From Candidatus Latescibacterota bacterium (GTDB lineage: Bacteria; Latescibacterota; UBA2968): a stretch of DNA of 64,000 nt. Shown here one piece after another: positions 1 to 64,000 of the stretch. How positions within the stretch are numbered: the stretch's first letter is position 1; each line of letters opens with the position of its first letter. The stretch covers positions 434,257 to 498,256 of the forward strand of contig CBDDPH010000002.1 in assembly GCA_965232265.1 (NCBI GenBank). Direction: 5' to 3'. Position numbers and translations under genes: made by a program. The notes under the pieces were generated by a model. It worked only from the letters and a program-made list of their open reading frames with translations, was not told the DNA's origin and did not search any database.

Positions 1-23
1 CGATTTATATCGATCTTAAAATT

Positions 24-86
24 TTGTCCACAATTTGGTTGACAAAAATTTTTCCAATATTATTTTGTCCACAGTTTTGTTGACGA
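24..86 (+). promoter_or_regulatory. Two tandem dyad-symmetric operator-like sites (TTGTCCAC-N6-GTTGACAA at ~27-48; TTGTCCAC-N6-GTTGACGA at ~65-86) with embedded TTGACA/TTGACG -35-like hexamers, upstream of the STAND NTPase gene
   Basis: Direct reading: 22-nt imperfect palindromes repeated 38 nt apart, 40-100 nt upstream of the ATG at 128. Confidence 0.4.
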
Positions 87-127
87 CGATTTTTTGAAAG
101 GAAGAATGAATCTCCGGGGGATGTGTA

Positions 128-2587
128 ATGAACAATTCTGATCGGCCTATCCGCAAGTTCAATCCGGGGACGTTTCAGTCCGACGAGGAGGTGATTGAGC
201 AGTTTACGGTGAGAAAACACGAACTCAATACGGTGCTTGGAGTACTGCGCGGGAATATCGGTTCACTGTCGTGTCAACACGTTCTGGTGGTCGCGCCTCG
301 GGGTCGGGGAAAGACGATGTTGCTCGCGCGCGTCTCGGCGGAGTTGAATGCTGATGAGGAACTCTCTATGTGTTTTTTATCAGTTCGATTTATGGAAGAA
401 AATCACGAGATATTTGATCTCGCGGATTTTTGGCTCGAGACTTTGTTTTATCTCGCGCGGGAGAGCGTCAGGCAGGATCCTAAGCTCGCACAGGAACTGC
501 GAGAGGCACACGCCGATCTGACTGCTCGCTGGGACGAGGATGCGCTCGCGGATCGCGCCCGTGACACTGTTTTGGATGCGGCGGAACGATTGGGTAAAAA
601 ACTCGTTCTTATGGTGGAAAATTTGCAGGCACTCTGCGGAGGTTTGGATGACGATTTTGGCTGGCAACTGCGCGGCGCGTTGGAGTCAGAGCCTCGGATC
701 GTGTTGCTCGCTACTGCGACGAGTCGCTTTGAGGGGTTGGAAAATGCGGCAGAGCCGTTCTTCGAGTTGTTCCGAATTGTCGATCTGGAATCGCTGAGTA
801 CTGAGGACTGCTGCCGTCTGTGGGAGGTGGTCAGCGGCGATGCGGTGACTGAGCACGAGATCAGGCCGCTCGAGATCCTGACAGGTGGCAACCCCCGCCT
901 TCTCATTATGGTCGCTGAGTTCGCGCAACACCGGTCATTGCGCCAGTTGATGGAGGAACTGGTGACACTGATTGACAAGCATACCGAGTATTTTCGCGGT
1001 TATCTGGAGGCTTTGCCCAAGAGCGAACGCCGCGTGTATCTCGCGTTGATTGATTTTTGGCGACCGTCGAGTACGAGCGAGATCGCGGCACGGGCGCGTA
1101 TGGGGGTTCGGACCGTATCAACGATGCTCGGTCGGCTTGTGAACCGGGGTGCAGTCGTCGTGGAGGGGTCCAGCAGGAAGCGATTGTACGCCGCAGGAGA
1201 ACCTCTTTATAGCATCTATTACAAGCTGCGACGCGAGCGCGACGAGGCGACAGTTATGAGAAGGCTGATCCATTTCATGATGGCGTTCTACGGGATAGGC
1301 GAGTTGTGCCAGATGTCCGGTCGGCCGAGTTTGGAGGCGGCAGAGTCAAAGGTTATTCGCGAGGGGATTGAGCGTGCGCTCGTCGAACCACCGGACGTTG
1401 AGGACAGTTTTTTGCGCGTGGCATGGTCGGCTGTCGAATATATATCGGATAAAGCGACGGCAAATGCGCCATTCACGGCGGAACTGCGTTTAAAAGAGGA
1501 GGTCCAATCGGCGCTCGATGAGAGAGAATTTGAAAGGGTTGTGGAGATTGGTGACCGTTTTATCGCTTCTGGAGGCGTGGATGCATCTCTCATGTCGGAG
1601 TCTCTCGTCGCCTACATATTGCATACAAGGGCGATTGCTTATGAAAAATTGGAGGATTTCCAAGGAGTGGTCGCGGTTTGCGATGAGATGGTTGAGCGTT
1701 TCGACGACGCATCCGACCATACTCTTCTGGCGCGGATGGCCCGCGTATTGATCCACGGGGCAAGAGCGCGATATGAACTTGGGGAGTTGGCGTTGACGGT
1801 GTCTGCGTATGATGAGGTGATTGAGCGTTTTGGGACCAGCGATGCGCCCGATTTCCAGTTCCCGGTCGCTCTGGCGCTGTTAAAAAAGGGAGATTTGCAA
1901 GTTCAACAGAGAGAGTTGGGGCTGGCGGTGTCTGCTTATGAAGAGGTGATTACTCGCTTTGGTACCAGTGATGCACCGGGGATTCAACTTTTGATCGCCT
2001 GGGCGTTGTCCCAAAAGGGAGATTTGCAAGTTCAACAGGGAGAGTTGGCACTGGCAGTATCTGCTTATGAAGAATTGATCGTGCGTTTTGGGGTCAGTGA
2101 TGTGCCAGCAATCCAGGTTCTGGCCGCCTGGGCGTTGTCCCAAAAGGGGGTGATACAAATCGAGGTAGGACGTGTGGAAGAAGCTCTGCTGATAAGTGAA
2201 GAGCTTGAAGGAAGACTCGGTGCTTTGACTCTCAATGAGAAGGTGATGTTTACATGGCGAGTGAGATATGTGCAGGCTTTGGCTCTACAGCTTAAGAAAA
2301 GGCAACAGTTTGCCATGGATATGTTTCGGTCGGCGTATGCTGTGTTCGTGCCAAACGACGAGACGATGATGTACGAGATGCTACAACTCGTGCCCGCTTT
2401 GATCGCAAACGGTGCCTCAGAGCACGATCTTGTCGATATCCTCCTGTCCAGGGAGAAATCCGATGCGCTGGAACCCCTTATTATTGCTTTGCGACAGCGT
2501 ACCGGCGAGGTGGTTCGCGCGCCTGTGCAGGTTCTTGAGGTGGCGCGGGATATCAATAAGCGCATTGAGATGGGAAGCGTGAAGTGA
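128..2587 (+). CDS. STAND-type P-loop NTPase (Arch_ATPase/AAA_16-like N-terminal domain, DUF234-like winged helix, C-terminal TPR-like repeats)
   Basis: Walker A VVAPRGRGKTMLL preceded by FTVRKHELNTVL (Arch_ATPase-like); Walker B-like LVLMVENL; wHTH-like segment ALIDFWRPSSTSEIAARARMGVRTVSTMLGRL; three 41-aa helical repeats at the C-terminal half. Confidence 0.6.
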   Translation: MNNSDRPIRKFNPGTFQSDEEVIEQFTVRKHELNTVLGVLRGNIGSLSCQHVLVVAPRGRGKTMLLARVSAELNADEELSMCFLSVRFMEENHEIFDLADFWLETLFYLARESVRQDPKLAQELREAHADLTARWDEDALADRARDTVLDAAERLGKKLVLMVENLQALCGGLDDDFGWQLRGALESEPRIVLLATATSRFEGLENAAEPFFELFRIVDLESLSTEDCCRLWEVVSGDAVTEHEIRPLEILTGGNPRLLIMVAEFAQHRSLRQLMEELVTLIDKHTEYFRGYLEALPKSERRVYLALIDFWRPSSTSEIAARARMGVRTVSTMLGRLVNRGAVVVEGSSRKRLYAAGEPLYSIYYKLRRERDEATVMRRLIHFMMAFYGIGELCQMSGRPSLEAAESKVIREGIERALVEPPDVEDSFLRVAWSAVEYISDKATANAPFTAELRLKEEVQSALDEREFERVVEIGDRFIASGGVDASLMSESLVAYILHTRAIAYEKLEDFQGVVAVCDEMVERFDDASDHTLLARMARVLIHGARARYELGELALTVSAYDEVIERFGTSDAPDFQFPVALALLKKGDLQVQQRELGLAVSAYEEVITRFGTSDAPGIQLLIAWALSQKGDLQVQQGELALAVSAYEELIVRFGVSDVPAIQVLAAWALSQKGVIQIEVGRVEEALLISEELEGRLGALTLNEKVMFTWRVRYVQALALQLKKRQQFAMDMFRSAYAVFVPNDETMMYEMLQLVPALIANGASEHDLVDILLSREKSDALEPLIIALRQRTGEVVRAPVQVLEVARDINKRIEMGSVK
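1790..2160 (+). repeat. Three tandem ~123-nt near-identical repeats inside the NTPase CDS (41-aa units GELALAVSAYEEVI.RFGTSDAP.IQ.L.AWALSQKGDLQVQQ)
   Basis: Visible in both DNA and translation; units >80% identical. Confidence 0.7.
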
Positions 2588-2650
2588 GAGGGTCTCACAC
2601 GAAGACACAAAGATACAAGACGTGAGGAACAGGTAACACGTTAAAGGCAA

Positions 2651-2695
2651 TCGCCATCGCGGCATGCTTAAAGCCGCGATCCCGAAGGTTTTGAT
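2651..2695 (+). repeat. REP-like intergenic element copy A (conserved module only: TCGCCATCGCGGC-ATGCTTAAA-GCCGCGATCCCGAAGG-TTTTG)
   Basis: 8-bp stem ATCGCGGC/GCCGCGAT with 9-nt loop; same core found at 8.99, 43.17, 46.67 kb. Confidence 0.5.
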
Positions 2696-2712
2696 CTGGC
2701 TACTGACCGCTT

Positions 2713-3513
2713 TTACCACACAATTTCGTGTGCGTTGACGACGGGTCCTTCGAGGCAGACGCAGCGATAGCGGCGGTCTTCGGTGGGATAGGTTTTGTAT
2801 TCGACCACGCATCCGACACAGGCACCGAAACCGCAGGCCATGTGGTTTTCGAGAGAGGCATAGCAGGGGGTGTCTAATTCGGCGGCGATGTGGGCGACGC
2901 GGGCCATCATGGGATGGGGACCGCAGGTGAGGATGGTGGTGTGGTTTGGAAGGGTGTGTTCGGCAATGAGTTCTGTGACAAATCCTCGGTGTCCCACGCT
3001 GCCGTCATCGGTGGCGATGTGGAGGGGTAGGCCGGCGGGTAAGAGCGCGGACATGTCGGGCAGGCGTGCGGCATTTGCTGCGCCCATGAGGTAGATCATA
3101 TCGGGACGGCGGTCGGAGTGTTCCCACGCTAAAAATGCGAGGGGAACGAGGCCGACGCCACCGGCGACGAGGAGGATGCGTTTGGTTTTTGGGGGGGCAA
3201 AAGGGTTGCCCAGTGGTCCGCTGACGTCAAATTGGTCGCCGCAGTGGGCAGCAGATAGACGCTCGGTGCCGGGGCCGATGACGTCGTAGATGAGGTTGAG
3301 CCAGCCGGCTTTGCGATCTGCGCGCAATACGCTGAAGGGGCGGCGGAGATATGGCGATAGACCAGGATCAGTCAGGATTTGCAGGAATTGCGCCGGGCGC
3401 GAGGCGGCTGCGAGCCTGGGCGCGTGCAGGCGCATGAGATATACGCCCTGTGCGATGGGATCATTTTTTTTGACGATGGCAGGTTCGGAGATGAAGTTTG
3501 GGATTTCGGGCAT
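2713..3513 (-). CDS. pyrK: Dihydroorotate dehydrogenase electron-transfer subunit PyrK (FAD/NAD-binding ferredoxin-reductase fold with C-terminal 2Fe-2S Cys cluster)
   Basis: RPFSV flavin motif, GGVGLVPL NAD-binding motif, C-terminal CGFGACVGC...C...C cluster; located after carB. Confidence 0.75.
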   Translation of the reverse strand: MPEIPNFISEPAIVKKNDPIAQGVYLMRLHAPRLAAASRPAQFLQILTDPGLSPYLRRPFSVLRADRKAGWLNLIYDVIGPGTERLSAAHCGDQFDVSGPLGNPFAPPKTKRILLVAGGVGLVPLAFLAWEHSDRRPDMIYLMGAANAARLPDMSALLPAGLPLHIATDDGSVGHRGFVTELIAEHTLPNHTTILTCGPHPMMARVAHIAAELDTPCYASLENHMACGFGACVGCVVEYKTYPTEDRRYRCVCLEGPVVNAHEIVW

Positions 3514-3519
3514 TGTTGC

Positions 3520-5640
3520 TTACTCTGGTGGTTCAAAGTAGATGGATATGTCTATCCACATGTCGCGCGGCGTGTCTTCGTGTATGCCGGGTTCAAAGGT
3601 GTATTGTTTTACGGCTTCTACTGCGGCACTGTGAAATAGTTCAGGTCCCGAGGTGACATCGACTTCGCCCACGTTGCCGTTTTTTAAGATCAGCACACGC
3701 AGGATGACTGTGGTGGGTTTGCCTTCGGCTCTGGCTTCTTCGGGGTATTCGGGTTCGATTTCTTCTATGACCTGAGGTTCTTCATCGGCATCTACGGCTT
3801 CCATAGTACCGCCTCCGATAATGACATCGGGTTTGAAGGCGGGTTTTGGGGAGGGTGTTTTTTGCGTTCTGAGCTTTGATATATCAGGCGGGGTAGCCGT
3901 TGTATCCGGGGGTGCATCTGCTGGATCAGACCGCGTTGTGTCGGACTGGGAGTCCGAAGGTTGCGTTTGGGTGGAATCTGCTGGCTCGGGCGGGGGTTCG
4001 AGAAATTTGCCCTCGAGTTTGTCGGTTGCAATTTTGCCGTATTGTGTGAGGGGGTATCGCGCCTGCACTTGTTCGTAAACGGTTTTTGCCTGCTCGCGTT
4101 GGTCCATGTCATTTTCGTAGGTCCAGGCGAGGGCAAAAAGTGCCTTTGGGGCAAAGAGGCTGTTGGGATATTCGTCGGCTATTTGTCGGTAGATGGGTAC
4201 GATGTCCCGTGCGGGCGTGCCTTCTGCGATGAGGTTTTCAGCTTGCAGAAATCGCGTTTCTGCCAGGGTATCATCGGCGTGTTTTTGATTGAGGCGCGTG
4301 CGGGCTTCAACGGCATAAGGCGTGTTGGGATGTTGGTCGAGGAGCAGTTGGAAGTGTTCGCGTGCTGCGGTTTCGTTTTTCAGGCTGTCGGCATAAATAA
4401 GTCCAATGGTATAACGCACTTTGGGTGCCAGGTCAGTCGTGTCGATCAGGCTCAATACGCGCTGATAAATACTCAGGGCCGAGTCGGGTTCGCCCAGATT
4501 AAAGAGGTATAGTTCGGCGAGATCAAAGAGCGGTCCCAATGCTTTTTGCGGGTCTTCGACTTTTTCGGCTTGTTTGGTATAGCGTTCGAGTGCTACGAGA
4601 TCTTTTTGCCGTTGTAAAGCCAGTTTGCCCTCGTCCGAGCTTCGGTCTTCGCGGACGGCTTTTTCGAATAGTTCTTTGGCTTTTTCCAGGTTTCTACGCG
4701 ATTTTTGTTCGATGAGGCCCAGACGATAAAAAGCTTCTGCGCTGTATTCGCCGCGGGGATATTTTTTTCCGACGTCGCTATAGATTTCTTCCGCAATTTC
4801 AGTCTGATCTTTTAGCTGGTATATACGCGCCTGTTTGAGTCGGATTTCGGCTTCGTATATGCGAAGCCGTTTGATTTTTAATATTTTTTGGTATGTGTCC
4901 AGTGCCCCGTCGTATTTTTGCTGGCGCTCGAGGGTTTCGCCAATTTTGACGCGGGTTTCAAAATTTGTCCTGGTATCGGGTTTTGATTTTAGCACGTTTT
5001 CGTAGGCTTCAAGTGCTTCGTCGTATCGGTTCAATTCGAGGAGGTTGTTGCCCACGCCTTGCCAGGCGCGTGCGCGCAATTTGTGCTTTTTGTCGAGTGT
5101 TTCGAGCAGTGTTTTATAGGATGTAATCGCGTCTTCTCTGTTGCCCTGTGAGGCTTCCATTTCCGCGAGTGCCAGATTTGCGAGGCCGTACAACTCGGGG
5201 TCGGTTTTTTTGTCGAAGAGAGAAAATGTGGTCCGCGCTTCATTGGAGCGCTTCATTGCCCAGAGCGTGCGGCCCTGATAGTAGCGCGTTTCGGGGATTA
5301 GTTCGCTTTCTGGGAAGAGTTTTTGCAGTTCTTGAAATTTGGTGAGTGCTTCGGTGTAATCTTCGCGCCAATAAGACGCTTTGCCGATGAGTAGCAAGCT
5401 GTCGTCGAACCATTTGCTGTCGGGAAAGTATTTGAGCACGATGGACGCTTTGAGTATGGCCCGCTGGTAGAGCGCGTTATAGGTCGCAGGTGTTATTCGG
5501 CTGCCGGGAGCTTCGGATTCGACGCGTTTTTGCTCGGCAATATTGTACTGTTGTTTGGCGTTGTAAAAGGTGTTGTAATACACGCTTTTGCAAGCCAGAC
5601 AGAGGATGCAGAGGGATGTGATGTATATTAGACGAGACAT
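3520..5640 (-). CDS. Secreted/lipoprotein-like TPR-repeat protein with Pro/Thr-rich linker and C-terminal TonB-C (energy transducer TonB C-terminal) domain
   Basis: N-terminal hydrophobic signal with Cys (ILCLAC); ~10 TPR-like units; EPPPEPADSTQTQP... linker; C-terminal EPEYPEEARAEGKPTTVILRVLILKNGNVGEVDV...AAVEAVKQYTFEPG typical of TonB-C. Confidence 0.6.
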   Translation of the reverse strand: MSRLIYITSLCILCLACKSVYYNTFYNAKQQYNIAEQKRVESEAPGSRITPATYNALYQRAILKASIVLKYFPDSKWFDDSLLLIGKASYWREDYTEALTKFQELQKLFPESELIPETRYYQGRTLWAMKRSNEARTTFSLFDKKTDPELYGLANLALAEMEASQGNREDAITSYKTLLETLDKKHKLRARAWQGVGNNLLELNRYDEALEAYENVLKSKPDTRTNFETRVKIGETLERQQKYDGALDTYQKILKIKRLRIYEAEIRLKQARIYQLKDQTEIAEEIYSDVGKKYPRGEYSAEAFYRLGLIEQKSRRNLEKAKELFEKAVREDRSSDEGKLALQRQKDLVALERYTKQAEKVEDPQKALGPLFDLAELYLFNLGEPDSALSIYQRVLSLIDTTDLAPKVRYTIGLIYADSLKNETAAREHFQLLLDQHPNTPYAVEARTRLNQKHADDTLAETRFLQAENLIAEGTPARDIVPIYRQIADEYPNSLFAPKALFALAWTYENDMDQREQAKTVYEQVQARYPLTQYGKIATDKLEGKFLEPPPEPADSTQTQPSDSQSDTTRSDPADAPPDTTATPPDISKLRTQKTPSPKPAFKPDVIIGGGTMEAVDADEEPQVIEEIEPEYPEEARAEGKPTTVILRVLILKNGNVGEVDVTSGPELFHSAAVEAVKQYTFEPGIHEDTPRDMWIDISIYFEPPE

Positions 5641-5645
5641 GGGAT

Positions 5646-7457
5646 TTAAGAAGTGTGAAAGTCCTGGAGTGAGCGAATGCGAATTGTGCTGTTGTTTTTG
5701 AGCGATTGGATGCCGGCAACAGCGGCGGCGGCTCCCGATAAGGTGGTTGTGTAGGGCAGGCCGTATTGTATGGCTGCTTTGCGAATTTCGGGGTCGGCGG
5801 CCTGGGATTGCTCTCCTGCAGGGGTGTTGATCATGAGAGAGATTTCGCCGTTTTTGATGGCGTCGAGGATGTTTGGGCGTCCTTCCTGGATTTTGAAGAT
5901 CCGATTACAGGCTATGTTGTGGCTTTTGAGAAAGGCGCAGGTTCCCCCTGTGGCAATGAGGCGAAAGTTCATGTCGGATAGTTGTTGGGCAATGGGTACA
6001 AGTCCTTCTTTGTCGCGGTCGTTGACGCTTAAAAATACGGTTCCCTCCTGGGGCAAGCGCACGCCTGCGCCGAGTTGCGCTTTTTGGAAGCTGAGGCCAA
6101 AGTCGGTGTCTATGCCCATGACTTCGCCGGTGGATTTCATTTCGGGACCGAGGACGGTGTCAACGCCGGGAAATTTGTTGAAGGGCAAGACGGCTTCTTT
6201 GACGGCAATGTGGCTGATGGGTACTTCCCGGGTAAAGCCCTGTTCTGCAAGTGTGCGCCCGACCATTGCGCGGGCAGCGACTTTGGCCAGGGGCACGCCA
6301 ATGGCTTTGCTGACAAAGGGTACGGTGCGCGATGCTCTGGGGTTGACTTCGATAATAAATACGTCTTCGCCTTGAATGGCAAACTGAATGTTCATGAGGC
6401 CCACCACGTTGAGTGCTCTGGCCAGGGCGCGCGTGTGGCTTCGCAGTTCATTGAGGTTGGTGTCGGAGATTTTATAAGGGGGTAAGACGCAGGCGCTGTC
6501 GCCAGAGTGTACGCCCGCGCTTTCGATGTGTTGCATGATGCCGCCGATGACGACTGCTGTTGGATCTGCTACGGCATCGACGTCAAATTCGTGTGCGTCT
6601 TCTAAAAATCGGTCGATGAGGATGGGGCGTTCAGGAGAGGCTTCTATGGCATTGTGCATATAGGCGATGAGGGCTTCGCGGTCATATACGATTGCCATTG
6701 CGCGGCCCCCGAGTACATAAGAGGGGCGCACGAGAACTGGATATCCGATTTGTTCGGCTATGGCGATTGCTTCGTCGGTGCTTATTGCGGTGCCGTTTTC
6801 GGGTTGTCGTATGCCCAGTTCTTTGATGAGTGCGCCAAAGCGCTTGCGGTCTTCGGCCAGGTCAATGGCGTCGGGCGATGTGCCGGCGATGTTGAGGCCC
6901 CCGCGTTCGAGGTCGCGCGCGAGGTTGAGCGGTGTTTGTCCGCCGAATTGAACAATGACGCCGTCGGGTTGTTCAACATCGGCGATGCTGAGTACGTCTT
7001 CGGCAGTGAGCGGTTCAAAGTAGAGTTTGTCGGATGTGTCGTAGTCGGTGGAGACGGTTTCGGGGTTGGAGTTGACCATGATGGTCTCAAATCCGTCTTC
7101 TTTGAGGGCATAGGAGGCGTGGCAACAACAATAGTCGAATTCGATGCCCTGTCCAATGCGATTGGGTCCGCCGCCCAGGATCATGATTTTTTGGCGATCG
7201 GATCGGATGGCTTCGTTATCTGTTTCATAGGTCGAATAGTGATACGGCGTATAGGCTTCAAATTCGGCGGCGCAGGTATCTACGGTTTTGAATACGGGCG
7301 CGATGCCGAGTTCTTTTCGCAAGGCGCGAACAGCCCATTCGTCACTTTGCCACAGGTGTGCCAGTTGGCGGTCGGAGAAGCCATGTTGTTTGGCTTTGAG
7401 CAGGTCTGCGCGCGTGATGCGCGATTTTAAGTCGTTGAGTGTGTGCTGTTTTGTCAT
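5646..7457 (-). CDS. carB: Carbamoyl-phosphate synthase large subunit, C-terminal half (second ATP-grasp domain plus MGS-like domain), encoded as a separate CDS
   Basis: Starts inside the oligomerisation domain (VFKTVDTCAAEFEAYTPYHYSTYE); second ATP-grasp and MGS-like domain motifs; ATG 2 nt after the stop of the N-half CDS. Confidence 0.85.
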   Translation of the reverse strand: MTKQHTLNDLKSRITRADLLKAKQHGFSDRQLAHLWQSDEWAVRALRKELGIAPVFKTVDTCAAEFEAYTPYHYSTYETDNEAIRSDRQKIMILGGGPNRIGQGIEFDYCCCHASYALKEDGFETIMVNSNPETVSTDYDTSDKLYFEPLTAEDVLSIADVEQPDGVIVQFGGQTPLNLARDLERGGLNIAGTSPDAIDLAEDRKRFGALIKELGIRQPENGTAISTDEAIAIAEQIGYPVLVRPSYVLGGRAMAIVYDREALIAYMHNAIEASPERPILIDRFLEDAHEFDVDAVADPTAVVIGGIMQHIESAGVHSGDSACVLPPYKISDTNLNELRSHTRALARALNVVGLMNIQFAIQGEDVFIIEVNPRASRTVPFVSKAIGVPLAKVAARAMVGRTLAEQGFTREVPISHIAVKEAVLPFNKFPGVDTVLGPEMKSTGEVMGIDTDFGLSFQKAQLGAGVRLPQEGTVFLSVNDRDKEGLVPIAQQLSDMNFRLIATGGTCAFLKSHNIACNRIFKIQEGRPNILDAIKNGEISLMINTPAGEQSQAADPEIRKAAIQYGLPYTTTLSGAAAAVAGIQSLKNNSTIRIRSLQDFHTS

Positions 7458-7459
7458 GG

Positions 7460-8908
7460 TTAGTCCATCAGGGCGGCGAGTTCTTTTTCTACTTCGACGA
7501 GTTGTCGCATGTTGTCGAGAAACCAGGGGTCAATTTTGGTGGCGTCAAAAATTTCCTGTACGGATAGTCCCGCGTCATAAGCCGTTTTGAGATAGGCCAA
7601 TCGCTGCGAGTTGGGTTCGCGCAGGCCGCGTTCGAGGGCTTCTCGCGAGAGGGTGTTGGGATGGATGTCTTTGCCGTCGGCACCAAATCCCGCACGCCCG
7701 ATTTCGAGCGAGCGCAAGCCTTTTTGCAGTGCTTCTTTAAACGTGCGACCTATGGCCATGGTTTCACCTACAGATTTCATTTGTGTGCCCAACAGATCAG
7801 CGGTTTGGGGAAATTTCTCAAATGTCCAGCGCGGGATTTTGATGACGCAATAGTCGATGGTGGGTTCAAATGAGGCGGGTGTTTCGCGCGTGATGTCGTT
7901 TTGTATTTCGTCCAGGGTGTATCCAATGGCGAGTTTGGCGGCTATTTTGGCGATAGGAAAGCCCGTGGCTTTTGAGGCGAGTGCGGAACTGCGGGAGACG
8001 CGGGGGTTCATTTCTATGACGACGCGCCGGCCCGTGTTGGGGTCAACTGCAAACTGGATATTGGAGCCGCCGGTTTCCACGCCGATTTCGCGGATGCAGG
8101 CGATGGCGTCATCGCGCATTTCCTGATATTCTTTGTCTGTGAGCGTTTGCGCGGGTGCCACGGTGATGGAGTCACCCGTGTGTACGCCCATGGGGTCGAA
8201 GTTTTCTATGGAGCAGATGATGACGACATTGTCGTTTTGGTCACGCATGACTTCGAGCTCGAATTCTTTCCAGCCGATGATGGATTCTTCTACGAGGATC
8301 TCAGAGGTGGGCGATAGGCTGAGTCCGTGTGCAGCAGCTTGTCTAAATTCTTCGATATTGTACGCGGTGCCAGCGCCTGTGCCGCCCAGGGTGTAAGACG
8401 GGCGGATGATGGCGGGAAATCCGATTTCAACCGTGATGTCGCATGCTTCTTTGAGGGTGTAGGCAAATCGGCCTTTGGGGAAGTCGAGGCCGATTTTATT
8501 CATGGCTTTTTGGAAGGCTTCGCGGTTTTCGGCTTTTTCTATGGCGTGTGGTTTTGCACCGATCATTTCGACGTCAAATTTTTCGAGTGTGCCCTGTTCG
8601 TGCAGGGCCATGGCAGTGTTGAGGCCCGTTTGTCCGCCCAGGGTTGGGAGGATGGCATCTGGGCGTTCTTTTTCGATGATGGCTGCACACACTTCGGGGG
8701 TAACGGGTTCGACATAAGTCTGGTCAGCCATTTCGGGGTCGGTCATGATGGTGGCGGGGTTGCTGTTGACCAGCACGACTTCGTATCCCTCTTCTTTGAG
8801 GGCTTTGCAGGCTTGTGTGCCCGAGTAGTCAAATTCACAGGCTTGTCCGATGACGATGGGACCAGAGCCGATGAGCATTATTTTTTTGAGGTCGGTTTGC
8901 TTGGGCAT
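7460..8908 (-). CDS. carB: Carbamoyl-phosphate synthase large subunit, N-terminal half (first ATP-grasp domain plus start of oligomerisation domain)
   Basis: [57 protein letters not shown] is a canonical CarB N-terminus; ends ...[11 protein letters not shown] then TAA. Confidence 0.85.
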
Positions 8909-8950
8909 AAAGAGCTTTCAGGGGTTAGCGATCAAAGGTAATGTATCCGA

Positions 8951-9045
8951 CTGTAGGGGACGGTCCCCGTATAGAAGCACTACGGGGCAGGCTCCCGTCA
9001 TTGCGGCATGCTTAAAGCCGCAATCCAGTGGTTTTTGTCATTACT
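8951..9045 (+). repeat. REP-like mosaic element copy B (CTGTAGGGGACGGT-[CCCCGTA-loop-TACGGGG]-...GTCATTGCGGC-ATGCTTAAA-GCCGCAATCCAGTGG-TTTTTG); overlaps the 3' end of nnr
   Basis: Same architecture as copies at 43.14 and 46.6 kb; stem carries a compensatory T/A change (ATTGCGGC/GCCGCAAT). Confidence 0.5.
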
Positions 9046-10587
9046 GGCGTCGTTGCGTATTTGGTGAATGGCGGCGGCAAAGTTTTCGATGATGTCACTG
9101 GCGATGAGGCTTATTTGTCCTGTTTTTTTCGCTGCAATATCAGCGGCGAGGCCGTGGAGATAGACGGCTGTGCAGGCGGCGTCTGAGGGGTTGAGTCCCT
9201 GACCGATCAGGGCGGCGAGAAGGCCCGTAAGTACGTCTCCTGTGCCGCCGGTTGCCATGCCCGGGTTCCCGGTTGGGTTGATGTGCGCCCGGCCTTCTGG
9301 CGTTGCGACGATGGTCGGCGCGCCTTTCAGGACTGTGGTGGCTCCGACATCGGTGGCGAATTCTGTGGCACGTGCTATGGGGTCGCGCTGCATTTCGGAG
9401 ATGCTGTACCCGGTCAGGCGCGCAAATTCCCCGATGTGCGGGGTGAGTACCAGGGGTGTTTTGCAGGCGCGGACCGCGGCGAGGTCGCCAGCGAGTGCGT
9501 TGAGGGCGTCGGCGTCGATGACTGCGGGAGATCTCAGGTCACGCACGAGGCGACGGATGAGTTCGACGGTTTCTCGATGGGTCCCCAAACCCGGACCTAT
9601 TGCGATACTGTCGGCTGTGCAACAGGCGCGTTGTATTTCGCACCGGGCGCGCAGGGACAGGCATCTGACTTTTTTTATTTCGGGTAGGGGTTGGGTCATG
9701 GCTTCGGTGACTTTGGTTTCGAGTATGTCGTTGAGGCTTTTGGGTACGCCGAGTGTGACGAGGCCCGCGCCTCCTTTGAGTGCCGCGTTTGCCGAGAGTG
9801 CTGCCGCGCCTGTAAGTCCCACGGACCCGGCGAGAATATACACTCTGCCGCAATCCCCTTTGTGGACGTCGGGTTCCCGGTGGGGAAGCAGACGAGCGCA
9901 ACGGCGGTTGTCGATGAGGGAGGTGCGAATGCGTTCGGCCTCAATTGCCGAGGGGGGAATCCCGATGTCTATGAGGTGCAAGTTGCCGCACCGGGCGCGA
10001 CCAGGGTAGAAGAAGTGTCCAATGCGCGGCCGTGCAAATGTGACGGTGCGTGTTGCGGTTGCACAGGCCCCTTCGATTTCGCCCGTGTCGGCGTTGAGTC
10101 CAGAGGGTATATCTACGGCGACTATGGGGCATCTGGCGCGGGTGAGAGCGTTTATGAGGTCGGCGTATATGCCGCGGGGAGGCCCCTGGATACCCGTGCC
10201 CAATAGCGCGTCAACGGCAATGTCGGCATTGGCGAGTGCATGTTGTACTGTTGTGATGTGGTCGACCGGCTGCACGATGTCTGGGGGCAGTCGGTCGAGG
10301 TTGGTTTTTGCATCGCCTGTTATTTCCCGGGCGGATGTGGCTGTGAATACCTGGACTTTTGCCCTGCTTTGGGCAGCTTGTCTGGCGATGACAAAGCCGT
10401 CGCCGCCGTTGTTGCCTTTGCCACAGAGGATGACGATGTGCCGGTTTTGGAAGTCGCCCAACAGGTTTTCTACGACCCGGGTTACGCCTTGCCCGGCGGC
10501 TTCCATGAGTTCAATGCTCGGCACACCACTGTCAACTGCCCGACGGTCAATGGATGCCATCTGGGAGCCGGTGATAAGCTCAATCAT
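8998..10587 (-). CDS. nnr: Bifunctional NAD(P)H-hydrate repair enzyme Nnr (YjeF-N epimerase plus YjeF-C ADP-dependent dehydratase)
   Basis: N-terminal ILCGKGNNGGDGFVIAR (YjeF-N) and C-terminal carbohydrate-kinase-like GGTGDVLTG motif. Confidence 0.8.
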   Translation of the reverse strand: MIELITGSQMASIDRRAVDSGVPSIELMEAAGQGVTRVVENLLGDFQNRHIVILCGKGNNGGDGFVIARQAAQSRAKVQVFTATSAREITGDAKTNLDRLPPDIVQPVDHITTVQHALANADIAVDALLGTGIQGPPRGIYADLINALTRARCPIVAVDIPSGLNADTGEIEGACATATRTVTFARPRIGHFFYPGRARCGNLHLIDIGIPPSAIEAERIRTSLIDNRRCARLLPHREPDVHKGDCGRVYILAGSVGLTGAAALSANAALKGGAGLVTLGVPKSLNDILETKVTEAMTQPLPEIKKVRCLSLRARCEIQRACCTADSIAIGPGLGTHRETVELIRRLVRDLRSPAVIDADALNALAGDLAAVRACKTPLVLTPHIGEFARLTGYSISEMQRDPIARATEFATDVGATTVLKGAPTIVATPEGRAHINPTGNPGMATGGTGDVLTGLLAALIGQGLNPSDAACTAVYLHGLAADIAAKKTGQISLIASDIIENFAAAIHQIRNDASNDKNHWIAALSMPQ

Positions 10588-10787
10588 CTGGTAGGGTGCG
10601 AGATCGTGTACGCGGTGTGAGATTTTCTAAGTCAGGTTGCAGTTTTGTGCCTAAAAATATAGGAAGGACACGGGCAACGCAAACCCTTTTTTTGCGGAAG
10701 GAAGCATTGGTGATTATTGAATATATAATTGCTAAATAAAAGAAAAACAAAGTTTAAGTGTGTTCAAGTTGAGTTGATACAAACCGC

Positions 10788-10816
10788 TTGACAGAGATGG
10801 GGTGCTTATCTATACT
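10788..10816 (+). promoter_or_regulatory. Consensus sigma70-type promoter (TTGACA-17 nt-TATACT) driving the tRNA-Ser pair
   Basis: Perfect -35, 17-nt spacer, near-consensus -10; ~14 nt before the tRNA 5' end. Confidence 0.5.
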
Positions 10817-10829
10817 TTTCGGATGACGT

Positions 10830-10917
10830 GGTGGGGTGCGAGAGCGGTCGAATCGGGCGGTCTTGAAAACCGTTGACCCTCGCGGGTCCGTGGGTTCGAA
10901 TCCCACCCCCACCGCCA
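10830..10917 (+). tRNA. tRNA-Ser (anticodon TGA), class II with long variable arm
   Basis: Acceptor GGTGGGG/CCCCACC, 3-bp D stem, anticodon loop CTTGAAA, variable arm GACCCTCGCGGGTC, TTCGAAT T-loop, encoded CCA. Confidence 0.8.
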
Positions 10918-11049
10918 TATTAAAGTGTAAAGTGTGAAGAAGCACCCGCCTTTGGGTGGTGTTGGGTGGCTTTCTTACTTCTTACTTCTCACTTCTAACT
11001 TGCCTTTACACACGTCCTTTGTTACTTTCTGCTGTTCGTTTTTGTTCGC

Positions 11050-11141
<92 letters not shown>

Positions 11142-11197
11142 AAAAATAAGCTATCAGCAGTCATCAAAACAAGCTGAAAGCTAATGGGTCTTTTTTA

Positions 11198-12619
11198 ATG
11201 TCCGACACGGTTTTGCGTTTTGCGCCGTCTCCCACAGGTGGGTTTCACGTGGGGAATGCGCGAACGGCGATTTTTAATCATCTTTACGCAAAGCACGACA
11301 AGGCAAAGTTGTTGTTGCGCGTGGAAGATACAGATCGAGAGCGTTTTACGGAGTCGTCTCTTCAGACGATTCTGGACGGTTTGAACTGGCTCGGTGTTGA
11401 TTTTGACGCCGAGCCAGTGTTTCAGTCGCGCAATGCCGAGGCGCATAAGCAAGCCGCCGAGCGTCTGGTGGAGACGGGACATGCGTATTACGGCTATGAG
11501 ACTGCCGAGGAACTTGATGCGATGCGCCGGCAGGCGCAGATCGAGAAGCGGCGCGTGCGCTACAATCGGGATTTGACGCCGGAACAGCAGGCGGCTTTTG
11601 AGGCCGAGGGCCGGCCACGAGTTGTGCGGTTTAAGGTGCCAGCGGGTGAGACGGTCTGGCACGATCGCATTCGGGGGGTGCAGCGGTGGGATAATACCGA
11701 GGTTGAGGATTTTGTTTTGTTGCGGCCCGATGGTTCGCCTGTTTACAATCTCGCGGTGGTGGTGGATGATCACGATATGGGTGTGAATATGGTGTTGCGG
11801 TCTGCGGACCATTTGTCGAATACGCCGAAGCAGATTATGCTGTTTGAGGCACTTTCTTGGATGGTGCCAGAGTATGGGCATTCCACGCTGATTTTGGGTC
11901 CCGATGGGAGCAAGTTGTCCAAACGCCATGGGGCGACGACAATTTCGGAGTATCGGGAGCGGGGTTTTTTGTCGGATGCGATGTTCAATTATCTCGCGCT
12001 GTTGGGATGGGCACCGGGGGATGAGCGCGAGGTGTTTGCGCGAGATGCGTTGACCGAGGCGTTTTCTGTTGAGGGATTGCTCAAGCGAGATGCAATTTTT
12101 GACGAGAAGAAGCTGGTGTGGCTCAATGGCGAGCATATCCGGCTTCGTCCGGTGGATGCGGTGTTGGACGATGCGATACCAATTTGGATTGCGGAGGGGT
12201 GGCTTACGGAGGCAGAGGCTTCTGAGCGGCGGGATGAGTTGATGAGGATTGCCGAGTTGTTGCAGCCGCGGTTGCATACGCTTCAGGATTTGAAGCATAC
12301 GGGTTATTTTTTTCTAGATCCGGATGTGTATGATGCAAAGACGGCTAAGAAGAACTGGAAGACGGATACGCCCGAGCGGGTTCAGTTGATGATTGACCGT
12401 CTGGAGGATTTGGATTCGTTTGACGAAGGCGATATTGAGGGTGTGACGCGGATGTTGGCTGGTGAATTGGGGATTTCGGCTTCGAGGCTGATTCATCCAA
12501 CGCGCCTCGCGCTTTGCGGCGTTGGGTTTGGACCGGGGTTGTTTGAACTGATGGCTGTGCTCGGGCGGGAGACGTGTATTCGCAGGCTGAAGAAGGCGCT
12601 GGAGGTTTTGGGGTCATAA
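11198..12619 (+). CDS. gltX: Glutamyl-tRNA synthetase
   Basis: HIGH-type motif PSPTGGFHVGNARTA and KMSKS-type KLSKRHG; typical GluRS N-terminus. Confidence 0.9.
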   Translation: MSDTVLRFAPSPTGGFHVGNARTAIFNHLYAKHDKAKLLLRVEDTDRERFTESSLQTILDGLNWLGVDFDAEPVFQSRNAEAHKQAAERLVETGHAYYGYETAEELDAMRRQAQIEKRRVRYNRDLTPEQQAAFEAEGRPRVVRFKVPAGETVWHDRIRGVQRWDNTEVEDFVLLRPDGSPVYNLAVVVDDHDMGVNMVLRSADHLSNTPKQIMLFEALSWMVPEYGHSTLILGPDGSKLSKRHGATTISEYRERGFLSDAMFNYLALLGWAPGDEREVFARDALTEAFSVEGLLKRDAIFDEKKLVWLNGEHIRLRPVDAVLDDAIPIWIAEGWLTEAEASERRDELMRIAELLQPRLHTLQDLKHTGYFFLDPDVYDAKTAKKNWKTDTPERVQLMIDRLEDLDSFDEGDIEGVTRMLAGELGISASRLIHPTRLALCGVGFGPGLFELMAVLGRETCIRRLKKALEVLGS

Positions 12620-12644
12620 TACCCTGAATCGCTGTATATATTTT

Positions 12645-12718
12645 TGCCCCCTCGTCTAATGGCAAGACATGCGGCTCTGGACCGTAGAATCGGGGTTCGA
12701 ATCCCTGGGGGGCAACCA
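12645..12718 (+). tRNA. tRNA-Gln (anticodon CTG) immediately downstream of gltX
   Basis: 74-nt cloverleaf: acceptor TGCCCCC/GGGGGCA, D stem GTCT/AGAC, anticodon stem TGCGG/CCGTA with loop CTCTGGA, TTCGAAT T-loop, discriminator A, CCA. Confidence 0.65.
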
Positions 12719-12730
12719 ATTTTTTTCAAA

Positions 12731-12780
12731 GGTCGTAAGTTTTTGTTGCAGATGAACAGCACTTACGGCCTTTTGTTTTT
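12731..12780 (+). terminator. Rho-independent terminator after tRNA-Gln (10-bp stem GGTCGTAAGT/ACTTACGGCC, then TTTTGTTTTT)
   Basis: Stem-loop followed by U-run, read directly. Confidence 0.55.
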
Positions 12781-12986
12781 CCTTTCCAAGGCTATTTTGT
12801 ATAAAAAATGAGGGGACGGCAGGGAGGGATACCATTTGCCACGCCGCCCCCGAAGACCGGGCATGGAGTGAAGGGATATCTCGACCCGGTCGTTGTGTTC
12901 ATGGGGATCTGTATTAAGCTGATCGAACACTTAGACGGGCAACAAGCGCCTTTGGTGTCAAATTCATCCTTTCCTGGAGATTTTCT

Positions 12987-13328
12987 ATGATTTACGACAT
13001 GCGAACCTACGACCTGAATCCCGGTGCTTTGCAAGCCTATATGGATGCGGTGCGCGAGGTGGCACTTCCCCTGCGCGAAGACTACGGCGTCAAGCTCGCC
13101 GGGTGGTATTATACCGATATTGGGAAGTTAAATCGCGTTGTTCACATTTGGGCGTATCGCGACTATACCCATTTTGATCAGGCGCGGCAAGCTGTCCGCA
13201 GCGACTCCCGATGGGTCAATGAATATTTGCCTCGCGTCAAAGGGCTGGTCGCGCGTCAGCAAGATCAAATTATGCTGGCGTCTGATTTCTTCGAGTCCCG
13301 GGTCCCGGCTCTTTCGGAAGATGCATGA
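12987..13328 (+). CDS. NIPSNAP-family protein
   Basis: MIYDMRTYDLNPG...VHIWAYRDYTHFDQARQA resembles the NIPSNAP fold signature (MIYELRTY...). Confidence 0.55.
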   Translation: MIYDMRTYDLNPGALQAYMDAVREVALPLREDYGVKLAGWYYTDIGKLNRVVHIWAYRDYTHFDQARQAVRSDSRWVNEYLPRVKGLVARQQDQIMLASDFFESRVPALSEDA

Positions 13329-13364
13329 GCGCGGGAATATCTGACAATTCTGGAGAGGAGATTT

Positions 13365-13925
13365 ATGATGAGCGATGGACAAATCATTTTTCAAGACACA
13401 TTTGACGGCGGGCTGGACAGCGGCTGGTCGTGGTTGCGGGAACATCCCGATGATTGGCGGATTGGGAATGGCGGTCTGGAGATTTGCGTGCGTCCCGGTG
13501 TAAAGGACACGGTGCAGAATGCTTTGCTCAGACCGGCACCAGATCGCGGTGAGGGCACTTATGCGGTTGAGGTTACGATCACAAATCACAGCCAGCCGAC
13601 GCAGCAATACGAACAGGCGGGTATTACATGGTATCACAATGGGGAACCGGTGTTCAAAGAGGTGAAGGAACTCATTGATGGCGATTTGTACATTATTCCC
13701 GGGAAGCAGCCGATGCCAACGCAGAGTGTTCGCCTGCGTCTTGTTGTTACTGCGAGTACATGGGAAGCGCAGTTTCGCGCCGAGGGCGAGTCCGCGTTCC
13801 AGACTGCGGCTTCGGGCGCGCTCCCGCCTCCGGGCGATGACCAGGTGAGTATTCAGTGCTATAATGGTCCGGAGGAAGGTGACCATTGGATACGGTTTTC
13901 GGATTTTTGTATTAAGAGGATTTAG
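13365..13925 (+). CDS. DUF1349-like concanavalin-A-like lectin/glucanase superfamily protein
   Basis: W-W-RE...W...L.I pattern and YEQAGI core typical of DUF1349; no signal peptide. Confidence 0.45.
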   Translation: MMSDGQIIFQDTFDGGLDSGWSWLREHPDDWRIGNGGLEICVRPGVKDTVQNALLRPAPDRGEGTYAVEVTITNHSQPTQQYEQAGITWYHNGEPVFKEVKELIDGDLYIIPGKQPMPTQSVRLRLVVTASTWEAQFRAEGESAFQTAASGALPPPGDDQVSIQCYNGPEEGDHWIRFSDFCIKRI

Positions 13926-14005
13926 GTAAAAATATTCTGGATCGCAGACGGCACGGGGGCCGTGCCCTACGATGATTTTGTAGGAGCGCTGTGGTCGCTC
14001 GCAAT

Positions 14006-14040
14006 AAAAAAGCACCACCTCTTATGAGATGGTGCTTTTT
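14006..14040. terminator. Bidirectional intrinsic terminator between convergent DUF1349 gene (+) and csp (-): A6-GCACCACCTC-TTAT-GAGATGGTGC-T5
   Basis: 10-bp stem (one G.U on the minus-strand RNA) flanked by A-run and T-run. Confidence 0.6.
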
Positions 14041-14065
14041 GGTTAATTCTGAATTTATTTTCAGA

Positions 14066-14266
14066 TTATTGCTTTACGACATTCGCTGCCTGGAGGCCCT
14101 TAGGTCCCTGAGTGATGTCAAATTCAACCAGGTCCCCTTCGGACAAAGACTTAAAGCCTTCGGCTTGGATCGCTGAGAAATGGACGAAAACATCTTCGCC
14201 CCCTTCTTGCTCGATAAAACCGAATCCCTTGGCGTCGTTAAACCATTTAACTCTTCCTTCTGCCAA
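14066..14266 (-). CDS. cspA: Cold-shock protein (CspA family), apparent TTG start with strong SD (AAAGGTGGTG)
   Basis: [34 protein letters not shown] carries RNP1/RNP2 motifs; no in-frame ATG so start codon is TTG. Confidence 0.85.
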
Positions 14267-14310
14267 CGTACTTCACCACCTTTCTACATCGAAAATTGCA
14301 CATCAGATCG

Positions 14311-14345
14311 AAAAAAGGCAAGAATCAGAAGTTTCGATTCTTGCC
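14311..14345 (-). promoter_or_regulatory. Terminator-like hairpin (perfect 10-bp stem GGCAAGAATC/GATTCTTGCC, loop 9 nt, followed by U6) inside the predicted ~140-nt 5'UTR of csp, about 45 nt upstream of the start codon
   Basis: A TATAAT -10 (plus coordinates 14417-14422) lies further upstream, placing this structure in the leader. Confidence 0.45.
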
Positions 14346-14484
14346 ATACCGTCTTTTCAGGCCGATTGTACAGGAAACAAAACAACACATTCTTAATACT
14401 TGGGCGCAAATACCCATTATACAAAGGCAAAGATACCCTTTATTATCTCAGAAGTCAACGTTTTTTCAGAAAAAAAGTTCCATT

Positions 14485-17400
14485 TCAAACTGTAGCACCA
14501 GCAAGCATCATCTGCCCCTTTTCCGTGTACTGCGCCTTATCTTCTATCGCTACGGTGCGCCAGATGAGGAATTGTTTGCGTAGCGCGTTCATAAAATTTT
14601 TGTTGACCCGTCGCCATGACGAGGCGTCGCCCGATAGCCGATCTATGGTCAATGTCATGGCAAAAATATTGTGCTCGCCTGTGGGTATCGCTTCAAAATG
14701 CACCTGCTGGCTCACGCCCAGATCATAAGGTGCCAACCAGATTGTCGTGTCAATTGTATGTCCCTGTCCGGTTGCGGTTTCAACTGAGCCGAGCCGTGCG
14801 CCATCGGTGTAAAATGTGCCCAGGCTCTCACCTGCATGTGCCTGAAAATAATCAACGAGGAATACGGATAGGCCAAATACGTCTTTGCCGCCCACGGTAA
14901 ATGGAAATTCAAAATGCCAGCGGTCGCCGTCTGGATCGGGGAATTTCCAGCGGCGCGTCACGTCGGGTACGGCCATCATGGATGCCTGACGCGCGGGATA
15001 GATTGACGAGAGCAGGACCACGAGCATGACCAGCATGGAGGAGGTCACGGTCGAGAGTGCTGAATAATTCACGGTCAGTCCTTGTAAGGCATCTTGCCAC
15101 AGTAAAATTTTGACCACGCTTTGTCCCAAAAGATACCCGCCAACGGTTCCCAAAACAGCGTAAACACAGGCCTCGGCGATAAATAAGAAGGCGATGTGTA
15201 CGGGTGCTAATCCCACGGAAGAATAAATGCCGATTTCCCGGAAGCGTTCGTACACCGATCCCATCATGGTATTGAGCACGATCAGCGCGGCGACCAGTAT
15301 GGGAATGAACAAATTGGCCATGCCCTGCAAAGACGTATCGCCGAGGGAACTGTAAACCGCGACGCGTATGCCGCCATCTGCGGTTGGAATGCCGGCGAAT
15401 AATACCACGGATAACCGGGATAAAAACGATTTGATCTCGGCTTCGACATCCACTTCTTCGTGAAATCGCACGGCCACGGATTGCAGTGGACTGCCCACAT
15501 CGCGCAGCAGTGCATAGGGTACGATTAAAGTGTCATCGGGGTCCAGGTGTTCGAAGGGTACGGTATCGACTTCGGGGCGCTCCAATCCCTGCCGTTCTCG
15601 GGTCTCGGTCTGCGACATGACGGTGATAAACTCGTCTTCGGTAACTTGAAAATCTGCTGGCGTTATCTGTTCTTCATCCAGATCGACAAACAGGCGCATT
15701 TTCTCAGAATTGATCAGTCCAATTACTGTGAGTTGTTTGCCAAAGAGGCGGATGTGCGCCTTGCCGACATCTCGCTCCGTTATCCCCAGGGTCTCCGCTA
15801 TTCGATCGGGCAAAATACAGGCAGACTCACCCGGTTGAAACCAGCGTCCGATTCGCAGCAAGGTATCGACCTGCGTCACCTGGGCTTCTTCTGTCGCCAG
15901 TCCCAGGATTCCCTGGACGCGGGAATTTTTCTCTTCATAACGCAATACGGCTTTTGATTTTTTGTCTTCTCTTGTCGCGATATACCAGCTTCGGGGCGTT
16001 ATGGTGCCTCTGTCTTTGAAATTTATGAGCGCGTAATCGTAAGCCGTGTCTTCCAGTGGCCCCCAGAATTTGCTTCTGATCAGGATGCCGGGATACGCGC
16101 CTTCTGTATCGCGTTGAAGCTGGTGAAATTCCAATGCGGATTTGATAGAAGTAAAGGAGAGCACGGTAAATGTCAGCAGTACCAGAGTTGCAAATGTCAA
16201 CCAAGTGCGTAGCTTGCGCTTTTTCATATTGGCAATGCCCAGTTGAAATGCCGCCACTGATGCGCTGATGCGCCCTACGTCGGTTTCGTGCAACAATACT
16301 TCGGCACTGCGGAGTCGCCGGATATTCTCGTTGAACCGGCCCGATAGAATCGAGATGACAAAGATCGCCAGTGCTAAGATGACAAAAGCCAGCAAAATCA
16401 CAAAGGGGTTGGAGAGGTCAAATGCGGGGTGTACCTGGGACAGAAATATCCAGATGATGACAAAGACCAAGCCGATCCCGCCGATTTGCATGCGAATATC
16501 GGCAAAGGTAAAGATCAACCGCTCGAGAAAGAACGCACAGGGGATGACCAAGAGCATGAAGAAAATCACGCCGCGGATCACATCGTTCTGCGTTGTTTTT
16601 ACGTCTGGATATGCCCGCGATTCAATGCCCATGCCCGCGCGCGTGTGTTTTACAAAAGCATCCCATTGCTTTTCCTGAAGTGCGGTTTCTGCATCATCCA
16701 GATGTTGTTTTGCCTGCGCGTGCAATACTTCCAACCGCTGGTTTTCAATTGAGTACTGGCGCAGTTTTCGCATGCGCGACTCGTTCAACATCCACATGTC
16801 TCGCGCCGCCTGATAGGGCGTGCGGATTAGTGAGCCTGATGAGAGGGTTTGAAATCCCTCGCCCCGGGCATCCCACTCGGTGTCTGCGCTTTTTGAGTTG
16901 AGTAACAAATAGCGCACGCCAATTGCGCCTGCTCGCATGGCTATTTTCACTTTTTCACCTGGGGATGTATAGACGACGCCGACGGGTTCATCTGGCCCAA
17001 ATCCGATGTCATAACCGTATTCTTGCGGTGCGGTATTGCCCACGCCATAGACGCTGATGTTGGATAAGGTGTTCAAATATCGGGGATCGACTGTGCCGTA
17101 GAAATCGGTTGCTACGCAGGGAAATAGGATGACGGTTTGTTTTGTGATCCACCAGTTCATATTGAAATGACCGCTGTAGATTTTACCCTGTCGTCCCTGG
17201 TTGGGTGCGTACGTGATTTCGCCGCTGTGCGGGTCGATATAGTACGCCCGCACGTGTACGCGACGCTCTGCCACACCCGGGATATAGTATTCGCCGTTTT
17301 CATCTGCGAGGTCGTAGTAAATGCGCCGCACGCCTTTGATGGATTTTTCCAAGCCCATCCGCATGGCGGCGATTGCACCTGGGCGCGATTTATCGGGGGT

Positions 17401-19011
17401 GATGCTGCGCCGGGGAAATGTGCGTACATATCCCTTGAGGCCGCGCATGCGGTCGGTGGGGTCCAGTTTGTAGTCGGGTAAAAATTCCCTGTCGTTGAAC
17501 GACAAATCCAGCATGCCCGCGAGTACGCGAATCTGTTTGGTCAAATTGGCGTAGTTTATATACTCGGCCTGGTCCAGAGGGGTATCTACGCGGAATCGCG
17601 CGTCGTTTATGGTTGTCAATGAGAGTGCGGGGGTGCCCGCATAGAGTACGACTTCGCTGTCGCTTTTGATATTTTCGCCGGGGATGTACATGTCCCAGGT
17701 CATGCCGCCTTTGGGATTGATGCCATCGACCATGACGTCTTTTGACGGTACGCCCATGCCTTCGGCAATGGCGGTTGCATAGCGTACAAAGGATTTGCTA
17801 AATGTGGCAAAAAATCGCGTGGAAAAATAATTGACCGCTGTGTTGACGCCAAATCCAGCGGTTTGGGTCGCTACGCCTATTTCATCTGTCTGGCTCGAGA
17901 GATCCAATCCGATAAACAGGTCGATGTCAATGGGTTCGGTCATGAGCGCGGCAAAGTGTTCTTCTTTGCGCGAGTGCCGGTTCAGGAAGTCGCAAATACC
18001 CCGGAATCCCAGATGGTGTGCGGATGAGGCGAGGAAGAGGACCGTGTATTTGGGACGATGGGCTTGAAAATATTCAGCGAGACGCAGGAGTGCGACAATG
18101 CCACACGCCATTTCAGCACCGGGTGCCTGTGCGGGTACGACAGACATGGCGTCGTAGTAGGCGTTGATGACGACGATTTTTTTCTTCATTACTGGATCCG
18201 ATCCCTCGATCCAGCCCAATACGTTGGCTGCGTCGTTTTTCTTCCAGGGCATCCGGGATTCGAGTTGTATTTCTATTTCGCCCTGGTCTGCCAACAGAGT
18301 GCGTAATTTCTCACCGTGTTTGCGGTCGATCCAGAATCGCTCGACAGTGTTGGGTACTTGCAAAAATTTTGTTTCGGCCTGTGTATAAGATGTGGTATCT
18401 GGCGCGATGAATATGATTTGTTGCGCGCCCAGAACAGCGGCGTTGAGCCATCTGTTCCAGGTGTTAAAGTTCAGGAGGACGACGGTGTTTTCCACGTCTT
18501 TGCCGTCATAAGCTTTAAATTCGCCGTCGCCGCCGTCGACCAGGCGCGTTCGTATGCCGCCCGGTGGCAAGGTGGAGGTTTTCACGAGGTTGGGCCATAG
18601 CCCGGAGAGCGGAAAGACTTCGCCGGATGAGATGACGGTCAACTGGCTGCCGTCATCTACGGGCGAGGTTACGCCATAAGTTTCTGTTTCTACGTTTTTT
18701 AGATCCAGTGCCCGGAAGCGTTGTTCGATAAATTTCGCGGCGGCATCGTGTCCCGGATAGCCGGGTACGCGAGATTTATATTGGGTGAAAGTCGCCATGA
18801 GTGCGCGCACTTCTGCTTCTGTGATCTCGCGTTTTACGCGATCCGCTACGACTTCGGCACCCGGTACTGGGGCTGGTTCTACGGGTTCGGGGGGGCGCAA
18901 GCCCAGCACATGGCGCAGCAATGGATCAATCGTATCGGGTCCTGAGATGACTGCGCCAAACCCGAATACGGCAACCCCGATCAATGCCAACCAACCGATG
19001 CGACGAGACAT
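14485..19011 (-). CDS. Giant membrane protein: N-terminal signal/anchor, PA/M28-like ectodomain with substituted zinc ligands, 3-4 TM segment, FtsX/MacB-type permease (TM-periplasmic domain-3 TM) and ~220-aa C-terminal domain
   Basis: M28-like block NVLGWIEG...VVINAYYDAMS...PGAEMACG...LFLASSAHHLG (H to Y, DD to EM, EE to SA/HH); FtsX core GIYSSVGLAPVHIAFLFIAEACVYAVLGTVGGYLLGQ; ORF track starts at TTG 19026, first ATG is 19011. Confidence 0.6.
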   Translation of the reverse strand: MSRRIGWLALIGVAVFGFGAVISGPDTIDPLLRHVLGLRPPEPVEPAPVPGAEVVADRVKREITEAEVRALMATFTQYKSRVPGYPGHDAAAKFIEQRFRALDLKNVETETYGVTSPVDDGSQLTVISSGEVFPLSGLWPNLVKTSTLPPGGIRTRLVDGGDGEFKAYDGKDVENTVVLLNFNTWNRWLNAAVLGAQQIIFIAPDTTSYTQAETKFLQVPNTVERFWIDRKHGEKLRTLLADQGEIEIQLESRMPWKKNDAANVLGWIEGSDPVMKKKIVVINAYYDAMSVVPAQAPGAEMACGIVALLRLAEYFQAHRPKYTVLFLASSAHHLGFRGICDFLNRHSRKEEHFAALMTEPIDIDLFIGLDLSSQTDEIGVATQTAGFGVNTAVNYFSTRFFATFSKSFVRYATAIAEGMGVPSKDVMVDGINPKGGMTWDMYIPGENIKSDSEVVLYAGTPALSLTTINDARFRVDTPLDQAEYINYANLTKQIRVLAGMLDLSFNDREFLPDYKLDPTDRMRGLKGYVRTFPRRSITPDKSRPGAIAAMRMGLEKSIKGVRRIYYDLADENGEYYIPGVAERRVHVRAYYIDPHSGEITYAPNQGRQGKIYSGHFNMNWWITKQTVILFPCVATDFYGTVDPRYLNTLSNISVYGVGNTAPQEYGYDIGFGPDEPVGVVYTSPGEKVKIAMRAGAIGVRYLLLNSKSADTEWDARGEGFQTLSSGSLIRTPYQAARDMWMLNESRMRKLRQYSIENQRLEVLHAQAKQHLDDAETALQEKQWDAFVKHTRAGMGIESRAYPDVKTTQNDVIRGVIFFMLLVIPCAFFLERLIFTFADIRMQIGGIGLVFVIIWIFLSQVHPAFDLSNPFVILLAFVILALAIFVISILSGRFNENIRRLRSAEVLLHETDVGRISASVAAFQLGIANMKKRKLRTWLTFATLVLLTFTVLSFTSIKSALEFHQLQRDTEGAYPGILIRSKFWGPLEDTAYDYALINFKDRGTITPRSWYIATREDKKSKAVLRYEEKNSRVQGILGLATEEAQVTQVDTLLRIGRWFQPGESACILPDRIAETLGITERDVGKAHIRLFGKQLTVIGLINSEKMRLFVDLDEEQITPADFQVTEDEFITVMSQTETRERQGLERPEVDTVPFEHLDPDDTLIVPYALLRDVGSPLQSVAVRFHEEVDVEAEIKSFLSRLSVVLFAGIPTADGGIRVAVYSSLGDTSLQGMANLFIPILVAALIVLNTMMGSVYERFREIGIYSSVGLAPVHIAFLFIAEACVYAVLGTVGGYLLGQSVVKILLWQDALQGLTVNYSALSTVTSSMLVMLVVLLSSIYPARQASMMAVPDVTRRWKFPDPDGDRWHFEFPFTVGGKDVFGLSVFLVDYFQAHAGESLGTFYTDGARLGSVETATGQGHTIDTTIWLAPYDLGVSQQVHFEAIPTGEHNIFAMTLTIDRLSGDASSWRRVNKNFMNALRKQFLIWRTVAIEDKAQYTEKGQMMLAGATV

Positions 19012-19084
19012 GGAAGGACCTTTCAAGAAATCGGATAATTCAAAATTCAGACGCTATGAAGTGTACCAAAATAAGTGAGTTAAA

Positions 19085-21070
19085 TCAATACCATTTGTGA
19101 ACGGTGTGTCCCTGGGGCATGAACCAGATCGCATCTACGATGAGACCCAGAGCGGTTGATAGCACGTAAGCCACAAGCATGCCGACGAAAAACGGTTTTG
19201 AGCGGCGGTAAAAGGGTGCTCCGCCGATACGCAATAATGTGAATTTGATCAGCCAGGCGACAAAGATGGTGAAACTGGTGAGGCGGGCGAGCATGGTGCC
19301 CGATAGGGCGAGTCCGATGGGGTGCAGGGGCCACGATGTGAATTGGTAGCGCAAGAATAGCAGGGCATACATGGCAAATGCGCCGATCAGGAAAAAATAG
19401 TAGTCGATGACTTCCATGGGTTGCGGCGATACGATCGCGTTGACAGAATTTTGATAGCCGCCTACGCCAGCGCGAATGATGAGCCAGTTTGGCGAGAAAT
19501 TGTACCCGCCAATGCGATAGCCCAGCCAGATTGTAAAGAGGGTGGATGAGACGATGCCGACCACAAACGCCACGCAAAGGCCGCCAAAGAGGGGGCGTTT
19601 ATTGCCGGGGATGAAGTCGGACAGGCGGTTGAGATGCGTGCCCACGGAAAAGGTAAATCCGCGGAAGTGGTTGATGGCGACAGATGCGGGATAGAGCATG
19701 GCGTGTGTTGCCGCTGGAATGGCGCGGGCACCGCCCATGAGCGCGGTTGTCAGGGTCCAGGCTGAGGCCGGCGCATTTACGTAAATGAGGCCCGAGTCGG
19801 CGAGAATTTTCGATATGGCACCATAAGTCAAGAACATGGTTGGCAACAGGATGGCGATGACTTTCCACGCGATACCGGATGCGGATAGCCAGACCAGGAC
19901 ATAGGCGATTGAGACGGCGAGACAGCAGAAGGCTATGCGATAGGATATGAGTTCTCGGCTGTCGTCTATATGCGCGCTTTTGGGATAAAGCGCTTTTTGA
20001 AATGCCTGTTTCAGATGCGCCCGCGCAATCCATACCCACCACAGAGACAGGGCGACAAATGCGCCGGTTGTTTGCCAGGAATAGCGTTTGGTGGCATAGT
20101 AGCGGTGAAAGGCCGGTATGCCGAGTTGATCCAGGATACCGGATTCTACGGTGAACAGGAGATCGAAGAGCCACAGGCTGAGCAATACTTCCAAGCTCGC
20201 GAAATACGAAAAGCATATTCCCACTGTGCTTACAAATACCCACTGCGGCGGAAAGTTTCGGCCAATGGGTACCCAAGTGCCGCCGGCGGTTGGAAATTTT
20301 GGCAGCGCGGGATGAAACCACGCAATGATGTTCCAGACAAATATTACGCCCACCACGCCAAATCCGGTCCAAAACATCCGACCCTGCATAAATTCGGGCA
20401 AGTAGGTCCGCCCGGTGCCGGGCTGTGTGGTCAGTTCAACGATGGGTTCCATCGCGGGATAGACCAGTTTTTCGTGCTCTGCCCATTGTTTACGCATGAT
20501 GACCGAAGCACAAAAGCAGGCGAGTGCGACGGCACATACAAAGGTGAACCACCAGAAGAGGGGACCGATCCAGACGGACCATGGCACGGGCGCACCGGCG
20601 GGCAAGCCGTCGTAGAACCAGTTCATTGCACCGTCGCGATTGGACGGGATGATCCATTCGGGCAGGTACGGGTGCAAAAACTCTGCCCATCGGTTTTCGG
20701 GTGTAGAAAAATAATAAGGGGTTACGATGACGCCGACGAGATAGCCGCTTACGCCATAGGTGGGGCCGAGGGAACTGATAAAGCCCATAGAAAAAATTAC
20801 GAGCCATTCGCCCGAGGAAAAGGCAAAGGGTTTGCCAAACCACCGCGCGAGCACACCACACACAATCAAACACAATAGTGTGAGCATCAAATTGCCCATG
20901 GGCATGTGGCTATAGGCCATGAAGGAGCTGTGCAAGATGTATCGCACGACTGTTGCCAGTGCGCTGATTGCGACGACCAGCACAAGCCCGAAGATCAGCG
21001 ATCGGACTGTGACCCCTTTGTTCGCATGATCTGGCGAATTTGCGATTGGATATGTTTGTTCTGCGCTCAA
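19085..21070 (-). CDS. Uncharacterised polytopic membrane protein (~14 TM), paralog of 46847..48835
   Basis: Shares blocks TPENRW...PYLP...PSN; GLP.G...PW.VWIGP.FWW; ILRKQW.E.E.L.YP and C-terminal FMPQGHTVHKWY versus FPGGGHGVHGWA with the second copy. Confidence 0.5.
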   Translation of the reverse strand: MSAEQTYPIANSPDHANKGVTVRSLIFGLVLVVAISALATVVRYILHSSFMAYSHMPMGNLMLTLLCLIVCGVLARWFGKPFAFSSGEWLVIFSMGFISSLGPTYGVSGYLVGVIVTPYYFSTPENRWAEFLHPYLPEWIIPSNRDGAMNWFYDGLPAGAPVPWSVWIGPLFWWFTFVCAVALACFCASVIMRKQWAEHEKLVYPAMEPIVELTTQPGTGRTYLPEFMQGRMFWTGFGVVGVIFVWNIIAWFHPALPKFPTAGGTWVPIGRNFPPQWVFVSTVGICFSYFASLEVLLSLWLFDLLFTVESGILDQLGIPAFHRYYATKRYSWQTTGAFVALSLWWVWIARAHLKQAFQKALYPKSAHIDDSRELISYRIAFCCLAVSIAYVLVWLSASGIAWKVIAILLPTMFLTYGAISKILADSGLIYVNAPASAWTLTTALMGGARAIPAATHAMLYPASVAINHFRGFTFSVGTHLNRLSDFIPGNKRPLFGGLCVAFVVGIVSSTLFTIWLGYRIGGYNFSPNWLIIRAGVGGYQNSVNAIVSPQPMEVIDYYFFLIGAFAMYALLFLRYQFTSWPLHPIGLALSGTMLARLTSFTIFVAWLIKFTLLRIGGAPFYRRSKPFFVGMLVAYVLSTALGLIVDAIWFMPQGHTVHKWY

Positions 21071-21073
21071 TTC

Positions 21074-23440
21074 TTATCTCTTACCGATTCTGAATATCCC
21101 TTCCCGAACAGCGGTCTGGGTACTGTTGAGGTCTTTTACTGTCATGAGCAAGCGATACCGCCCGGGCTCAACGCGGCCGATATCGAGCGCGACGTAGTCG
21201 GCAGTCCAGAGGTCGCGGCCCGTTTGTTCGTATTGTACGGTGATGAGTTCCCCATCTCTTCGCCGTATTCTGGGTTGCGAGGCGAGTTCGCGTCCTTTTT
21301 CCGGGGCGACAGCAAAGGCGACCTGGTAGTGCGTTTGCCCAAAGGTGTCTCGCGTCAGGTTGTAAATTTCAAAATAGACGAAAATGGGCGTGCCCAGGAA
21401 AAAGGTGCGAGATGGCGATGTTGTGATGCGCCACCTGTCGCGCGCGGGCAGGGTATTGCTCTGCTCCTGAGGTGCGGAAGCAGGTTCTTCAATATGCTGT
21501 GCGATCTGTAGATCACTGAGCATTAAACTGTCACCTGAAAAATCGTGCAGGCGCACTTTTTCCCGATAATTGCCCAGTCGATTGGTGTTGACCCGCCACA
21601 TTTGTACGGCGAGGTCGTATTCTCCGGGGGATAGGGAAATGTCGATGCGGTCTCTGGCGATCAGGCTTTTTCCGCGGAGTCCGGGGGGAAGGGGTATGGC
21701 GACGTCTTCCCGCAGGCGTTTTGCGTCGCGGTTCTGATCATCTACGAGGGCGATGCGGCGTTCGACTACGACTGTGGTATCCGGGTCGCTGGACATTGCG
21801 ACTTCGTCTATTGGGAGGCCGATGTTGATCTGGAGGTCTGTTTTGTCGTTTTGTCCGCGGAAGGACAGGGCCTCGTAATAGAAGTTGAGGGGGTCGAGGT
21901 CGGATGTGTCGTAGCGTTCGGGTTTTTTCGCCGCCGCCGCTGCGACTTGTGATGCGGGTGAGAAGTCGTTCATCATTCGGAGGAATCTGAGCGGCGACCC
22001 GCGAGAAGCCACGTCATAAACGTCTTCTCTGTCGATGGTTGGGACGGGTGCATAGTTGTAGATATTCGTGTGCATTTCGTCGGTGAATACGACTTCTATG
22101 CCGTGGTTGATGTCGGGATATATCCACACTTCCCAGGGGACGCTGGAGAAATCGTTCCCGGCTGTGACGGGTTTCCAGCCGCGCAAGCCAAGGGTGCCGT
22201 CGTCTTCTTCGAGGGGGAGGTTGCTTTCGACATTTCGAAGCGCGATGCGGACGGGGAATACGGGTCCGGTGTAGGTGACGGTTGTGCCGGGACGGCCGTA
22301 GAGTTGAAATGCCAGTTTTTCCTGTATGCGTTGCACGGGGATCGGGACGCTGGCATTGGGTTCTCGCCAGGTGGAGCGGTAGTCCGGTTCCCCGTATCGG
22401 ATATAGACTTCGCCCCGCTGGTCAAAGGGGTATTTGTAACGCCCAAAGAAGGTCCGCGCATGCCAGACGCGACGATAGTGTTCCGCGCGTCTCTGGCTTC
22501 CTCCGGTTGTGCCAAAGGTATCTTTGCGGATCCAGAAGGCGTTCAGAAAAGCGTCCACACCTTCGTCTGAGGTCACGCGATACGATGCAATTTCTTCTGG
22601 CGTGGCGATCAGGGAGATGTCTTCATAGATTGCTCTTTCCCGCGCCGATAGGGTTTCCAGATATTTTTGAAATACGGATAGGGCGTCTTCGTAACGCCGC
22701 GAGGCCAATAGCACTTGCGCCAATAGCGGAAGTCTTCGCGCATCGGCCATGTGCGCGGCAATCTGGGTCACGATGTTGTAGCGTTTTTCGGCCAAAAATT
22801 CAAGGGCAAATTCAAGTGCGGGCGTTTCGTCCTGTGTGCCGTGTGACAGGTAGGTGTTATAGTGGGATAGTGCTTGAGGGGTATCGCCTTTTTTGCGATA
22901 AAGGCGCGCCAGTAGCAGGTGGGCGGCACCATAGCGGGGGTTGATTTGTAGTGCTTTGTTTGCCGCTTCTATTGCGTCTTTTTCTTTTCCGCGCGCCAGA
23001 AAGGTTCGGCCGAGGACTTCATAGCTTTCAGCGCGGTTGGAGTCGGCCTGTATCGCTTTTTCAAGGTGGGAGGTCGCGCGTTTGAATTTGTTGCGATATT
23101 CCAGAAGGACCCGTCCCATTCCCAGATGGGCGTCTGCCTGGTACGGGTCGTTTTTCAGCGATCGCTCAAATGCGGCTTCGGCGCTGTCGGGCAGTTGGAG
23201 TCGGAGATAGAGGTGGCCGATACGGGCGAGTATCAGGGTGGAGTCCGCAGAACTCGGTACGGCTTCTTTTAATGTGTCGATGGCTTCTCTGATCAGGGTT
23301 TTTCGCCCGAGTGCCTGGGCTTTGAGATAAAGGGCGTCCAAGTCTGGGTCTTCGGCAGCGGCAGGTCCAAATGGGATCAGACATAAAACACCGATACAAC
23401 ACATCCGCCACAAGAAGCTATTTATCTGAATATTTATCAT
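21074..23440 (-). CDS. Secreted TPR-repeat protein with C-terminal GWxTD domain
   Basis: Signal peptide, N-terminal TPRs, FWIRKD and KYPFDQRGEVYIRYGEPDYRS motifs (GWxTD-family signature), shared C-terminal block IFVYFEIYNLTRDTFGQTHYQV. Confidence 0.65.
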   Translation of the reverse strand: MINIQINSFLWRMCCIGVLCLIPFGPAAAEDPDLDALYLKAQALGRKTLIREAIDTLKEAVPSSADSTLILARIGHLYLRLQLPDSAEAAFERSLKNDPYQADAHLGMGRVLLEYRNKFKRATSHLEKAIQADSNRAESYEVLGRTFLARGKEKDAIEAANKALQINPRYGAAHLLLARLYRKKGDTPQALSHYNTYLSHGTQDETPALEFALEFLAEKRYNIVTQIAAHMADARRLPLLAQVLLASRRYEDALSVFQKYLETLSARERAIYEDISLIATPEEIASYRVTSDEGVDAFLNAFWIRKDTFGTTGGSQRRAEHYRRVWHARTFFGRYKYPFDQRGEVYIRYGEPDYRSTWREPNASVPIPVQRIQEKLAFQLYGRPGTTVTYTGPVFPVRIALRNVESNLPLEEDDGTLGLRGWKPVTAGNDFSSVPWEVWIYPDINHGIEVVFTDEMHTNIYNYAPVPTIDREDVYDVASRGSPLRFLRMMNDFSPASQVAAAAAKKPERYDTSDLDPLNFYYEALSFRGQNDKTDLQINIGLPIDEVAMSSDPDTTVVVERRIALVDDQNRDAKRLREDVAIPLPPGLRGKSLIARDRIDISLSPGEYDLAVQMWRVNTNRLGNYREKVRLHDFSGDSLMLSDLQIAQHIEEPASAPQEQSNTLPARDRWRITTSPSRTFFLGTPIFVYFEIYNLTRDTFGQTHYQVAFAVAPEKGRELASQPRIRRRDGELITVQYEQTGRDLWTADYVALDIGRVEPGRYRLLMTVKDLNSTQTAVREGIFRIGKR

Positions 23441-23494
23441 GGTCTCAGGTCACAAGGTGTGAAATCACAGTAGAGGCGGGTTTCAAACCCGCCT

Positions 23495-26400
23495 CTACTG
23501 CACGACAAAAAGGGCATTTTTGGAGGCGGTTTGTTCGCCGTTCAAATCGATTATCACGACTTCCAGCGCGTAGCGTCCCGGTTCGCGGTCGCCCAATTCC
23601 AGTTCTGTATAGACGGTTTCCAGGTTCATTGTTCCGACCTGCTCATAGCCCAATAACACTTTTTCTCGTTTGCCGCCGAGCGTTCTCACCAGGCGAGATA
23701 CGGCGCCGCCCACGCCTTTGCCTTTTGGCGCAATTGTGTATTCTACCTGGTATTTGGTTTGACCAAATTCATCGCGTTTCAGATTGTAGATTTCGTAATA
23801 GACAAAGATGCTCTGTCCCTTGGGATAGGTGCGCGTGGGCATGGGGACGACGTGTAACTCGCCTTTGCGGAATTTGTCCTGGGGACCGCCTTCTGCAATG
23901 CGCCAGGCGAGTTCCAGGTCGCTCACTTTCATTGAGCGGATCGGATATTTTTCCAATTCGATTATCTGGCGATACCGCCCCTGCCGCCCAGACAGACGGT
24001 CCTGTAGCTGTACTTCCAGCTTGTAATATCCCGGCGGGGCGTCCAAGCGCACGACGTCGGGGACAAACGCACCCTGTATGCCGGTTTGATCGCCCGCGTT
24101 GCGAAATCGCACATCGCCTGTGCGCCGATACACGTCTCCGGTCTGTTCGTTTAAGAGGGATACGGTTCGCTCCACGACCAGTTCGGTGGTGTTGTTTTCG
24201 GCAAAATACCGTCCCAGCGTGCGCGGGATCCCGGTATAGACTTCCAGCGCGCTCGCGTCATTGCGGGGACTCTGAAAATCCGCGAGGTCATAATAAAATT
24301 CCAGGGGGCGGGTGTTTTCTGGCGTGGCGTAATAATCCGGTGTTACCCGAGCGGCAAATTCGGCTACCCTTCGGGGATTGTACCTGTTGAGCAGGGCCAG
24401 TGTGCGGATGGGGATATTGGGATCCAGAGGCGCGGGCGCGTAGTCGAAATTGCCATTCATTGCTTCGTCGGTGAAGGTTATTTCAATGCCGCCGTTCACA
24501 TCGGTATAGACCCAGGTCTCCCACCGCACCATAGAGGCGTCTTCTGGGACGGAGACCGCGTTGAAATCCGGCTGGAGATCGAAAAATTCACTGCCCATAT
24601 TTCCGGCATTGACGACTGTATTTGCCAGCCGTTCAAAAGTGCTGATGTCCTCTCCGGTCTGGTCATCGCCTGTTGCCTGTGCCGAACGCACGGTGCGCTG
24701 CTCTTCGTCTCCCGCCTCGAGCCCCTGCTGCTCCCGTTCCTGTGACTGTTCAATAGCCTGTTGCATGGATGCGTCCTCAAGTCGCGCCCTGAGCGGGGTT
24801 GCGTCACTTAGTCTGGTTTGAAGTCCTCGTACGGGATATACCGGGCCAAAATAGGTCTGTTGCGCGGCTTCACCACCAAATAGCGTTTGTGCCACGCGCT
24901 CTTTTACACGTTGCACAGCGAGACTCTGATCCAAATTCAGCATGTTTGAGCGCGATCTGTAATCCGGTTCTCCGAATCGGATATAGACCTCGCCGCGCCG
25001 GTCAAAGGGCTTTTTCTTTTCTGAGAAATTTGTCAGGGCATACCATACCCGTCTGTAATGCTCCAGTTTGCGTTCATTGATCGCGGTGATCAAATTTGGA
25101 TCTTTGAGTGCCCAGAACTGTCGCAAAAATGAGGCACGCGCCGCTTCTGTGCCGAGGCTGTTGTATTCTTCCAGTTCTTCGGCGGATGCGAGGAATTGGA
25201 TGTCTTCGTATAGTGCGCGGTGTTGCGGATTGAGATGCGCCACATAGCGGGAAAAATAGGTCTGCGCCCAGTTCGGGCGCTTCAGCTCGAGACACGCCTG
25301 CGCCAAGATGGGCAGGGATGTTATTTCTTCGGGGTACTGGCGGATGTGGTTTTCCAGTAATTTGACAATGCGGTCAAAGTTTTTGCTTCGCAAATAGGCT
25401 TTCGAAAGCAGTTCTCTGCCTTCCGGGTCTTCGGGCGCGAGTGTTATGTAGCGGGCATAGGCCATAGCCGCCTGTTCATGGTCTTCTTCCTGCTCTTCCC
25501 ACCATTTGCCCAGCAGTTTGTAGGTCGGCGCGTAGGTCGGATCCATTGCGATGACGTGGTCGAGGTCGCGTTTGGTGTCGTATTCTTTGAGCTTATATCG
25601 CGTCTGTCCCATGTTGAAACGGGCATCGCGGTGGATATTGTATAGCTGCGATAGCCGTTCATCTGGGGGCCATTGCAAGGCTCTTCTGAAATAGCGGATG
25701 GCATTGTACAGGCCTTTGGGGCGATTTTGAAAGACGAGTCCCAGTCCGTTGTACGCTTCGGATAGACGGTGGTTGAGGTCAATGGCGCGTTCAAAAGCGT
25801 TTCGCGCACGGTCGTAATCCTCTACTTCTAAATAGGCATAGCCGAGGAGGCAATGGCCCAGTTCCAGTTCGGGTGCCACATGGGTGAGTGCGGTTAGTAT
25901 GGGTACGGCGAGGGTGTCGTTTTGCGATAGGAGGGTTTTGCCCATTTTCAGGAGTGAATCTATCTGTGTTTGTCCAATGGGGCGGTCTTGCACGCGGTAG
26001 TTTTCGGCGTGTCGAATCAGTTCTACGAGGCGATTGGGGTAGAAATAGCTGATAACAATAGCCTCACCCACAGCCGCATCGGGTCTGTAGAAATAGCTGA
26101 TGGGCCGCGTGTTGTCCCGGTCTGCGGGGGCGCGAAACAGGCGGGCGATGGCCCTGGGATCGGCTCGGGATTCCGCAACAGCCCATTTTTGAAGCGCGGA
26201 CAGTTGGTCGGGCATTTCCCCGCGGTGGTCGCGGCGATATGCGGTCAATAGTCTGGCGATTGCGGTGAGGTGGTCGCGGCAGACCCAGCGCGATCCGTTT
26301 TTTCGGATTTCTTGTGCGGCACTTTGAAATGTCTGCACATAGTCCTGCATGGGGGATTCGGACAGGCCGTTTTTCGCGGATTGCCTGGCCAGTATTTCAA

Positions 26401-26986
26401 AATGACGCGCTGCCTGTTTGTAATAATCAGCGGCTTGTTTGAACTCCCAGCGCGAGAGACTCAGTTGCGCCAGACGCACGGCGTTGAAGCCCGATATGAG
26501 ATCGGGCAAGGCGTTTTCTCCCAGGGCTGGCGCATCCGGTTTTAATCCTTTTATCGCTTTCTCGGTGGTCCAGATAATAGATTCCATATCCGGATCATCT
26601 ATCATGAGGATATCGCGTCCCGGCGATGTCAGTTCCCAGTATCGGGATGGGGCGAGGGAGATGGTGTGTCCCCTGTGCAAGATGTCGCCAGGTGCGGGCA
26701 ATACCAGGGGGATGGATTGGAAAACGATGGTTCCGGTTTCTGTTCTGCCCAGTTGACCGGGTCGCCCGGGGAAAATACCGAGACACTGTTCCCGTTCCGC
26801 ACCGTCGGTCCACACCTCTGTCAGTGCGATACCGCTCACCTCTCGAGAGTAGGTCCACACCTGACCGGTCGCGCCAGTGCGGAGGATTAAATCCTCCTGA
26901 GCGTCTGCAGTACTCCAGAGCGCGATAGCTATGAGCAATGCGTATCTGACTGTTGGTGAAGTGAACACGGTATTCTCCTGATGCAT
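23495..26986 (-). CDS. Secreted TPR-repeat protein with GWxTD domain (longer paralog of 21074..23440)
   Basis: FWALKDP plus KKKPFDRRGEVYIRFGEPDYRS; C-terminal IFVYYEIYNLKRDEFGQTKYQV; extra ~400-aa N-terminal region. Confidence 0.65.
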   Translation of the reverse strand: MHQENTVFTSPTVRYALLIAIALWSTADAQEDLILRTGATGQVWTYSREVSGIALTEVWTDGAEREQCLGIFPGRPGQLGRTETGTIVFQSIPLVLPAPGDILHRGHTISLAPSRYWELTSPGRDILMIDDPDMESIIWTTEKAIKGLKPDAPALGENALPDLISGFNAVRLAQLSLSRWEFKQAADYYKQAARHFEILARQSAKNGLSESPMQDYVQTFQSAAQEIRKNGSRWVCRDHLTAIARLLTAYRRDHRGEMPDQLSALQKWAVAESRADPRAIARLFRAPADRDNTRPISYFYRPDAAVGEAIVISYFYPNRLVELIRHAENYRVQDRPIGQTQIDSLLKMGKTLLSQNDTLAVPILTALTHVAPELELGHCLLGYAYLEVEDYDRARNAFERAIDLNHRLSEAYNGLGLVFQNRPKGLYNAIRYFRRALQWPPDERLSQLYNIHRDARFNMGQTRYKLKEYDTKRDLDHVIAMDPTYAPTYKLLGKWWEEQEEDHEQAAMAYARYITLAPEDPEGRELLSKAYLRSKNFDRIVKLLENHIRQYPEEITSLPILAQACLELKRPNWAQTYFSRYVAHLNPQHRALYEDIQFLASAEELEEYNSLGTEAARASFLRQFWALKDPNLITAINERKLEHYRRVWYALTNFSEKKKPFDRRGEVYIRFGEPDYRSRSNMLNLDQSLAVQRVKERVAQTLFGGEAAQQTYFGPVYPVRGLQTRLSDATPLRARLEDASMQQAIEQSQEREQQGLEAGDEEQRTVRSAQATGDDQTGEDISTFERLANTVVNAGNMGSEFFDLQPDFNAVSVPEDASMVRWETWVYTDVNGGIEITFTDEAMNGNFDYAPAPLDPNIPIRTLALLNRYNPRRVAEFAARVTPDYYATPENTRPLEFYYDLADFQSPRNDASALEVYTGIPRTLGRYFAENNTTELVVERTVSLLNEQTGDVYRRTGDVRFRNAGDQTGIQGAFVPDVVRLDAPPGYYKLEVQLQDRLSGRQGRYRQIIELEKYPIRSMKVSDLELAWRIAEGGPQDKFRKGELHVVPMPTRTYPKGQSIFVYYEIYNLKRDEFGQTKYQVEYTIAPKGKGVGGAVSRLVRTLGGKREKVLLGYEQVGTMNLETVYTELELGDREPGRYALEVVIIDLNGEQTASKNALFVVQ

Positions 26987-27144
26987 CGTGACCCCTCCCC
27001 CGGCCCCTCCCAGATGCGGGGAGGGGAGACCTGGTTGCCCCCTTCCTCATAGGCACAGGCGAAGCCTACAACGAAGCGGTAGGTGTACAACTGGCCGCCA
27101 GGCCAGTTCACCGAGTAACGGAGTTAGGGGGGTAGGTCCCGTTT

Positions 27145-28563
27145 TCAATGCAGTTTGCGAAACGCAGTCCAGCATACGCGCAATAGCAAAAAGCCGTGCC
27201 GAAAGCGGTGGATCTGTGTGCTTCCGTACACCCGATCCCGATAGCGCACGGGAACTTCTACGATTTTGCGAACGAGTTTGGACGCGCCGAGGAGGAGGTC
27301 GAAGTCGCCAAAGGGATCGAAATCGCATACATCGCCACGCGCTCGGGCCAATTTTTTGTAGTCCGAGGCAAACAGGACTTTGGTACCGCACAGGGTATCT
27401 ACAATGCGTTGCCCCAACAGGCAGCTCAATACCCAGCCGAAAAACCGATTGCCCAGAAGGTTCAGGAATCGCATGGCCTGTTGTTCCATGGGATACACGA
27501 GGCGAGACCCAACGGCGAGGTCGGCGCGGCCTGATATCAGGGCGTCGAAGAATTTGGGCAAGTCCTCTGGCGCCACGGTCAGATCGCCGTCCAAGATCAT
27601 CAATATGTCGCCTCTGGCTGCGGCGAATCCCTGCCGTACAGCGTCTCCTTTGCCCGTTCCGGTTTGCCGAATTAGACGGATGTCTGTTCCGCTATACACG
27701 TCCAGGCATCGCTCGACTTCTTTGGCGGTGCCATCCGTCGAGTTTCCCACCACAAAGATCAATTCTGTATGTGCGCCCATCACAGGTGTGCGTGCTATTG
27801 CCGCTTCTACTGTGCCGCGCTCGTTTTTGCAGGGGATAATGACCGAGCAAGTGACTGCGGATGCTTCCCGTGCGGGAAAGACGGGACGCGCGACAAGTGT
27901 TTGTATGAGACACAGGCGTCTCAGTCCTGGCACTCTCGCCAAGAAGCGATTTGCAAACGATGCGAGAAGGGGTACACGACGGGGCAAAAACAGGCGGCTT
28001 TCTCGTCGTATTTCTTCAAAGTTTGATAGATAAAGTAAATTCTGAATATCCCGGTGTGTCAACCAGTTTTGCACGGGTTCGGGCATTTTTAAGCGAAATA
28101 TTTCCGCGGTTTTTAGCAGGGGTTTCCACAGGGGATTGTAGTGTGTAATCAGGACGCGGGAGCCGGGGAGTACGACTTTCCACAGTTCGCTGAATACGCG
28201 CTGGATGTCCGGCAAAAAACCCAGCAGGTCCGATAAGATGATCCACTCGAATCGCTCCCCTTCGGGTAAATTCTCCGCGCGTCCCACGCGAAATCTTAGG
28301 TCGGGATATTTTTTGCGCGCGCGTTTTATCATTGCTTCGCTGAAGTCAATGCCGAGTCCCCGCCCCGGTTTCAGGCCCGCGAGCAGGTCGCCGGTGCCGC
28401 ATCCTATGACCAGGACGGACGATCCTTCGGGTATCGCGCAACGGCAAAATCGCAAGACTTCTTCGTGATAGGTGCGGTTGCGCCTGCGCCAACGGTCCCG
28501 GTTTTCGGCGGCTTCGTCAAAAAATTTCCGAATGACTCGGCTATCTGGAAGGGGCGTTTTCAT
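27145..28563 (-). CDS. Bifunctional class I SAM-dependent methyltransferase / family-2 glycosyltransferase (dolichyl-phosphate-sugar synthase-like)
   Basis: N-terminal VLVIGCGTGDL (MT motif I); C-terminal CSVIIPCKNE...DGD...(GT-A/GT2). Confidence 0.7.
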   Translation of the reverse strand: MKTPLPDSRVIRKFFDEAAENRDRWRRRNRTYHEEVLRFCRCAIPEGSSVLVIGCGTGDLLAGLKPGRGLGIDFSEAMIKRARKKYPDLRFRVGRAENLPEGERFEWIILSDLLGFLPDIQRVFSELWKVVLPGSRVLITHYNPLWKPLLKTAEIFRLKMPEPVQNWLTHRDIQNLLYLSNFEEIRRESRLFLPRRVPLLASFANRFLARVPGLRRLCLIQTLVARPVFPAREASAVTCSVIIPCKNERGTVEAAIARTPVMGAHTELIFVVGNSTDGTAKEVERCLDVYSGTDIRLIRQTGTGKGDAVRQGFAAARGDILMILDGDLTVAPEDLPKFFDALISGRADLAVGSRLVYPMEQQAMRFLNLLGNRFFGWVLSCLLGQRIVDTLCGTKVLFASDYKKLARARGDVCDFDPFGDFDLLLGASKLVRKIVEVPVRYRDRVYGSTQIHRFRHGFLLLRVCWTAFRKLH

Positions 28564-28578
28564 GTTAGTGGATAGTGG

Positions 28579-30435
28579 TTAGTGGTTAGTGGTTGATGGT
28601 TGCTTTTTCCTGAGTTTTTCCAATTCACGCTGCGCCAGTTGCGCCGCCTGTGGGTCTCCTCGCCAGAGTTCTATAAAGCGCGTGTACGCCTGTATGGCTG
28701 CGGTTTTTTCGCCGTTGTCCCGATGGGCTTTTCCCAGGTTAAAATACGCTTCAGCCCAATTTGGGCGCAGTGCTATGGCGCGGGTATAAGCTGTCGTTGC
28801 TTGGCCGGGACGGCCCAATTTTTCGCGGATTACGCCCAGGTTGTAGAAGATTTCTGCGTTGGTTGGGTCGAGAATAGCCGCTCGTTCAAAGGCAGAATGC
28901 GCGTCGGTTATTTGTCCGGCCTGCATTGCCGCCAGTCCTTTGTTCATGTAGGCTTCGATGTAATCCGGTTCTATTTCTACTGCTTTTTGATATGCGTCTG
29001 TGGCGTGCTTAAAACGGGCTGTTGCGGCGTAGAGATTTCCCAAGTTGTTATAGGTGAGGGCACTTTCTCGCACTGATAGGGCATTTTTATAAGCTGTTTC
29101 GGCATCGGATATCCTGCCGCGTTCAGATAGGGCGTCGCCCAGGGCGTGTTGCATTTTCGCGCTTTCGGGATACGCTGTTACGGCACTTTGGTAGAGTGTT
29201 AAGTCGTCTCGCCAGTCCGCATTTCGGATCATGGTTCGGGTGCTATAGGCCAGGATGATGAGGATGGCAAGGGCGGTTGCGACCGTTTTGCGGTGTTTTT
29301 CAAGGTGTTCAAATCCCAGGCCACACAGCGTGAATACACCGAGAACCGGGATGTATAAAAATCGCTCCTGAAAAATGGCGTTGATCAGGACGAGTGTTTG
29401 CGATACGGCTGAATAGGGTATAAAGAATAATGACAGAGCAAAAAATACGCAGGCCCAGCGCTTGTAAAAAGCACCTGCCCATAACAAGAGACTCGCGATG
29501 CCGAGGATTATGCCCGCGATTGCTTCGGGCGTGAGTATAGAGGTGATGACGGGTATGGCGTTATAGGAGTAATCTACGGATAATTTGATCGAAAACAAAA
29601 TGAGAACGCAATATTTCCAAAAGAGTCCGGCGGCAGTCAAGAGTCTGTGGTCGAGGGGTTGGTCTATAAGTGGGTTGTTGAGCGCGAGTATATTTTCGGC
29701 TGAGAATCCCAGGTTCGCAGCGACTTTTCGCATGATTAGATAGAGGACAAAAACCCCGATGAAGCCAGCCCAGCGCACACTGCGTTGCCACAGGAAATTG
29801 CGTGTCCCATCGCGGGACATAGCAAAGGTCAGATCGACGGCGATGATCAGTCCCAGTACGGTTATCGCGCTTTCTTTGGAGAGCAAGGCGAAAAAGAATC
29901 CCGCGAGGGCCAACCCGTAATATTTTTCTCCGCTTCGGTTGTGCCACCTGATGTACAAAAGCAGGGCTGATAGGGAAAACAAGCCTGCCAATAGATCTGC
30001 ACGCCCAAATGTGATGCCGGCCACGACTTCGGCATGGATGGGGTGTACGGCAAATAGCAATGCGGCCAGGATCGCGCCCCGGTTCAGACCCAACTTCAGG
30101 CAGAGCAGATAGGCGAGGAGGCTGTTGACCACGTGCAGGATCACGTTGGTCAGGTGAAATCGGAACGGCCAAATCCCGCCCAGGCCATCCAGCATAAAAG
30201 ACAGGATTGTGAGGGGGCGGTATTGCCCATTGACGTTAGCTTCTCCCTCGTATCCGGCCCAGTAATGCGTGGTGAAAATACCCCACACATCGGCTTCGCG
30301 AAGCAATCGGTTGCGTTCGATCAGAAAGTGATCGTCATAGACCAATCCGTTGCCCAGGCTGTTTGCGAATACCAGAAAGGCCGCCAATCCCACCGCGACG
30401 AGAGGATAGGTTTTCCCGCGTTGATTTACAGGCAT
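28579..30435 (-). CDS. TMTC-like protein: N-terminal polytopic GT-C/PMT-like membrane domain plus C-terminal TPR repeats (putative protein O-glycosyltransferase)
   Basis: LVYDDHFLI and HPIHAEVVAGITFGRADLL blocks typical of TMTC/DUF1736-type proteins; ~11 TM; 5-6 TPR units at the C-terminus. Confidence 0.55.
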   Translation of the reverse strand: MPVNQRGKTYPLVAVGLAAFLVFANSLGNGLVYDDHFLIERNRLLREADVWGIFTTHYWAGYEGEANVNGQYRPLTILSFMLDGLGGIWPFRFHLTNVILHVVNSLLAYLLCLKLGLNRGAILAALLFAVHPIHAEVVAGITFGRADLLAGLFSLSALLLYIRWHNRSGEKYYGLALAGFFFALLSKESAITVLGLIIAVDLTFAMSRDGTRNFLWQRSVRWAGFIGVFVLYLIMRKVAANLGFSAENILALNNPLIDQPLDHRLLTAAGLFWKYCVLILFSIKLSVDYSYNAIPVITSILTPEAIAGIILGIASLLLWAGAFYKRWACVFFALSLFFIPYSAVSQTLVLINAIFQERFLYIPVLGVFTLCGLGFEHLEKHRKTVATALAILIILAYSTRTMIRNADWRDDLTLYQSAVTAYPESAKMQHALGDALSERGRISDAETAYKNALSVRESALTYNNLGNLYAATARFKHATDAYQKAVEIEPDYIEAYMNKGLAAMQAGQITDAHSAFERAAILDPTNAEIFYNLGVIREKLGRPGQATTAYTRAIALRPNWAEAYFNLGKAHRDNGEKTAAIQAYTRFIELWRGDPQAAQLAQRELEKLRKKQPSTTNH

Positions 30436-30527
30436 TTTTTATCCAGGAAGGACACGAAGGACAAAAAAATAGAAATGCTACGACATACATAGACGCGCCA
30501 GTGCTTTTTGTCATTTACTTTGGTACA

Positions 30528-30572
30528 GAATACAAAGGGCGATTGCCAGGGTGCAACCCCGGCAGTCGCCCA
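30528..30572 (-). terminator. Candidate intrinsic terminator after the PorV-like gene (15-bp imperfect stem GGGCGACTGCCGGGG/CCCTGGCAATCGCCC then U-rich)
   Basis: Read from sequence; two mismatches in the stem. Confidence 0.4.
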
Positions 30573-30619
30573 AAAAATGTACAAACTATGGTCATCGCAG
30601 AAACTGCGATAGCCGTTCC

Positions 30620-31615
30620 TTAGAACGTGCCACCTATCGATATGCGTAGCGGCGAGTCGAACAGTGCCACGCCGTCGATATCCTTCAGCAGTGAGTAGGA
30701 TATATCTATGGCGAAGGTACGCCCACCCAATGCCTGCTTGACGCCAGCGCCAAAGGCAAAGGACTCGAGGTCGTAATTCCACTTATAGCCCGCGCGCACA
30801 GCGACCATGTTTTGGACCCAGAGTTCGGCTCCAAAGTGATAGCGTTGCTCGAAGTCAACGGGGAATACGCTCTCGGCTGCCAGCGTCAAATAGGTCGGAT
30901 CGCCTTTTTCGCCATAAACCTCGGCTGCCACGCCCATGTTGTAGGTCAGGGGCATGAGATACGAGAATGCCTCTTCCCTGGCTTTCTGATCTGGCCCGAA
31001 GTTCCTGAATGACATGGCTACGCGCAGGCTTCTAAACCCGGTGTAGAAATGACTGCCCAGGTCTATCGTAAATGAGCTGGTTCTTTGCGTGTAGAGCTTT
31101 TCCTGCACATAGTTGGCTTTGGCACTGAAAGAAAACTTATCCGTGAATTTTATGGCGTAGAGCAGGCCCACCGCCATGTAGTTCACATCGACAAACTGAC
31201 CCGTTCCACTCGGCTGGAAGATGGTGGTTTCTTCGATGGGTTCAACCTGCTGTGTAATCAGGCTGATACCCAGCACTTCGCCCCGAGACGAGTGGGTATT
31301 GAAGACAGCTGCCGCCGAATACAGTTCTGTACCTGCCAGCCACTTGGTGTAATTGGCCTGATAGGCGAACCTTTCCACGTGGGTTAGCCCCGCGCCGTTC
31401 CAGAAGATGGCGTTGATATCATCGGCAATTGCCGTGTATGAATCACCCATCCCCACGGCACGCGCACCCTGTCCGATTTTCAAAAACTGCATGCCTGCGA
31501 TGTTGACTTTCTTGACCCCTTTGATCGCGGTTACGCCTTCATATTCAAGCCCCAGAGCGGGACTGGCGATCAGCAGGCTCAGGAACGCTGTAAGTATGAG
31601 ATTTTTTCGTTTCAC
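30620..31615 (-). CDS. PorV/PorQ-family outer-membrane beta-barrel protein
   Basis: Signal peptide; GARAVGMGDSYTAIADDINAIFWNGAGL motif typical of PorV/PorQ-like barrels; C-terminal F. Confidence 0.5.
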   Translation of the reverse strand: MKRKNLILTAFLSLLIASPALGLEYEGVTAIKGVKKVNIAGMQFLKIGQGARAVGMGDSYTAIADDINAIFWNGAGLTHVERFAYQANYTKWLAGTELYSAAAVFNTHSSRGEVLGISLITQQVEPIEETTIFQPSGTGQFVDVNYMAVGLLYAIKFTDKFSFSAKANYVQEKLYTQRTSSFTIDLGSHFYTGFRSLRVAMSFRNFGPDQKAREEAFSYLMPLTYNMGVAAEVYGEKGDPTYLTLAAESVFPVDFEQRYHFGAELWVQNMVAVRAGYKWNYDLESFAFGAGVKQALGGRTFAIDISYSLLKDIDGVALFDSPLRISIGGTF

Positions 31616-31633
31616 AATGAATACCTCCTTCGG

Positions 31634-34066
31634 CTACTTAATCACCACAAAAGTACCGCGCTGGATCTTGTTTTCGCTGCCCGGGGTTTCGGATACGACG
31701 ACGAAGTAGTACAGTCCGGTCTGGATTTCACCAGCTAGATTGTACGTCACCTGCCGAAACGAGGCTTCGCCCCGGTCTGGATTATCGTGCGTGAGGGTAT
31801 AGACCCTGTCGCCAGATGCCGAAAAGATGTGGATTTTGCACTGTTGGGGAATCCCCACAAAGCGCAGGTTTCGGCTTCTGGGATAGTTATGCTTGTCATC
31901 TACGAAATAGGGATTGGGCACCACCGTTACTTTTCGGTCGAGCTGATCGGTCTCGGAGGTGGTCGGCTGGAAGGGCCGTCTGTCATCGGCGTCGTAGGTG
32001 CGTGCAGTGGCAGGTCCCCATCCGCTCTCGTATCCACCCGTGGCATTGGCGCGTGCTCTGCCCGTGGGCAGATCTCCTATCGCCATTCCGCCGCCCATCC
32101 AGTCGCTATATCCGCTGTTGTAGGGCCGCACCGAGTAGTGATATGCAAACCCAGCGGCCGTATCCAGATCTTCATACGTGTACTTCCCACCAGCGAGCGA
32201 CCACTGGCCGTTGAGGCTGGAACCGCTTTGGCCCTTCAACACGGTGTCGTGCAATTTCCATGGACCCCATCCGAACCAAGTGGAGCGATAGACGCGGTAG
32301 CCCGCGATGTCCTGTTGCCCGGTGTAGGGATTGACTGCGCGGTCGGCATCGTCAATCCACGAAATCTGTTGGCGGGCAAATCCGCTGGAAGTCAGGTCAT
32401 CGGCGGCGATAAACGCATTCGTAGGTGCTGGTGGATGGTGAAAATTGGAATCGTAAATAAAGTGCGCGAGTTGCAGATTCTCATAAGCCGCTTGCTCGCC
32501 CAGGGTTTTGAATTCTTGGATCTTTGTTTCTACCGGCACATCCGAACGATCCCAGGTCAGTATATCCTGATTCTTTATCTGAGCCGGGTGACCGGCGACA
32601 TAAGCCATCACGATCTTGGCGCTTTCGCCTGCCTGAAGCGTGTACGGACCATAGACTTGCGAGAAAATATAAAATTTTCGGTCATCTACGTTGCTCTCGT
32701 TCGGGTTGTCTTTGGTTCCCCCTTTTAGCATGTCACCATACATCTGGGACTCGGTGTCTTTTTCCGTATAGGGGTCGTCAAAGTCGTCTTTGGACCGCGC
32801 CTGCCACCACTGCGCCGAGAAGGGCTGGTCGCCCTGCGGCTGGACGTATTTGCCCATGTCCCGGCTGTTAAAGGCGTGTAGCCCCGGGGCATCGGTAAAC
32901 GCGATGGGTGCCATCACGATGTGTTGCGGTGCTCGAAGCTGGCCTTCGGCTGCATCAACCGCATCCGAATCGGTATGGCCCAGTCGTTGGAAATACGGGT
33001 CGCCCGTATCGTCGTATGGCGACAATGGGTTGTCGGAATCGCGGAAGATGCTGGCTTTATACCCGGGGGCAAACGCACCCGCGTAGTTGCTCGCATCGGA
33101 ATAAAAGTAAATATCATCCACTCCGCGACCTCCCGACGTCACATAACCATCCCAGCCAAAGGCTTGCATAACGCCCATTGCTGCGGACACCCAAGAGTTT
33201 ACAAACGAAAAATAGACATCGTGCTGCGTAGGTGTGCCGCCGGGATTGTCTTCTTGCCCATCCCCGTCAAAATCACCCGTATTGGTGAATGTCAAATCTA
33301 CGAGATAAAAATCGTCAAAGTCCGGGTGGCTCCAATTATAGATCCGCCGCGTCACCTGAATGCCCTGCTTGATATGCACCCATTGTGCAATAATGGTCTC
33401 TTCGGGAATTGACAGATCGGCGATATAGCCACTCAGATTGTAGTTTGCAATGACCACAGGACCGGTTTTGGAGGGATCTAACTCGTTTCCGTAATAACTT
33501 CCAAAATCTGCCTGTGTCACACCGGGCCAGTAATTGGACAGGGTCGGTTCTGATCCACCACCGCTCCAGCCGCCCGAAGTGGCAAGCACGTTTGAGGCAT
33601 CTCCGAGTGTCCGCAGTGGGTTGGGCACGCCCCAGTGTTCTTCTTCGTTGCCTCTGGGATCATAAGGCAATGGACGGATAAAGTCCCTGATCCACGGCGA
33701 GGGCCGTGGCCCGGTCAAACTGATTTGTCCGTCGGATGTCAAAATCCACAAACCATCGCCCATCGAGGTTTTGTAGTCGTTATAGACCTGGGATTTTGGT
33801 CCGCTCGTGAATTGCGACAGAACTTGTCCGAAAGAACCCGGTCCCACGCCATTGTGGGGATAGGCATTTCGGTCGCCGCCGCGGTTGATTTCGGGATTGC
33901 CGCCCTGGATACCCATGTTGTTCCAGGAATTGGAGATCAATGCCCTGGTATTTTCCCTGAAAGGGATTATGTTCGGGTCGAATTGCGCTGTGGCATCGGT
34001 AGCTATAAGAGCACCCACCGCAGCGCATATTGCGACCCATCCTGTAAAAATTTTAAATCGCGTCAT
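31634..34066 (-). CDS. Large secreted protein with C-terminal T9SS-type/FlgD-Ig-like sorting domain (likely start at MTRFKIF..., 34066)
   Basis: Signal peptide at the second Met; last ~90 aa VTVVPNPYF...IHIFSASGDRVYTL...GLYYFVVVS...KIQRGTFVVIK resemble a CTD/FlgD-like beta-sandwich. Confidence 0.45.
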   Translation of the reverse strand: MTRFKIFTGWVAICAAVGALIATDATAQFDPNIIPFRENTRALISNSWNNMGIQGGNPEINRGGDRNAYPHNGVGPGSFGQVLSQFTSGPKSQVYNDYKTSMGDGLWILTSDGQISLTGPRPSPWIRDFIRPLPYDPRGNEEEHWGVPNPLRTLGDASNVLATSGGWSGGGSEPTLSNYWPGVTQADFGSYYGNELDPSKTGPVVIANYNLSGYIADLSIPEETIIAQWVHIKQGIQVTRRIYNWSHPDFDDFYLVDLTFTNTGDFDGDGQEDNPGGTPTQHDVYFSFVNSWVSAAMGVMQAFGWDGYVTSGGRGVDDIYFYSDASNYAGAFAPGYKASIFRDSDNPLSPYDDTGDPYFQRLGHTDSDAVDAAEGQLRAPQHIVMAPIAFTDAPGLHAFNSRDMGKYVQPQGDQPFSAQWWQARSKDDFDDPYTEKDTESQMYGDMLKGGTKDNPNESNVDDRKFYIFSQVYGPYTLQAGESAKIVMAYVAGHPAQIKNQDILTWDRSDVPVETKIQEFKTLGEQAAYENLQLAHFIYDSNFHHPPAPTNAFIAADDLTSSGFARQQISWIDDADRAVNPYTGQQDIAGYRVYRSTWFGWGPWKLHDTVLKGQSGSSLNGQWSLAGGKYTYEDLDTAAGFAYHYSVRPYNSGYSDWMGGGMAIGDLPTGRARANATGGYESGWGPATARTYDADDRRPFQPTTSETDQLDRKVTVVPNPYFVDDKHNYPRSRNLRFVGIPQQCKIHIFSASGDRVYTLTHDNPDRGEASFRQVTYNLAGEIQTGLYYFVVVSETPGSENKIQRGTFVVIK

Positions 34067-34140
34067 AGTATTCCTCGCCCTCCATGTCGGGTTTCGGAAA
34101 GGGTATGCGAGTGGGCTACAAGACCCACTCGCACAACCCG

Positions 34141-37100
34141 CTACCAATTAAATCGCACGCCTACCTGGGTCAATCTGGGTGTGTGCGCGTAAGTGCGATC
34201 GCGCACGTCGCCGTATTGCAGGTAGGTGCTGTCGGTCGGTCGGGGTCCGTCAACCCCGTAGTAGGTGTAGTCATTCCTATTGGTTGGACTCGTTCGGTCT
34301 TTCTGATTAAACAGATTGCGTATATCCAGGAAGACCGAGGTCTGAACCCGGGACGTCATGGCAAAGGTCCTTTCCAATGCCAAGTCTGTGCGAGAGTCCA
34401 TAGCCAGTTCGCGGTAGGGCCGCACGCCACCTTCTGGCGGGGCATAGCGGAACAAGCCACCCGTTTCAACCCGCGTGACCAAGTTGATGCGCGTATTGCG
34501 CAACACTTTGCTGACGATGGCACCGCCCCGTTCGTAATCGGCCGGGAAGGATGCCAGCATTGAGGCGGTTCCAAACTGCCTTCGATCTCCTCCGCGAGGT
34601 TTCAGGAATAGCTGCGTATAACCACCCGTGAGCAGGTAAACGCCCTTATCTTTGGTCGGTCCCTCGAGGGGGCGCATGCCATCCCATTCGCCCGTACCCA
34701 GGGTAGCACCATAAGCCAAGCGCTCGCCGTGTGACTCGTATCGGCTATTGGCACGATCAGCAATCAGGTCGATGTCTTCCTGCGACATCATTCTGGGCAC
34801 TTCGCTGCCCGAGGAGTGGGGCTCCCATTCTACCCACAAATCGGGAACCGGCACGCCAAATTCGGGATGCGTATAGGCAATGTTGACAGCAGCTCTTCTA
34901 ACGCCTTCCTCATCCATGTAGATGTTGCGTATCACGTTGCCGCGCTTGCCCGTGGTAAATGACGCCCACTGGTAGTTATAGGACAGATTGAATGAGAAAT
35001 TGTGGCTGAACCGCTTGCGCAATGCGAGTTCCACGCCCCGCGTATCCCCATAAGCACCGTTGTCCAGGGTGCGAGAATAGCGAATGGAACTGATGCGCGG
35101 TCCCTGCCAAGTTTCGTTGGGATAATGGGTGAATTGCTCGACCTCAGAGCGATAATAAGCCGTTAGTGCTATGGTATAGTCCGAAACAAAGTTCCAGTCT
35201 GCCCCCACTTCAAATGCGGTGGTTTTGGCGGGGCGCAACAGGTGCGTGCCATTTCGACCGCTATACGTGGTTTCCAGGTTGTTGTAGCGCTCTGTGTCGT
35301 CGATGCGGCCGTTGCCGTTGACATCTCTGTCTTCGGCTTTGCCCGCTACCCAGAAGTCTTCGCCAAAGTAGAACCACAGGTCAGCCCATTGCAGATAAAC
35401 ACCCGATGAGAACCGGAATTGCGCCCGTTCGGTGATGGGATGCGAAATTCCGATGCGGGGGCTAAAGACCACATGCCAGGGTGCCTGTGTTGACCAGATC
35501 GATCCCTCATTATAGGCGTAATCTCGCGCCAGGGTAGGTCTGCGGAACATTTCGGAACCGCGGGCACTACCGAACGTTATTCTGCGGGCATTGGGATTGA
35601 AAGCATCCATACGCAGGCCCAGGTTCACGATCATGCCCTCAAATTCCATCTTGTCTTGCACGTAAGCATTGATGGAATACGGCTTGACGCCTTCCTCTCC
35701 GAACCGACCTTCATCTGCCACAAACATCAGATGCCGATCCGCAGGGGTGGCATTGGCGATGATCATCATCATGATGTCTCGGCGCATAAATTCAATACCG
35801 CCCTTGAGCAGGTGGCCCTTTGTCACCTGAGAAGTCAAATCGACCTTCAAGCCCAGACGGTTGCGGTCGGCCACTTTCCAGCGGGCGGCTGTTCGCCCGG
35901 TGTTAAACCAGTTGGCGTCGCCCCTGTGGTTGACCGATGTTGCGTGATATACGCCGCTGGTATCTGTTAATGAGCGGCTGCGCGACACGCGCACTTCGTA
36001 AAATGTTTTGGGCGAGAGCGTGTGGGTGACAACCAGATATTGCATTTCTTCGCTTTCCATGCGCTTTCCAGCCCCCGACCAATCTGGGGGTAAAAACAGA
36101 TCCCGACCGCCGTTGCCCAAACCCCGATGCACGCCCGGAAGCGAATCTGCCGTGCGGATATAGGGATCGGCCACGCCGTCTGACCAGTATTCGTATCCCT
36201 GGTAAAGCCCGCCCAGCTTGAGCTTCAGATTTGGGCTTGGCCTAAAGGTGAAGCTCCCGGAAAGCGTCAGGTTATCTGGACCCGTGGGAATAAATCTGTT
36301 GGTATCGTTGTAAAATCCCGTCTGCTTGGATCCCGGATAGCGATTGGCTAAACGGCCGTGTTTGGCGGTGGCGACAAAGGAGACATTGGTGCCAATGGGC
36401 CCCGAGAGATTTGCCTCTGCATCCCAACCGCTGACTTCTGTGTAGTCCTCTCGAATATGCAGGGGTTCGCCAGCCAATTCTGTCAGGGTCTGGTTATCCA
36501 AACCCAGATCGGGGCGCCGTTCCGTCAGCCAGTTGGGATTGTCCCACTGCATTTTGTCTTGGTGTTGTGGGGCGTCATAGACATTCATACCCCAGTGCTT
36601 TTTCCCGGCAGGATCATAGCGAAATTCGCCCCAGCCATTGTACTGATTGCCGCCGTCTTTGGTCACGATTTGTACCACGCCGGCCTGTGCATTGCCAAAC
36701 TCGGCGGGTGTTACACCGGTGAGCACTGACAATTCTTGAATTGCGCCGCGGTTCACGGTTCGGAACTGCCCGCCAGCACCCCGGCCATCGTTGTAGTTTA
36801 TCCGTATGCCATCAACCATATAGGCCACGTCGCTACCCCATACAACATCGCTGTAACCGGATCCGGGGCCGCCAACCCGACTGCCACGCAAGCGGTTGGT
36901 ACCATCTACGGATACGCCGGGTTGCAGTTGTAAAAGCTCGGATGTGTTTCGCACGATGCTCAAAAGACGTTCGGTTTCTTCGACTGTTACGGTGTATTTA
37001 CTCGTGGTTTTGTCCGGTTCCACGAGTGGACGATCGGCAACCACGACCAGTTCGCCGAGTTCTACAGCGGCTTCCTTGAGCGTGAAATCCACGGTGACGG

Positions 37101-37395
37101 TCTGATCGACGATGACCAGCACGTCCTGCACCTGGACGGTTTCATAACCGACGAGGGAACCGGTGAGGGTGACGCGCCCAGGGTCTGCCTGGATAATTGC
37201 GTAGTACCCATCGGCATCGGTGACAGCACCGCGCTGAGTGCCTTTGATCACGACGTTGGCACCCGGCAACGGCTGTCCGTTATTGTCTCGCACAACGCCG
37301 TTGACCTTACCCGTGCTGCCCGCCCACAGATCGCCGGTTCCTGCAAATAGGAAACCGATGGTCAGGAAACTAAAAAACAACAGTCTGTGCTTCAT
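34141..37395 (-). CDS. TonB-dependent outer-membrane receptor with N-terminal carboxypeptidase-regulatory-like domain
   Basis: Signal peptide, CarbopepD_reg-like GVVRDNNGQPLPGANVVIKGTQRGAVTDADGYY, plug domain, 22-strand barrel ending in ...VGVRFNW. Confidence 0.75.
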   Translation of the reverse strand: MKHRLLFFSFLTIGFLFAGTGDLWAGSTGKVNGVVRDNNGQPLPGANVVIKGTQRGAVTDADGYYAIIQADPGRVTLTGSLVGYETVQVQDVLVIVDQTVTVDFTLKEAAVELGELVVVADRPLVEPDKTTSKYTVTVEETERLLSIVRNTSELLQLQPGVSVDGTNRLRGSRVGGPGSGYSDVVWGSDVAYMVDGIRINYNDGRGAGGQFRTVNRGAIQELSVLTGVTPAEFGNAQAGVVQIVTKDGGNQYNGWGEFRYDPAGKKHWGMNVYDAPQHQDKMQWDNPNWLTERRPDLGLDNQTLTELAGEPLHIREDYTEVSGWDAEANLSGPIGTNVSFVATAKHGRLANRYPGSKQTGFYNDTNRFIPTGPDNLTLSGSFTFRPSPNLKLKLGGLYQGYEYWSDGVADPYIRTADSLPGVHRGLGNGGRDLFLPPDWSGAGKRMESEEMQYLVVTHTLSPKTFYEVRVSRSRSLTDTSGVYHATSVNHRGDANWFNTGRTAARWKVADRNRLGLKVDLTSQVTKGHLLKGGIEFMRRDIMMMIIANATPADRHLMFVADEGRFGEEGVKPYSINAYVQDKMEFEGMIVNLGLRMDAFNPNARRITFGSARGSEMFRRPTLARDYAYNEGSIWSTQAPWHVVFSPRIGISHPITERAQFRFSSGVYLQWADLWFYFGEDFWVAGKAEDRDVNGNGRIDDTERYNNLETTYSGRNGTHLLRPAKTTAFEVGADWNFVSDYTIALTAYYRSEVEQFTHYPNETWQGPRISSIRYSRTLDNGAYGDTRGVELALRKRFSHNFSFNLSYNYQWASFTTGKRGNVIRNIYMDEEGVRRAAVNIAYTHPEFGVPVPDLWVEWEPHSSGSEVPRMMSQEDIDLIADRANSRYESHGERLAYGATLGTGEWDGMRPLEGPTKDKGVYLLTGGYTQLFLKPRGGDRRQFGTASMLASFPADYERGGAIVSKVLRNTRINLVTRVETGGLFRYAPPEGGVRPYRELAMDSRTDLALERTFAMTSRVQTSVFLDIRNLFNQKDRTSPTNRNDYTYYGVDGPRPTDSTYLQYGDVRDRTYAHTPRLTQVGVRFNW

Positions 37396-37423
37396 AGCAC
37401 GACCTCCTTAAAGAGTGAATGGA

Positions 37424-38137
37424 TTAACGCCAGAAATAAAACTTAACTCCGGCTCCTATATCGAAGAACATTAGCGGGCGAGCGCGTTCCAAATCGTAAA
37501 AGAGCATGGGTCTCAATTCGCCCACGACAAAGTTTAAGCGCCCGCGCACATCCAGACTGATATTATCGGTGACAAATGCCTCCATACCCGCACCTGTGGT
37601 GATTGCTATGGTGGTGCGTTTGTCGATTTGCGGATCCATTACGGCGTTTAAGTCGATGGGATCGCTGGTTTGAGCCGGCCACACCAGATTGCTGTTTTCG
37701 GCGTTATAACGAAAGAAACCACCGCCGAGGGCGATATAATGGCGATAGTCTTTTGCCCGAAATCCGTGTTGCCGATTCTCCTCACCCACAAAGACGAGCG
37801 CGTTTACGGCTACGCTGTTGAAGGTCATTGTCGATGAAGCGTTGGGGCTGGTGTATTCGAGACCGTCAATCGGATATACAAACGGTTTGGACGCGAGTTT
37901 CCCGTTGTCGAATTTGGAATAGTGGTATTCCACTTCAACGGTTACGAGGTCGCTGGCCACGTAGTTCACGTTTATGCCGTATTTCCCCGCCTGGTCGTAG
38001 CGGTCCCGCAAATTGGATAGGGGGACGTGATAATTGGCAAATCCACCGAGACCCCATTTGCTTTGCTGGGCAAATAGATCACCCGATACAAGTACTAGTA
38101 ATACGCTCACTAGGAAAGAAGCTAAGGTGCGTGTCAT
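37424..38137 (-). CDS. Small outer-membrane beta-barrel protein (OmpA-like porin family)
   Basis: Signal peptide ...LFAQQ, alternating amphipathic strands, C-terminal FYFWR. Confidence 0.5.
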   Translation of the reverse strand: MTRTLASFLVSVLLVLVSGDLFAQQSKWGLGGFANYHVPLSNLRDRYDQAGKYGINVNYVASDLVTVEVEYHYSKFDNGKLASKPFVYPIDGLEYTSPNASSTMTFNSVAVNALVFVGEENRQHGFRAKDYRHYIALGGGFFRYNAENSNLVWPAQTSDPIDLNAVMDPQIDKRTTIAITTGAGMEAFVTDNISLDVRGRLNFVVGELRPMLFYDLERARPLMFFDIGAGVKFYFWR

Positions 38138-38414
38138 AAACTCTCCTTTCTACAGCTTAAAACTGCGGTGATGCAATTCTTCTGTTATACGTTTGACGAG
38201 ATACTAATATGTGAACCCGGACTATTCAGTGCATTGGCCTCACCTCATTTCTTTTGTTTAGAAATTTTAATAATAAATAAAAATAAAACTTAACAAGACT
38301 TAAAAAAAACAATGATTTATACACCATGATAGCTCTATTGATATGAATATGTCAAGCCTTTTTTAATTTCGTTATAAACTTTTCAAAAAAAATTTCAAAT
38401 CCTGTTGTACGCAA
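38138..38414. other. AT-rich (~25-30% GC) intergenic island with poly-A/T tracts in an otherwise GC-rich locus
   Basis: Composition by eye; lies between the SSF transporter stop and the OM barrel start. Confidence 0.5.
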
Positions 38415-39908
38415 TCAGGACGTCAATTTGTCGAATAGGTTTTTTACCTCTTTTTCTTTTTCCGGGGTGCGCGTTCCAATCCATCCTTCGCCGAAGTACA
38501 GACACAGGCCAACGAGAATTTCGCCGCCGGTATAAATGGCGAAGTTGTCCGTTATTTGTACGAGGATGGCATAGGTCAGCAACCCGCCTGCGAGAGCCAA
38601 TATCGCGCCCCGCGCTGTGGGTTTTCGAAAGAGCATGCCGAACATCAACGGTATTGCTATGGGGGATAGAAGTGCCCCAAATATCTGGACGGTTGCGGTG
38701 AATACTTTTTCTGCGCCTTTGCTTTCGGCGATGATAACGCCTGTGATAATGATGGCGATGCCAAAGATCAATGTGACGATTTTGCCGACGCGGAAGAGTG
38801 CTTGCTGTGTCCATGCGCGCTTGATGTTGCGCTGATAAATATCTTTTGTGAATACGGCTGCGAGCGCGTTGAGGTCGCTGTCGATCATGGACATGGTGGC
38901 GGCGAACATGGAACAGATCAAGAGGCCGATTAATCCGGGCATGAGTCCTGAGAGTACGCGCTGGGCCATTAATACATAAGTTTGCTGGAGGTCAAAGCCG
39001 GGCAGGGGCGCGAGCGTTACGGGGTCGAAGTATTCGGTGAGTATTAACGGCGCGGCCCAGGCGGGCAGGAAGATGACGATGGGGTATAGCAGGTAGAGGA
39101 ATCCCGAGAGGAGTGCGGCTTTTTGGGTGTCTCGCGGGTCGGATACGGAGATGAATCGCTGCGCCAATCCCCAGGTGGCACCGTTGTAACTGAAGATGAC
39201 GACGATGAGATAGACAAACCAGAAGTCTATCCCAATGCCCGCTGCTGCGTTGAAGAATGCGCCGCGTTCAGCGGGTAACTGTTCCCACAGGGGGTTCCAT
39301 CCGCCGATGTTGTCGAGTACGAGATAGAGGACGATTAAGCTGATGACGAGCTGGACGACAAATTGGATCAGGTCGGTTAATACCGCGGCCCACAGTCCGC
39401 CTATGAGTACATATACCACGGTGATTATACCTGCGACCAGTACGACGGGTAATACGGCCCAGCCCGTGACTGTTTGTACGATTATGGAAATCGCGTAGAG
39501 TTTGATGCCGAGGTCTATGAATTTGACGCCGATGCCGGAGACCGCGACCAGGAAACGCACGGAGTTGCCGTATCGCGCTTCGAGATATTCCACGGGTGTG
39601 AGCACTTTGAGGCGAGACCAGCGCGGCGCCCAGACGACGCAGCCGATCATCAGGGCGATAAAACACGATAGGGAGAATAGCGTCCACATGCTGAATCCGG
39701 CGGTCGCTGCCCGTCCCGCAAAGCCCACGAAGACGACTGCGCTGTATCCAGAGACGTGGTGGGATATGGCGGCCATCCACCAGGGTAGGTTGTGTCCGGC
39801 GGCGAAATACGCATCTATGTCCTGCGATTTTCGTTTGGCAACGCCGCCCACCCAGGCCATGAGCAGGGCGTAGAGGAGGATGACGATGAAGTCTGTGGGT
39901 GATAGCAT
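38415..39908 (-). CDS. Sodium:solute symporter family (SSF) transporter
   Basis: 13-14 TM; N-terminal YFAAGHNLPWW and overall SSF architecture. Confidence 0.8.
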   Translation of the reverse strand: MLSPTDFIVILLYALLMAWVGGVAKRKSQDIDAYFAAGHNLPWWMAAISHHVSGYSAVVFVGFAGRAATAGFSMWTLFSLSCFIALMIGCVVWAPRWSRLKVLTPVEYLEARYGNSVRFLVAVSGIGVKFIDLGIKLYAISIIVQTVTGWAVLPVVLVAGIITVVYVLIGGLWAAVLTDLIQFVVQLVISLIVLYLVLDNIGGWNPLWEQLPAERGAFFNAAAGIGIDFWFVYLIVVIFSYNGATWGLAQRFISVSDPRDTQKAALLSGFLYLLYPIVIFLPAWAAPLILTEYFDPVTLAPLPGFDLQQTYVLMAQRVLSGLMPGLIGLLICSMFAATMSMIDSDLNALAAVFTKDIYQRNIKRAWTQQALFRVGKIVTLIFGIAIIITGVIIAESKGAEKVFTATVQIFGALLSPIAIPLMFGMLFRKPTARGAILALAGGLLTYAILVQITDNFAIYTGGEILVGLCLYFGEGWIGTRTPEKEKEVKNLFDKLTS

Positions 39909-39911
39909 GAT

Positions 39912-40685
39912 TTACCCCGGCAGTCCCGCGATGAGTTCTTCCGATGTCAAAGAGTAGTGTCCGAACATTTCCAGGAAGAGTACGGCGCCTCGGGTTTGGC
40001 CGAGGCTTTCGTGTGTTTCAAAGGATTCCATTCCCGTGGTGCAGTCCCGCAGGAGGATGATTTCATATCCGCGGCGGCCCATTGCGAGGGTTCCGTAGTC
40101 TCTCATCAAGATGCAGGCGTTGGTGTTGAAGCCGAGATAGAAGAGGAAGAGTATGCCCTGTTTTTTGCACCAGCGGTGGAGTTCTTCGCCTGTGGAGATG
40201 ACGGCTTCCTGCCCTTCGACCTGTACGAGAGGATGCATTGCGAGTCTGGCGCGGGTTTCGGTGAGTTCTTCTTCGCGCGGTTCTATGGGCCGCGCATAGT
40301 GTTCATAGATTCCCGTTTTGCTGCGAAATTCAGCCGGGGGCCAGTTGTTTTTGGCGTTGGTGGATACTTCTCCCTTTTCGATCAGGTTCACCCAGGATGG
40401 ATGCGATTCAGCCAGGCGAGGTGCCGGGGCGTGAACGATGGGCATTTCCACTTTTCGACAGGCGTGTAGGAGGGGGACGATGTTGTTGTGTACGATTTCC
40501 TCGGATCGAGCTTTCGTGTCTTTCAGGTAGTGATGCGACCACACATCGACCAGCACAAGTGCGGTTTGCGCGAGTGGGATTTTCCAGTTGAGGTGGGCAT
40601 AGCTCGTGTTCTTTTCGATCCAGACGACGCCTTTGTCAACGTGCCAGCGATAGTAGCGAGGGGCGATGGTTATTTTGTTTTTCAT
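39912..40685 (-). CDS. Isochorismatase-family cysteine hydrolase (start probably MKNKITIA at 40685)
   Basis: TALVLVDVWSHHY and LFLFYLGFNTNACI blocks match isochorismatase-like hydrolases. Confidence 0.6.
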   Translation of the reverse strand: MKNKITIAPRYYRWHVDKGVVWIEKNTSYAHLNWKIPLAQTALVLVDVWSHHYLKDTKARSEEIVHNNIVPLLHACRKVEMPIVHAPAPRLAESHPSWVNLIEKGEVSTNAKNNWPPAEFRSKTGIYEHYARPIEPREEELTETRARLAMHPLVQVEGQEAVISTGEELHRWCKKQGILFLFYLGFNTNACILMRDYGTLAMGRRGYEIILLRDCTTGMESFETHESLGQTRGAVLFLEMFGHYSLTSEELIAGLPG

Positions 40686-40695
40686 ACGTCCTCCT

Positions 40696-43095
40696 TTAAG
40701 CAATGCGTCTAATTTCTCCACGACCAATGGTATGCGCGCCGTCTTCTCCTGCGATTTTTACTTCTGCATGTTCGGAACTGGAGACGTAAAGTGCGCCGTC
40801 GGCGATGGCGTCTATCCGCACGTCGCCTTCTATGTTCAGTATTTGGGCAGCGCGGAGCAGACAGGCAGATTCCCCGCCGATGGGGATATGATATAGTATG
40901 CGGTTTCCCTGTGTTTCGAGGATGGCACCGGGAAAGACAGGGAGTTGTTCGGTTCTGTTTGCGGTAAAAGTACATATCTGATGCGCGGTGCCAAAGTTTG
41001 CGGCAGCGAGATATCCTTCGGCTATAAGGCCAACGCTGTTTTCCAATGCGGTCAGTATCTCGAAGGGGGTATCGGGTGTGTCGGCGGCGGTTTGTTCGGG
41101 AATTAACAGGGCTGTTAAGCGGCCCGCTTCTTCGCCCGCACGAAGGGGTTTTTCGCCCGATAGTCGAGATAGTGTGAGGTCGTCGGCTATGGCGCGGTAG
41201 GGGTTGAAATAGTGCCGGTTGTGATAGATTGTGTCGCCAGTTCCGGTAAAGTGTATGCCCAGGCGGTTGTCTATGTTGAGATAGGGGAGATGCCCCAGGT
41301 TGTCGATTATGTCATCGGATTCTGATTCGCCGTGCCAGCCCGCGTACCGGGTTTTGCCGTCGGGGCGATATAGCACGCGCTCGCCGCGGCAGTTGGGCGC
41401 CAGGTGTGAGAAGTGTTCGTTGGTGATGCGCAAGAATCCCTGGTTCAGTTCTTCCAGTACGAGGTCTTCCCGGGCAGTGAATTTTTCAAATGATAGGACG
41501 CGGCCGTCTGGCAGGCTGGCAAAGAGTACGTGCTGACGCAGGGATTCCTGGCAGCGGTCTATGACGAGGGCGGCGGCAAATCTGTCGTCGTATTCGGCAA
41601 CGCGTATGGTTTTGAGGCGGTGGCTGTCGGGGCGGTTTTGTACGACGGGTGTGCCGAGCCATGTGTCTGAACAGGGGGCGACGGTGTAGATGCCTTCCCG
41701 CGTGAGGGGCAGGGCCATGATCGAGTTGCGCCAGGCAAATGAATTTTGTCCGTGCGGGTGTCTGTGGTGTACAAATCCCGCGTGGGGAAAGTGACGCACG
41801 CCCGAGAGACGAGATTCCATTTCTGCGGTGGGGGAAGGCGATGGACCTGGTCCAAAGAGGCGATGGAGGAGATACAGACCGGCGGCACCCGAGATCGAGA
41901 CTTCACGCATGATCATGGGGTCTTGCTGGTCGTGTGCTTTCTGGGCGAGGTCGGGGTCGTACATCCGGCCCCCATTTCCGAGCTGGCGGCGTTCGGCGTG
42001 TTCCAGGCCCAGACGTTCCATGGCCGCGGCGTCCGGGTCGTCGAAATATACGGCGGCAATGGCGTGTGCGGCTATGGTTGCGAATATATTTAGATAATGC
42101 CAGTCCATGCCCTGAACAGCCTGGGCATAGCCGCCCCCATCGGTTAAGGCTTTGAGGTTTTCGTACACGCGCCGTTTGTTCCAGAAGAGTTCTGGGGGTA
42201 GTTCGCGTCCCCAGAGCTGGTACAGGCAGCCCACACTCATGAGGGGAGAGAGGCCCGAGGCCGTGTAGCTGGGGTGGACCATGCCGTGGTTTTCCGCGAG
42301 GTAGTCGGGCAGGACTGTGAATATTTTTGCGGTTAGTGTACGTGCGGTTTCGCTACCTACGAGGCCGAGGTCTTTGGCGTCTTGTGGCGCGGCGCATGTG
42401 GAGAACATCCATCTGCGGGCGGTTGCTTCCCAGGCTGCGGCGTCCGCGTGTTCGGATAAGAAGAGGAAGCACGAGGTGAGTCCGTGAGAGGTCCAGGCGT
42501 TTTCTTCCATTTGGGTGTCTGTATAGACGCCGCTTTTGGGTGCCATGTCTCCGAATCGCGCGGCGTAGTCTGCGTGTACGCGGGCGACCATCATATAGGT
42601 TTCTCGATCGATCCATTCTCGCAATAGCAGACATACACGCGCGAGGCCAGCGACGGTGCTGCCGCACTGGCTTTCGCGGAAGAAGCCTTTGCCCCGTTCG
42701 CCCCATTTGGTGCCGCAGTTTTCCGAGCGGCCCAGTCCCTCTGAGGGACGCACACAGTCTTTGGGTCCGGAGTCGTGGGTGTAACACAGGTATCGCACGC
42801 CTTTGATCGCCATTTCCCGCAGGGTGTCACGGGATACGCCCGTGGATGTCTCGTCGTATTCTGGAGACGTACTGGCGTAGGCAAAGGTTTCAGCACAACT
42901 GATGGTTTCGATTCCATACCAGTGACATCCGCCAAAGAAATGCCCGCAGTTGGGGCGGTCGGGCCAGTCGGCAAAGTACGCGATGCCCGTTGGTATCCAC
43001 TGTTCGATCATCCGCAGATAACGGCGACTCATTTCGTTTTCCGTGTTGGGAAGGTGTGGATGCTGCAGGTCTGTGATGTCGGTCATGCGTACCAT
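40696..43095 (-). CDS. Heparinase II/III-like (alpha/alpha-toroid) polysaccharide-modifying enzyme, no signal peptide
   Basis: Size and composition similar to the neighbouring 1003-aa heparinase II/III-like protein; call is tentative. Confidence 0.4.
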   Translation of the reverse strand: MVRMTDITDLQHPHLPNTENEMSRRYLRMIEQWIPTGIAYFADWPDRPNCGHFFGGCHWYGIETISCAETFAYASTSPEYDETSTGVSRDTLREMAIKGVRYLCYTHDSGPKDCVRPSEGLGRSENCGTKWGERGKGFFRESQCGSTVAGLARVCLLLREWIDRETYMMVARVHADYAARFGDMAPKSGVYTDTQMEENAWTSHGLTSCFLFLSEHADAAAWEATARRWMFSTCAAPQDAKDLGLVGSETARTLTAKIFTVLPDYLAENHGMVHPSYTASGLSPLMSVGCLYQLWGRELPPELFWNKRRVYENLKALTDGGGYAQAVQGMDWHYLNIFATIAAHAIAAVYFDDPDAAAMERLGLEHAERRQLGNGGRMYDPDLAQKAHDQQDPMIMREVSISGAAGLYLLHRLFGPGPSPSPTAEMESRLSGVRHFPHAGFVHHRHPHGQNSFAWRNSIMALPLTREGIYTVAPCSDTWLGTPVVQNRPDSHRLKTIRVAEYDDRFAAALVIDRCQESLRQHVLFASLPDGRVLSFEKFTAREDLVLEELNQGFLRITNEHFSHLAPNCRGERVLYRPDGKTRYAGWHGESESDDIIDNLGHLPYLNIDNRLGIHFTGTGDTIYHNRHYFNPYRAIADDLTLSRLSGEKPLRAGEEAGRLTALLIPEQTAADTPDTPFEILTALENSVGLIAEGYLAAANFGTAHQICTFTANRTEQLPVFPGAILETQGNRILYHIPIGGESACLLRAAQILNIEGDVRIDAIADGALYVSSSEHAEVKIAGEDGAHTIGRGEIRRIA

Positions 43096-43136
43096 TTTGT
43101 TCTCCTTTCAAGGAAGCGATCAGCAGTCAGCGATTA

Positions 43137-43224
43137 GCTGTAGGGGACGGTCCCTGTGCCGTCCCGCCAGTCATCGCGGCATGATGTTGAGCCGCGATCC
43201 AGAAGGGTTTTTTAATTACTGACG
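43137..43224 (+). repeat. REP-like mosaic element copy C (CTGTAGGGGACGG-TCCCTGTG-CCGTCCC-GCCAGTCATCGCGGC-ATGATGTTGA-GCCGCGATCCAGAAGGG-TTTTTTAATTACTGACG)
   Basis: Most complete copy; lies between the two heparinase-like genes. Confidence 0.5.
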
Positions 43225-43230
43225 TTGTGC

Positions 43231-46200
43231 CTATGTGCTGGTCGCTGTATTCCATTCATAATCAACAGTTGCGCGCACGGTTTCGATCTCGCCATTGGCA
43301 ATGCGAAGGTGTACGGCGTTTTGTATTTCGCACGGGTCGCCTGTGGAAATATCATAAACAAAGCCTTTTGCGTAATCCTCGCGGGATACAAGGCCGCGGA
43401 TGAAGGAGGTGTCACCCACTTCTACGCGGACTTTATTTTTTTCTGAAGATACGATGTCGGAGATGGTGTAACAGGCGTCCCGAATGCCGTCGTTTAAGAC
43501 CCGGATCTGTGTGCCGATGAGGCGTTTGTCCGGGGGCAGGTCGCCTTCTATTTCAATCCAGGCAGGGCCGGTTTCTTCGCGGTGAAAGTCCGTTACGGTG
43601 CCGCGGTGAATTGGGGCGTTGATCCGCAGGGTTCCAGAGGTGGTGTTTACCCGGGTCCCGCCCAACAGAAAGATGGATGTTTGTCCGTTGCCCCGGGATA
43701 TGATTGCAAATCGCCCCGCGGCTGTGATACCTTCTCCCAGGTCAAATACGCGGTTCGGGTCGTCAGATGACAGGATGTGATCTGTCCGACCTGTATGGGT
43801 TGTTATTTTTACAGCCACTGCTGTTAAGTCGCGTTCGTCCAGTCCGAGATCAATACGGGTGGCGTCTGCTATATGAGGCTGGTTCTCGCGGTAAGGTTCT
43901 ATGACGGAGGCGAAGAGGCTTTGCTCTGAGCCGGTGTTGTGCAAGAGTACATAGCGGATGCGCCGGGGGTTGCCGGGTTTGTTTTGCGGGGGATCGCCCC
44001 ATGCCAGAGCCGCGTTTTCTGCGTTGGATAATACGCGGTAGCGCAGGTGCAGGGGGGTGTCACCGTGCTGGGTTTTCCAGGTATCTGCGAGTTTCCAGTC
44101 TGCCCACCATCCAGCCGCGGGTTTCTCTGCGCGGTGAACGCCGTAGAGGTAGGCAAAGCCACTGCCAAGGTAGCGTCCATCAGGTGGTCCGTCGTAGTGC
44201 GTGCCAAAGGGGATGGTTTCGCCCGCATAAGTTCCTTTTTTCTGTGGGGTGAGGTCGATGCCCTGCGTGGTCACGTCGCCATCTCCGGCGTGGAAGCTCA
44301 TGATGTGGTCGTTTCCGCCATCCACGCGGAAGAAGTCGATGAGGTAAGATTCGGTGGGCGATACGTCGATCATTGCGAGGGTGCGCCGATAGTCGCGTGT
44401 GTTGGAATAGATTTCGGGGGATGCGATTTCGACGACGCCTATGCCCCGCGAGGTGGCAAAATATTGGCAGTGCCCGATCCAGTTCACTTCTTGCTGCTGC
44501 TGATTTACCATGACGGTGTTGTGCGAGATGGTGTTTGTGGTCCAGCCCGCTCGCTTGGGCCATTTGCTGTCGGCGTATTCGGGGTATCCCAGGTCGGGCA
44601 ATACGTCCATTCCGCGGTAGTACATTCCAAAGTTCAACCGATCTTTGTGACCGTGTCCACCGTTGCGCCCGTAATACAGCCAGGCCGCCCGCTGGTCGGT
44701 TCCTTCTCCGTGTCGGAATACGGTGAGTCCATAGCCGTTCAGGTTTTCGCTTTTGAGTTCTAATTCGCCGTGTTGCTTTGCGATGTCGAGGACGGTTTTC
44801 TGGATTGCTTCGGGGTCGGCGTCGAAGATGGAGGTGTGCAGGCCGTCGGTGCTGTTTCCGTTGAGTTTGTACGCGAGGCGCGCGAGGTCGGGGTCGCCGA
44901 GCCGGACATAAGCGCTGATGATTGTTTGGAGTTCTACGCTTACCATGCCTTCGCCTCCGGTGTTGCCAGTGTCGCCGATGTGGAGGGTGTAGCGGTCCAG
45001 TGTGGTGAGGCGATAGGGTGCGCTGTACATGCGCTTGAGGCGGGGATAGTCGCGGTATAGATCAAAGTCCCGGTATTTGCGACACCGGTCCAGTACCCAG
45101 GCACAGCGGGCAAATGCGTTCATCCAGCCAAAACAATAGCCGGGCGCTGCTTCGTTGCCAATGCCGTCTCGATCTACTTCTCCGATCAGGGTCGCGGGGA
45201 TGTGTCCCCCACCAGTGCCTCGGGATTCTCCGGGTTCAAAGAGCCAGTCGAGTGCTTCGGGCGTTTCTCGTGGGTTGTCCAGTACTGCCGCCGCAGTGGC
45301 CATGGCAGTTTGGGTCATGCCTTCGTTGCCGCGGATGCGCCGGTCTCGACAGGAGCGTATAAATTCTCGGAGGAGTCCGCGTTCGATGTTTTCGCGGATG
45401 TGGGCGATGCTCGATTTGGGCTGTTTGATCTGCCATTTTTCCGCTTGTGCGGATAGGAATCGGACGAGTTCATTGTCGTCTTCTATGCCTTCGGAGATCA
45501 TGTCGCAGGATAGGGATAGGGTTTCTGCCATGCCGTTTTCCCATATACAGCCTTTGATGCGGCCCATGCCCGTGCCGCCGTGGGAGTTGTAGAGGCCCAG
45601 ATCCGAGTAGGGGGTTAAGTCCATGTCGGGATAGACGTCTGCGATGCGGTCGAGGATGACGGCGCCTTTGTGGGCATAAGTGGTGTCGCCCGTATAGAGA
45701 TACGCTTTGCCCAGGGCGAGTGCCGCTGCTGGCAAGTCGGTCCATGTGCAATAATGGCTGTAGTAGGCGATGAACCACCAGCGATTTCCCGATTCGTCGA
45801 TCCAGCCCATGCCGTCATCTACTGCATAGTGTGGGGCATTGGCGTTTTCGGCGTTGTATAGCAGGGTTTCATCGGCGAGGCTGCGTTCGAAGATTCCACC
45901 GGATCCCAGGCCGCTTTTGTAAAATGCCTCAAAGTCGTTTTTGGGCCAGATTTCTCCGCACGACGGACATTCGAGTTTATAGGGGCGTTCCAGCGATACT
46001 TTCCATGGGTAGTTGCCGAATGCATAGACGTCTCGACCGCATTCGGGACAGCCGAGGTCGGGGTTGACGTGGATGCCGCGGGGAATGGATTGTCCGGTGA
46101 TCATATCCCAGATTTCTCCATCACTTCGCGCGACCCAAGGCGCGCATGTTTCGATTGCGGCATCTCGCTCGGCTTTTGCCCATGCATAGCGTTGGATGTT

Positions 46201-46242
46201 TCGCCGGGCATTGCTTATTTCTTTAGGTGTGTACAGTCCCAT
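43231..46242 (-). CDS. Heparinase II/III-family protein with N-terminal CxxC...CxxC zinc-ribbon insert, no signal peptide
   Basis: CPECG...CPSCG near N-terminus; WLYYGRNGGHGHKDRLNFGMYYRGMDVLPDLGYPEY resembles the Hepar_II_III C-terminal domain. Confidence 0.55.
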   Translation of the reverse strand: MGLYTPKEISNARRNIQRYAWAKAERDAAIETCAPWVARSDGEIWDMITGQSIPRGIHVNPDLGCPECGRDVYAFGNYPWKVSLERPYKLECPSCGEIWPKNDFEAFYKSGLGSGGIFERSLADETLLYNAENANAPHYAVDDGMGWIDESGNRWWFIAYYSHYCTWTDLPAAALALGKAYLYTGDTTYAHKGAVILDRIADVYPDMDLTPYSDLGLYNSHGGTGMGRIKGCIWENGMAETLSLSCDMISEGIEDDNELVRFLSAQAEKWQIKQPKSSIAHIRENIERGLLREFIRSCRDRRIRGNEGMTQTAMATAAAVLDNPRETPEALDWLFEPGESRGTGGGHIPATLIGEVDRDGIGNEAAPGYCFGWMNAFARCAWVLDRCRKYRDFDLYRDYPRLKRMYSAPYRLTTLDRYTLHIGDTGNTGGEGMVSVELQTIISAYVRLGDPDLARLAYKLNGNSTDGLHTSIFDADPEAIQKTVLDIAKQHGELELKSENLNGYGLTVFRHGEGTDQRAAWLYYGRNGGHGHKDRLNFGMYYRGMDVLPDLGYPEYADSKWPKRAGWTTNTISHNTVMVNQQQQEVNWIGHCQYFATSRGIGVVEIASPEIYSNTRDYRRTLAMIDVSPTESYLIDFFRVDGGNDHIMSFHAGDGDVTTQGIDLTPQKKGTYAGETIPFGTHYDGPPDGRYLGSGFAYLYGVHRAEKPAAGWWADWKLADTWKTQHGDTPLHLRYRVLSNAENAALAWGDPPQNKPGNPRRIRYVLLHNTGSEQSLFASVIEPYRENQPHIADATRIDLGLDERDLTAVAVKITTHTGRTDHILSSDDPNRVFDLGEGITAAGRFAIISRGNGQTSIFLLGGTRVNTTSGTLRINAPIHRGTVTDFHREETGPAWIEIEGDLPPDKRLIGTQIRVLNDGIRDACYTISDIVSSEKNKVRVEVGDTSFIRGLVSREDYAKGFVYDISTGDPCEIQNAVHLRIANGEIETVRATVDYEWNTATST

Positions 46243-46253
46243 CGCGATGCTCC

Positions 46254-46595
46254 TTATGAGGTTTCAAAGGCTTGTGCGAAGATCAAGAAGTCGCCAAATC
46301 CCACTTTTCCGTCCAGGTCCAGGTCAAAGGGGGCGAATACGGTCGCGTATTCACCTACTGTTTTTCCGTAGGCGTTGGCGAATAGGAGAAAGTCTTCAAA
46401 TTCTATTTTTCCATTGCTGTCAAAGTCTGCGCTGCGGGAGGTGCTGGCTTTGGGATAGGCGGCGACTACGCCGTCGATTGCGTTCCCATAGTTTGCGACA
46501 AATGCCCGGTCCATTTCGGGGTAATACATCAGGGGCCAAAATTCCATTTGTGAGCCATATAGAGATGTCTGAATTATATCAACAGCACCTTCCAA
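46254..46595 (-). CDS. Small ORF carrying two dockerin-type (EF-hand-like) calcium-binding repeats
   Basis: DFDSNGKIEFEDFLLFANAYG and DLDLDGKVGFGDFLIFAQAF match the dockerin repeat pattern D.D.(N/D)G.I...DF..F; no signal peptide. Confidence 0.45.
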   Translation of the reverse strand: MEGAVDIIQTSLYGSQMEFWPLMYYPEMDRAFVANYGNAIDGVVAAYPKASTSRSADFDSNGKIEFEDFLLFANAYGKTVGEYATVFAPFDLDLDGKVGFGDFLIFAQAFETS

Positions 46596-46602
46596 ACTGG
46601 AC

Positions 46603-46720
46603 GCCTGCTTAAAGCATGCAGAGCCTGCCCCTGCACGTCTTAAGCAGGGGCGTGACGACAGGAAGAGCCGCCGTCATCGCGGCGTGGTTTTAGCCGCGAT
46701 CCAGAAGGTTTGTTTGTCAT
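46603..46720 (+). repeat. REP-like mosaic element copy D (inverted GCTTAAAGCATGC fragment, GCCCCTGC/GCAGGGGC hairpin, GTCATCGCGGC-GTGGTTTTA-GCCGCGATCCAGAAGG-TTTGTTTGTCATCGC)
   Basis: Conserved 3' module plus different GC-rich 5' hairpin; in divergent promoter region. Confidence 0.45.
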
Positions 46721-46846
46721 CGCAGCTAAATTTTTATGGCTTATCGCCGCTATATGTGACTATATTAACGTCGCAAAATTACATGACATATTTCCGAAAA
46801 CAAGAAAAATTGGGCTTGCCTCAAAAGTCCATTCCACAAAAACACC

Positions 46847-48835
46847 ATGGCCCTTCCCGAATCCCTGTCTCCCACATCTGAAGATGCCCAACGAAAAGCG
46901 GCGCGTATTACGCCTCGCAGTGTCGCGCTGGGGCTTTTGATTTCTTGTCTGGCGAGTGCATGGGTGACGTATTCCCGCACGGCTGCAAATACTTCCGCGG
47001 TCAATATTACCCATCTTCCGGTTTCTATTTTTGCGATTTTTCTGTGCGTTTTTATTGCCAATACGCTTTTGAAGATTCGGTTCGATAGACAAGGTCTGGC
47101 TTCCCGTGAACTGGCTGTTATTTTCGCGATGGGCCTGATTGGGGCGATTATTCCCGCACGCGGGTTGACCGGTGTCTGGCTGGGGCTGATGGCCGCGCCT
47201 TATTATCTGGCAACGCCGGAGAACGGGTGGATTGACAATGTTCAGCCCTATCTTCCGCCGTATCTTTTTCCGTCTAATGATCACCAGCAAACGACGTTTT
47301 TGTACGAGGGCTTGCCATCTGGGGTGTCCATTCCGTGGGAGGTGTGGATCGGTCCGATTTTCTGGTGGGTTACGCTGATTTTGGCCGGGTTTGTGGTGTG
47401 TTTTTGTCTGGTGGTTATTCTTCGCAAGCAATGGGTTGAGAGCGAGCGTCTGGATTATCCCTTGCTCGCACCTGTTCTCGAGATGGTTGCAGAGACGCGC
47501 GATTCTTCGGGTCGAAGCGGTTGGCCGATCCTTTTTCGGGGGTATCTCTTTTGGATTGGTTTTGGGCTGGCGTTTGGGATTATCGGATGGAATATTATTA
47601 CTTATTTTTATACGACGGTTCCCCGCATTAGCATGAGTCCAAATGGCGGGCTTTTTTATTTTGCGCGTCTTTTCCCGCCTTTGTTGACACATCTTAATAC
47701 TTATACGATTGGCTTTGGATATTTTGTCAATCTGGAAATTCTTTTTTCGATCTGGTTCTTTCACTTTGTGCTGATGGGCGAGATCGCGCTTATTCGGAAG
47801 ACGGGTTTTCAGTTTGGGCGGATGCACCAGAAGGGCGGTGGATGGGGCGATCCCCTGGTGCAGTGGCAGTGTATGGGCGCGCTTTTTGTGTTTGTGGGCT
47901 GGGGGCTGTGGACTGCGCGGCGGCATTTGAAGGCGGTTTTCAGGAAGGCTTGGAATGACGATCCCGATGTGGATGATACGAATGAGCTTCTCTCATACCG
48001 CACGGCTGTGATTGGCCTGATTGTCGGCGTTGCCTATATCATAGCCTATCTTTTGAAGGCGGGGGTTGCGCCGGGTCTTTTGATGGTTACGATACCGGCG
48101 GCGATCGTTATTTATATCGCGCTTGCCCGTTTTGTGTGCGAGTCGGGCACGCTGTATCTGGGTATTCCCACGACGCCTCTGAATATGGGTTTTCAACTGA
48201 TCGGTACGGTTACGATTGATCCGAGGACGATTGCCGTGGGCTCTACGGCTCACGCGCTGCGCTGGATGCTGTTTATGCCAGCTCTGTCGCAGAATGCCAA
48301 AGTTTTTGACCGCGTGCCGGGCAATAAGCGCGCGCTTTTCTGGGTGCTGCTTTTGGGGTTGGTCGGCGCGCTTGTGGTCAATATTTCGATGGTGCTCTAT
48401 CTGGGCTATACACACGGGGCGTACAATTTTACGGAGTATCCGTTTACCCGGTACGCGCCCCGGCTGTACGATGCGATTGTTACGAAGATCAAATCGCCCG
48501 AGCCGGCTTCATGGGAGCGGGTGGTGCTGTTCGGCTTTGGGGGCCTCATTTTTGCGATTCTCACGGCACTTCGGTATCGCCTGCCCTGGTGGCCCATTCA
48601 TCCCGTGGGTTTTATTATCACGACGACGAGTATTCTGCACGAGATTACGTCGCTTATTATTGTCTGGCTGTTCAAAGCTATTGTGATCCGGGTGGGTGGT
48701 GTGTCCCTTTACGAAAAATATCGCCCGCTCTTTTTTGGGATTATTGCGGGGAGGGCGACGGGGGTGCTCGTTTCGTTTGTTGTCGATTTGATCTGGTTTC
48801 CCGGGGGTGGACACGGGGTGCATGGTTGGGCGTGA
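46847..48835 (+). CDS. Uncharacterised polytopic membrane protein, paralog of 19085..21070
   Basis: Collinear similarity with the first copy throughout (see that entry). Confidence 0.5.
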   Translation: MALPESLSPTSEDAQRKAARITPRSVALGLLISCLASAWVTYSRTAANTSAVNITHLPVSIFAIFLCVFIANTLLKIRFDRQGLASRELAVIFAMGLIGAIIPARGLTGVWLGLMAAPYYLATPENGWIDNVQPYLPPYLFPSNDHQQTTFLYEGLPSGVSIPWEVWIGPIFWWVTLILAGFVVCFCLVVILRKQWVESERLDYPLLAPVLEMVAETRDSSGRSGWPILFRGYLFWIGFGLAFGIIGWNIITYFYTTVPRISMSPNGGLFYFARLFPPLLTHLNTYTIGFGYFVNLEILFSIWFFHFVLMGEIALIRKTGFQFGRMHQKGGGWGDPLVQWQCMGALFVFVGWGLWTARRHLKAVFRKAWNDDPDVDDTNELLSYRTAVIGLIVGVAYIIAYLLKAGVAPGLLMVTIPAAIVIYIALARFVCESGTLYLGIPTTPLNMGFQLIGTVTIDPRTIAVGSTAHALRWMLFMPALSQNAKVFDRVPGNKRALFWVLLLGLVGALVVNISMVLYLGYTHGAYNFTEYPFTRYAPRLYDAIVTKIKSPEPASWERVVLFGFGGLIFAILTALRYRLPWWPIHPVGFIITTTSILHEITSLIIVWLFKAIVIRVGGVSLYEKYRPLFFGIIAGRATGVLVSFVVDLIWFPGGGHGVHGWA

Positions 48836-48850
48836 GGGGAAGTGTGAAGT

Positions 48851-48893
48851 AAAAAACAAAAGCCCCGTTTGACCTTTGTCAGACGGGGCTTTC
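48851..48893. terminator. Bidirectional intrinsic terminator between convergent membrane-protein gene (+) and KA-rich gene (-)
   Basis: A-run, 12-bp stem GCCCCGTTTGAC/GTCAGACGGGGC, T-run. Confidence 0.5.
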
Positions 48894-48918
48894 GATATTG
48901 GCGGCTATATCTGCGGTG

Positions 48919-50184
48919 TCAAGCGTTCTTCAAGGCATTTACCGCTTCGATCAATCGCCGGTCGGCTTTGTAGCGCAATTCTAAGATCGCGTCTATGTCC
49001 GATAGTGCGTTGGACTCGGCCTGCAGACGGCACACATCAATGCGGTCTGACAGGGCATTCATGACCACGTCGAGCAACATCAAATCTGTGACATCGTCAG
49101 CAACCATACACTCATCGGCCAGAACCTTGCGGATCATTTCCAGGGGTTTTTTGAGTGCCTCGGCGTCTGGGATGGATTCTCTATTTCCATTGTTGACCAG
49201 TTCGGGCGACAAGCTGCCGAGAAAGCCTTCGCTGATAAATTGCCGGGTTTTGTTTTCGGTCCACGATTGCGCCAATATTTGTGTCAATCTGCTCGACGGT
49301 TGATCGGGTTTCTTCTCTCGACTGCGATCGCTGCTGCGCTTTGAAGGCCGCTGCTTGTTCTGATTGCTTTGTTCGTTGCGCTGGCGTCCTTTTGGTGGGC
49401 GAGACACATTGCGCGTATTTTCTTTTTTCGGTTCTTCTGTTTTGGGCTTATCCTGCGTGCTCTGAACAGGTGTTTCGGTTCGCGCTTGCGGTTGTGCTTC
49501 TGGCTCCGCAGATGTTTGAACGGTTTTTTCCTCTGTGTTCGCGTCCTGCCGTCGCGTGGGTTGAGCAGGTGCGCTTACACCGGCGTGATCTTCCCAGCCA
49601 ATTGGAGCTGATCGCTTTGTCCGACGTCCCCATTGCATTTCTTCTGGTTGCACATCCTGGGGCGTTTGTGTTTGCGCGGTTTCTGCCTCTTTTCGATTCT
49701 GTTCGGCGGAAGCCTTTGCTTCGACCTTTTCCCTTTCCCTGCGCTGTCTGGATGGTGGCGAGGAGATCACCGTGCGCTCTTCCTGTGTGGCAGGCATTTC
49801 AGCCTTTTTTGCAGGCTTCTTGGCTTGCTGCGCTGGTTCCTTGGCCTGTTTTACAGCCTTTTTTGCAGGCTTCTTGGACGATTGCTTTTTCGATACACGC
49901 GGTGTAGAAGACCTGGTGTTCGTTTTCTTGGCCGGCTTCTTGGCCGGCTTCTTGGCCGTTTTTTTCGTCGCCTGCTTTTTGGCCGGCTTCTTAGCTGATC
50001 GTTTTTTTGTGGCACGCGGTGTAGAAGATCTGGTGTTCGTTTTCTTAGCTGGCTTTTTGGCTGTTTTTTTCGTCGCCTGCTTTTTTGACGGACGTTTTGC
50101 TTTTTTTGCTGTGGATGTCGCGCCTTGTGTTTCCCGAGGTTCTTCAGCCTGTGTTTTCACTTTTGCCATAATTTCCTTTCGCAA
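48919..50184 (-). CDS. Lys/Ala-rich histone-H1-like (AKKPAKK repeat) basic protein with acidic middle region and conserved helical C-terminal domain
   Basis: N-terminal 150 aa almost entirely K/A/T/P (KKTAKKPAKK repeats) including a duplicated 39-aa unit; C-terminal ~120 aa non-repetitive. Confidence 0.5.
   Translation of the reverse strand: MRKEIMAKVKTQAEEPRETQGATSTAKKAKRPSKKQATKKTAKKPAKKTNTRSSTPRATKKRSAKKPAKKQATKKTAKKPAKKPAKKTNTRSSTPRVSKKQSSKKPAKKAVKQAKEPAQQAKKPAKKAEMPATQEERTVISSPPSRQRREREKVEAKASAEQNRKEAETAQTQTPQDVQPEEMQWGRRTKRSAPIGWEDHAGVSAPAQPTRRQDANTEEKTVQTSAEPEAQPQARTETPVQSTQDKPKTEEPKKENTRNVSRPPKGRQRNEQSNQNKQRPSKRSSDRSREKKPDQPSSRLTQILAQSWTENKTRQFISEGFLGSLSPELVNNGNRESIPDAEALKKPLEMIRKVLADECMVADDVTDLMLLDVVMNALSDRIDVCRLQAESNALSDIDAILELRYKADRRLIEAVNALKNA
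49890..50125 (-). repeat. Two tandem 117-nt repeats (~90% identical) encoding TNTRSSTPR.(S/T)KK...AKKPAKK units
   Basis: Direct DNA repeat acgcggtgtagaaga(c/t)ctggtgttcgttttctt(g/a)gc... Confidence 0.6.
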
Positions 50185-50253
50185 ATGGTTAGCTCAAATT
50201 TGGTTTAAGTCTTTGCATAATATAGACAAAATTGCCCACAATTTCAACCAGAC

Positions 50254-50281
50254 ACAAAAAAAGGGCTGACCAACGGCCAGC
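50254..50281 (-). terminator. Rho-independent terminator of groES-groEL (GGGCTGGCC-GTT-GGTCAGCCC followed by U7)
   Basis: Read on minus strand immediately after the groEL stop. Confidence 0.6.
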
Positions 50282-50317
50282 CCTTTGTGGAGATTGTGCA
50301 TATTTTGACAGTCCGAT

Positions 50318-51937
50318 TTAGTGCATGTGCCCGTGATCATCCATGTGTGCAGCACCCTGGTTTTCTTCTGGCATATCTGTTACCAGGGCTTCGGTTGTCA
50401 ATAACAATCCCGCGATGGACGCAGCATTTTCGATTGCGGTACGCACCACTTTTGTGGGGTCAATCACACCGGAATCTACTAGGTCTTCATATTGCTCAGT
50501 GCGGGCATTAAACCCGTAAGCACCTTCGCCTTCGTTCACTTTTTGCACGACGAGGCTGCCTTCTACGCCAGCATTATCGGCTATCTGACGCAGCGGTGCT
50601 TGCAGTGCGCGACGCACGATATCCACGCCTGTGCTCTGGTCGCCATGCACATTTGTTTCGTCTAATGCGCCAAGGCTGCGCAGGAGGGCGACTCCGCCAC
50701 CGGGTACGATGCCTTCTTCGACAGCAGCACGCACGGAGTGGAGCGCGTCTTCGACGCGGGCTTTCTTTTCTTTCATTTCTGTTTCGGTTGCCGCACCAAC
50801 GTTGATGACGGCCACACCTCCGGCCAATTTTGCCAATCGCTCTTCGAGTTTTTCGCGGTCGTAGTCAGAGGTGGTGTCTTCAATCTGCCGACGAATCTGG
50901 CTCGTTCGACCCTGAATATCGGCTATAGATCCCGCGCCTTCTACGATTGTGCTGTTGTCTTTGTCGATGACTACGCGCTTGGCCTGCCCGAGGTCGCTAA
51001 TTTCGACGTTTTCGAGCCTAATGCCGAGGTCTTCCGTTATCACGCGCCCACCTGTCAGGACGGCGATGTCATCCAACATTTCTTTGCGGCGGTCGCCATA
51101 TCCCGGTGCTTTTACCGCACAGGCGGCGAGTGTGCCGCGCACTTTGTTGACGACAAAAGTGGCGAGGGCTTCACCTTCGACGTCTTCGGCAATGACCAGA
51201 AGCGGCTTGCCAGCACCGGCGACTTTTTCGAGGAGAGGCAACAAGTCGTTCATGTTTGACAACTTTGCCTCGTGAATGAGGATCAGCGCGTCTTCCAGTA
51301 TGGCTTCCATGTTTTCCTGATCGGTCACAAAATAGGGCGACAGATAACCGCGGTCAAACTGCATTCCTTCGACCACATCCAGCGTTGTCTCGATGCTTTT
51401 GGCCTCTTCGACTGTGATTGTGCCGTCTTTGCCGACTTTGTCCATTGCATCGGCTATAATTTCGCCAATGCTGCTGTCGCTGTTGGCGGATATTGTCCCT
51501 ACTTGTGCAATTGAGTTGCGATCTTTTACCGGCTGGCTCTGGTCTCCCAGTGCTCTGACTACGGATGCAACAGCCGCGTCGATGCCGCGCTTGAGGTCCA
51601 TCGGGTTGGCTCCGGCGGTCACATTTCGCAAGCCTTCGCGGAAAATCGCTTCGGCGAGTACTGTCGCTGTGGTTGTGCCGTCGCCCGCAATGTCAGAAGT
51701 CTTGGAGGCGACTTCTTTGACCATTTGCACACCCATGTTTTCGTAAGCGTCTTCGAGTTCGATTTCTTTTGCTACAGTCACGCCGTCTTTTGTTACGGTG
51801 GGGGATCCCCAGGATTTGGCGACAACCACATTTCGTCCAGCAGGTCCCAACGTGGCTTTCACGGCTTTGCTCAAGAGCGTTACGCCATCGAGAATACGCT
51901 CGCGAGCGTCTATTCCATAGGCAATCTGTTTTGCCAT
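50318..51937 (-). CDS. groEL: Chaperonin GroEL, with His-rich C-terminal tail (…[11 protein letters not shown]) instead of a GGM repeat
   Basis: Full-length canonical GroEL sequence. Confidence 0.95.
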
Positions 51938-51952
51938 AACACCAATCTCCTT

Positions 51953-52240
51953 CTACTGAATAATGCCCAATACGTCGTCTTCGTTTACGATTACGTACTC
52001 ATCGCCGTCAACTTCTATTTCTGTGCCGGCGTATTTGCCTATCAAAATTTTTTCCCCAGATTTTACCGCTGGCGCAATTACATCGCCATTCTTATTGCGT
52101 TTGCCCGGTCCAACGGCAATGACTTCTGCTTCCTGAGGCGTTTCCTTCGCGGTATCGGGGATGATAATGCCTCCCTTCACCTGCTCCTCAGCATCCACCC
52201 GTCGCACCAGAATGCGATCGGAAAGCGGACGGATATTCAT
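51953..52240 (-). CDS. groES: Co-chaperonin GroES
   Basis: MNIRPLSDRILVRRVDAEE... Confidence 0.9.
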   Translation of the reverse strand: MNIRPLSDRILVRRVDAEEQVKGGIIIPDTAKETPQEAEVIAVGPGKRNKNGDVIAPAVKSGEKILIGKYAGTEIEVDGDEYVIVNEDDVLGIIQ

Positions 52241-52300
52241 GGGAACCCTCCTTGAACGACAGTTGGTTAAATGTAATAAATTTAATTCTTTAGTATGTTG

Positions 52301-52327
52301 TTAGCCACTCATATTTTTGAGTGCTAA
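52301..52327 (-). promoter_or_regulatory. CIRCE-like HrcA operator upstream of groES (gene strand: TTAGCACTC-N9-AGTGGCTAA; right arm shifted by one base relative to consensus)
   Basis: Matches TTAGCACTC-N9-GAGTGCTAA consensus except for a one-base register change. Confidence 0.6.
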
Positions 52328-52426
52328 GGGGGGAAAATATATAGAAGCACCAATATTTGTGCAAGTGGAAAAGTGAGATCTGCAGATGGACGCAGATGAA
52401 GAAGAAGGGCTGGGACGTGTAAACGA

Positions 52427-52460
52427 CTGTAGGGGCGAGGCATGCCTCGCCCGTCATTGC
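52427..52460 (+). repeat. Partial REP-like element copy E (CTGTAG-GGGCGAGGCATGCCTCGCCC-GTCATTGC), lacking the second hairpin
   Basis: Shares the CTGTAGGGG leader and GTCATTGC joint; perfect 10-bp palindrome. Confidence 0.35.
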
Positions 52461-52930
52461 TACATTTCAGCCAGTTTTGTTTTTTTCTGGGCCAATACTT
52501 TTTCCAGATGATCAATTTGTTCTTTGAGCAGTTCGGGGGTTTCTGGCGCGCCCGTTTCTTCCGGTGGCGGTGGGATTTCAGCTGGCAAATGCGCGTCTTC
52601 CCAATCCCCGTATCCGCCGTCCATTGAGATTACGTTTTCGTATCCCAGGGCTTTCAGGGTTTCGCCAGCGAGGAGGGATCGCACGCCGCCTGCACAGATT
52701 ACAATGACTTCACGCGATTTGTCGGGCAGTGCCGATTCTGCTTTGTATTCCAATTCTCCGCGCGGTATGTGTACTGATCCTTTTAAGTATCCGCGCTCCC
52801 ATTCATCCAGTCCGCGCACGTCGAGTAATACGGAATCATTGCCCTCGTTCAAATGCTCATGTACTTCCTGCACGGTCATTTCCGGGATATTTTGACGCGC
52901 ATCATCCAGCAAGTTTTCACGCGACTTCAT
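52460..52930 (-). CDS. Rhodanese-domain sulfurtransferase (single domain, active-site Cys in VICAGGVRS)
   Basis: Rhodanese fold motifs DVRGLDEWERGYLKGSVHIP and CAGGVRS. Confidence 0.7.
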   Translation of the reverse strand: MKSRENLLDDARQNIPEMTVQEVHEHLNEGNDSVLLDVRGLDEWERGYLKGSVHIPRGELEYKAESALPDKSREVIVICAGGVRSLLAGETLKALGYENVISMDGGYGDWEDAHLPAEIPPPPEETGAPETPELLKEQIDHLEKVLAQKKTKLAEM

Positions 52931-52951
52931 AAACGTATCTCCTCATTGCTT

Positions 52952-55900
52952 TTAAACTCTTCCATGGCAGTGTTTGTACTTTTTTCCACTGCCACACGGA
53001 CACGGCGCATTTCGTCCCACCTTTTTTTCAACGCGCACGGGCTGTTTTTTGGGCGCATCGCCTTCTGTTGAATTGGCGGTCAATTCATCAGTGCCGGGTT
53101 CGGGCATGCCGGCAAAGCCCATTCCCGTGGCATCGCGGTGTTCCAATGACAGGCGTGCGGGCTGCTGAGTGCGCGGTTGTGCGGGTGTTTCTTCAACGGA
53201 AATGCGGAATAACAGTCGCAGGGTTTCGCGGTTGATGTCTTCGAGCAATGCGACAAACATTTCATACCCTTCGCGCTTGTACTCGATCAACGGATTTTTT
53301 TGTCCATAACCGCGAAGGCCAATGCCCTCTTTCAGGTCGTCCATCTCGCGGAGGTGTTCTTTCCATTTTTCATCAAAGATGCTCAGGTAGATCATGCGTT
53401 CTATCTGGCGCATGCGGTCTTCCCCAAGGACCCTTTCGCGACGGTCATAAGCCTCGCGAATCCCGCGCAACACGCGATCTCGCAAACCCGATTCGCGCAG
53501 TTGGGGCAGGTCTTCATCGGGTATGACGGGTGACTGCAAAAACACATGGCGCAAGTCGTTCATCAAGCCATCAAAATGCCAGTCTTCGGGATGTGCGTCG
53601 GGCGGTATGTGAATATCGAGTAGTGCATCCACGGTTTCGTCGATCATTTCGCTGATCATCGCCGATATATCTTCTTCTTCCAGCGCGTGTCTGCGTCTGT
53701 CGTAAATCACTTCGCGCTGTTGATTCATGACGTCGTCGTAATCCAGCACCTGTTTTCGAAATTCAAAATTGCGCGCTTCAACCCGTTTTTGCGCGGTTTC
53801 AATGGATTTTGTCACCCAACTGTGTTCGATCACTTCGCCTTCTTCGGCGCCCAAGCGGTCCATGACGCGGGCGATGCGCTCGGATCCAAATAGACGCATC
53901 AAATCGTCTTCCAGTGAGATGAAAAACCGCGAGCTTCCCGGGTCTCCTTGCCGTCCAGCGCGACCGCGAAGCTGCCGGTCGATGCGCCGGGATTCGTGTC
54001 GTTCAGTGCCGATAATATTCAATCCACACGGGACTTCATCCCGACATCCGTATTTGTCTATGTAGGGACACAGGGGCCGGGTGTTATCGGGATCTGCAAT
54101 CAATGCACACTGGTGTTCTTCGGGTGCTTTTATGACGCCGGGTCCCAGTTTGATATCTGTGCCGCGCCCGGCCATATTGGTTGCAATTGTCACGGCACCG
54201 GGTTGCCCCGCCTGCGCGATGATCTGCGCTTCTTGTACATTTTGACGGGCATTGAGTACCTGGTGTTTGATTTTTTTGCGCGCGAGCATCCGCGAAATCA
54301 ATTCGGAGGTTTCAACGGAGATTGTGCCGACCAGGACTGGCAATTTTTGTTCGTGCAAATGCACGATTTCATCGAGCAGGGCATTGTATTTTTCGCGTTT
54401 TGTGCGGTAGATCCAATCGTTAGAATCGATGCGGCGCACCGGCTCATGCGTTGGAATTGCCACCACATCGAGCTTGTAGATTTGATGAAATTCTTCGGAT
54501 TCTGTTTCGGCAGTACCCGTCATTCCCGCCAGTCGGTCGTAGAGGCGGAAGTAATTTTGCAACGTAATGGTTGCCACTGTTTGCGTGTCGCGTTCGACTT
54601 TTACCTTTTCTTTTGCCTCCAATGCCTGGTGCAAACCGTCCGCAAAACGGCGTCCGGGCTGTGGCCGTCCCGTAAATTCATCCACGATGACGACCTTGCC
54701 GTCGTCGATCATATATTGCACGTCTTTTTCGTACAGAGAATAGGCTTGCAATAATTTTCGCACGCTGTGGATGGACTCGTTCTTTTCTCCGTAGTCCTGA
54801 TAAGCGGCTTCTTTTGCGTGGTCTTTGTCTGAGTCGGATAGCGATTTATTTTCTTCGATATCCCGAAGTACTTCATCGAGGTCTGGCAATACGAAATCGT
54901 CTGGATTGCGGCTGATTTCGTCGCGTCCATTTTCTGTGAGGTCGATGATGTGGCTTTTTTCATCGATGCTAAAATAGAGGTCATCGTCCAGTTCCCCGGT
55001 GCGTTTGTCGCGGATATAATCGGCTTCGACCCGCTGCACGAGGCGTTTGATGCCCTCTTCTTGAAGTCGCTTCATGAAGCGGCTGTTTTTGGGCATTCCG
55101 CGCTGAACCTGCAATAACAAGATGCCGGCCTCGTATTCGTCGCCAGATTCGAGTTCTTCTTCTGCATCTTTTAAAATATTGTTTACGACTCGGGTTTGGG
55201 CGCGTACCAATTTTTCGACCAGCGGACGCATTTCTTCATACCGATGCGACGAGGATTCCGACACGGGTCCAGAAATGATCAGCGGCGTGCGCGCCTCGTC
55301 GATCAGGATGCTATCTACTTCGTCGATAATTGCAAAATAGTGCTCGCGCTGTATCAGGTCTTCGGGGCGAATCGCCATGTTATCGTAGAGGTAATCAAAA
55401 CCAAATTGGTCTTTGGTGCCGTACACGATATCCATGAGACAGGCGTCTTTGTGGTCGCATGGGCGCATGCGATACCCGTCTTTCCCCTCTTCTTCCATTA
55501 TAAAACCTTCCACGCCCAATGCGCGGTCCTGAATGACGCCTACGGTGAGGCCCAGGAACAAATACACAGGTCCCAGCCACATGGCGTCGCGCTTGGCGAG
55601 GTAGGAGTTTACGGTGACGAGATGCACGCCGCGCCCGAGCAAGCCGTTTAAGTACAGGGCCAGACCCGCGGCCAATGTCTTGCCTTCGCCCGTGGCCATT
55701 TCGGCGATTTTGCCCTGATGCAATACGGTGGCGCCGATCAATTGCACGTCGTAAGGTATTTCGTGCCATACAATTTGATCGCCAGCCCGGTCCCAGGACT
55801 TCTCCCGCTCTTTGAAGCGGCGACACGTTTCCTTAAAGACGGCATAAGCCTCTGGATGGATTTCATCGAGTACGTCGCGCTCAATATCCTTGATTTCGGC

Positions 55901-56170
55901 TTCGATTTCGGCAATGGCTTCCAATTGTTCGGTGCGGTCTTCGTCTCGCTGCAATGCGGCCAATTCTTCTCTGAGCTGATTGAGATGTTTTTGAGCCTCA
56001 TCAGTCGCTTCGGCTATGCGTGCGCGAAATTCGACTGTTTTGCCTTTTAATGCCTCGTCGGACAAAGAGGCATATTCTTCGTAGAGTTGATTAATTTTAT
56101 CCACGATCGGTTGCATTTTCTTTACGTCCCGATCGTGTTTGCTGCCGAAAATTTTTGTTAGAAAATTCAT
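52952..56170 (-). CDS. secA: Preprotein translocase ATPase SecA, with C-terminal CPCGSGKKYKHCHG zinc finger
   Basis: Canonical SecA N-terminus and DEAD-motor motifs. Confidence 0.95.
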   Translation of the reverse strand: MNFLTKIFGSKHDRDVKKMQPIVDKINQLYEEYASLSDEALKGKTVEFRARIAEATDEAQKHLNQLREELAALQRDEDRTEQLEAIAEIEAEIKDIERDVLDEIHPEAYAVFKETCRRFKEREKSWDRAGDQIVWHEIPYDVQLIGATVLHQGKIAEMATGEGKTLAAGLALYLNGLLGRGVHLVTVNSYLAKRDAMWLGPVYLFLGLTVGVIQDRALGVEGFIMEEEGKDGYRMRPCDHKDACLMDIVYGTKDQFGFDYLYDNMAIRPEDLIQREHYFAIIDEVDSILIDEARTPLIISGPVSESSSHRYEEMRPLVEKLVRAQTRVVNNILKDAEEELESGDEYEAGILLLQVQRGMPKNSRFMKRLQEEGIKRLVQRVEADYIRDKRTGELDDDLYFSIDEKSHIIDLTENGRDEISRNPDDFVLPDLDEVLRDIEENKSLSDSDKDHAKEAAYQDYGEKNESIHSVRKLLQAYSLYEKDVQYMIDDGKVVIVDEFTGRPQPGRRFADGLHQALEAKEKVKVERDTQTVATITLQNYFRLYDRLAGMTGTAETESEEFHQIYKLDVVAIPTHEPVRRIDSNDWIYRTKREKYNALLDEIVHLHEQKLPVLVGTISVETSELISRMLARKKIKHQVLNARQNVQEAQIIAQAGQPGAVTIATNMAGRGTDIKLGPGVIKAPEEHQCALIADPDNTRPLCPYIDKYGCRDEVPCGLNIIGTERHESRRIDRQLRGRAGRQGDPGSSRFFISLEDDLMRLFGSERIARVMDRLGAEEGEVIEHSWVTKSIETAQKRVEARNFEFRKQVLDYDDVMNQQREVIYDRRRHALEEEDISAMISEMIDETVDALLDIHIPPDAHPEDWHFDGLMNDLRHVFLQSPVIPDEDLPQLRESGLRDRVLRGIREAYDRRERVLGEDRMRQIERMIYLSIFDEKWKEHLREMDDLKEGIGLRGYGQKNPLIEYKREGYEMFVALLEDINRETLRLLFRISVEETPAQPRTQQPARLSLEHRDATGMGFAGMPEPGTDELTANSTEGDAPKKQPVRVEKKVGRNAPCPCGSGKKYKHCHGRV

Positions 56171-56197
56171 TGTGATTATCCTGTGGATAATGAGGTG

Positions 56198-56932
56198 TCA
56201 CATCCCCAGTTCGATGCGTTCGGCCAAAAAAGGTGGAAGCCCCGCAGATAGAATTTTGGCCTGTGCTGTCGCCACATCGTAAGACACGCGGCGCAATTGG
56301 AGGTTCCCATTTTCCCGATCCCAAACGACAAAAGCCGCCCGCGCATCGCCGTCGCGAGGTTGTCCTACACTGCCGACATTTACGAGATAGCGGTCATTGT
56401 CGGATAACTGCACTTCTCCTTCGCGCGTAAGTACTGTTTTTTGAGATGCCGAGCACACAAATGCGCGATGAGAATGCCCGACAAAACACATCTCGAAATG
56501 GGTTTGAGCGAGCATTGACCAGCCATCTTCGGGGTCGAATAAATAGTGCCACAACTCGGGTTCGATTGGCGAAGCGTGGGCATAACAATAAGCAGATTCA
56601 TTTTGAAAGGGTTGGTAAGAACGCAATAGCGAGGCGTTTTCATCACTTAGCACCTGAACAGTCCATTGAATTGCCGCCAGTGCCACGGGATTAAAAAACC
56701 CCGGATCTTCCAGGCCCACAGCCGCCCAATCGTGATTGCCCGCCAGCACGAGGTCCGATACTTCGCGCACGCGCTCTATACACTCATTGGGATCTGCGCC
56801 GTATCCGACCATGTCGCCCAAACATATAATCCGATCCACCTGCGCTTCTGCAATTTTTTCCAGCACGGTTTGCAAGGCTTCGAGGTTTCCGTGTACATCT
56901 GAGAAAATCGCAATGCGTCCAATATTATCCAT
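56198..56932 (-). CDS. Metallophosphoesterase (MJ0936/YfcE-like); likely start [16 protein letters not shown]
   Basis: DVHGN, GDMVGYG, GNHD, GHSH calcineurin-like motifs. Confidence 0.6.
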   Translation of the reverse strand: MDNIGRIAIFSDVHGNLEALQTVLEKIAEAQVDRIICLGDMVGYGADPNECIERVREVSDLVLAGNHDWAAVGLEDPGFFNPVALAAIQWTVQVLSDENASLLRSYQPFQNESAYCYAHASPIEPELWHYLFDPEDGWSMLAQTHFEMCFVGHSHRAFVCSASQKTVLTREGEVQLSDNDRYLVNVGSVGQPRDGDARAAFVVWDRENGNLQLRRVSYDVATAQAKILSAGLPPFLAERIELGM

Positions 56933-57344
56933 TGCGTTGTTCCGCATCTTTGGACAGGGTATCGAGAATACCATTGATAAAATTAGAAGCCTTGGCTTCG
57001 CTAAATTGCTTGGCCAGTTCTATGGCTTCGTCAATAGAGACTTTGTAGGGAATATCTTTGAAATAGCGCATTTCCGCAAGGGCTATCCAGAGCACGATTC
57101 GGTCAATGCGCGAAACCCGTTCCAATGACCAATTTTCCAGCACGGGTTCAATAGATGCGTCCAGTTCTTCGCGGTGTTCCCAGGCTGTTTGGGCCAGATT
57201 GATCGCAAAATCCGAGCTCGATGCCGAAAGACGCGTGCGGATGCACATGGTCTGCGCTGTCTGTTGTACTGGATCGCCCACGCTCGCGGTCCAATAAAGT
57301 GCTTGCAGCGCAGCCTGACGCGCTTTGCGTCTCGATTTTATCAT
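56925..57344 (-). CDS. nusB: Transcription antitermination factor NusB
   Basis: [15 protein letters not shown]-terminus and conserved C-terminal helices. Confidence 0.8.
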
Positions 57345-57817
57345 TTTTCCGACTCCCAGGCGGCGATAACGCCGATCATTTCAATTGCGGCCAGGGCGGC
57401 TTCCCAACCTTTATTGCCAGCTTTTGTCCCCGCCCGTTCTATGGCTTGTTCAATGGTATCGGTTGTCAAAATGCCAAATATGGTGGGCACACCTGTTTCT
57501 CGGCCAACAGATGCCACACCTTTTGCGGCTTCATTGCATACGTAGTCAAAATGCGGCGTGCTGCCTCTGATTATTGCGCCCAGACAGATCAGCGCGTCAT
57601 ACCGACCGCTTTGCGTCATTTTTTCCGCCATGGTGGGAATTTCAAAACTTCCCGGTACCCATACTATGTCTATGGCGTCTGTATCGCCACCGTGTCGCGC
57701 AATACAGTCGAGCGCACCGCCGAGCAGTTCTTTGCTGATAAACGCATTGAATCGCCCCACCACAATGCCAAATCGCATGCCTTCTGCCGATAACTGACCT
57801 TCATAAACTCTGGGCAT
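57341..57817 (-). CDS. ribH: 6,7-dimethyl-8-ribityllumazine synthase
   Basis: [22 protein letters not shown]..., full-length. Confidence 0.9.
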
Positions 57818-59051
57818 CGCGATCTCCTTCTTCGCCTAATTGCAATTCGTCTTCTTGAAATAAATGTCCCATTTTTTCCTGCTTGGTTCGCATATATGAC
57901 AGGTTCCATTTGTTGACCTGAATGGCGACCCGGATGCTGTCTATAATTTCTATGCCATAAGCTTCCAGGCCCACGCGCTTTGATGGATTATTGGTGATGA
58001 GTACGACTTTTCTGATTCCCAAATCCGACAGGATTTGTGCGCCAATGCCATAGTCTCGTTCGTCCATCTTAAATCCGAGTTTCAGGTTGGCTTCTACGGT
58101 ATCATATCCCTCTTCTTGCAGTTTGTACGCGTGCAATTTTGCCCGCAGGCCAATACCCCGCCCTTCCTGCCGCATATACACCAGTGCGCCGCGTCCCTCT
58201 TTTTCGATCATTTCGAGTGCAGAGTGTAAGTTTTTTTCGCAATCACATCGCAGTGAGCCGAGTGAGTCGCCCGTTAGGCATTCGGAGTGCATCCGCACCA
58301 TTACGGGTGCATCGCCGGACAGATCGCCTTTTACCAGTGCGACGTGTTCGCGTTCATCCACGTCGCTTTCATACAGGTGCAATTGAAACGCGCCAAATCG
58401 CGTGGGCATATCCACTTGCTCGACACAGCGCACCAGTTTTTCGGAGCGACGGCGATAGGCAATCAAATCGTGAATTGTCGTTACTTTCAAGCCAAATTGA
58501 TCGGCAAGTTCCAAAAGTTGCGGTAGGCGTGCCATGGTGCCGTCTTCATTCAGGATTTCACACAGTACACCGGCGGGATACAGGCCAGCCAAACGCGCCA
58601 GATCTACCGCTGCTTCTGTGTGTCCCGCTCGTCGCAAGACCCCGCCGGGCATTGCGCGGAGTGGAAAAATGTGACCTGGACGACCAAAATTTTCAGGCCG
58701 CGATTTGGGATCTACAAATTGTCGAATTGTTTCGGCGCGATCCTGTGCGGAGATACCGGTTGTCACACCGTAGAGCGCGTCGATGCTTACCGTGAATGGC
58801 GTGCCGTGAAGCGCTGTGTTGGTGTTGACCATCATGTCCAGGTCGAGTTCTTTGAGGCGGTCGGGCGTTGCGGGCAAACAGACCAGTCCGCGGCCATGGC
58901 GCGCCATAAAATTAATGGCTTCAGATGTCACTTTTTCCGCGGCCATAATGAAGTCGCCTTCATTTTCCCGGTCTTCGTCATCGACGACAATGACGATTTT
59001 TCCCGCTCGAATATCTTCGAGGGTGTCTTCAATCGTTGCGATTTTTTTCAT
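57801..59051 (-). CDS. ribBA: Bifunctional 3,4-dihydroxy-2-butanone-4-phosphate synthase / GTP cyclohydrolase II
   Basis: [12 protein letters not shown] (DHBP synthase) and C-terminal GTP cyclohydrolase II Cys/HG motifs. Confidence 0.9.
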
Positions 59052-59068
59052 ATTTATTTTTCTGTAAA

Positions 59069-59713
59069 TTAGCGGTCGCTCATCATCGCCCGAATGCGAT
59101 CTTCCGTGAGCATATTTTTTTCATTCATAGGTTGCACCAATCGCTCCAGATAACGCGCGATTATATCCACTTCGATATTTACCCGGTCACCCGGATATTT
59201 TTCCGACAATGTCGTCACTTTTAGCGTGTGCGGAATTGCCGCGACCGAAAAGGTGCGGTCGGTTACTGAAACCACTGTCAGGCTGATTCCATTGACAGTA
59301 ACAGATCCTTTCTCGGCAATATAAGGGGCCAACTCAGGCGGTACCTCAAATTCAAATACAATTTGATCCGAAGATTCCGTGCGGCCTTTCACGCGGCCCA
59401 CGCCATCGACGTGTGCGGCAACGAGATGACCATCGAGGCGGTCGCCGAGTTTTAATGATCGCTCCAGATTGACGCGGCTGCCCACGCGGCAATCACCCAA
59501 TGTGGTTCTTTGCAGTGTTTCTGCTATGGATTCGATCACAAATGTGTCGGTATCAAAATGTACGACGGTATGGCACGCACCTTCAATGGCAATGCTGTCG
59601 CCTATTTTTACGCCATTGAGCACCTGCTTCGCTGCTATGGTCGTGCGCTGATAACCCGCGCGCGATTCAATGTGCCGAATCGTTCCCACTTCCTCTACAA
59701 TGCCAGTAAACAT
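59069..59713 (-). CDS. ribE: Riboflavin synthase alpha chain
   Basis: [10 protein letters not shown] start, duplicated lumazine-binding halves. Confidence 0.85.
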
Positions 59714-59717
59714 GTCG

Positions 59718-60482
59718 CTAATTTTTGGACGTTTTTTTCACGCGAGCAGTGAACAGAAAATCATTGCCGATGGATTCGACTGTTGCTTTTTCAAGTTCAA
59801 CTGCATCGGTTATTGAAGTGATGTTTAAGGATCCGATTGCGGGTATTCCAACTCCCAGTATTTTTGGAGCGACAAATGCGGCTATCCGATCCACCAGATT
59901 CAGGCGCAATGCCGATGCAGCCACGCGGCTACCGCCTTCGATCAGGATGTGTCGCAATCCCGATAGAGCGGCTTTTTGCAAGACTGCCTTCAGGTCTATT
60001 TGACCATTCAGTATTGGCAACTGCCAGACCTGTGCTCCTTTTTTTTTTCGCTCTTTTATCCGTTTTTTGCACACTTCGTTAGACGTTGCTATAATCAGAG
60101 GTGCCCCGCTAAAAATTTTGGCGTTTAGTCCAATTCTTAGCTGAGAGTCCAGTACGATCTTTGTCGGGCTGCATCCATCGACATATCGCACGGATAATTC
60201 CGGGTCGTCGGCCATCACTGTGCCGCGCCCGACCAGAATCGCGTCAGCCTCTGCGCGAAGTTGATGCCCGCGCACCCGCGATGCTTTTGATGTGATCCAC
60301 TTCGAGTCGCCCGTGCAAGTGGCGATGTTGCCGTCCAGCGTTTGCGCCAGTTTTAAGGTGACAAAAGGCAGTCCAGTTGACCGATATTTGGTTTCGATTG
60401 CGTTCATTACGTAGGGGTGAGACGTAAGCGGTGAGATGACCGCCCAATCAGTCCCAATCTCTCGCCTTTTATCTGCGTCCAT
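59718..60482 (-). CDS. ribD: 5-amino-6-(5-phosphoribosylamino)uracil reductase, the RibD C-terminal domain only (no deaminase domain)
   Basis: PFVTLKLAQTLDGNIA...; only ~40 residues precede the reductase domain. Confidence 0.75.
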   Translation of the reverse strand: MDADKRREIGTDWAVISPLTSHPYVMNAIETKYRSTGLPFVTLKLAQTLDGNIATCTGDSKWITSKASRVRGHQLRAEADAILVGRGTVMADDPELSVRYVDGCSPTKIVLDSQLRIGLNAKIFSGAPLIIATSNEVCKKRIKERKKKGAQVWQLPILNGQIDLKAVLQKAALSGLRHILIEGGSRVAASALRLNLVDRIAAFVAPKILGVGIPAIGSLNITSITDAVELEKATVESIGNDFLFTARVKKTSKN

Positions 60483-60501
60483 CTGCGTCCATCTGCGGAT
60501 C

Positions 60502-62499
60502 CTATTTTACTTCAAAAACGGTTTTTCCAACACCCACGTTGCCCAGTGCATCTTCCGCTTTCACGACGAGTGTATAAGAGCCGGTTTTCAAATTTTGAAT
60601 AGAAAAATTCAGTGTCTCTGTCGGCGAATCAAATATCTGGTCAGTGGGAAAGACGACCTTCCAATCGTCGGAATTGAGTGAATACGCTGCTTTGTGAATC
60701 GCAGTGGCAGCGTCTTGAATTGAACCGGTTACGCTTATCTTTTTGTCGATTTGTCTTATGTCGTGCAACTGCACTGTTGGTGCCGAATTATCAATTTCAA
60801 AGGGCGCACTGACCGCCTCGGCTGTTAATGCGATGGGGTTGTCCAATCGGTCTGATGCCACGACCTTAACTTCGACCGTGCCATCGGGAACGGCTTCGGT
60901 GTGCCAAAAATAATGCGAGGTCTTCAAGTCGTCTGTTAATAGCCGCCAGTGCGGTTCGCCAACACTTCTAAAATACAGGGTGTAAATCAAGGTGTCGTCG
61001 TTGGCATCACCGGCAGTCCAATCAATTTTCCACACGCCTTTTTCCATAAATTCCGGATTTTCACTTTCGTTACCAGACAGGTCGGCCTCGGCTTTAATCC
61101 GTAATATTCTGGGATGAACATTGTCTTGCAAGCCCGATAGTTTGATAGAACGCACCAGAGGCGTCGCGTTTTCAGATCGCGTCTTCAAAACCAGCCGATA
61201 TTGCAAAAAACGCCCTGGGCGACTGGTAATGGGTTTTCCCGATGAGGCGATTGGCTCTGACCACGCGCTCCACGTATCATCGGGTTCTTCGCTGTTGCCG
61301 GACCGCGTTTGAACAGCGACCGATGTTTCCGGAGGTGTTTCGCTTTGCCATGATACGCGCCCCCAATGCGATACCCGATCGAAGTCCTGTGGTTCAGATG
61401 TGAGTTGGCCTTCCACAGCAAATTCTTTTTCTATGCGATAAATCTCACCGGATCCACTGCATCCAATCCACAGTGCGTTTTTGTGTGCGGCAATCATAAC
61501 CCAGGGATTTACATCTTTTAGTTCTGCGAGCAAAGTGGCGTTGCCATCGGGCCATACGCGATGTATGCGCCCGTGTTTTCCCGTGACCACTTTTACGGTT
61601 CCATCGGCATCTATGACGGAGTCCAACAACATCGGGTCATCGGTGGTCCACAGTCGCATTGCCAATCCCGAAGGGCGAATCGCATATAGTGTTGCGCCGG
61701 ATTGATCTGACCTTTTTTGCTCTCTTCCATTGCCTTCTGTTCGACCGCTTTGCGCCATCGCCGTTGCGTAAATTGTGCCATTGGGTGCGACACTCAGCGC
61801 GTGAATCTCTTTTTCACGGGCGTCGTAAAGTACATCTGCACCACCTTGCTCGCGCACCCGATAAATCAGGCCGCTATGGTCTGTGCCCGCATAAATCTCG
61901 CCCTGGGCACCTGTGGCGAGGGATACCACATTGGGGTCTTTGCTCGCGTAGAGCGCGGTGACTTTGCCTTGTTTGTCAATTTTCAAAACGCGCCCCTGAT
62001 CACCACCTGTACCCGCGTATAAGCTGCCGTTTGGGCGTGCAATGAGTGCAAATACATGGCGATCACCTGTCTGACAAAATTCTATGGGTTCTCGTCCCGG
62101 TGCAATGCGATAAATCAGCCCGCCCGGCGATGTGCCCGCATAGAGCGCGCCATCTATACCAATGGCGAGGCTGAAAATGTGAACGGTTGCGGAGTCGGGG
62201 GCATCGAATAACAGTTCTGCCCGGTCACTGTCGGGTTTGAGCATGTAAATTCGACCTTTATTGCCGGTTCCGATGTACAGGGTTTTGTCCTTATCTACAG
62301 ACAGTGCCCAAACAAAGTCTTCACCTGTATCTGCGACCCGTTTATAAGATGGTGCCAAGGTCACTGTGCCTTCCCGCGTGAGCGACACGCCATCGGGTTC
62401 TCCTTTGAGGAAGGCCGTCTGTGAATCTTCTCGCCAAATTTTGGGCGACACGGCGTTTGCGCTCGTTCCAAGTAGGATAAAAAGCAGTACATGTGTCAT
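60502..62499 (-). CDS. Secreted beta-propeller repeat protein with C-terminal Ig/Fn3-like domains (likely start MTHVLLF..., 62499)
   Basis: Signal peptide; repeated LY(A/I)GT..G.IYR blades; beta-rich C-terminus. Confidence 0.45.
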   Translation of the reverse strand: MTHVLLFILLGTSANAVSPKIWREDSQTAFLKGEPDGVSLTREGTVTLAPSYKRVADTGEDFVWALSVDKDKTLYIGTGNKGRIYMLKPDSDRAELLFDAPDSATVHIFSLAIGIDGALYAGTSPGGLIYRIAPGREPIEFCQTGDRHVFALIARPNGSLYAGTGGDQGRVLKIDKQGKVTALYASKDPNVVSLATGAQGEIYAGTDHSGLIYRVREQGGADVLYDAREKEIHALSVAPNGTIYATAMAQSGRTEGNGREQKRSDQSGATLYAIRPSGLAMRLWTTDDPMLLDSVIDADGTVKVVTGKHGRIHRVWPDGNATLLAELKDVNPWVMIAAHKNALWIGCSGSGEIYRIEKEFAVEGQLTSEPQDFDRVSHWGRVSWQSETPPETSVAVQTRSGNSEEPDDTWSAWSEPIASSGKPITSRPGRFLQYRLVLKTRSENATPLVRSIKLSGLQDNVHPRILRIKAEADLSGNESENPEFMEKGVWKIDWTAGDANDDTLIYTLYFRSVGEPHWRLLTDDLKTSHYFWHTEAVPDGTVEVKVVASDRLDNPIALTAEAVSAPFEIDNSAPTVQLHDIRQIDKKISVTGSIQDAATAIHKAAYSLNSDDWKVVFPTDQIFDSPTETLNFSIQNLKTGSYTLVVKAEDALGNVGVGKTVFEVK

Positions 62500-62515
62500 C
62501 CCCGCTCTCAATATT

Positions 62516-63997
62516 CTATCTTTTTTCTTCACCCGAACCTCTCCTGCCTGAAAAAGTTGCACTGCCGTCTTTGCCCACCACCAGAAGGGCCATTTGACTG
62601 CCGGTCAATACGTAGCGGGTCATGACGTGTTTTTGGCTATATATCGACTGCTGTGATTGTTGCACGACATCTGATCCACGCGCCAGTGATAGTGCTGACA
62701 GAACCGAAGTGGGCAATCCCGAGATCTCACGTCCGCCCATTGTTACGCTGGGGCGAGAAGCTATGAATCTCGCAACGAGTACATCATTGCGCCCCGATTT
62801 CTCGATCTGCCCAATCAGTTCTTCCAGTGTTTTGGGTTGATGAGCGGTGCGTTTCATATCTTGTAATCGCTGTTCGCGTTCATTCACAATCTGCAATATC
62901 AAACGTCCTGGCGCCATAAATCCGGGAATTGGCAGGGCGACATTTACGGTCTCGCGCTTGCCCAGCAACGGAGCTATCGCAATAGAGACGTGTACTGTAT
63001 CGCCCGGTTCGTAGCGCGAACGATCCAGTCGCAGCCCTTCAATACGGGCACTTTGGGTGCGTTCTTCAACGGATAATTGAAATATAGCCGAGTCAATACG
63101 GGCTTCGACAAAAGGATTCTGGATCACTTGTGCAAGGGGTTGTGTCAAGCCCAGTACCGCCAGCCCAAGCCCCTGAGTACCTGCGTATTTATTTTTTATT
63201 ATTACGGGTTCGCGTTTGGGTAGGTGCAACGTCAATTGTCCCGCGACAGTGGTTTCACCTGTCAATTTTTCAGCGGAGATAACCGAGGTCGCTACGGCCA
63301 TCCGCACCAGCAACGGACCTAATTCTCTGTGGCGAAATACTTCCATATTAAACGCGGCGGCGTGGTTGGGAGATACGACAGAGATACGCACGGGCATCAT
63401 TTCTGCTTCAGATCCTATGACGCCAGCAATGCCCGGTGCGCGATCTTGTAAGATCACACCGATATGTTGCGATGCTGTGCCCACCTTAAACGAAAGCATC
63501 TGGCTGGAAATCACTTCGTGAATAAATGCTGCGGTCATAGACATCGCCGTGCGACCGCCAAATAACAGGGGATGCCCAAAGCCCACGACCTTATCACCCA
63601 CGCGATGTGTCAGCGTGCCAATGCCCGTGACACTGAGGTCGCCCCGGACCAGTTGCACGCCCAGAGGCGCGCCCGGTTCAAATGGACCGACAGATAGAGA
63701 TGGGTCTGTTCCGCCACCGCCCTGCATGGGCAACAGGCCGTATTTTGACAATTCACCGCGATATTCCGCGACCACTTGCTGAGCAAATCCCGAGAGCATC
63801 AAAGGTACAGCCACGGGTTTTAGTACCCCGCCGTGTACGCCAGCTATTTGTCCCTCCCAGGGCGCAGATCCATAAGTCGCGCTCGACATGGTATCCCGCG
63901 ATGCACGCTGGAGTACCGTCATCATCTCGCCAATTGGCGTGATCCCCGCAATTGGCTCTTCGGCGAATGCACCAATGCTGTAGCCGACTGCGCCCAC
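62516..63997 (-). CDS. Peptidase S55 (SpoIVB-like) domain protein, N-terminus probably truncated by the window edge
   Basis: GIGTLTHRVGDKVVGFGHPLL resembles the SpoIVB/S55 GIGTLTF...GALGH block; ORF open to position 64000. Confidence 0.4.
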   Translation of the reverse strand: MGAVGYSIGAFAEEPIAGITPIGEMMTVLQRASRDTMSSATYGSAPWEGQIAGVHGGVLKPVAVPLMLSGFAQQVVAEYRGELSKYGLLPMQGGGGTDPSLSVGPFEPGAPLGVQLVRGDLSVTGIGTLTHRVGDKVVGFGHPLLFGGRTAMSMTAAFIHEVISSQMLSFKVGTASQHIGVILQDRAPGIAGVIGSEAEMMPVRISVVSPNHAAAFNMEVFRHRELGPLLVRMAVATSVISAEKLTGETTVAGQLTLHLPKREPVIIKNKYAGTQGLGLAVLGLTQPLAQVIQNPFVEARIDSAIFQLSVEERTQSARIEGLRLDRSRYEPGDTVHVSIAIAPLLGKRETVNVALPIPGFMAPGRLILQIVNEREQRLQDMKRTAHQPKTLEELIGQIEKSGRNDVLVARFIASRPSVTMGGREISGLPTSVLSALSLARGSDVVQQSQQSIYSQKHVMTRYVLTGSQMALLVVGKDGSATFSGRRGSGEEKR

Positions 63998-64000
63998 GAG

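Follow-up and report, generated by a model that had tools for sequence, protein, structure and literature searches.

The window analysed here, a 64-kb stretch of DNA from a Latescibacterota genome, codes mostly on its minus strand (53 kb, versus 6.9 kb on the plus strand) and carries a split carB, an Nnr/YjeF gene, a gene for a heparinase-like protein, groES/groEL, and genes for a rhodanese and SecA. Set among these are five copies of a short palindromic element, all oriented along the plus strand, while most of the flanking genes lie on the minus strand; both features had been reported, at these same positions, by an earlier sequence-only reading of this DNA. Four of the five copies are full and one (copy E) is truncated. 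The copies are assembled from two kinds of building block, which we refer to as CGTC-type and GTAG-type REPs; scores given below are those of R1, a covariance model (A1/R1) made from 100 copies of the CGTC-type module.

Reading the window from its ‘left’ end, we see that copy A is a CGTC-type REP standing alone (2650–2694, plus strand; head CGCC, tail CCCGAAGG; 57.7 bits), located between convergent genes at 128–2587 (plus) and 2713–3513 (minus), 64 nt downstream of the plus-strand gene. Copy B is a composite, in which a GTAG-type REP beginning CTGTAGGGGACGG (8951–8993, plus), whose loop and 3′ arm hold a nested insert of ~28 nt (CCCCGTATAGAAGCACTACGGGGCAGGCT), is followed directly by a CGTC-type REP of a T:A stem subtype (8994–9038, plus; stem ATTGCGGC/GCCGCAAT, head CGTC, tail CCAGTGG; 60.4 bits); the Nnr/YjeF ORF (8998–10587, minus) ends inside the latter, with its final 14 codons and stop codon lying within that REP. 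Copy C has the same order: a GTAG-type REP (43140–43166, plus), running GTAG, GGGACGG, loop TCCCTGTG, CCGTCCC, and then a CGTC-type REP (43167–43212, plus; head AGTC, 10-nt loop, tail CCAGAAGGGTTTT; 61.3 bits) with its stem arms at 43173–43180 and 43191–43198.

Copy D, which lies between divergent genes, is the most intricate of the set. An inverted CGTC REP of a second type (46597–46657, minus; CGTC, ACGCC..TGC, ATGCTTTAA, GCAGGCGT, CCAG) is split by a nested, AGCCTG-tagged hairpin on the opposite strand (46622–46651, plus; GCCCCTGC, loop ACGTCTTAA, GCAGGGGC); beyond it comes a CGTC-type REP (46670–46714, plus; head CGTC, 9-nt loop, tail CCAGAAGGTTTG; 65.9 bits), and then, at 46716, a degenerate second head, GTCATCGCAG. 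Copy E (52427–52460, plus) consists of a GTAG-type REP (CTGTAG, GGGCGAGGCA/TGCCTCGCCC) joined to a truncated CGTC head, the conserved module being reduced to its first 9 nt, CGTCATTGC.

R1 recovers exactly four full copies in the window (57.7–65.9 bits), with everything else scoring below 15 bits. The core pattern CATCGCGGC-N9-GCCGCGATCC, allowing up to three mismatches, gives five matches against 0.10 expected from shuffled sequence; these correspond to three elements, two of them matched on both strands because the core is palindromic, and copy C is missed because its loop is 10 nt long. The motif CTGTAGGGG, with which three copies had been said to begin, occurs exactly three times in the window (8951, 43138 and 52427), always on the plus strand and always heading a hairpin, such that a 5′ GTAG stands at the foot of the palindrome (8953, 43140 and 52429). 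All four of the variable hairpins listed previously are likewise present, and fold as described. The proposed sixth copy (30588–30612) fared less well: it is a genuine 7-bp hairpin but is undetected by R1 even at E = 10, and since its hairpin form occurs just this once in ~1 Mb of related sequence, its membership of the family is unsupported. We also observed a hybrid copy overlooked by the earlier reading (13927–13979, minus; fold computed), in which the ends of the module, TCATCG...GCGATCCAGAA, surround a GTAG hairpin, GTAGGGCACGGCCCCCGTGCC; R1 scores it at 14.5 bits (E = 0.017).

A discrete, clade-restricted CGTC module

Aligning 184 oriented copies from 112 loci on their stems defines a module of ~43 nt, made up of a (C/T)GTC head, an 8-bp stem ATCGCGGC/GCCGCGAT, a loop of 9–10 nt, and a tail, CCAGAAGGTTTT. 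Information content reaches 1.9–2.0 bits at GTC, throughout the stem and at CCAG, runs at 0.8–1.5 bits through AAGGTTTT, and has fallen to around zero by 3–4 nt upstream and ~12 nt downstream of the module. The base preceding GTC (GTC itself being demanded by the search pattern) is C in 122 copies, T in 59 and another base in 3; the loop, with consensus ATGNTTTWA (more loosely AKGNTKTWA), has 9 nt in 143 copies, the other 41 having 10 nt; and the stem is paired in 99.9% of cells. Most copies (171/184) lie outside long ORFs. Given that information drops away outside the ~43 nt and that the surrounding contexts are unrelated, we see the module as a discrete unit and not as the conserved 3′ end of a set of paralogous genes, an explanation that the earlier reading had itself raised against its own proposal.

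We scanned one genome per species, for 185,579 species, with the module pattern and obtained at least 113 stretches; among the matches listed, 111 of the 113 come from 13 Latescibacterota metagenome-assembled genomes, the remaining two being chance matches inside GC-rich coding regions. A metagenome collection yielded a further 27 stretches, 25 of them genuine copies (24 belonging to a single metagenome project) and the other two matching by chance in coding sequence. R1 finds 200 matches in 786 kb of related loci; because an exact pattern was used to pick these loci, such copy numbers, and the taxon range, are lower bounds, biased towards conserved copies. In these searches the family is confined to one group of uncultured Latescibacterota. 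The window's own orthologous loci in the sampled genomes are 88–92% identical to it, with no exact match.

Within the main type of module a single pair of the stem varies. Among 145 distinct sequences, pair 3 of the stem is C:G in 127 and T:A in 18, with no single-sided intermediate, and in 6 of 44 orthologous pairs (representing at least 3 sites) this position differs, on both sides each time. Copy B is included here: it carries T:A in the window and C:G in its orthologues L033 and L026, confirming the observation that both arms of its conserved stem (ATTGCGGC/GCCGCAAT) had changed together. Saying this, the two substitutions that turn C:G into T:A are both CpG transitions. Copies with T:A, moreover, frequently carry CCAGTGG as their tail, and conversion between subfamilies is accordingly as likely an explanation of the switch as independent compensation.

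The second stem type, as found in copy D, provides better evidence that the hairpin itself is maintained. It reads CGTC, ACGCCTGC, loop ATGCTTTAA, GCAGGCGT, CCAG, and represents the reverse strand of a recurrent upstream module, CTGGACGCCTGC-TTAAAGCAT-GCAGGCGTGACG; compared to the main type, head, loop and tail are alike, while the stem differs at four of its eight pairs, each time with a compensating change in the other arm. Of 12 cases of the uninterrupted form of this second type in related loci, 11 face a main-type module head-to-head, these pairs being BIME-like heterodimers of which copy D is one; the interrupted form seen in copy D is also found in L019 and L061. The proposal of selection on structure stands to the extent that the hairpin has been kept through paired changes; it does not extend to a richly covarying helix, as covariation in the main type amounts to one stem position.

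GTAG hairpins, RAYT genes and turnover between species

The related loci contain 91 GTAG-type hairpins. Probing the sampled loci with Y1 transposase sequences gave two matches. The first, at 4260–4844 of L001, belongs to Y1_Tnp (PF01797, 41.7 bits) and carries the motifs YDYS..GYYFVTICT, HVHGII and YIRDNP; its best NCBIfam match is the REP-associated tyrosine transposase (RAYT) model NF047646, at 58.6 bits; the match is split, which keeps its score under the cut-off of 80. This gene is preceded by seven or more copies of TGTAGGGGACGGTCCCTGTGCCGTCCCG, of which five form a tandem array, and is followed by one more; this array REP of a sister genome is the very REP found in copy C of the window. 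The second RAYT, in L109, has GTAGGGGCGAAAAA..TTTCGCCCC on its flanks. Four more RAYT loci have GTAG-type flanks, with full GTAG REPs in L141, L142 and L144 and a looser GTAGGGACAGG hairpin in L143, and RAYT homologues in the protein collection carry the JGI name RayT. The presence of GTAG REPs on the flanks of RAYT genes in sister genomes identifies the CTGTAG hairpins as bona fide REPs of the REPtron type. The RAYT genes themselves also contain an in-frame REP after the HUH motif.

At the six RAYT loci examined the CGTC module is not found beside the gene, where we see GTAG-type hairpins or their remnants only; no RAYT was found within the 64-kb window; and the inverted pairs of modules in L054, L083 and L077 enclose no transposase, only sulfatase, PhyH, RbsD and Rieske genes. 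The CGTC module is therefore without a RAYT of its own, in agreement with the published absence of a dedicated transposase for CGTC REPs. The two kinds of REP nevertheless meet at a nearly fixed junction, in which CCC is joined directly to GTC, or through CCCG-NNN-GTC, and this holds across several types of GTAG REP.

Comparing orthologous sites, we see that the parts of a composite come and go separately. Three species have the CGTC REP at site C, with three states of the neighbouring GTAG REP among them: L051 lacks it, the window has it, and L068 has it with a nested insert of 28 nt. The CGTC REP of site B is found in three species and is absent in L038; the adjoining GTAG REP is uninterrupted in the orthologue L033 and holds its nested insert in the window. 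A block containing copy D and an EF-hand ORF (46258–46726) is missing from the orthologous loci in L051 and L068. The nested insert seen in copy B (27–28 nt) recurs elsewhere inside the loops of conserved modules, in at least seven R1 matches that are 72–73 nt long (e.g. L001:5970–6042), and tandem arrays of the module are found with periods of 62–81 nt. The composite of copy E recurs, with a complete conserved module, at non-orthologous loci; loci that at first resembled orthologues of site E are non-orthologous copies of this same composite repeat.

In 13 filled/empty orthologous pairs, whole blocks of 70–150 nt differ, with neither a clean 43-nt insertion nor a target duplication. We accordingly set aside a MITE with terminal inverted repeats and target-site duplication, as the filled/empty pairs represent block replacements with no clean junction. 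A CRISPR-like array was rejected as an account of the 71-nt tandem arrays in L008, where the apparent ‘spacers’ are themselves repeated.

Relationship to known REP superfamilies

The CGTC-tagged REP superfamily of Di Nocera, De Gregorio & Rocco (2013) is defined by a CGTC or TGTC head (CCTC being allowed), a stem of 8–9 bp with complementary A and T at its first and second positions, a loop of 4–5 nt (with exceptions) and a CCA tail; it includes the dRS3/NTS repeats of Neisseria and RPE-4/-6 of Rickettsia, is scattered across phyla, and has had no dedicated transposase assigned to it (PMC3733652). Our module shares with these REPs the unpaired CGTC/TGTC head, an 8-bp stem opening with A-T and T-A, and the unpaired CCA tail, as well as its hundreds of copies, mostly intergenic position, lack of an adjacent transposase, formation of mosaics with other repeats, and head-to-head dimers (here with the second type). 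It departs from them in its 9–10 nt loop of conserved sequence (theirs being 4–5 nt), in its longer conserved tail (CCAGAAGGTTTT), in occurring mostly as singletons or head-to-tail (head-to-head heterodimers number only 11 among 184 copies), and in its host phylum, Latescibacterota. Its orientation moreover follows GC skew (see below); the terms ‘leading strand’ and ‘lagging’ are absent from PMC3733652.

The GTAG hairpins resemble the GTAG-type REPs, BIMEs and REPINs of other bacteria in their 5′ GTAG and in the GC-rich, imperfect palindrome that comes after it (PMC3333891, PMC3116915, PMC6006769). As for REPtrons, there are several types per genome, each flanking its own RAYT, along with tandem arrays and differences in presence between relatives. 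Unlike those REPs, they are mainly co-oriented singlets fused to a CGTC REP and not inverted doublets.

The description of these copies as a REP/BIME-type mosaic is supported. The further suggestion that the family had not been named holds for the Latescibacterota family, of which we found no description (a search of the literature on Latescibacteria with RAYT returned no relevant paper), and fails for its two building blocks, which belong to the published CGTC- and GTAG-tagged superfamilies. What is new, then, is the Latescibacterota member family; what is known is both of the REP superfamilies to which it belongs.

Orientation with GC skew and its interpretation

Relative to their nearest long ORFs, the copies are arranged symmetrically: 49 lie between two genes of their own direction, 46 between two of the opposite direction, 26 between convergent and 26 between divergent genes. 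There is no such symmetry with respect to local GC skew: 165 of the 184 copies have the G-rich strand as their top strand. Counted by locus, and with the elements themselves masked, orientation and skew agree in 96 of 109 (p = 8e-17), and in 73 of 79 when the loci are limited to those with an absolute skew above 0.1; across loci, orientation correlates with skew at r = 0.77 and with gene strand at r = −0.04. GTAG REPs follow the same rule (agreement in 76/91). On complete chromosomes the skew falls into large domains, and the orientation of the elements flips together with them.

Replication direction is here inferred from GC skew; by the usual convention the G-rich strand is the leading-strand sequence, and is the lagging-strand template. 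An orientation that is independent of genes but follows GC skew is that of strand-polar DNA elements, and not of terminators or small RNAs. That both classes of REP are oriented with replication and not with transcription argues, in addition, for action as single-stranded DNA at the fork. Such behaviour has a precedent in the IS200/IS605 family, where excision and insertion take place on the lagging-strand template and a replication-linked orientation bias results (PMC3333891, PMC6006769); as in IS608 and ISDra2, where an HUH enzyme recognises the hairpin ends in single-stranded form, our elements combine hairpins with replication-linked orientation, although, unlike those transposons, the units here are 25–45 nt long, non-coding and transposase-free, and neither a target tetranucleotide nor a clean junction was recovered.

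Taken together, we believe the elements to be a clade-specific, BIME-like mosaic of palindromic DNA repeats that combines CGTC and GTAG REPs and that acts and spreads as DNA, a reading to which we would give a probability of roughly 0.6. Under it, each top strand would fold into a hairpin when single-stranded on the lagging-strand template, and a structure- and sequence-specific enzyme would cut and rejoin the folded hairpin at the fork, with the outcome that all copies come to point the same way relative to replication. For the GTAG REPs this enzyme would be the RAYT; for the CGTC REP a putative partner would be called for, the likeliest candidates being a GIY-YIG single-strand nuclease similar to Ssn and a RAYT acting in trans. 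GTAG REPs would favour the position immediately 5′ of the CGTC head when they insert, giving rise to the fixed-junction composites. Short hairpin inserts nest in the loops of both kinds of REP; any effects on transcripts, through an RNA hairpin formed from either strand, would be secondary.

A more specific version of this scheme can be offered only tentatively. The processing of CGTC REPs may take place on the lagging-strand template, where they would form single-stranded hairpins, with RAYT-mobilised GTAG REPs inserting at the CGTC head, in which case the GTAG::CGTC composites could represent the first natural mechanistic link between the two superfamilies, either via a shared enzyme or via a cleavage hot-spot 5′ of the head. 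We see this as possible, and would not lean on it.

What the CGTC module might serve can be approached through the Neisseria NTS, CGTCATTCCCGCG..CGCGGGAATCYRG. This is the partner of SsnA, a GIY-YIG single-strand nuclease whose binding depends critically on the C that directly follows the palindrome, and whose cleavage depends on the 3 nt preceding it; symbionts are over-represented among genomes with many Ssn-related motifs (PMC11893778). One could therefore propose that an Ssn-type nuclease recognises our module, which would then control recombination or the uptake of single-stranded DNA and would not be a transposon end. The motif logic, CGTC-AT...AT-C(Y)(R)G, is that of the NTS, with the same CGTC head, stem opening AT and C-Y-R-G tail; the positions critical for SsnA correspond to the invariant GTC and first tail C of our alignment (1.9–2.0 bits); and a nuclease partner would sit comfortably with CGTC REPs lacking a transposase, as they do here, just as the enrichment of symbionts among motif-rich genomes speaks in its favour. 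Against this, Ssn genes are usually flanked by their own motif, and yet no GIY-YIG ORF was found in the ~0.97 Mb of sampled loci around the elements (~1% of the genomes concerned), using jackhmmer with a YhbQ sequence and a motif regular expression. By hand check, the module also falls outside the published SRM pattern, HGTCWYN(0-2)YYVSBRHN(0-5)WNVSBRGN(0-2)RNCYNB, which neither the stem ATCGCGGC nor a loop of 9–10 nt (versus at most 5) can fit, and a top strand cut by a nuclease while exposed on the lagging-strand template would seem costly. On balance we consider it rather unlikely. This proposal overlaps with the mosaic reading favoured above, to which it adds the name of a partner and a function.

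The same polarity could also be that of a host-selected chromosome signal, a hairpin that is read on one replication strand (in priming, fork processing, segregation or recombination, for instance) and that owes its persistence to selection and not to enzymatic spread. In addition to the strong strand polarity with GC skew, such a signal would account for retention at orthologous sites, for the conserved sequence of the loop, and for conservation of the core at around the level of coding DNA across species, which neighbouring intergenic DNA does not share: over the 44 orthologous pairs, identity is 86% in the loop and 96% in the tail, compared to 48–62% in the adjoining 20 nt and 92% in distant, mostly coding, flanks. 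Set against it are the patchy presence and absence between close species, the tandem arrays and frequent nested insertions, and the clear place of the module in a repeat superfamily scattered across phyla. Known polar signals such as Chi and KOPS, moreover, are 8-mers and not 43-nt hairpins. We regard this explanation as improbable.

There remains the idea, raised by the sequence-only reading as a small-RNA or transcript-3′-end module, that the elements work at the level of RNA, as intrinsic terminators, 3′-end stabilisers or small RNAs; despite the stability of the hairpins (z-scores between −3.3 and −3.8 when the composites are folded as DNA), a T-rich tail, intergenic placement, the position of copy A just past a plus-strand gene, and the effect on mRNA stability ascribed to REPs elsewhere in bacteria (PMC3733652), a primary role of this kind is very unlikely, given that orientation relative to genes is symmetric, with 26 copies between divergent genes; that four of the five window copies are antisense to or upstream of their neighbours (copies B, C and E, being flanked by co-directional minus-strand genes, are antisense to them); that the stem is unflagged by a terminator scan because its T-run starts 8 nt beyond it and its loop is 9–10 nt long; that canonical terminators of another design are present on the coding strand (14007–14040 and 50260–50286); and that Rfam matches only three tRNAs in the window, with nothing in the region 43000–47000 even at E ≤ 1.

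For annotation, it follows that these hairpins should not be labelled as terminators or small RNAs, and that ORFs running into the elements, such as the Nnr gene at 8998, have C-termini encoded by the element. More broadly, few non-coding elements of bacteria are as abundant as REPs, and for the CGTC class no transposase had been found in 2013, with a single-strand nuclease partner described in 2025, in Neisseria only. The Latescibacterota clade offers CGTC and GTAG REPs that are physically fused at a fixed junction, together with complete chromosomes of several related species in which turnover can be tracked site by site; the features to follow up are the strict polarity with respect to replication, as inferred from GC skew, and the fusion of GTAG to CGTC REPs.

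Repeats at gene ends and between genes

Starting at the 3' end of the Nnr/YjeF ORF (8998..10587, minus strand), we see that its last 14 codons and TGA stop are supplied by a CGTC REP, the ~43-nt CGTC-tagged repeat that forms the conserved module (window 8998-9040); the stop itself derives from the reverse complement of GTCA in the head of the repeat. Close by, the large subunit of carbamoyl-phosphate synthase (5646-8908) is encoded by two adjacent genes, 7460..8908 and 5646..7457.

Between two minus-strand genes, the sequence CAGTAGAGGCGGGTTTCAAACCCGCCTCTACTG (23468-23500) is perfectly palindromic and has GTAG and CTAC as its feet; at the orthologous site in locus L044 a CGTC REP stands in its place. 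Two further intergenic hairpins lie at 27004-27026 and 27089-27108; AACTGGCCGCCAGGCCAGTT is a member of a family that, in L009, L058 and L111, also occurs a short way upstream of the conserved module. The window additionally holds canonical intrinsic terminators, on the minus strand after a cold-shock-like gene (14007-14040) and after groEL (50260-50286); in these, in contrast to the REPs of the window, the T-run directly adjoins the GC stem.

Arrays, blocks and strand composition

The conserved module also occurs in head-to-tail tandem arrays, with periods of 71 nt (L008:3496-3895), 62 nt (L057:2664-2832) and 81 nt (L034:304-429); the repeated unit of these arrays includes the linker. In the window, element D (an inverted second-type CGTC REP joined to a main-type one) and a 113-aa EF-hand ORF make up a block of ~465 nt (46254-46726); this block is missing at the orthologous loci L051 and L068.

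Tandem repetition is likewise seen inside genes of the window. An 819-aa STAND-ATPase/TPR gene contains three tandem 129-nt repeats (1784-2170; 67-76% identical), and a 421-aa ORF without a Pfam match (48919..50184, minus strand) contains short tandem repeats, CTTCTTGGCCGG and relatives (49795-50091), whose coding strand would give a lysine/alanine/proline-rich repeat.

Both the window (1-64000) and loci L001-L113 show a very strong local GC skew (absolute values of 0.2-0.3 per 8 kb), with which gene orientation does not correlate; within the window, the C-rich strand holds 88% of coding length.

REP sequence inside the RAYT genes of the clade

In the RAYT transposase genes of this clade, an in-frame GTAG REP (the GTAG-tagged hairpin repeat), or a set of REP-derived repeats such as GPCAVPK x4, lies directly after the HUH motif (L001:4512-4600; L109, ~3190-3260; L141:4253; L142:4295), and as a consequence the Pfam and NCBIfam matches are each broken in two. 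At L001, the gene at 4841-5446 encodes a BFN_dom ‘bifunctional nuclease’ that carries a UVR motif; its start codon overlaps the RAYT stop codon, and it may be an operon partner of the RAYT.

Follow-up and report, generated by a model that had tools for sequence, protein, structure and literature searches.

A dockerin-like mini-ORF in a Latescibacterota genome, probably a recent deletion remnant of a secreted glycoside hydrolase-like protein

The mini-ORF and its dockerin-fold module

The window, which is the whole 64,000-nt stretch of DNA that was analysed, originates from a Candidatus Latescibacterota bacterium and contains a mini-ORF located between a divergent gene encoding a DUF6785/DUF6784 membrane protein and a gene encoding a heparinase II/III-like protein. 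The presence of the mini-ORF, reported in an earlier note, was confirmed and its location is on the minus strand. It is the stop codon of the mini-ORF, not the start as the note had stated, that is found 11 nt 5' of the ATG (46242) of the 1003-aa heparinase-like gene. The genes and the parts of the mini-ORF are as follows.

46847..48835, plus strand: DUF6785/DUF6784 membrane protein, divergent and intact, the conserved neighbour of the parent gene
46254-46595, minus strand: mini-ORF, 113 aa from the TTG start at 46595
46548..46595, minus strand: 16-codon N-terminal extension of the annotated ORF, probably non-coding (alignment with relatives)
46254..46547, minus strand: putative remnant ORF with the conserved ATG as its start, 97 aa and a stop codon (protein alignment, blastn against L003 and L011, synteny of the slot)
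46449..46547, minus strand: barrel fragment of 33 codons (MEFWPLMYYPEMDRAFVANYGNAIDGVVAAYPK), strand-helix-strand, parent residues 160-192 from the middle of the TIM barrel
46257..46448, minus strand: linker and dockerin-fold module, 64 codons (profiles, AlphaFold2, PDB sequence and fold matches)
46392-46427, minus strand: Ca loop 1, DFDSNGKIEFED, 12 residues followed by the helix FLLFANAYG
46290-46325, minus strand: Ca loop 2, DLDLDGKVGFGD, 12 residues followed by the helix FLIFAQAF
43231..46242, minus strand: heparinase II/III-like (PL17-like) gene, 1003 aa, with Hepar_II_III_C (PF07940)

Alignment with relatives revealed that the ATG-proximal part of the 16-codon extension is native 5' leader and that the TTG itself is inside a window-specific REP-like insertion. 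The sequence ...TATATGACTCACAAA-TTG is common to the relatives, where it is located immediately 5' of the start codon, and no sequence matching the TTG region (46595) was found in any relative aligned. A Shine-Dalgarno motif is absent 5' of both candidate starts (TTG 46595 and ATG 46547). The true start is probably ATG 46547 with a product of 97 aa, since TTG 46595 sits in sequence that no relative has, and the annotated start codon of the 113-aa protein is probably wrong. The exact protein is recorded from one contig only (P0001, NCBI/ENA), as an ordinary small 'hypothetical protein', and a search of the contig index for the exact protein returned no record.

The C-terminal part of the product contains two duplicated Ca-binding loop-helix segments with ligand positions that are invariant in the alignment of the module. 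Pfam EF-hand_7 (PF13499) was matched with E=8.5e-07 and 29.7 bits, a marginal miss of the cutoff of 30, and the signal of the two loops exceeds chance by far. The scores with Pfam Dockerin_1 (PF00404) and NCBIfam dockerin_GC (NF041540) were 15.9 and 15.4 bits, under the respective cutoffs of 22.9 and 29. P0003, a distant homolog of the module, passes Dockerin_1 with 29.8 bits. The best PDB sequence match was 2y3n_B (E=3.7e-06), a dockerin belonging to a family-48 glycoside hydrolase from a cellulosome. The AlphaFold2 model of the 97-aa product showed block-mean pLDDT values of ~79-95 over the 57 C-terminal residues (41-97). When the PDB was searched with the predicted fold using Foldseek (E<=10), dockerins accounted for nine of the 13 matches, including the top nine. 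The best fold match was also 2y3n_B, with an rmsd of 1.4 A over 55 columns, TM of 0.75 on the target, 29% identity and probability of 1.00; the E value of only 0.049 is a consequence of the short length of the module. Matches at E<=0.001 were obtained for 891 library proteins, mostly via the dockerin module. The two repeats had previously been described as canonical dockerin repeats, a description that is true for the loops, helices and fold and false at the curated Pfam threshold, the curated profile cutoffs not being reached.

As in cellulosomal dockerins (type I/II), two tandem segments of ~22 residues each present a loop of the form D-x-D/N-x-D/N-G-x-x-x-x-x-D followed by a helix, the nearest structure by both sequence and fold is from Bacteroides cellulosolvens (2y3n_B), and the intact orthologs carry the module C-terminally on a secreted enzyme resembling carbohydrate-active enzymes. 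Unlike cellulosomal dockerins, the module scores below the Dockerin_1 cutoff and higher on EF-hand models, the host is a Latescibacterota MAG with no cohesin domain in the 24 window proteins scanned (23 large ORFs and the mini-ORF), and the copy in the window is stripped of carrier enzyme and signal peptide. The paired Ca-binding loops, and many calmodulin matches at E ~1e-4, are shared with EF-hand pairs (calmodulin-like, PF13499), although the module is without the entering helix of each EF-hand, as are dockerins, the fold search returned dockerins rather than calmodulins and the EF-hand_7 score is just under the cutoff. No other dockerin-like module was found in the window when a module HMM was searched against the six-frame translation. 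Dockerin-like modules are widely distributed beyond the organisms that produce cellulosomes, and Latescibacteria are among the groups whose genomes have been noted to encode them. A literature search combining 'Latescibacteria' and 'dockerin' found nothing relevant. Dockerins act outside the cell, normally tethering secreted enzymes to cohesins on scaffoldins (PMC5429695). The enzyme domain and the signal peptide expected with a dockerin are both missing from the mini-ORF; inspection found no hydrophobic N-terminus, in agreement with the earlier note.

The assignment of the downstream gene as heparinase II/III-like was likewise borne out by a domain match (Hepar_II_III_C, 44.2 bits versus a cutoff of 24), and the absence of a signal peptide by inspection of the N-terminus, which is not hydrophobic. 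The PL17 alginate lyase 7bm6 is among the nearest solved relatives in the PDB (E=7.1e-09). The score against the NCBIfam oligoalginate-lyase equivalog was 18.5, far below the cutoff of 1400. The AAGGAG ribosome-binding site of this gene overlaps the stop codon of the mini-ORF. The overlap, TAAGGAGcatcgcgATG, is identical in intact orthologs, and the 11-nt spacing is the same in the L011 and L003 orthologs.

The full-length parent gene and its neighbourhood

Homologs were retrieved by exhaustive HMMER search with P0002, a slightly longer metagenomic homolog of the mini-ORF. The matches included proteins of ~450-505 aa in which the 33 N-terminal residues of the mini-ORF fit an interior segment and the dockerin fits the C-terminus. 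A word-index search with P0004, one of these proteins, identified >750 homologs at E<=1e-5. They are 'hypothetical proteins' in which Pfam recognises no domain and they form a large family of ~450-510 aa, within which a subfamily measuring 494-509 aa bears an EF-hand/dockerin module at the C-terminus. The parent ortholog P0166 has 494 aa and starts with a Sec signal peptide, followed by a glycoside hydrolase (GH)-like TIM barrel into which a beta-sandwich is inserted, and ends with a dockerin. A hydrophobic N-terminus, LKSLICILLVFIARPLHA|S, opens the intact orthologs (P0166, L011 and others) and was judged by eye to be signal-like. No Pfam or NCBIfam family was matched by the parent protein.

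The AlphaFold2 model of P0166, built with 19 homologs, had a mean pLDDT of 82.4 and consists of an alternating strand/helix barrel, a beta-rich insert (213-351), two more barrel elements and two dockerin helices. The Foldseek matches in the PDB were glycoside hydrolases (E values of 7.9e-09 to 1e-05, probability 1.0), the top match being GH66 cycloisomaltooligosaccharide glucanotransferase (3wnn, E=7.9e-09), with further matches to GH5 enzymes, PslG (5bx9) and Cwp19 (5oq3). The sequence identities of these structural matches are 6-14% and the TM-scores 0.2-0.4, and since the TM-scores are low the GH-like assignment is at the level of fold only. In GH66 CITase a beta-sandwich or carbohydrate-binding module also interrupts the barrel, a feature seen in the predicted fold of P0166. 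The parent differs from the GH66, GH5, PslG and Cwp19 barrels in the lack of a family match and in the 6-14% identity, and the window keeps only 33 residues of the barrel. The modelling results are consistent with a parent protein that is a predicted secreted GH-like (beta/alpha)8 barrel with an inserted beta-sandwich.

P0166 is encoded on OZ244028.1 (L003=L006), a complete Candidatus Latescibacterota chromosome (MAG), where the order is SecA, rhodanese, GroES, GroEL, an intervening gene (x), the divergent DUF6785/6784 gene, the 494-aa gene, the heparinase-like gene, a gene for a protein of 802 aa, an isochorismatase-like gene and an SSF transporter. The same order is found in the window from 56170 to 38415, with the mini-ORF filling the slot of the 494-aa gene. 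The positions of the full-length parent gene, for which the corresponding window slot is 46254-46846, are as follows.

8001-9485: L003/L006
6001-7485: L011, L054, L013, L008 and L012

In a scan of genomes, nine species-level relatives (L006-L013 and L054) proved to have the gene at full length. Five of them are close to the window, with DUF6785 proteins 96.5-97% identical to that of the window in all five. The heparinase-like protein is 87-91% identical to that of the window in four of the close relatives, the gene being absent in L012. For the 64-aa dockerin block, identity is 84-94% to L003/L006, L008, L011-L013 and L054, and 76-82% to L007, L009 and L010. Between none and three of the 33 residues of the barrel fragment differ from L008, L011-L013 and L054. 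Over the 291 nt retained, the window shares 95.2% identity with L012, 94.2% with L011 and 91.8% with L001, the gene being intact in the first two. The earlier note had proposed a gene remnant as one explanation and advised a check for longer homologs; the finding of an intact 494-aa secreted gene at the exact position in syntenic relatives is in agreement with that proposal. The heparinase-like gene is absent in both L012 and L007, while ~40 C-terminal codons are left in L002 (590-710). A gene for a protein of 799 aa is located directly 3' of the dockerin gene in L012 (7485-7500).

The pairing of the parent with DUF6785/6784 is kept in L003-L006, L008-L017, L037, L055 and one JGI contig (upstream only in L007). 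Dockerin-bearing parents from Latescibacterota and Gemmatimonadota have a divergent DUF6785/6784 neighbour at all the loci checked for which the upstream flank is available. These results suggest that the dockerin-bearing parent and DUF6785/DUF6784 are a functional pair, and the parent family with this pairing deserves further study more than the remnant does. No paper mentioning DUF6785 by name was found in the literature. A second DUF6785/DUF6784 paralog of 661 aa (19085-21070, minus strand) adjoins a 1513-aa Peptidase_M28/FtsX-like protein and TPR proteins, with no GH-like partner beside it.

The two deletions, the leader region and selection

The deletions were defined relative to L011 (OZ242320.1) by blastn against L003 and L011. 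Only two blocks of the parent, residues 160-192 and 431-494, have a counterpart in the ORF of the window, and together they account for 97 of the 494 residues. The junctions, and the elements in the adjacent leader region, are listed below.

46545..46553, minus strand: junction of deletion 1, 477 nt, loss of the signal peptide and the N-terminal half of the barrel (codons 1-159)
46449..46452, minus strand: junction of deletion 2, 714 nt (238 codons), loss of residues 193-430 (rest of the barrel and beta-sandwich), microhomology CAAA
46583-46669, minus strand: palindromic REP-like insertion of ~85 nt in the leader/promoter, window-specific
46670..46745, minus strand: REP-like hairpin unit with core CATCGCGGC..GCCGCGAT at 46675-46700, common to L011, in which the gene is intact

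At deletion 1, the sequence CACAAATTGAAA of the native TTG start and the sequence CCCAACATGGAAT of codons 157-161 form an imperfect microhomology. The deletion joins the native 5' leader to Met160 such that the new ATG (46547) is 1 nt from the old TTG start. The native leader ...TATATGRCTCACAA is kept directly before the ATG, and the conserved leader ...TATATGGCTCACAA now continues into ATG(Met160)-GAA-TTT-TGG. Both deletions are in frame, with 397 codons gone in total, and the native stop and the 11-nt junction with the ribosome-binding site of the heparinase-like gene are untouched. The barrel fragment corresponds in the parent model to strands at 161-167 and 186-189 and a helix at 173-182, and in the AlphaFold2 model of the 97-aa product it is unstructured with pLDDT of ~42-57. 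In common with microhomology-deletion pseudogenes of bacteria, the locus shows microhomologies of 4-9 nt at both junctions and loss of essential parts, and relatives have an intact ortholog in its place; unlike in such pseudogenes, frame, start context and stop are all preserved. The deletions were seen in one assembly only, and neither junction was found when each was scanned against JGI metagenome contigs.

A lost N-terminal domain hidden in other frames of the upstream DNA, a check advised previously, was not found: tblastn of P0002 against the whole window returned the two known blocks only. The possibility that the ORF is the C-terminus of a frameshifted larger gene was also rejected, blastn against intact orthologs showing that the missing parts are absent, not shifted; the 397 codons were deleted outright and in frame.

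REP-like hairpins with the core CATCGCGGC-loop-GCCGCGAT form a family of intergenic elements in the window, at 2655-2680, 8999-9024, 43172-43198 and 46675-46700. Related elements occur at the same intergenic sites in L011 and L002, and the insertion at 46583-46669 is an extra, window-specific unit for which no counterpart was found in L011, L054, L012, L013 or L008. The suggestion that a REP copy (copy D) had disrupted the gene was not upheld, the L011 ortholog being intact despite a REP unit at the same upstream site and the deletion junctions lying outside and downstream of REP sequence. The 201-nt leader region folds at -79.2 kcal/mol (z=-5.7), and no known RNA was found in the leader by Rfam, which gave only three tRNAs in the window. 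An intergenic motif, TAATATAGTCACAYATAGCGGCRAYAAGCCAYAAAAATTTA (46729-46770, minus strand), which separates the divergent DUF6785 gene from the dockerin-enzyme gene, is conserved in every close relative and is probably a shared promoter or operator. The window also has TGATATAAT just upstream of the ATG of the mini-ORF, which matches the extended -10 consensus.

The pairwise dN/dS between the window and L001 over the retained sequence was 0.11 (16 synonymous and 8 nonsynonymous changes, dS 0.31, binomial p=2.5e-06), and the neighbouring intact gene gave dN/dS of 0.14 and dS of 0.26 for the same pair. Purifying selection on the remnant was nevertheless rejected as the reading of the value of 0.11: the closer relatives L012 and L011 have the intact gene, and the low value reflects the long shared past of the gene in intact form. 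The window has 5 nonsynonymous and 2 synonymous changes of its own, compared to 4 and 9 summed over four intact orthologs (Fisher p=0.16), a direction that would fit relaxed constraint with counts too small for a test. The deletions are recent in origin. An open mini-ORF with low pairwise dN/dS may, in general, still be a fresh remnant.

Two other public contigs, L001 (1-545) and L002 (56-598), have an in-frame deletion of 498 nt (166 codons) in which the beta-sandwich and one barrel strand are lost. Both contigs begin at the same base inside the parent gene, the N-terminal part being outside the contigs. L001 is not the sister of the window, and its deletion is independent with different endpoints. 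The comparison across genomes indicates that the locus repeatedly loses DNA and is apparently deletion-prone. Positions 1-53 of L002 (ena:ERZ27298219:k141_145687) start with an Illumina Nextera adapter (...TCGTCGGCAGCGTCAGATGTGTATAAGAGACAG), which means that this deposited contig contains adapter contamination.

Interpretation of the mini-ORF and other features of the window

The results point to the mini-ORF as a recent deletion remnant of the 494-aa secreted GH-like dockerin protein, a reading to which we assign a probability of roughly 0.8. In the clade of the parent the full gene sits between the divergent DUF6785/6784 gene and the heparinase-like operon, and two microhomology-mediated deletions (477 nt and 714 nt) would then have occurred in the lineage of the window. 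The 97-aa product is probably still translated and would be cytoplasmic. It can be neither secreted nor an enzyme, because the signal peptide and most of the barrel have been lost, and would have no role of its own because it cannot dock outside the cell. The remnant would persist as a result of the recent origin of the deletions and an open frame that is harmless to the downstream operon. The mini-ORF exemplifies routine gene decay rather than a novel type of intracellular dockerin protein; deletion-derived remnants are a known phenomenon and this instance is new. A public Latescibacterota 113-aa 'hypothetical protein' with EF-hand matches would accordingly be a deletion relic in annotation, one that pipelines call an ordinary 'hypothetical protein' because the frame, start context and stop are all kept.

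One feature that counts against a remnant is that both deletions in the window, and the independent deletion in L001, are in frame with start and stop contexts kept, a pattern that would also fit selection for an open frame. The pattern is biased because the mini-ORF was found as an ORF and L001 via a protein search. One explanation based on such selection is a translated leader, in which reading to the stop/AAGGAG overlap couples translation and prevents premature termination or polarity, the peptide itself being functionless; only in-frame deletions of a dispensable enzyme gene would then survive. The lengths of 477, 714 and 498 nt, all multiples of three, the native leader and start position kept within 1 nt, and the overlap TAAGGAGcatcgcgATG shared with intact orthologs are in line with a leader. 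However, out-of-frame remnants would be neither flagged nor retrieved as proteins, coupling may be needless for a downstream gene that comes with a strong Shine-Dalgarno motif itself, and the absence of the heparinase-like gene in L012 and L007 implies that pressure to express the operon is not the same throughout. A leader is considered unlikely on this balance. The earlier note had also raised an unusual intracellular Ca-binding module, for which no positive support was obtained. A functional stand-alone cytoplasmic dockerin/EF-hand-like protein, which might sense or buffer Ca2+ or bind to the heparinase-like enzyme, would account for a module that is complete, modelled with high confidence and in possession of the invariant Ca ligands D41, D43, D52, D75, D77 and D86, and for an open ORF with the ATG in native start context. 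Such a function is very unlikely given an allele found in a single genome with neither junction on any other contig found, closest relatives that are intact and leave almost no time for a new function, a majority of nonsynonymous changes (5 to 2) among those specific to the window, the continued presence of a 33-residue piece of the barrel with predicted disorder, and the extracellular action of dockerins (PMC5429695).

A broader proposition is that the remnant is maintained and translated as a 97-aa cytoplasmic polypeptide, whose role would be to secure expression of the PL17-like operon as a coupling leader or, with a partner inside the cell, to bind Ca as a free protein of dockerin fold. 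The proposition is considered improbable; if true, it would be a small protein caught in the act of birth, its source being the C-terminal module left when a secreted enzyme decayed. An assembly artefact, with an intact 494-aa gene in the real genome and gaps from a collapsed or mis-joined long-read metagenome assembly, would explain why the allele occurs in one contig only (4.72 Mb) and why scans of JGI metagenomes for the junctions gave no match. The junctions, however, are clean, in frame and at microhomologies, as for real deletions, the flanking sequence aligns collinearly with that of relatives, two other public contigs have the parent gene with a different deletion, and assemblers normally do not lose 477 and 714 nt of unique sequence, all of which renders an artefact extremely unlikely.

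Other features of the window were recorded. A gene at 48919-50184 (minus strand) encodes a 421-aa protein with a Lys/Ala/Pro-rich N-terminal half, tandem AKKPAKK-type repeats and a composition like that of histone H1; no Pfam match was found for the protein, and the ortholog slot in L003 is occupied by a 344-aa protein. The carbamoyl-phosphate synthase large chain is apparently split between adjacent genes on the minus strand, at 7460-8908 (482 aa) and 5646-7457 (603 aa). A 129-nt unit is present in three tandem copies, the second and third 76% and 67% identical to the first, at 1784-2170 (plus strand) within an 819-aa AAA_16/TPR regulator-like ORF.
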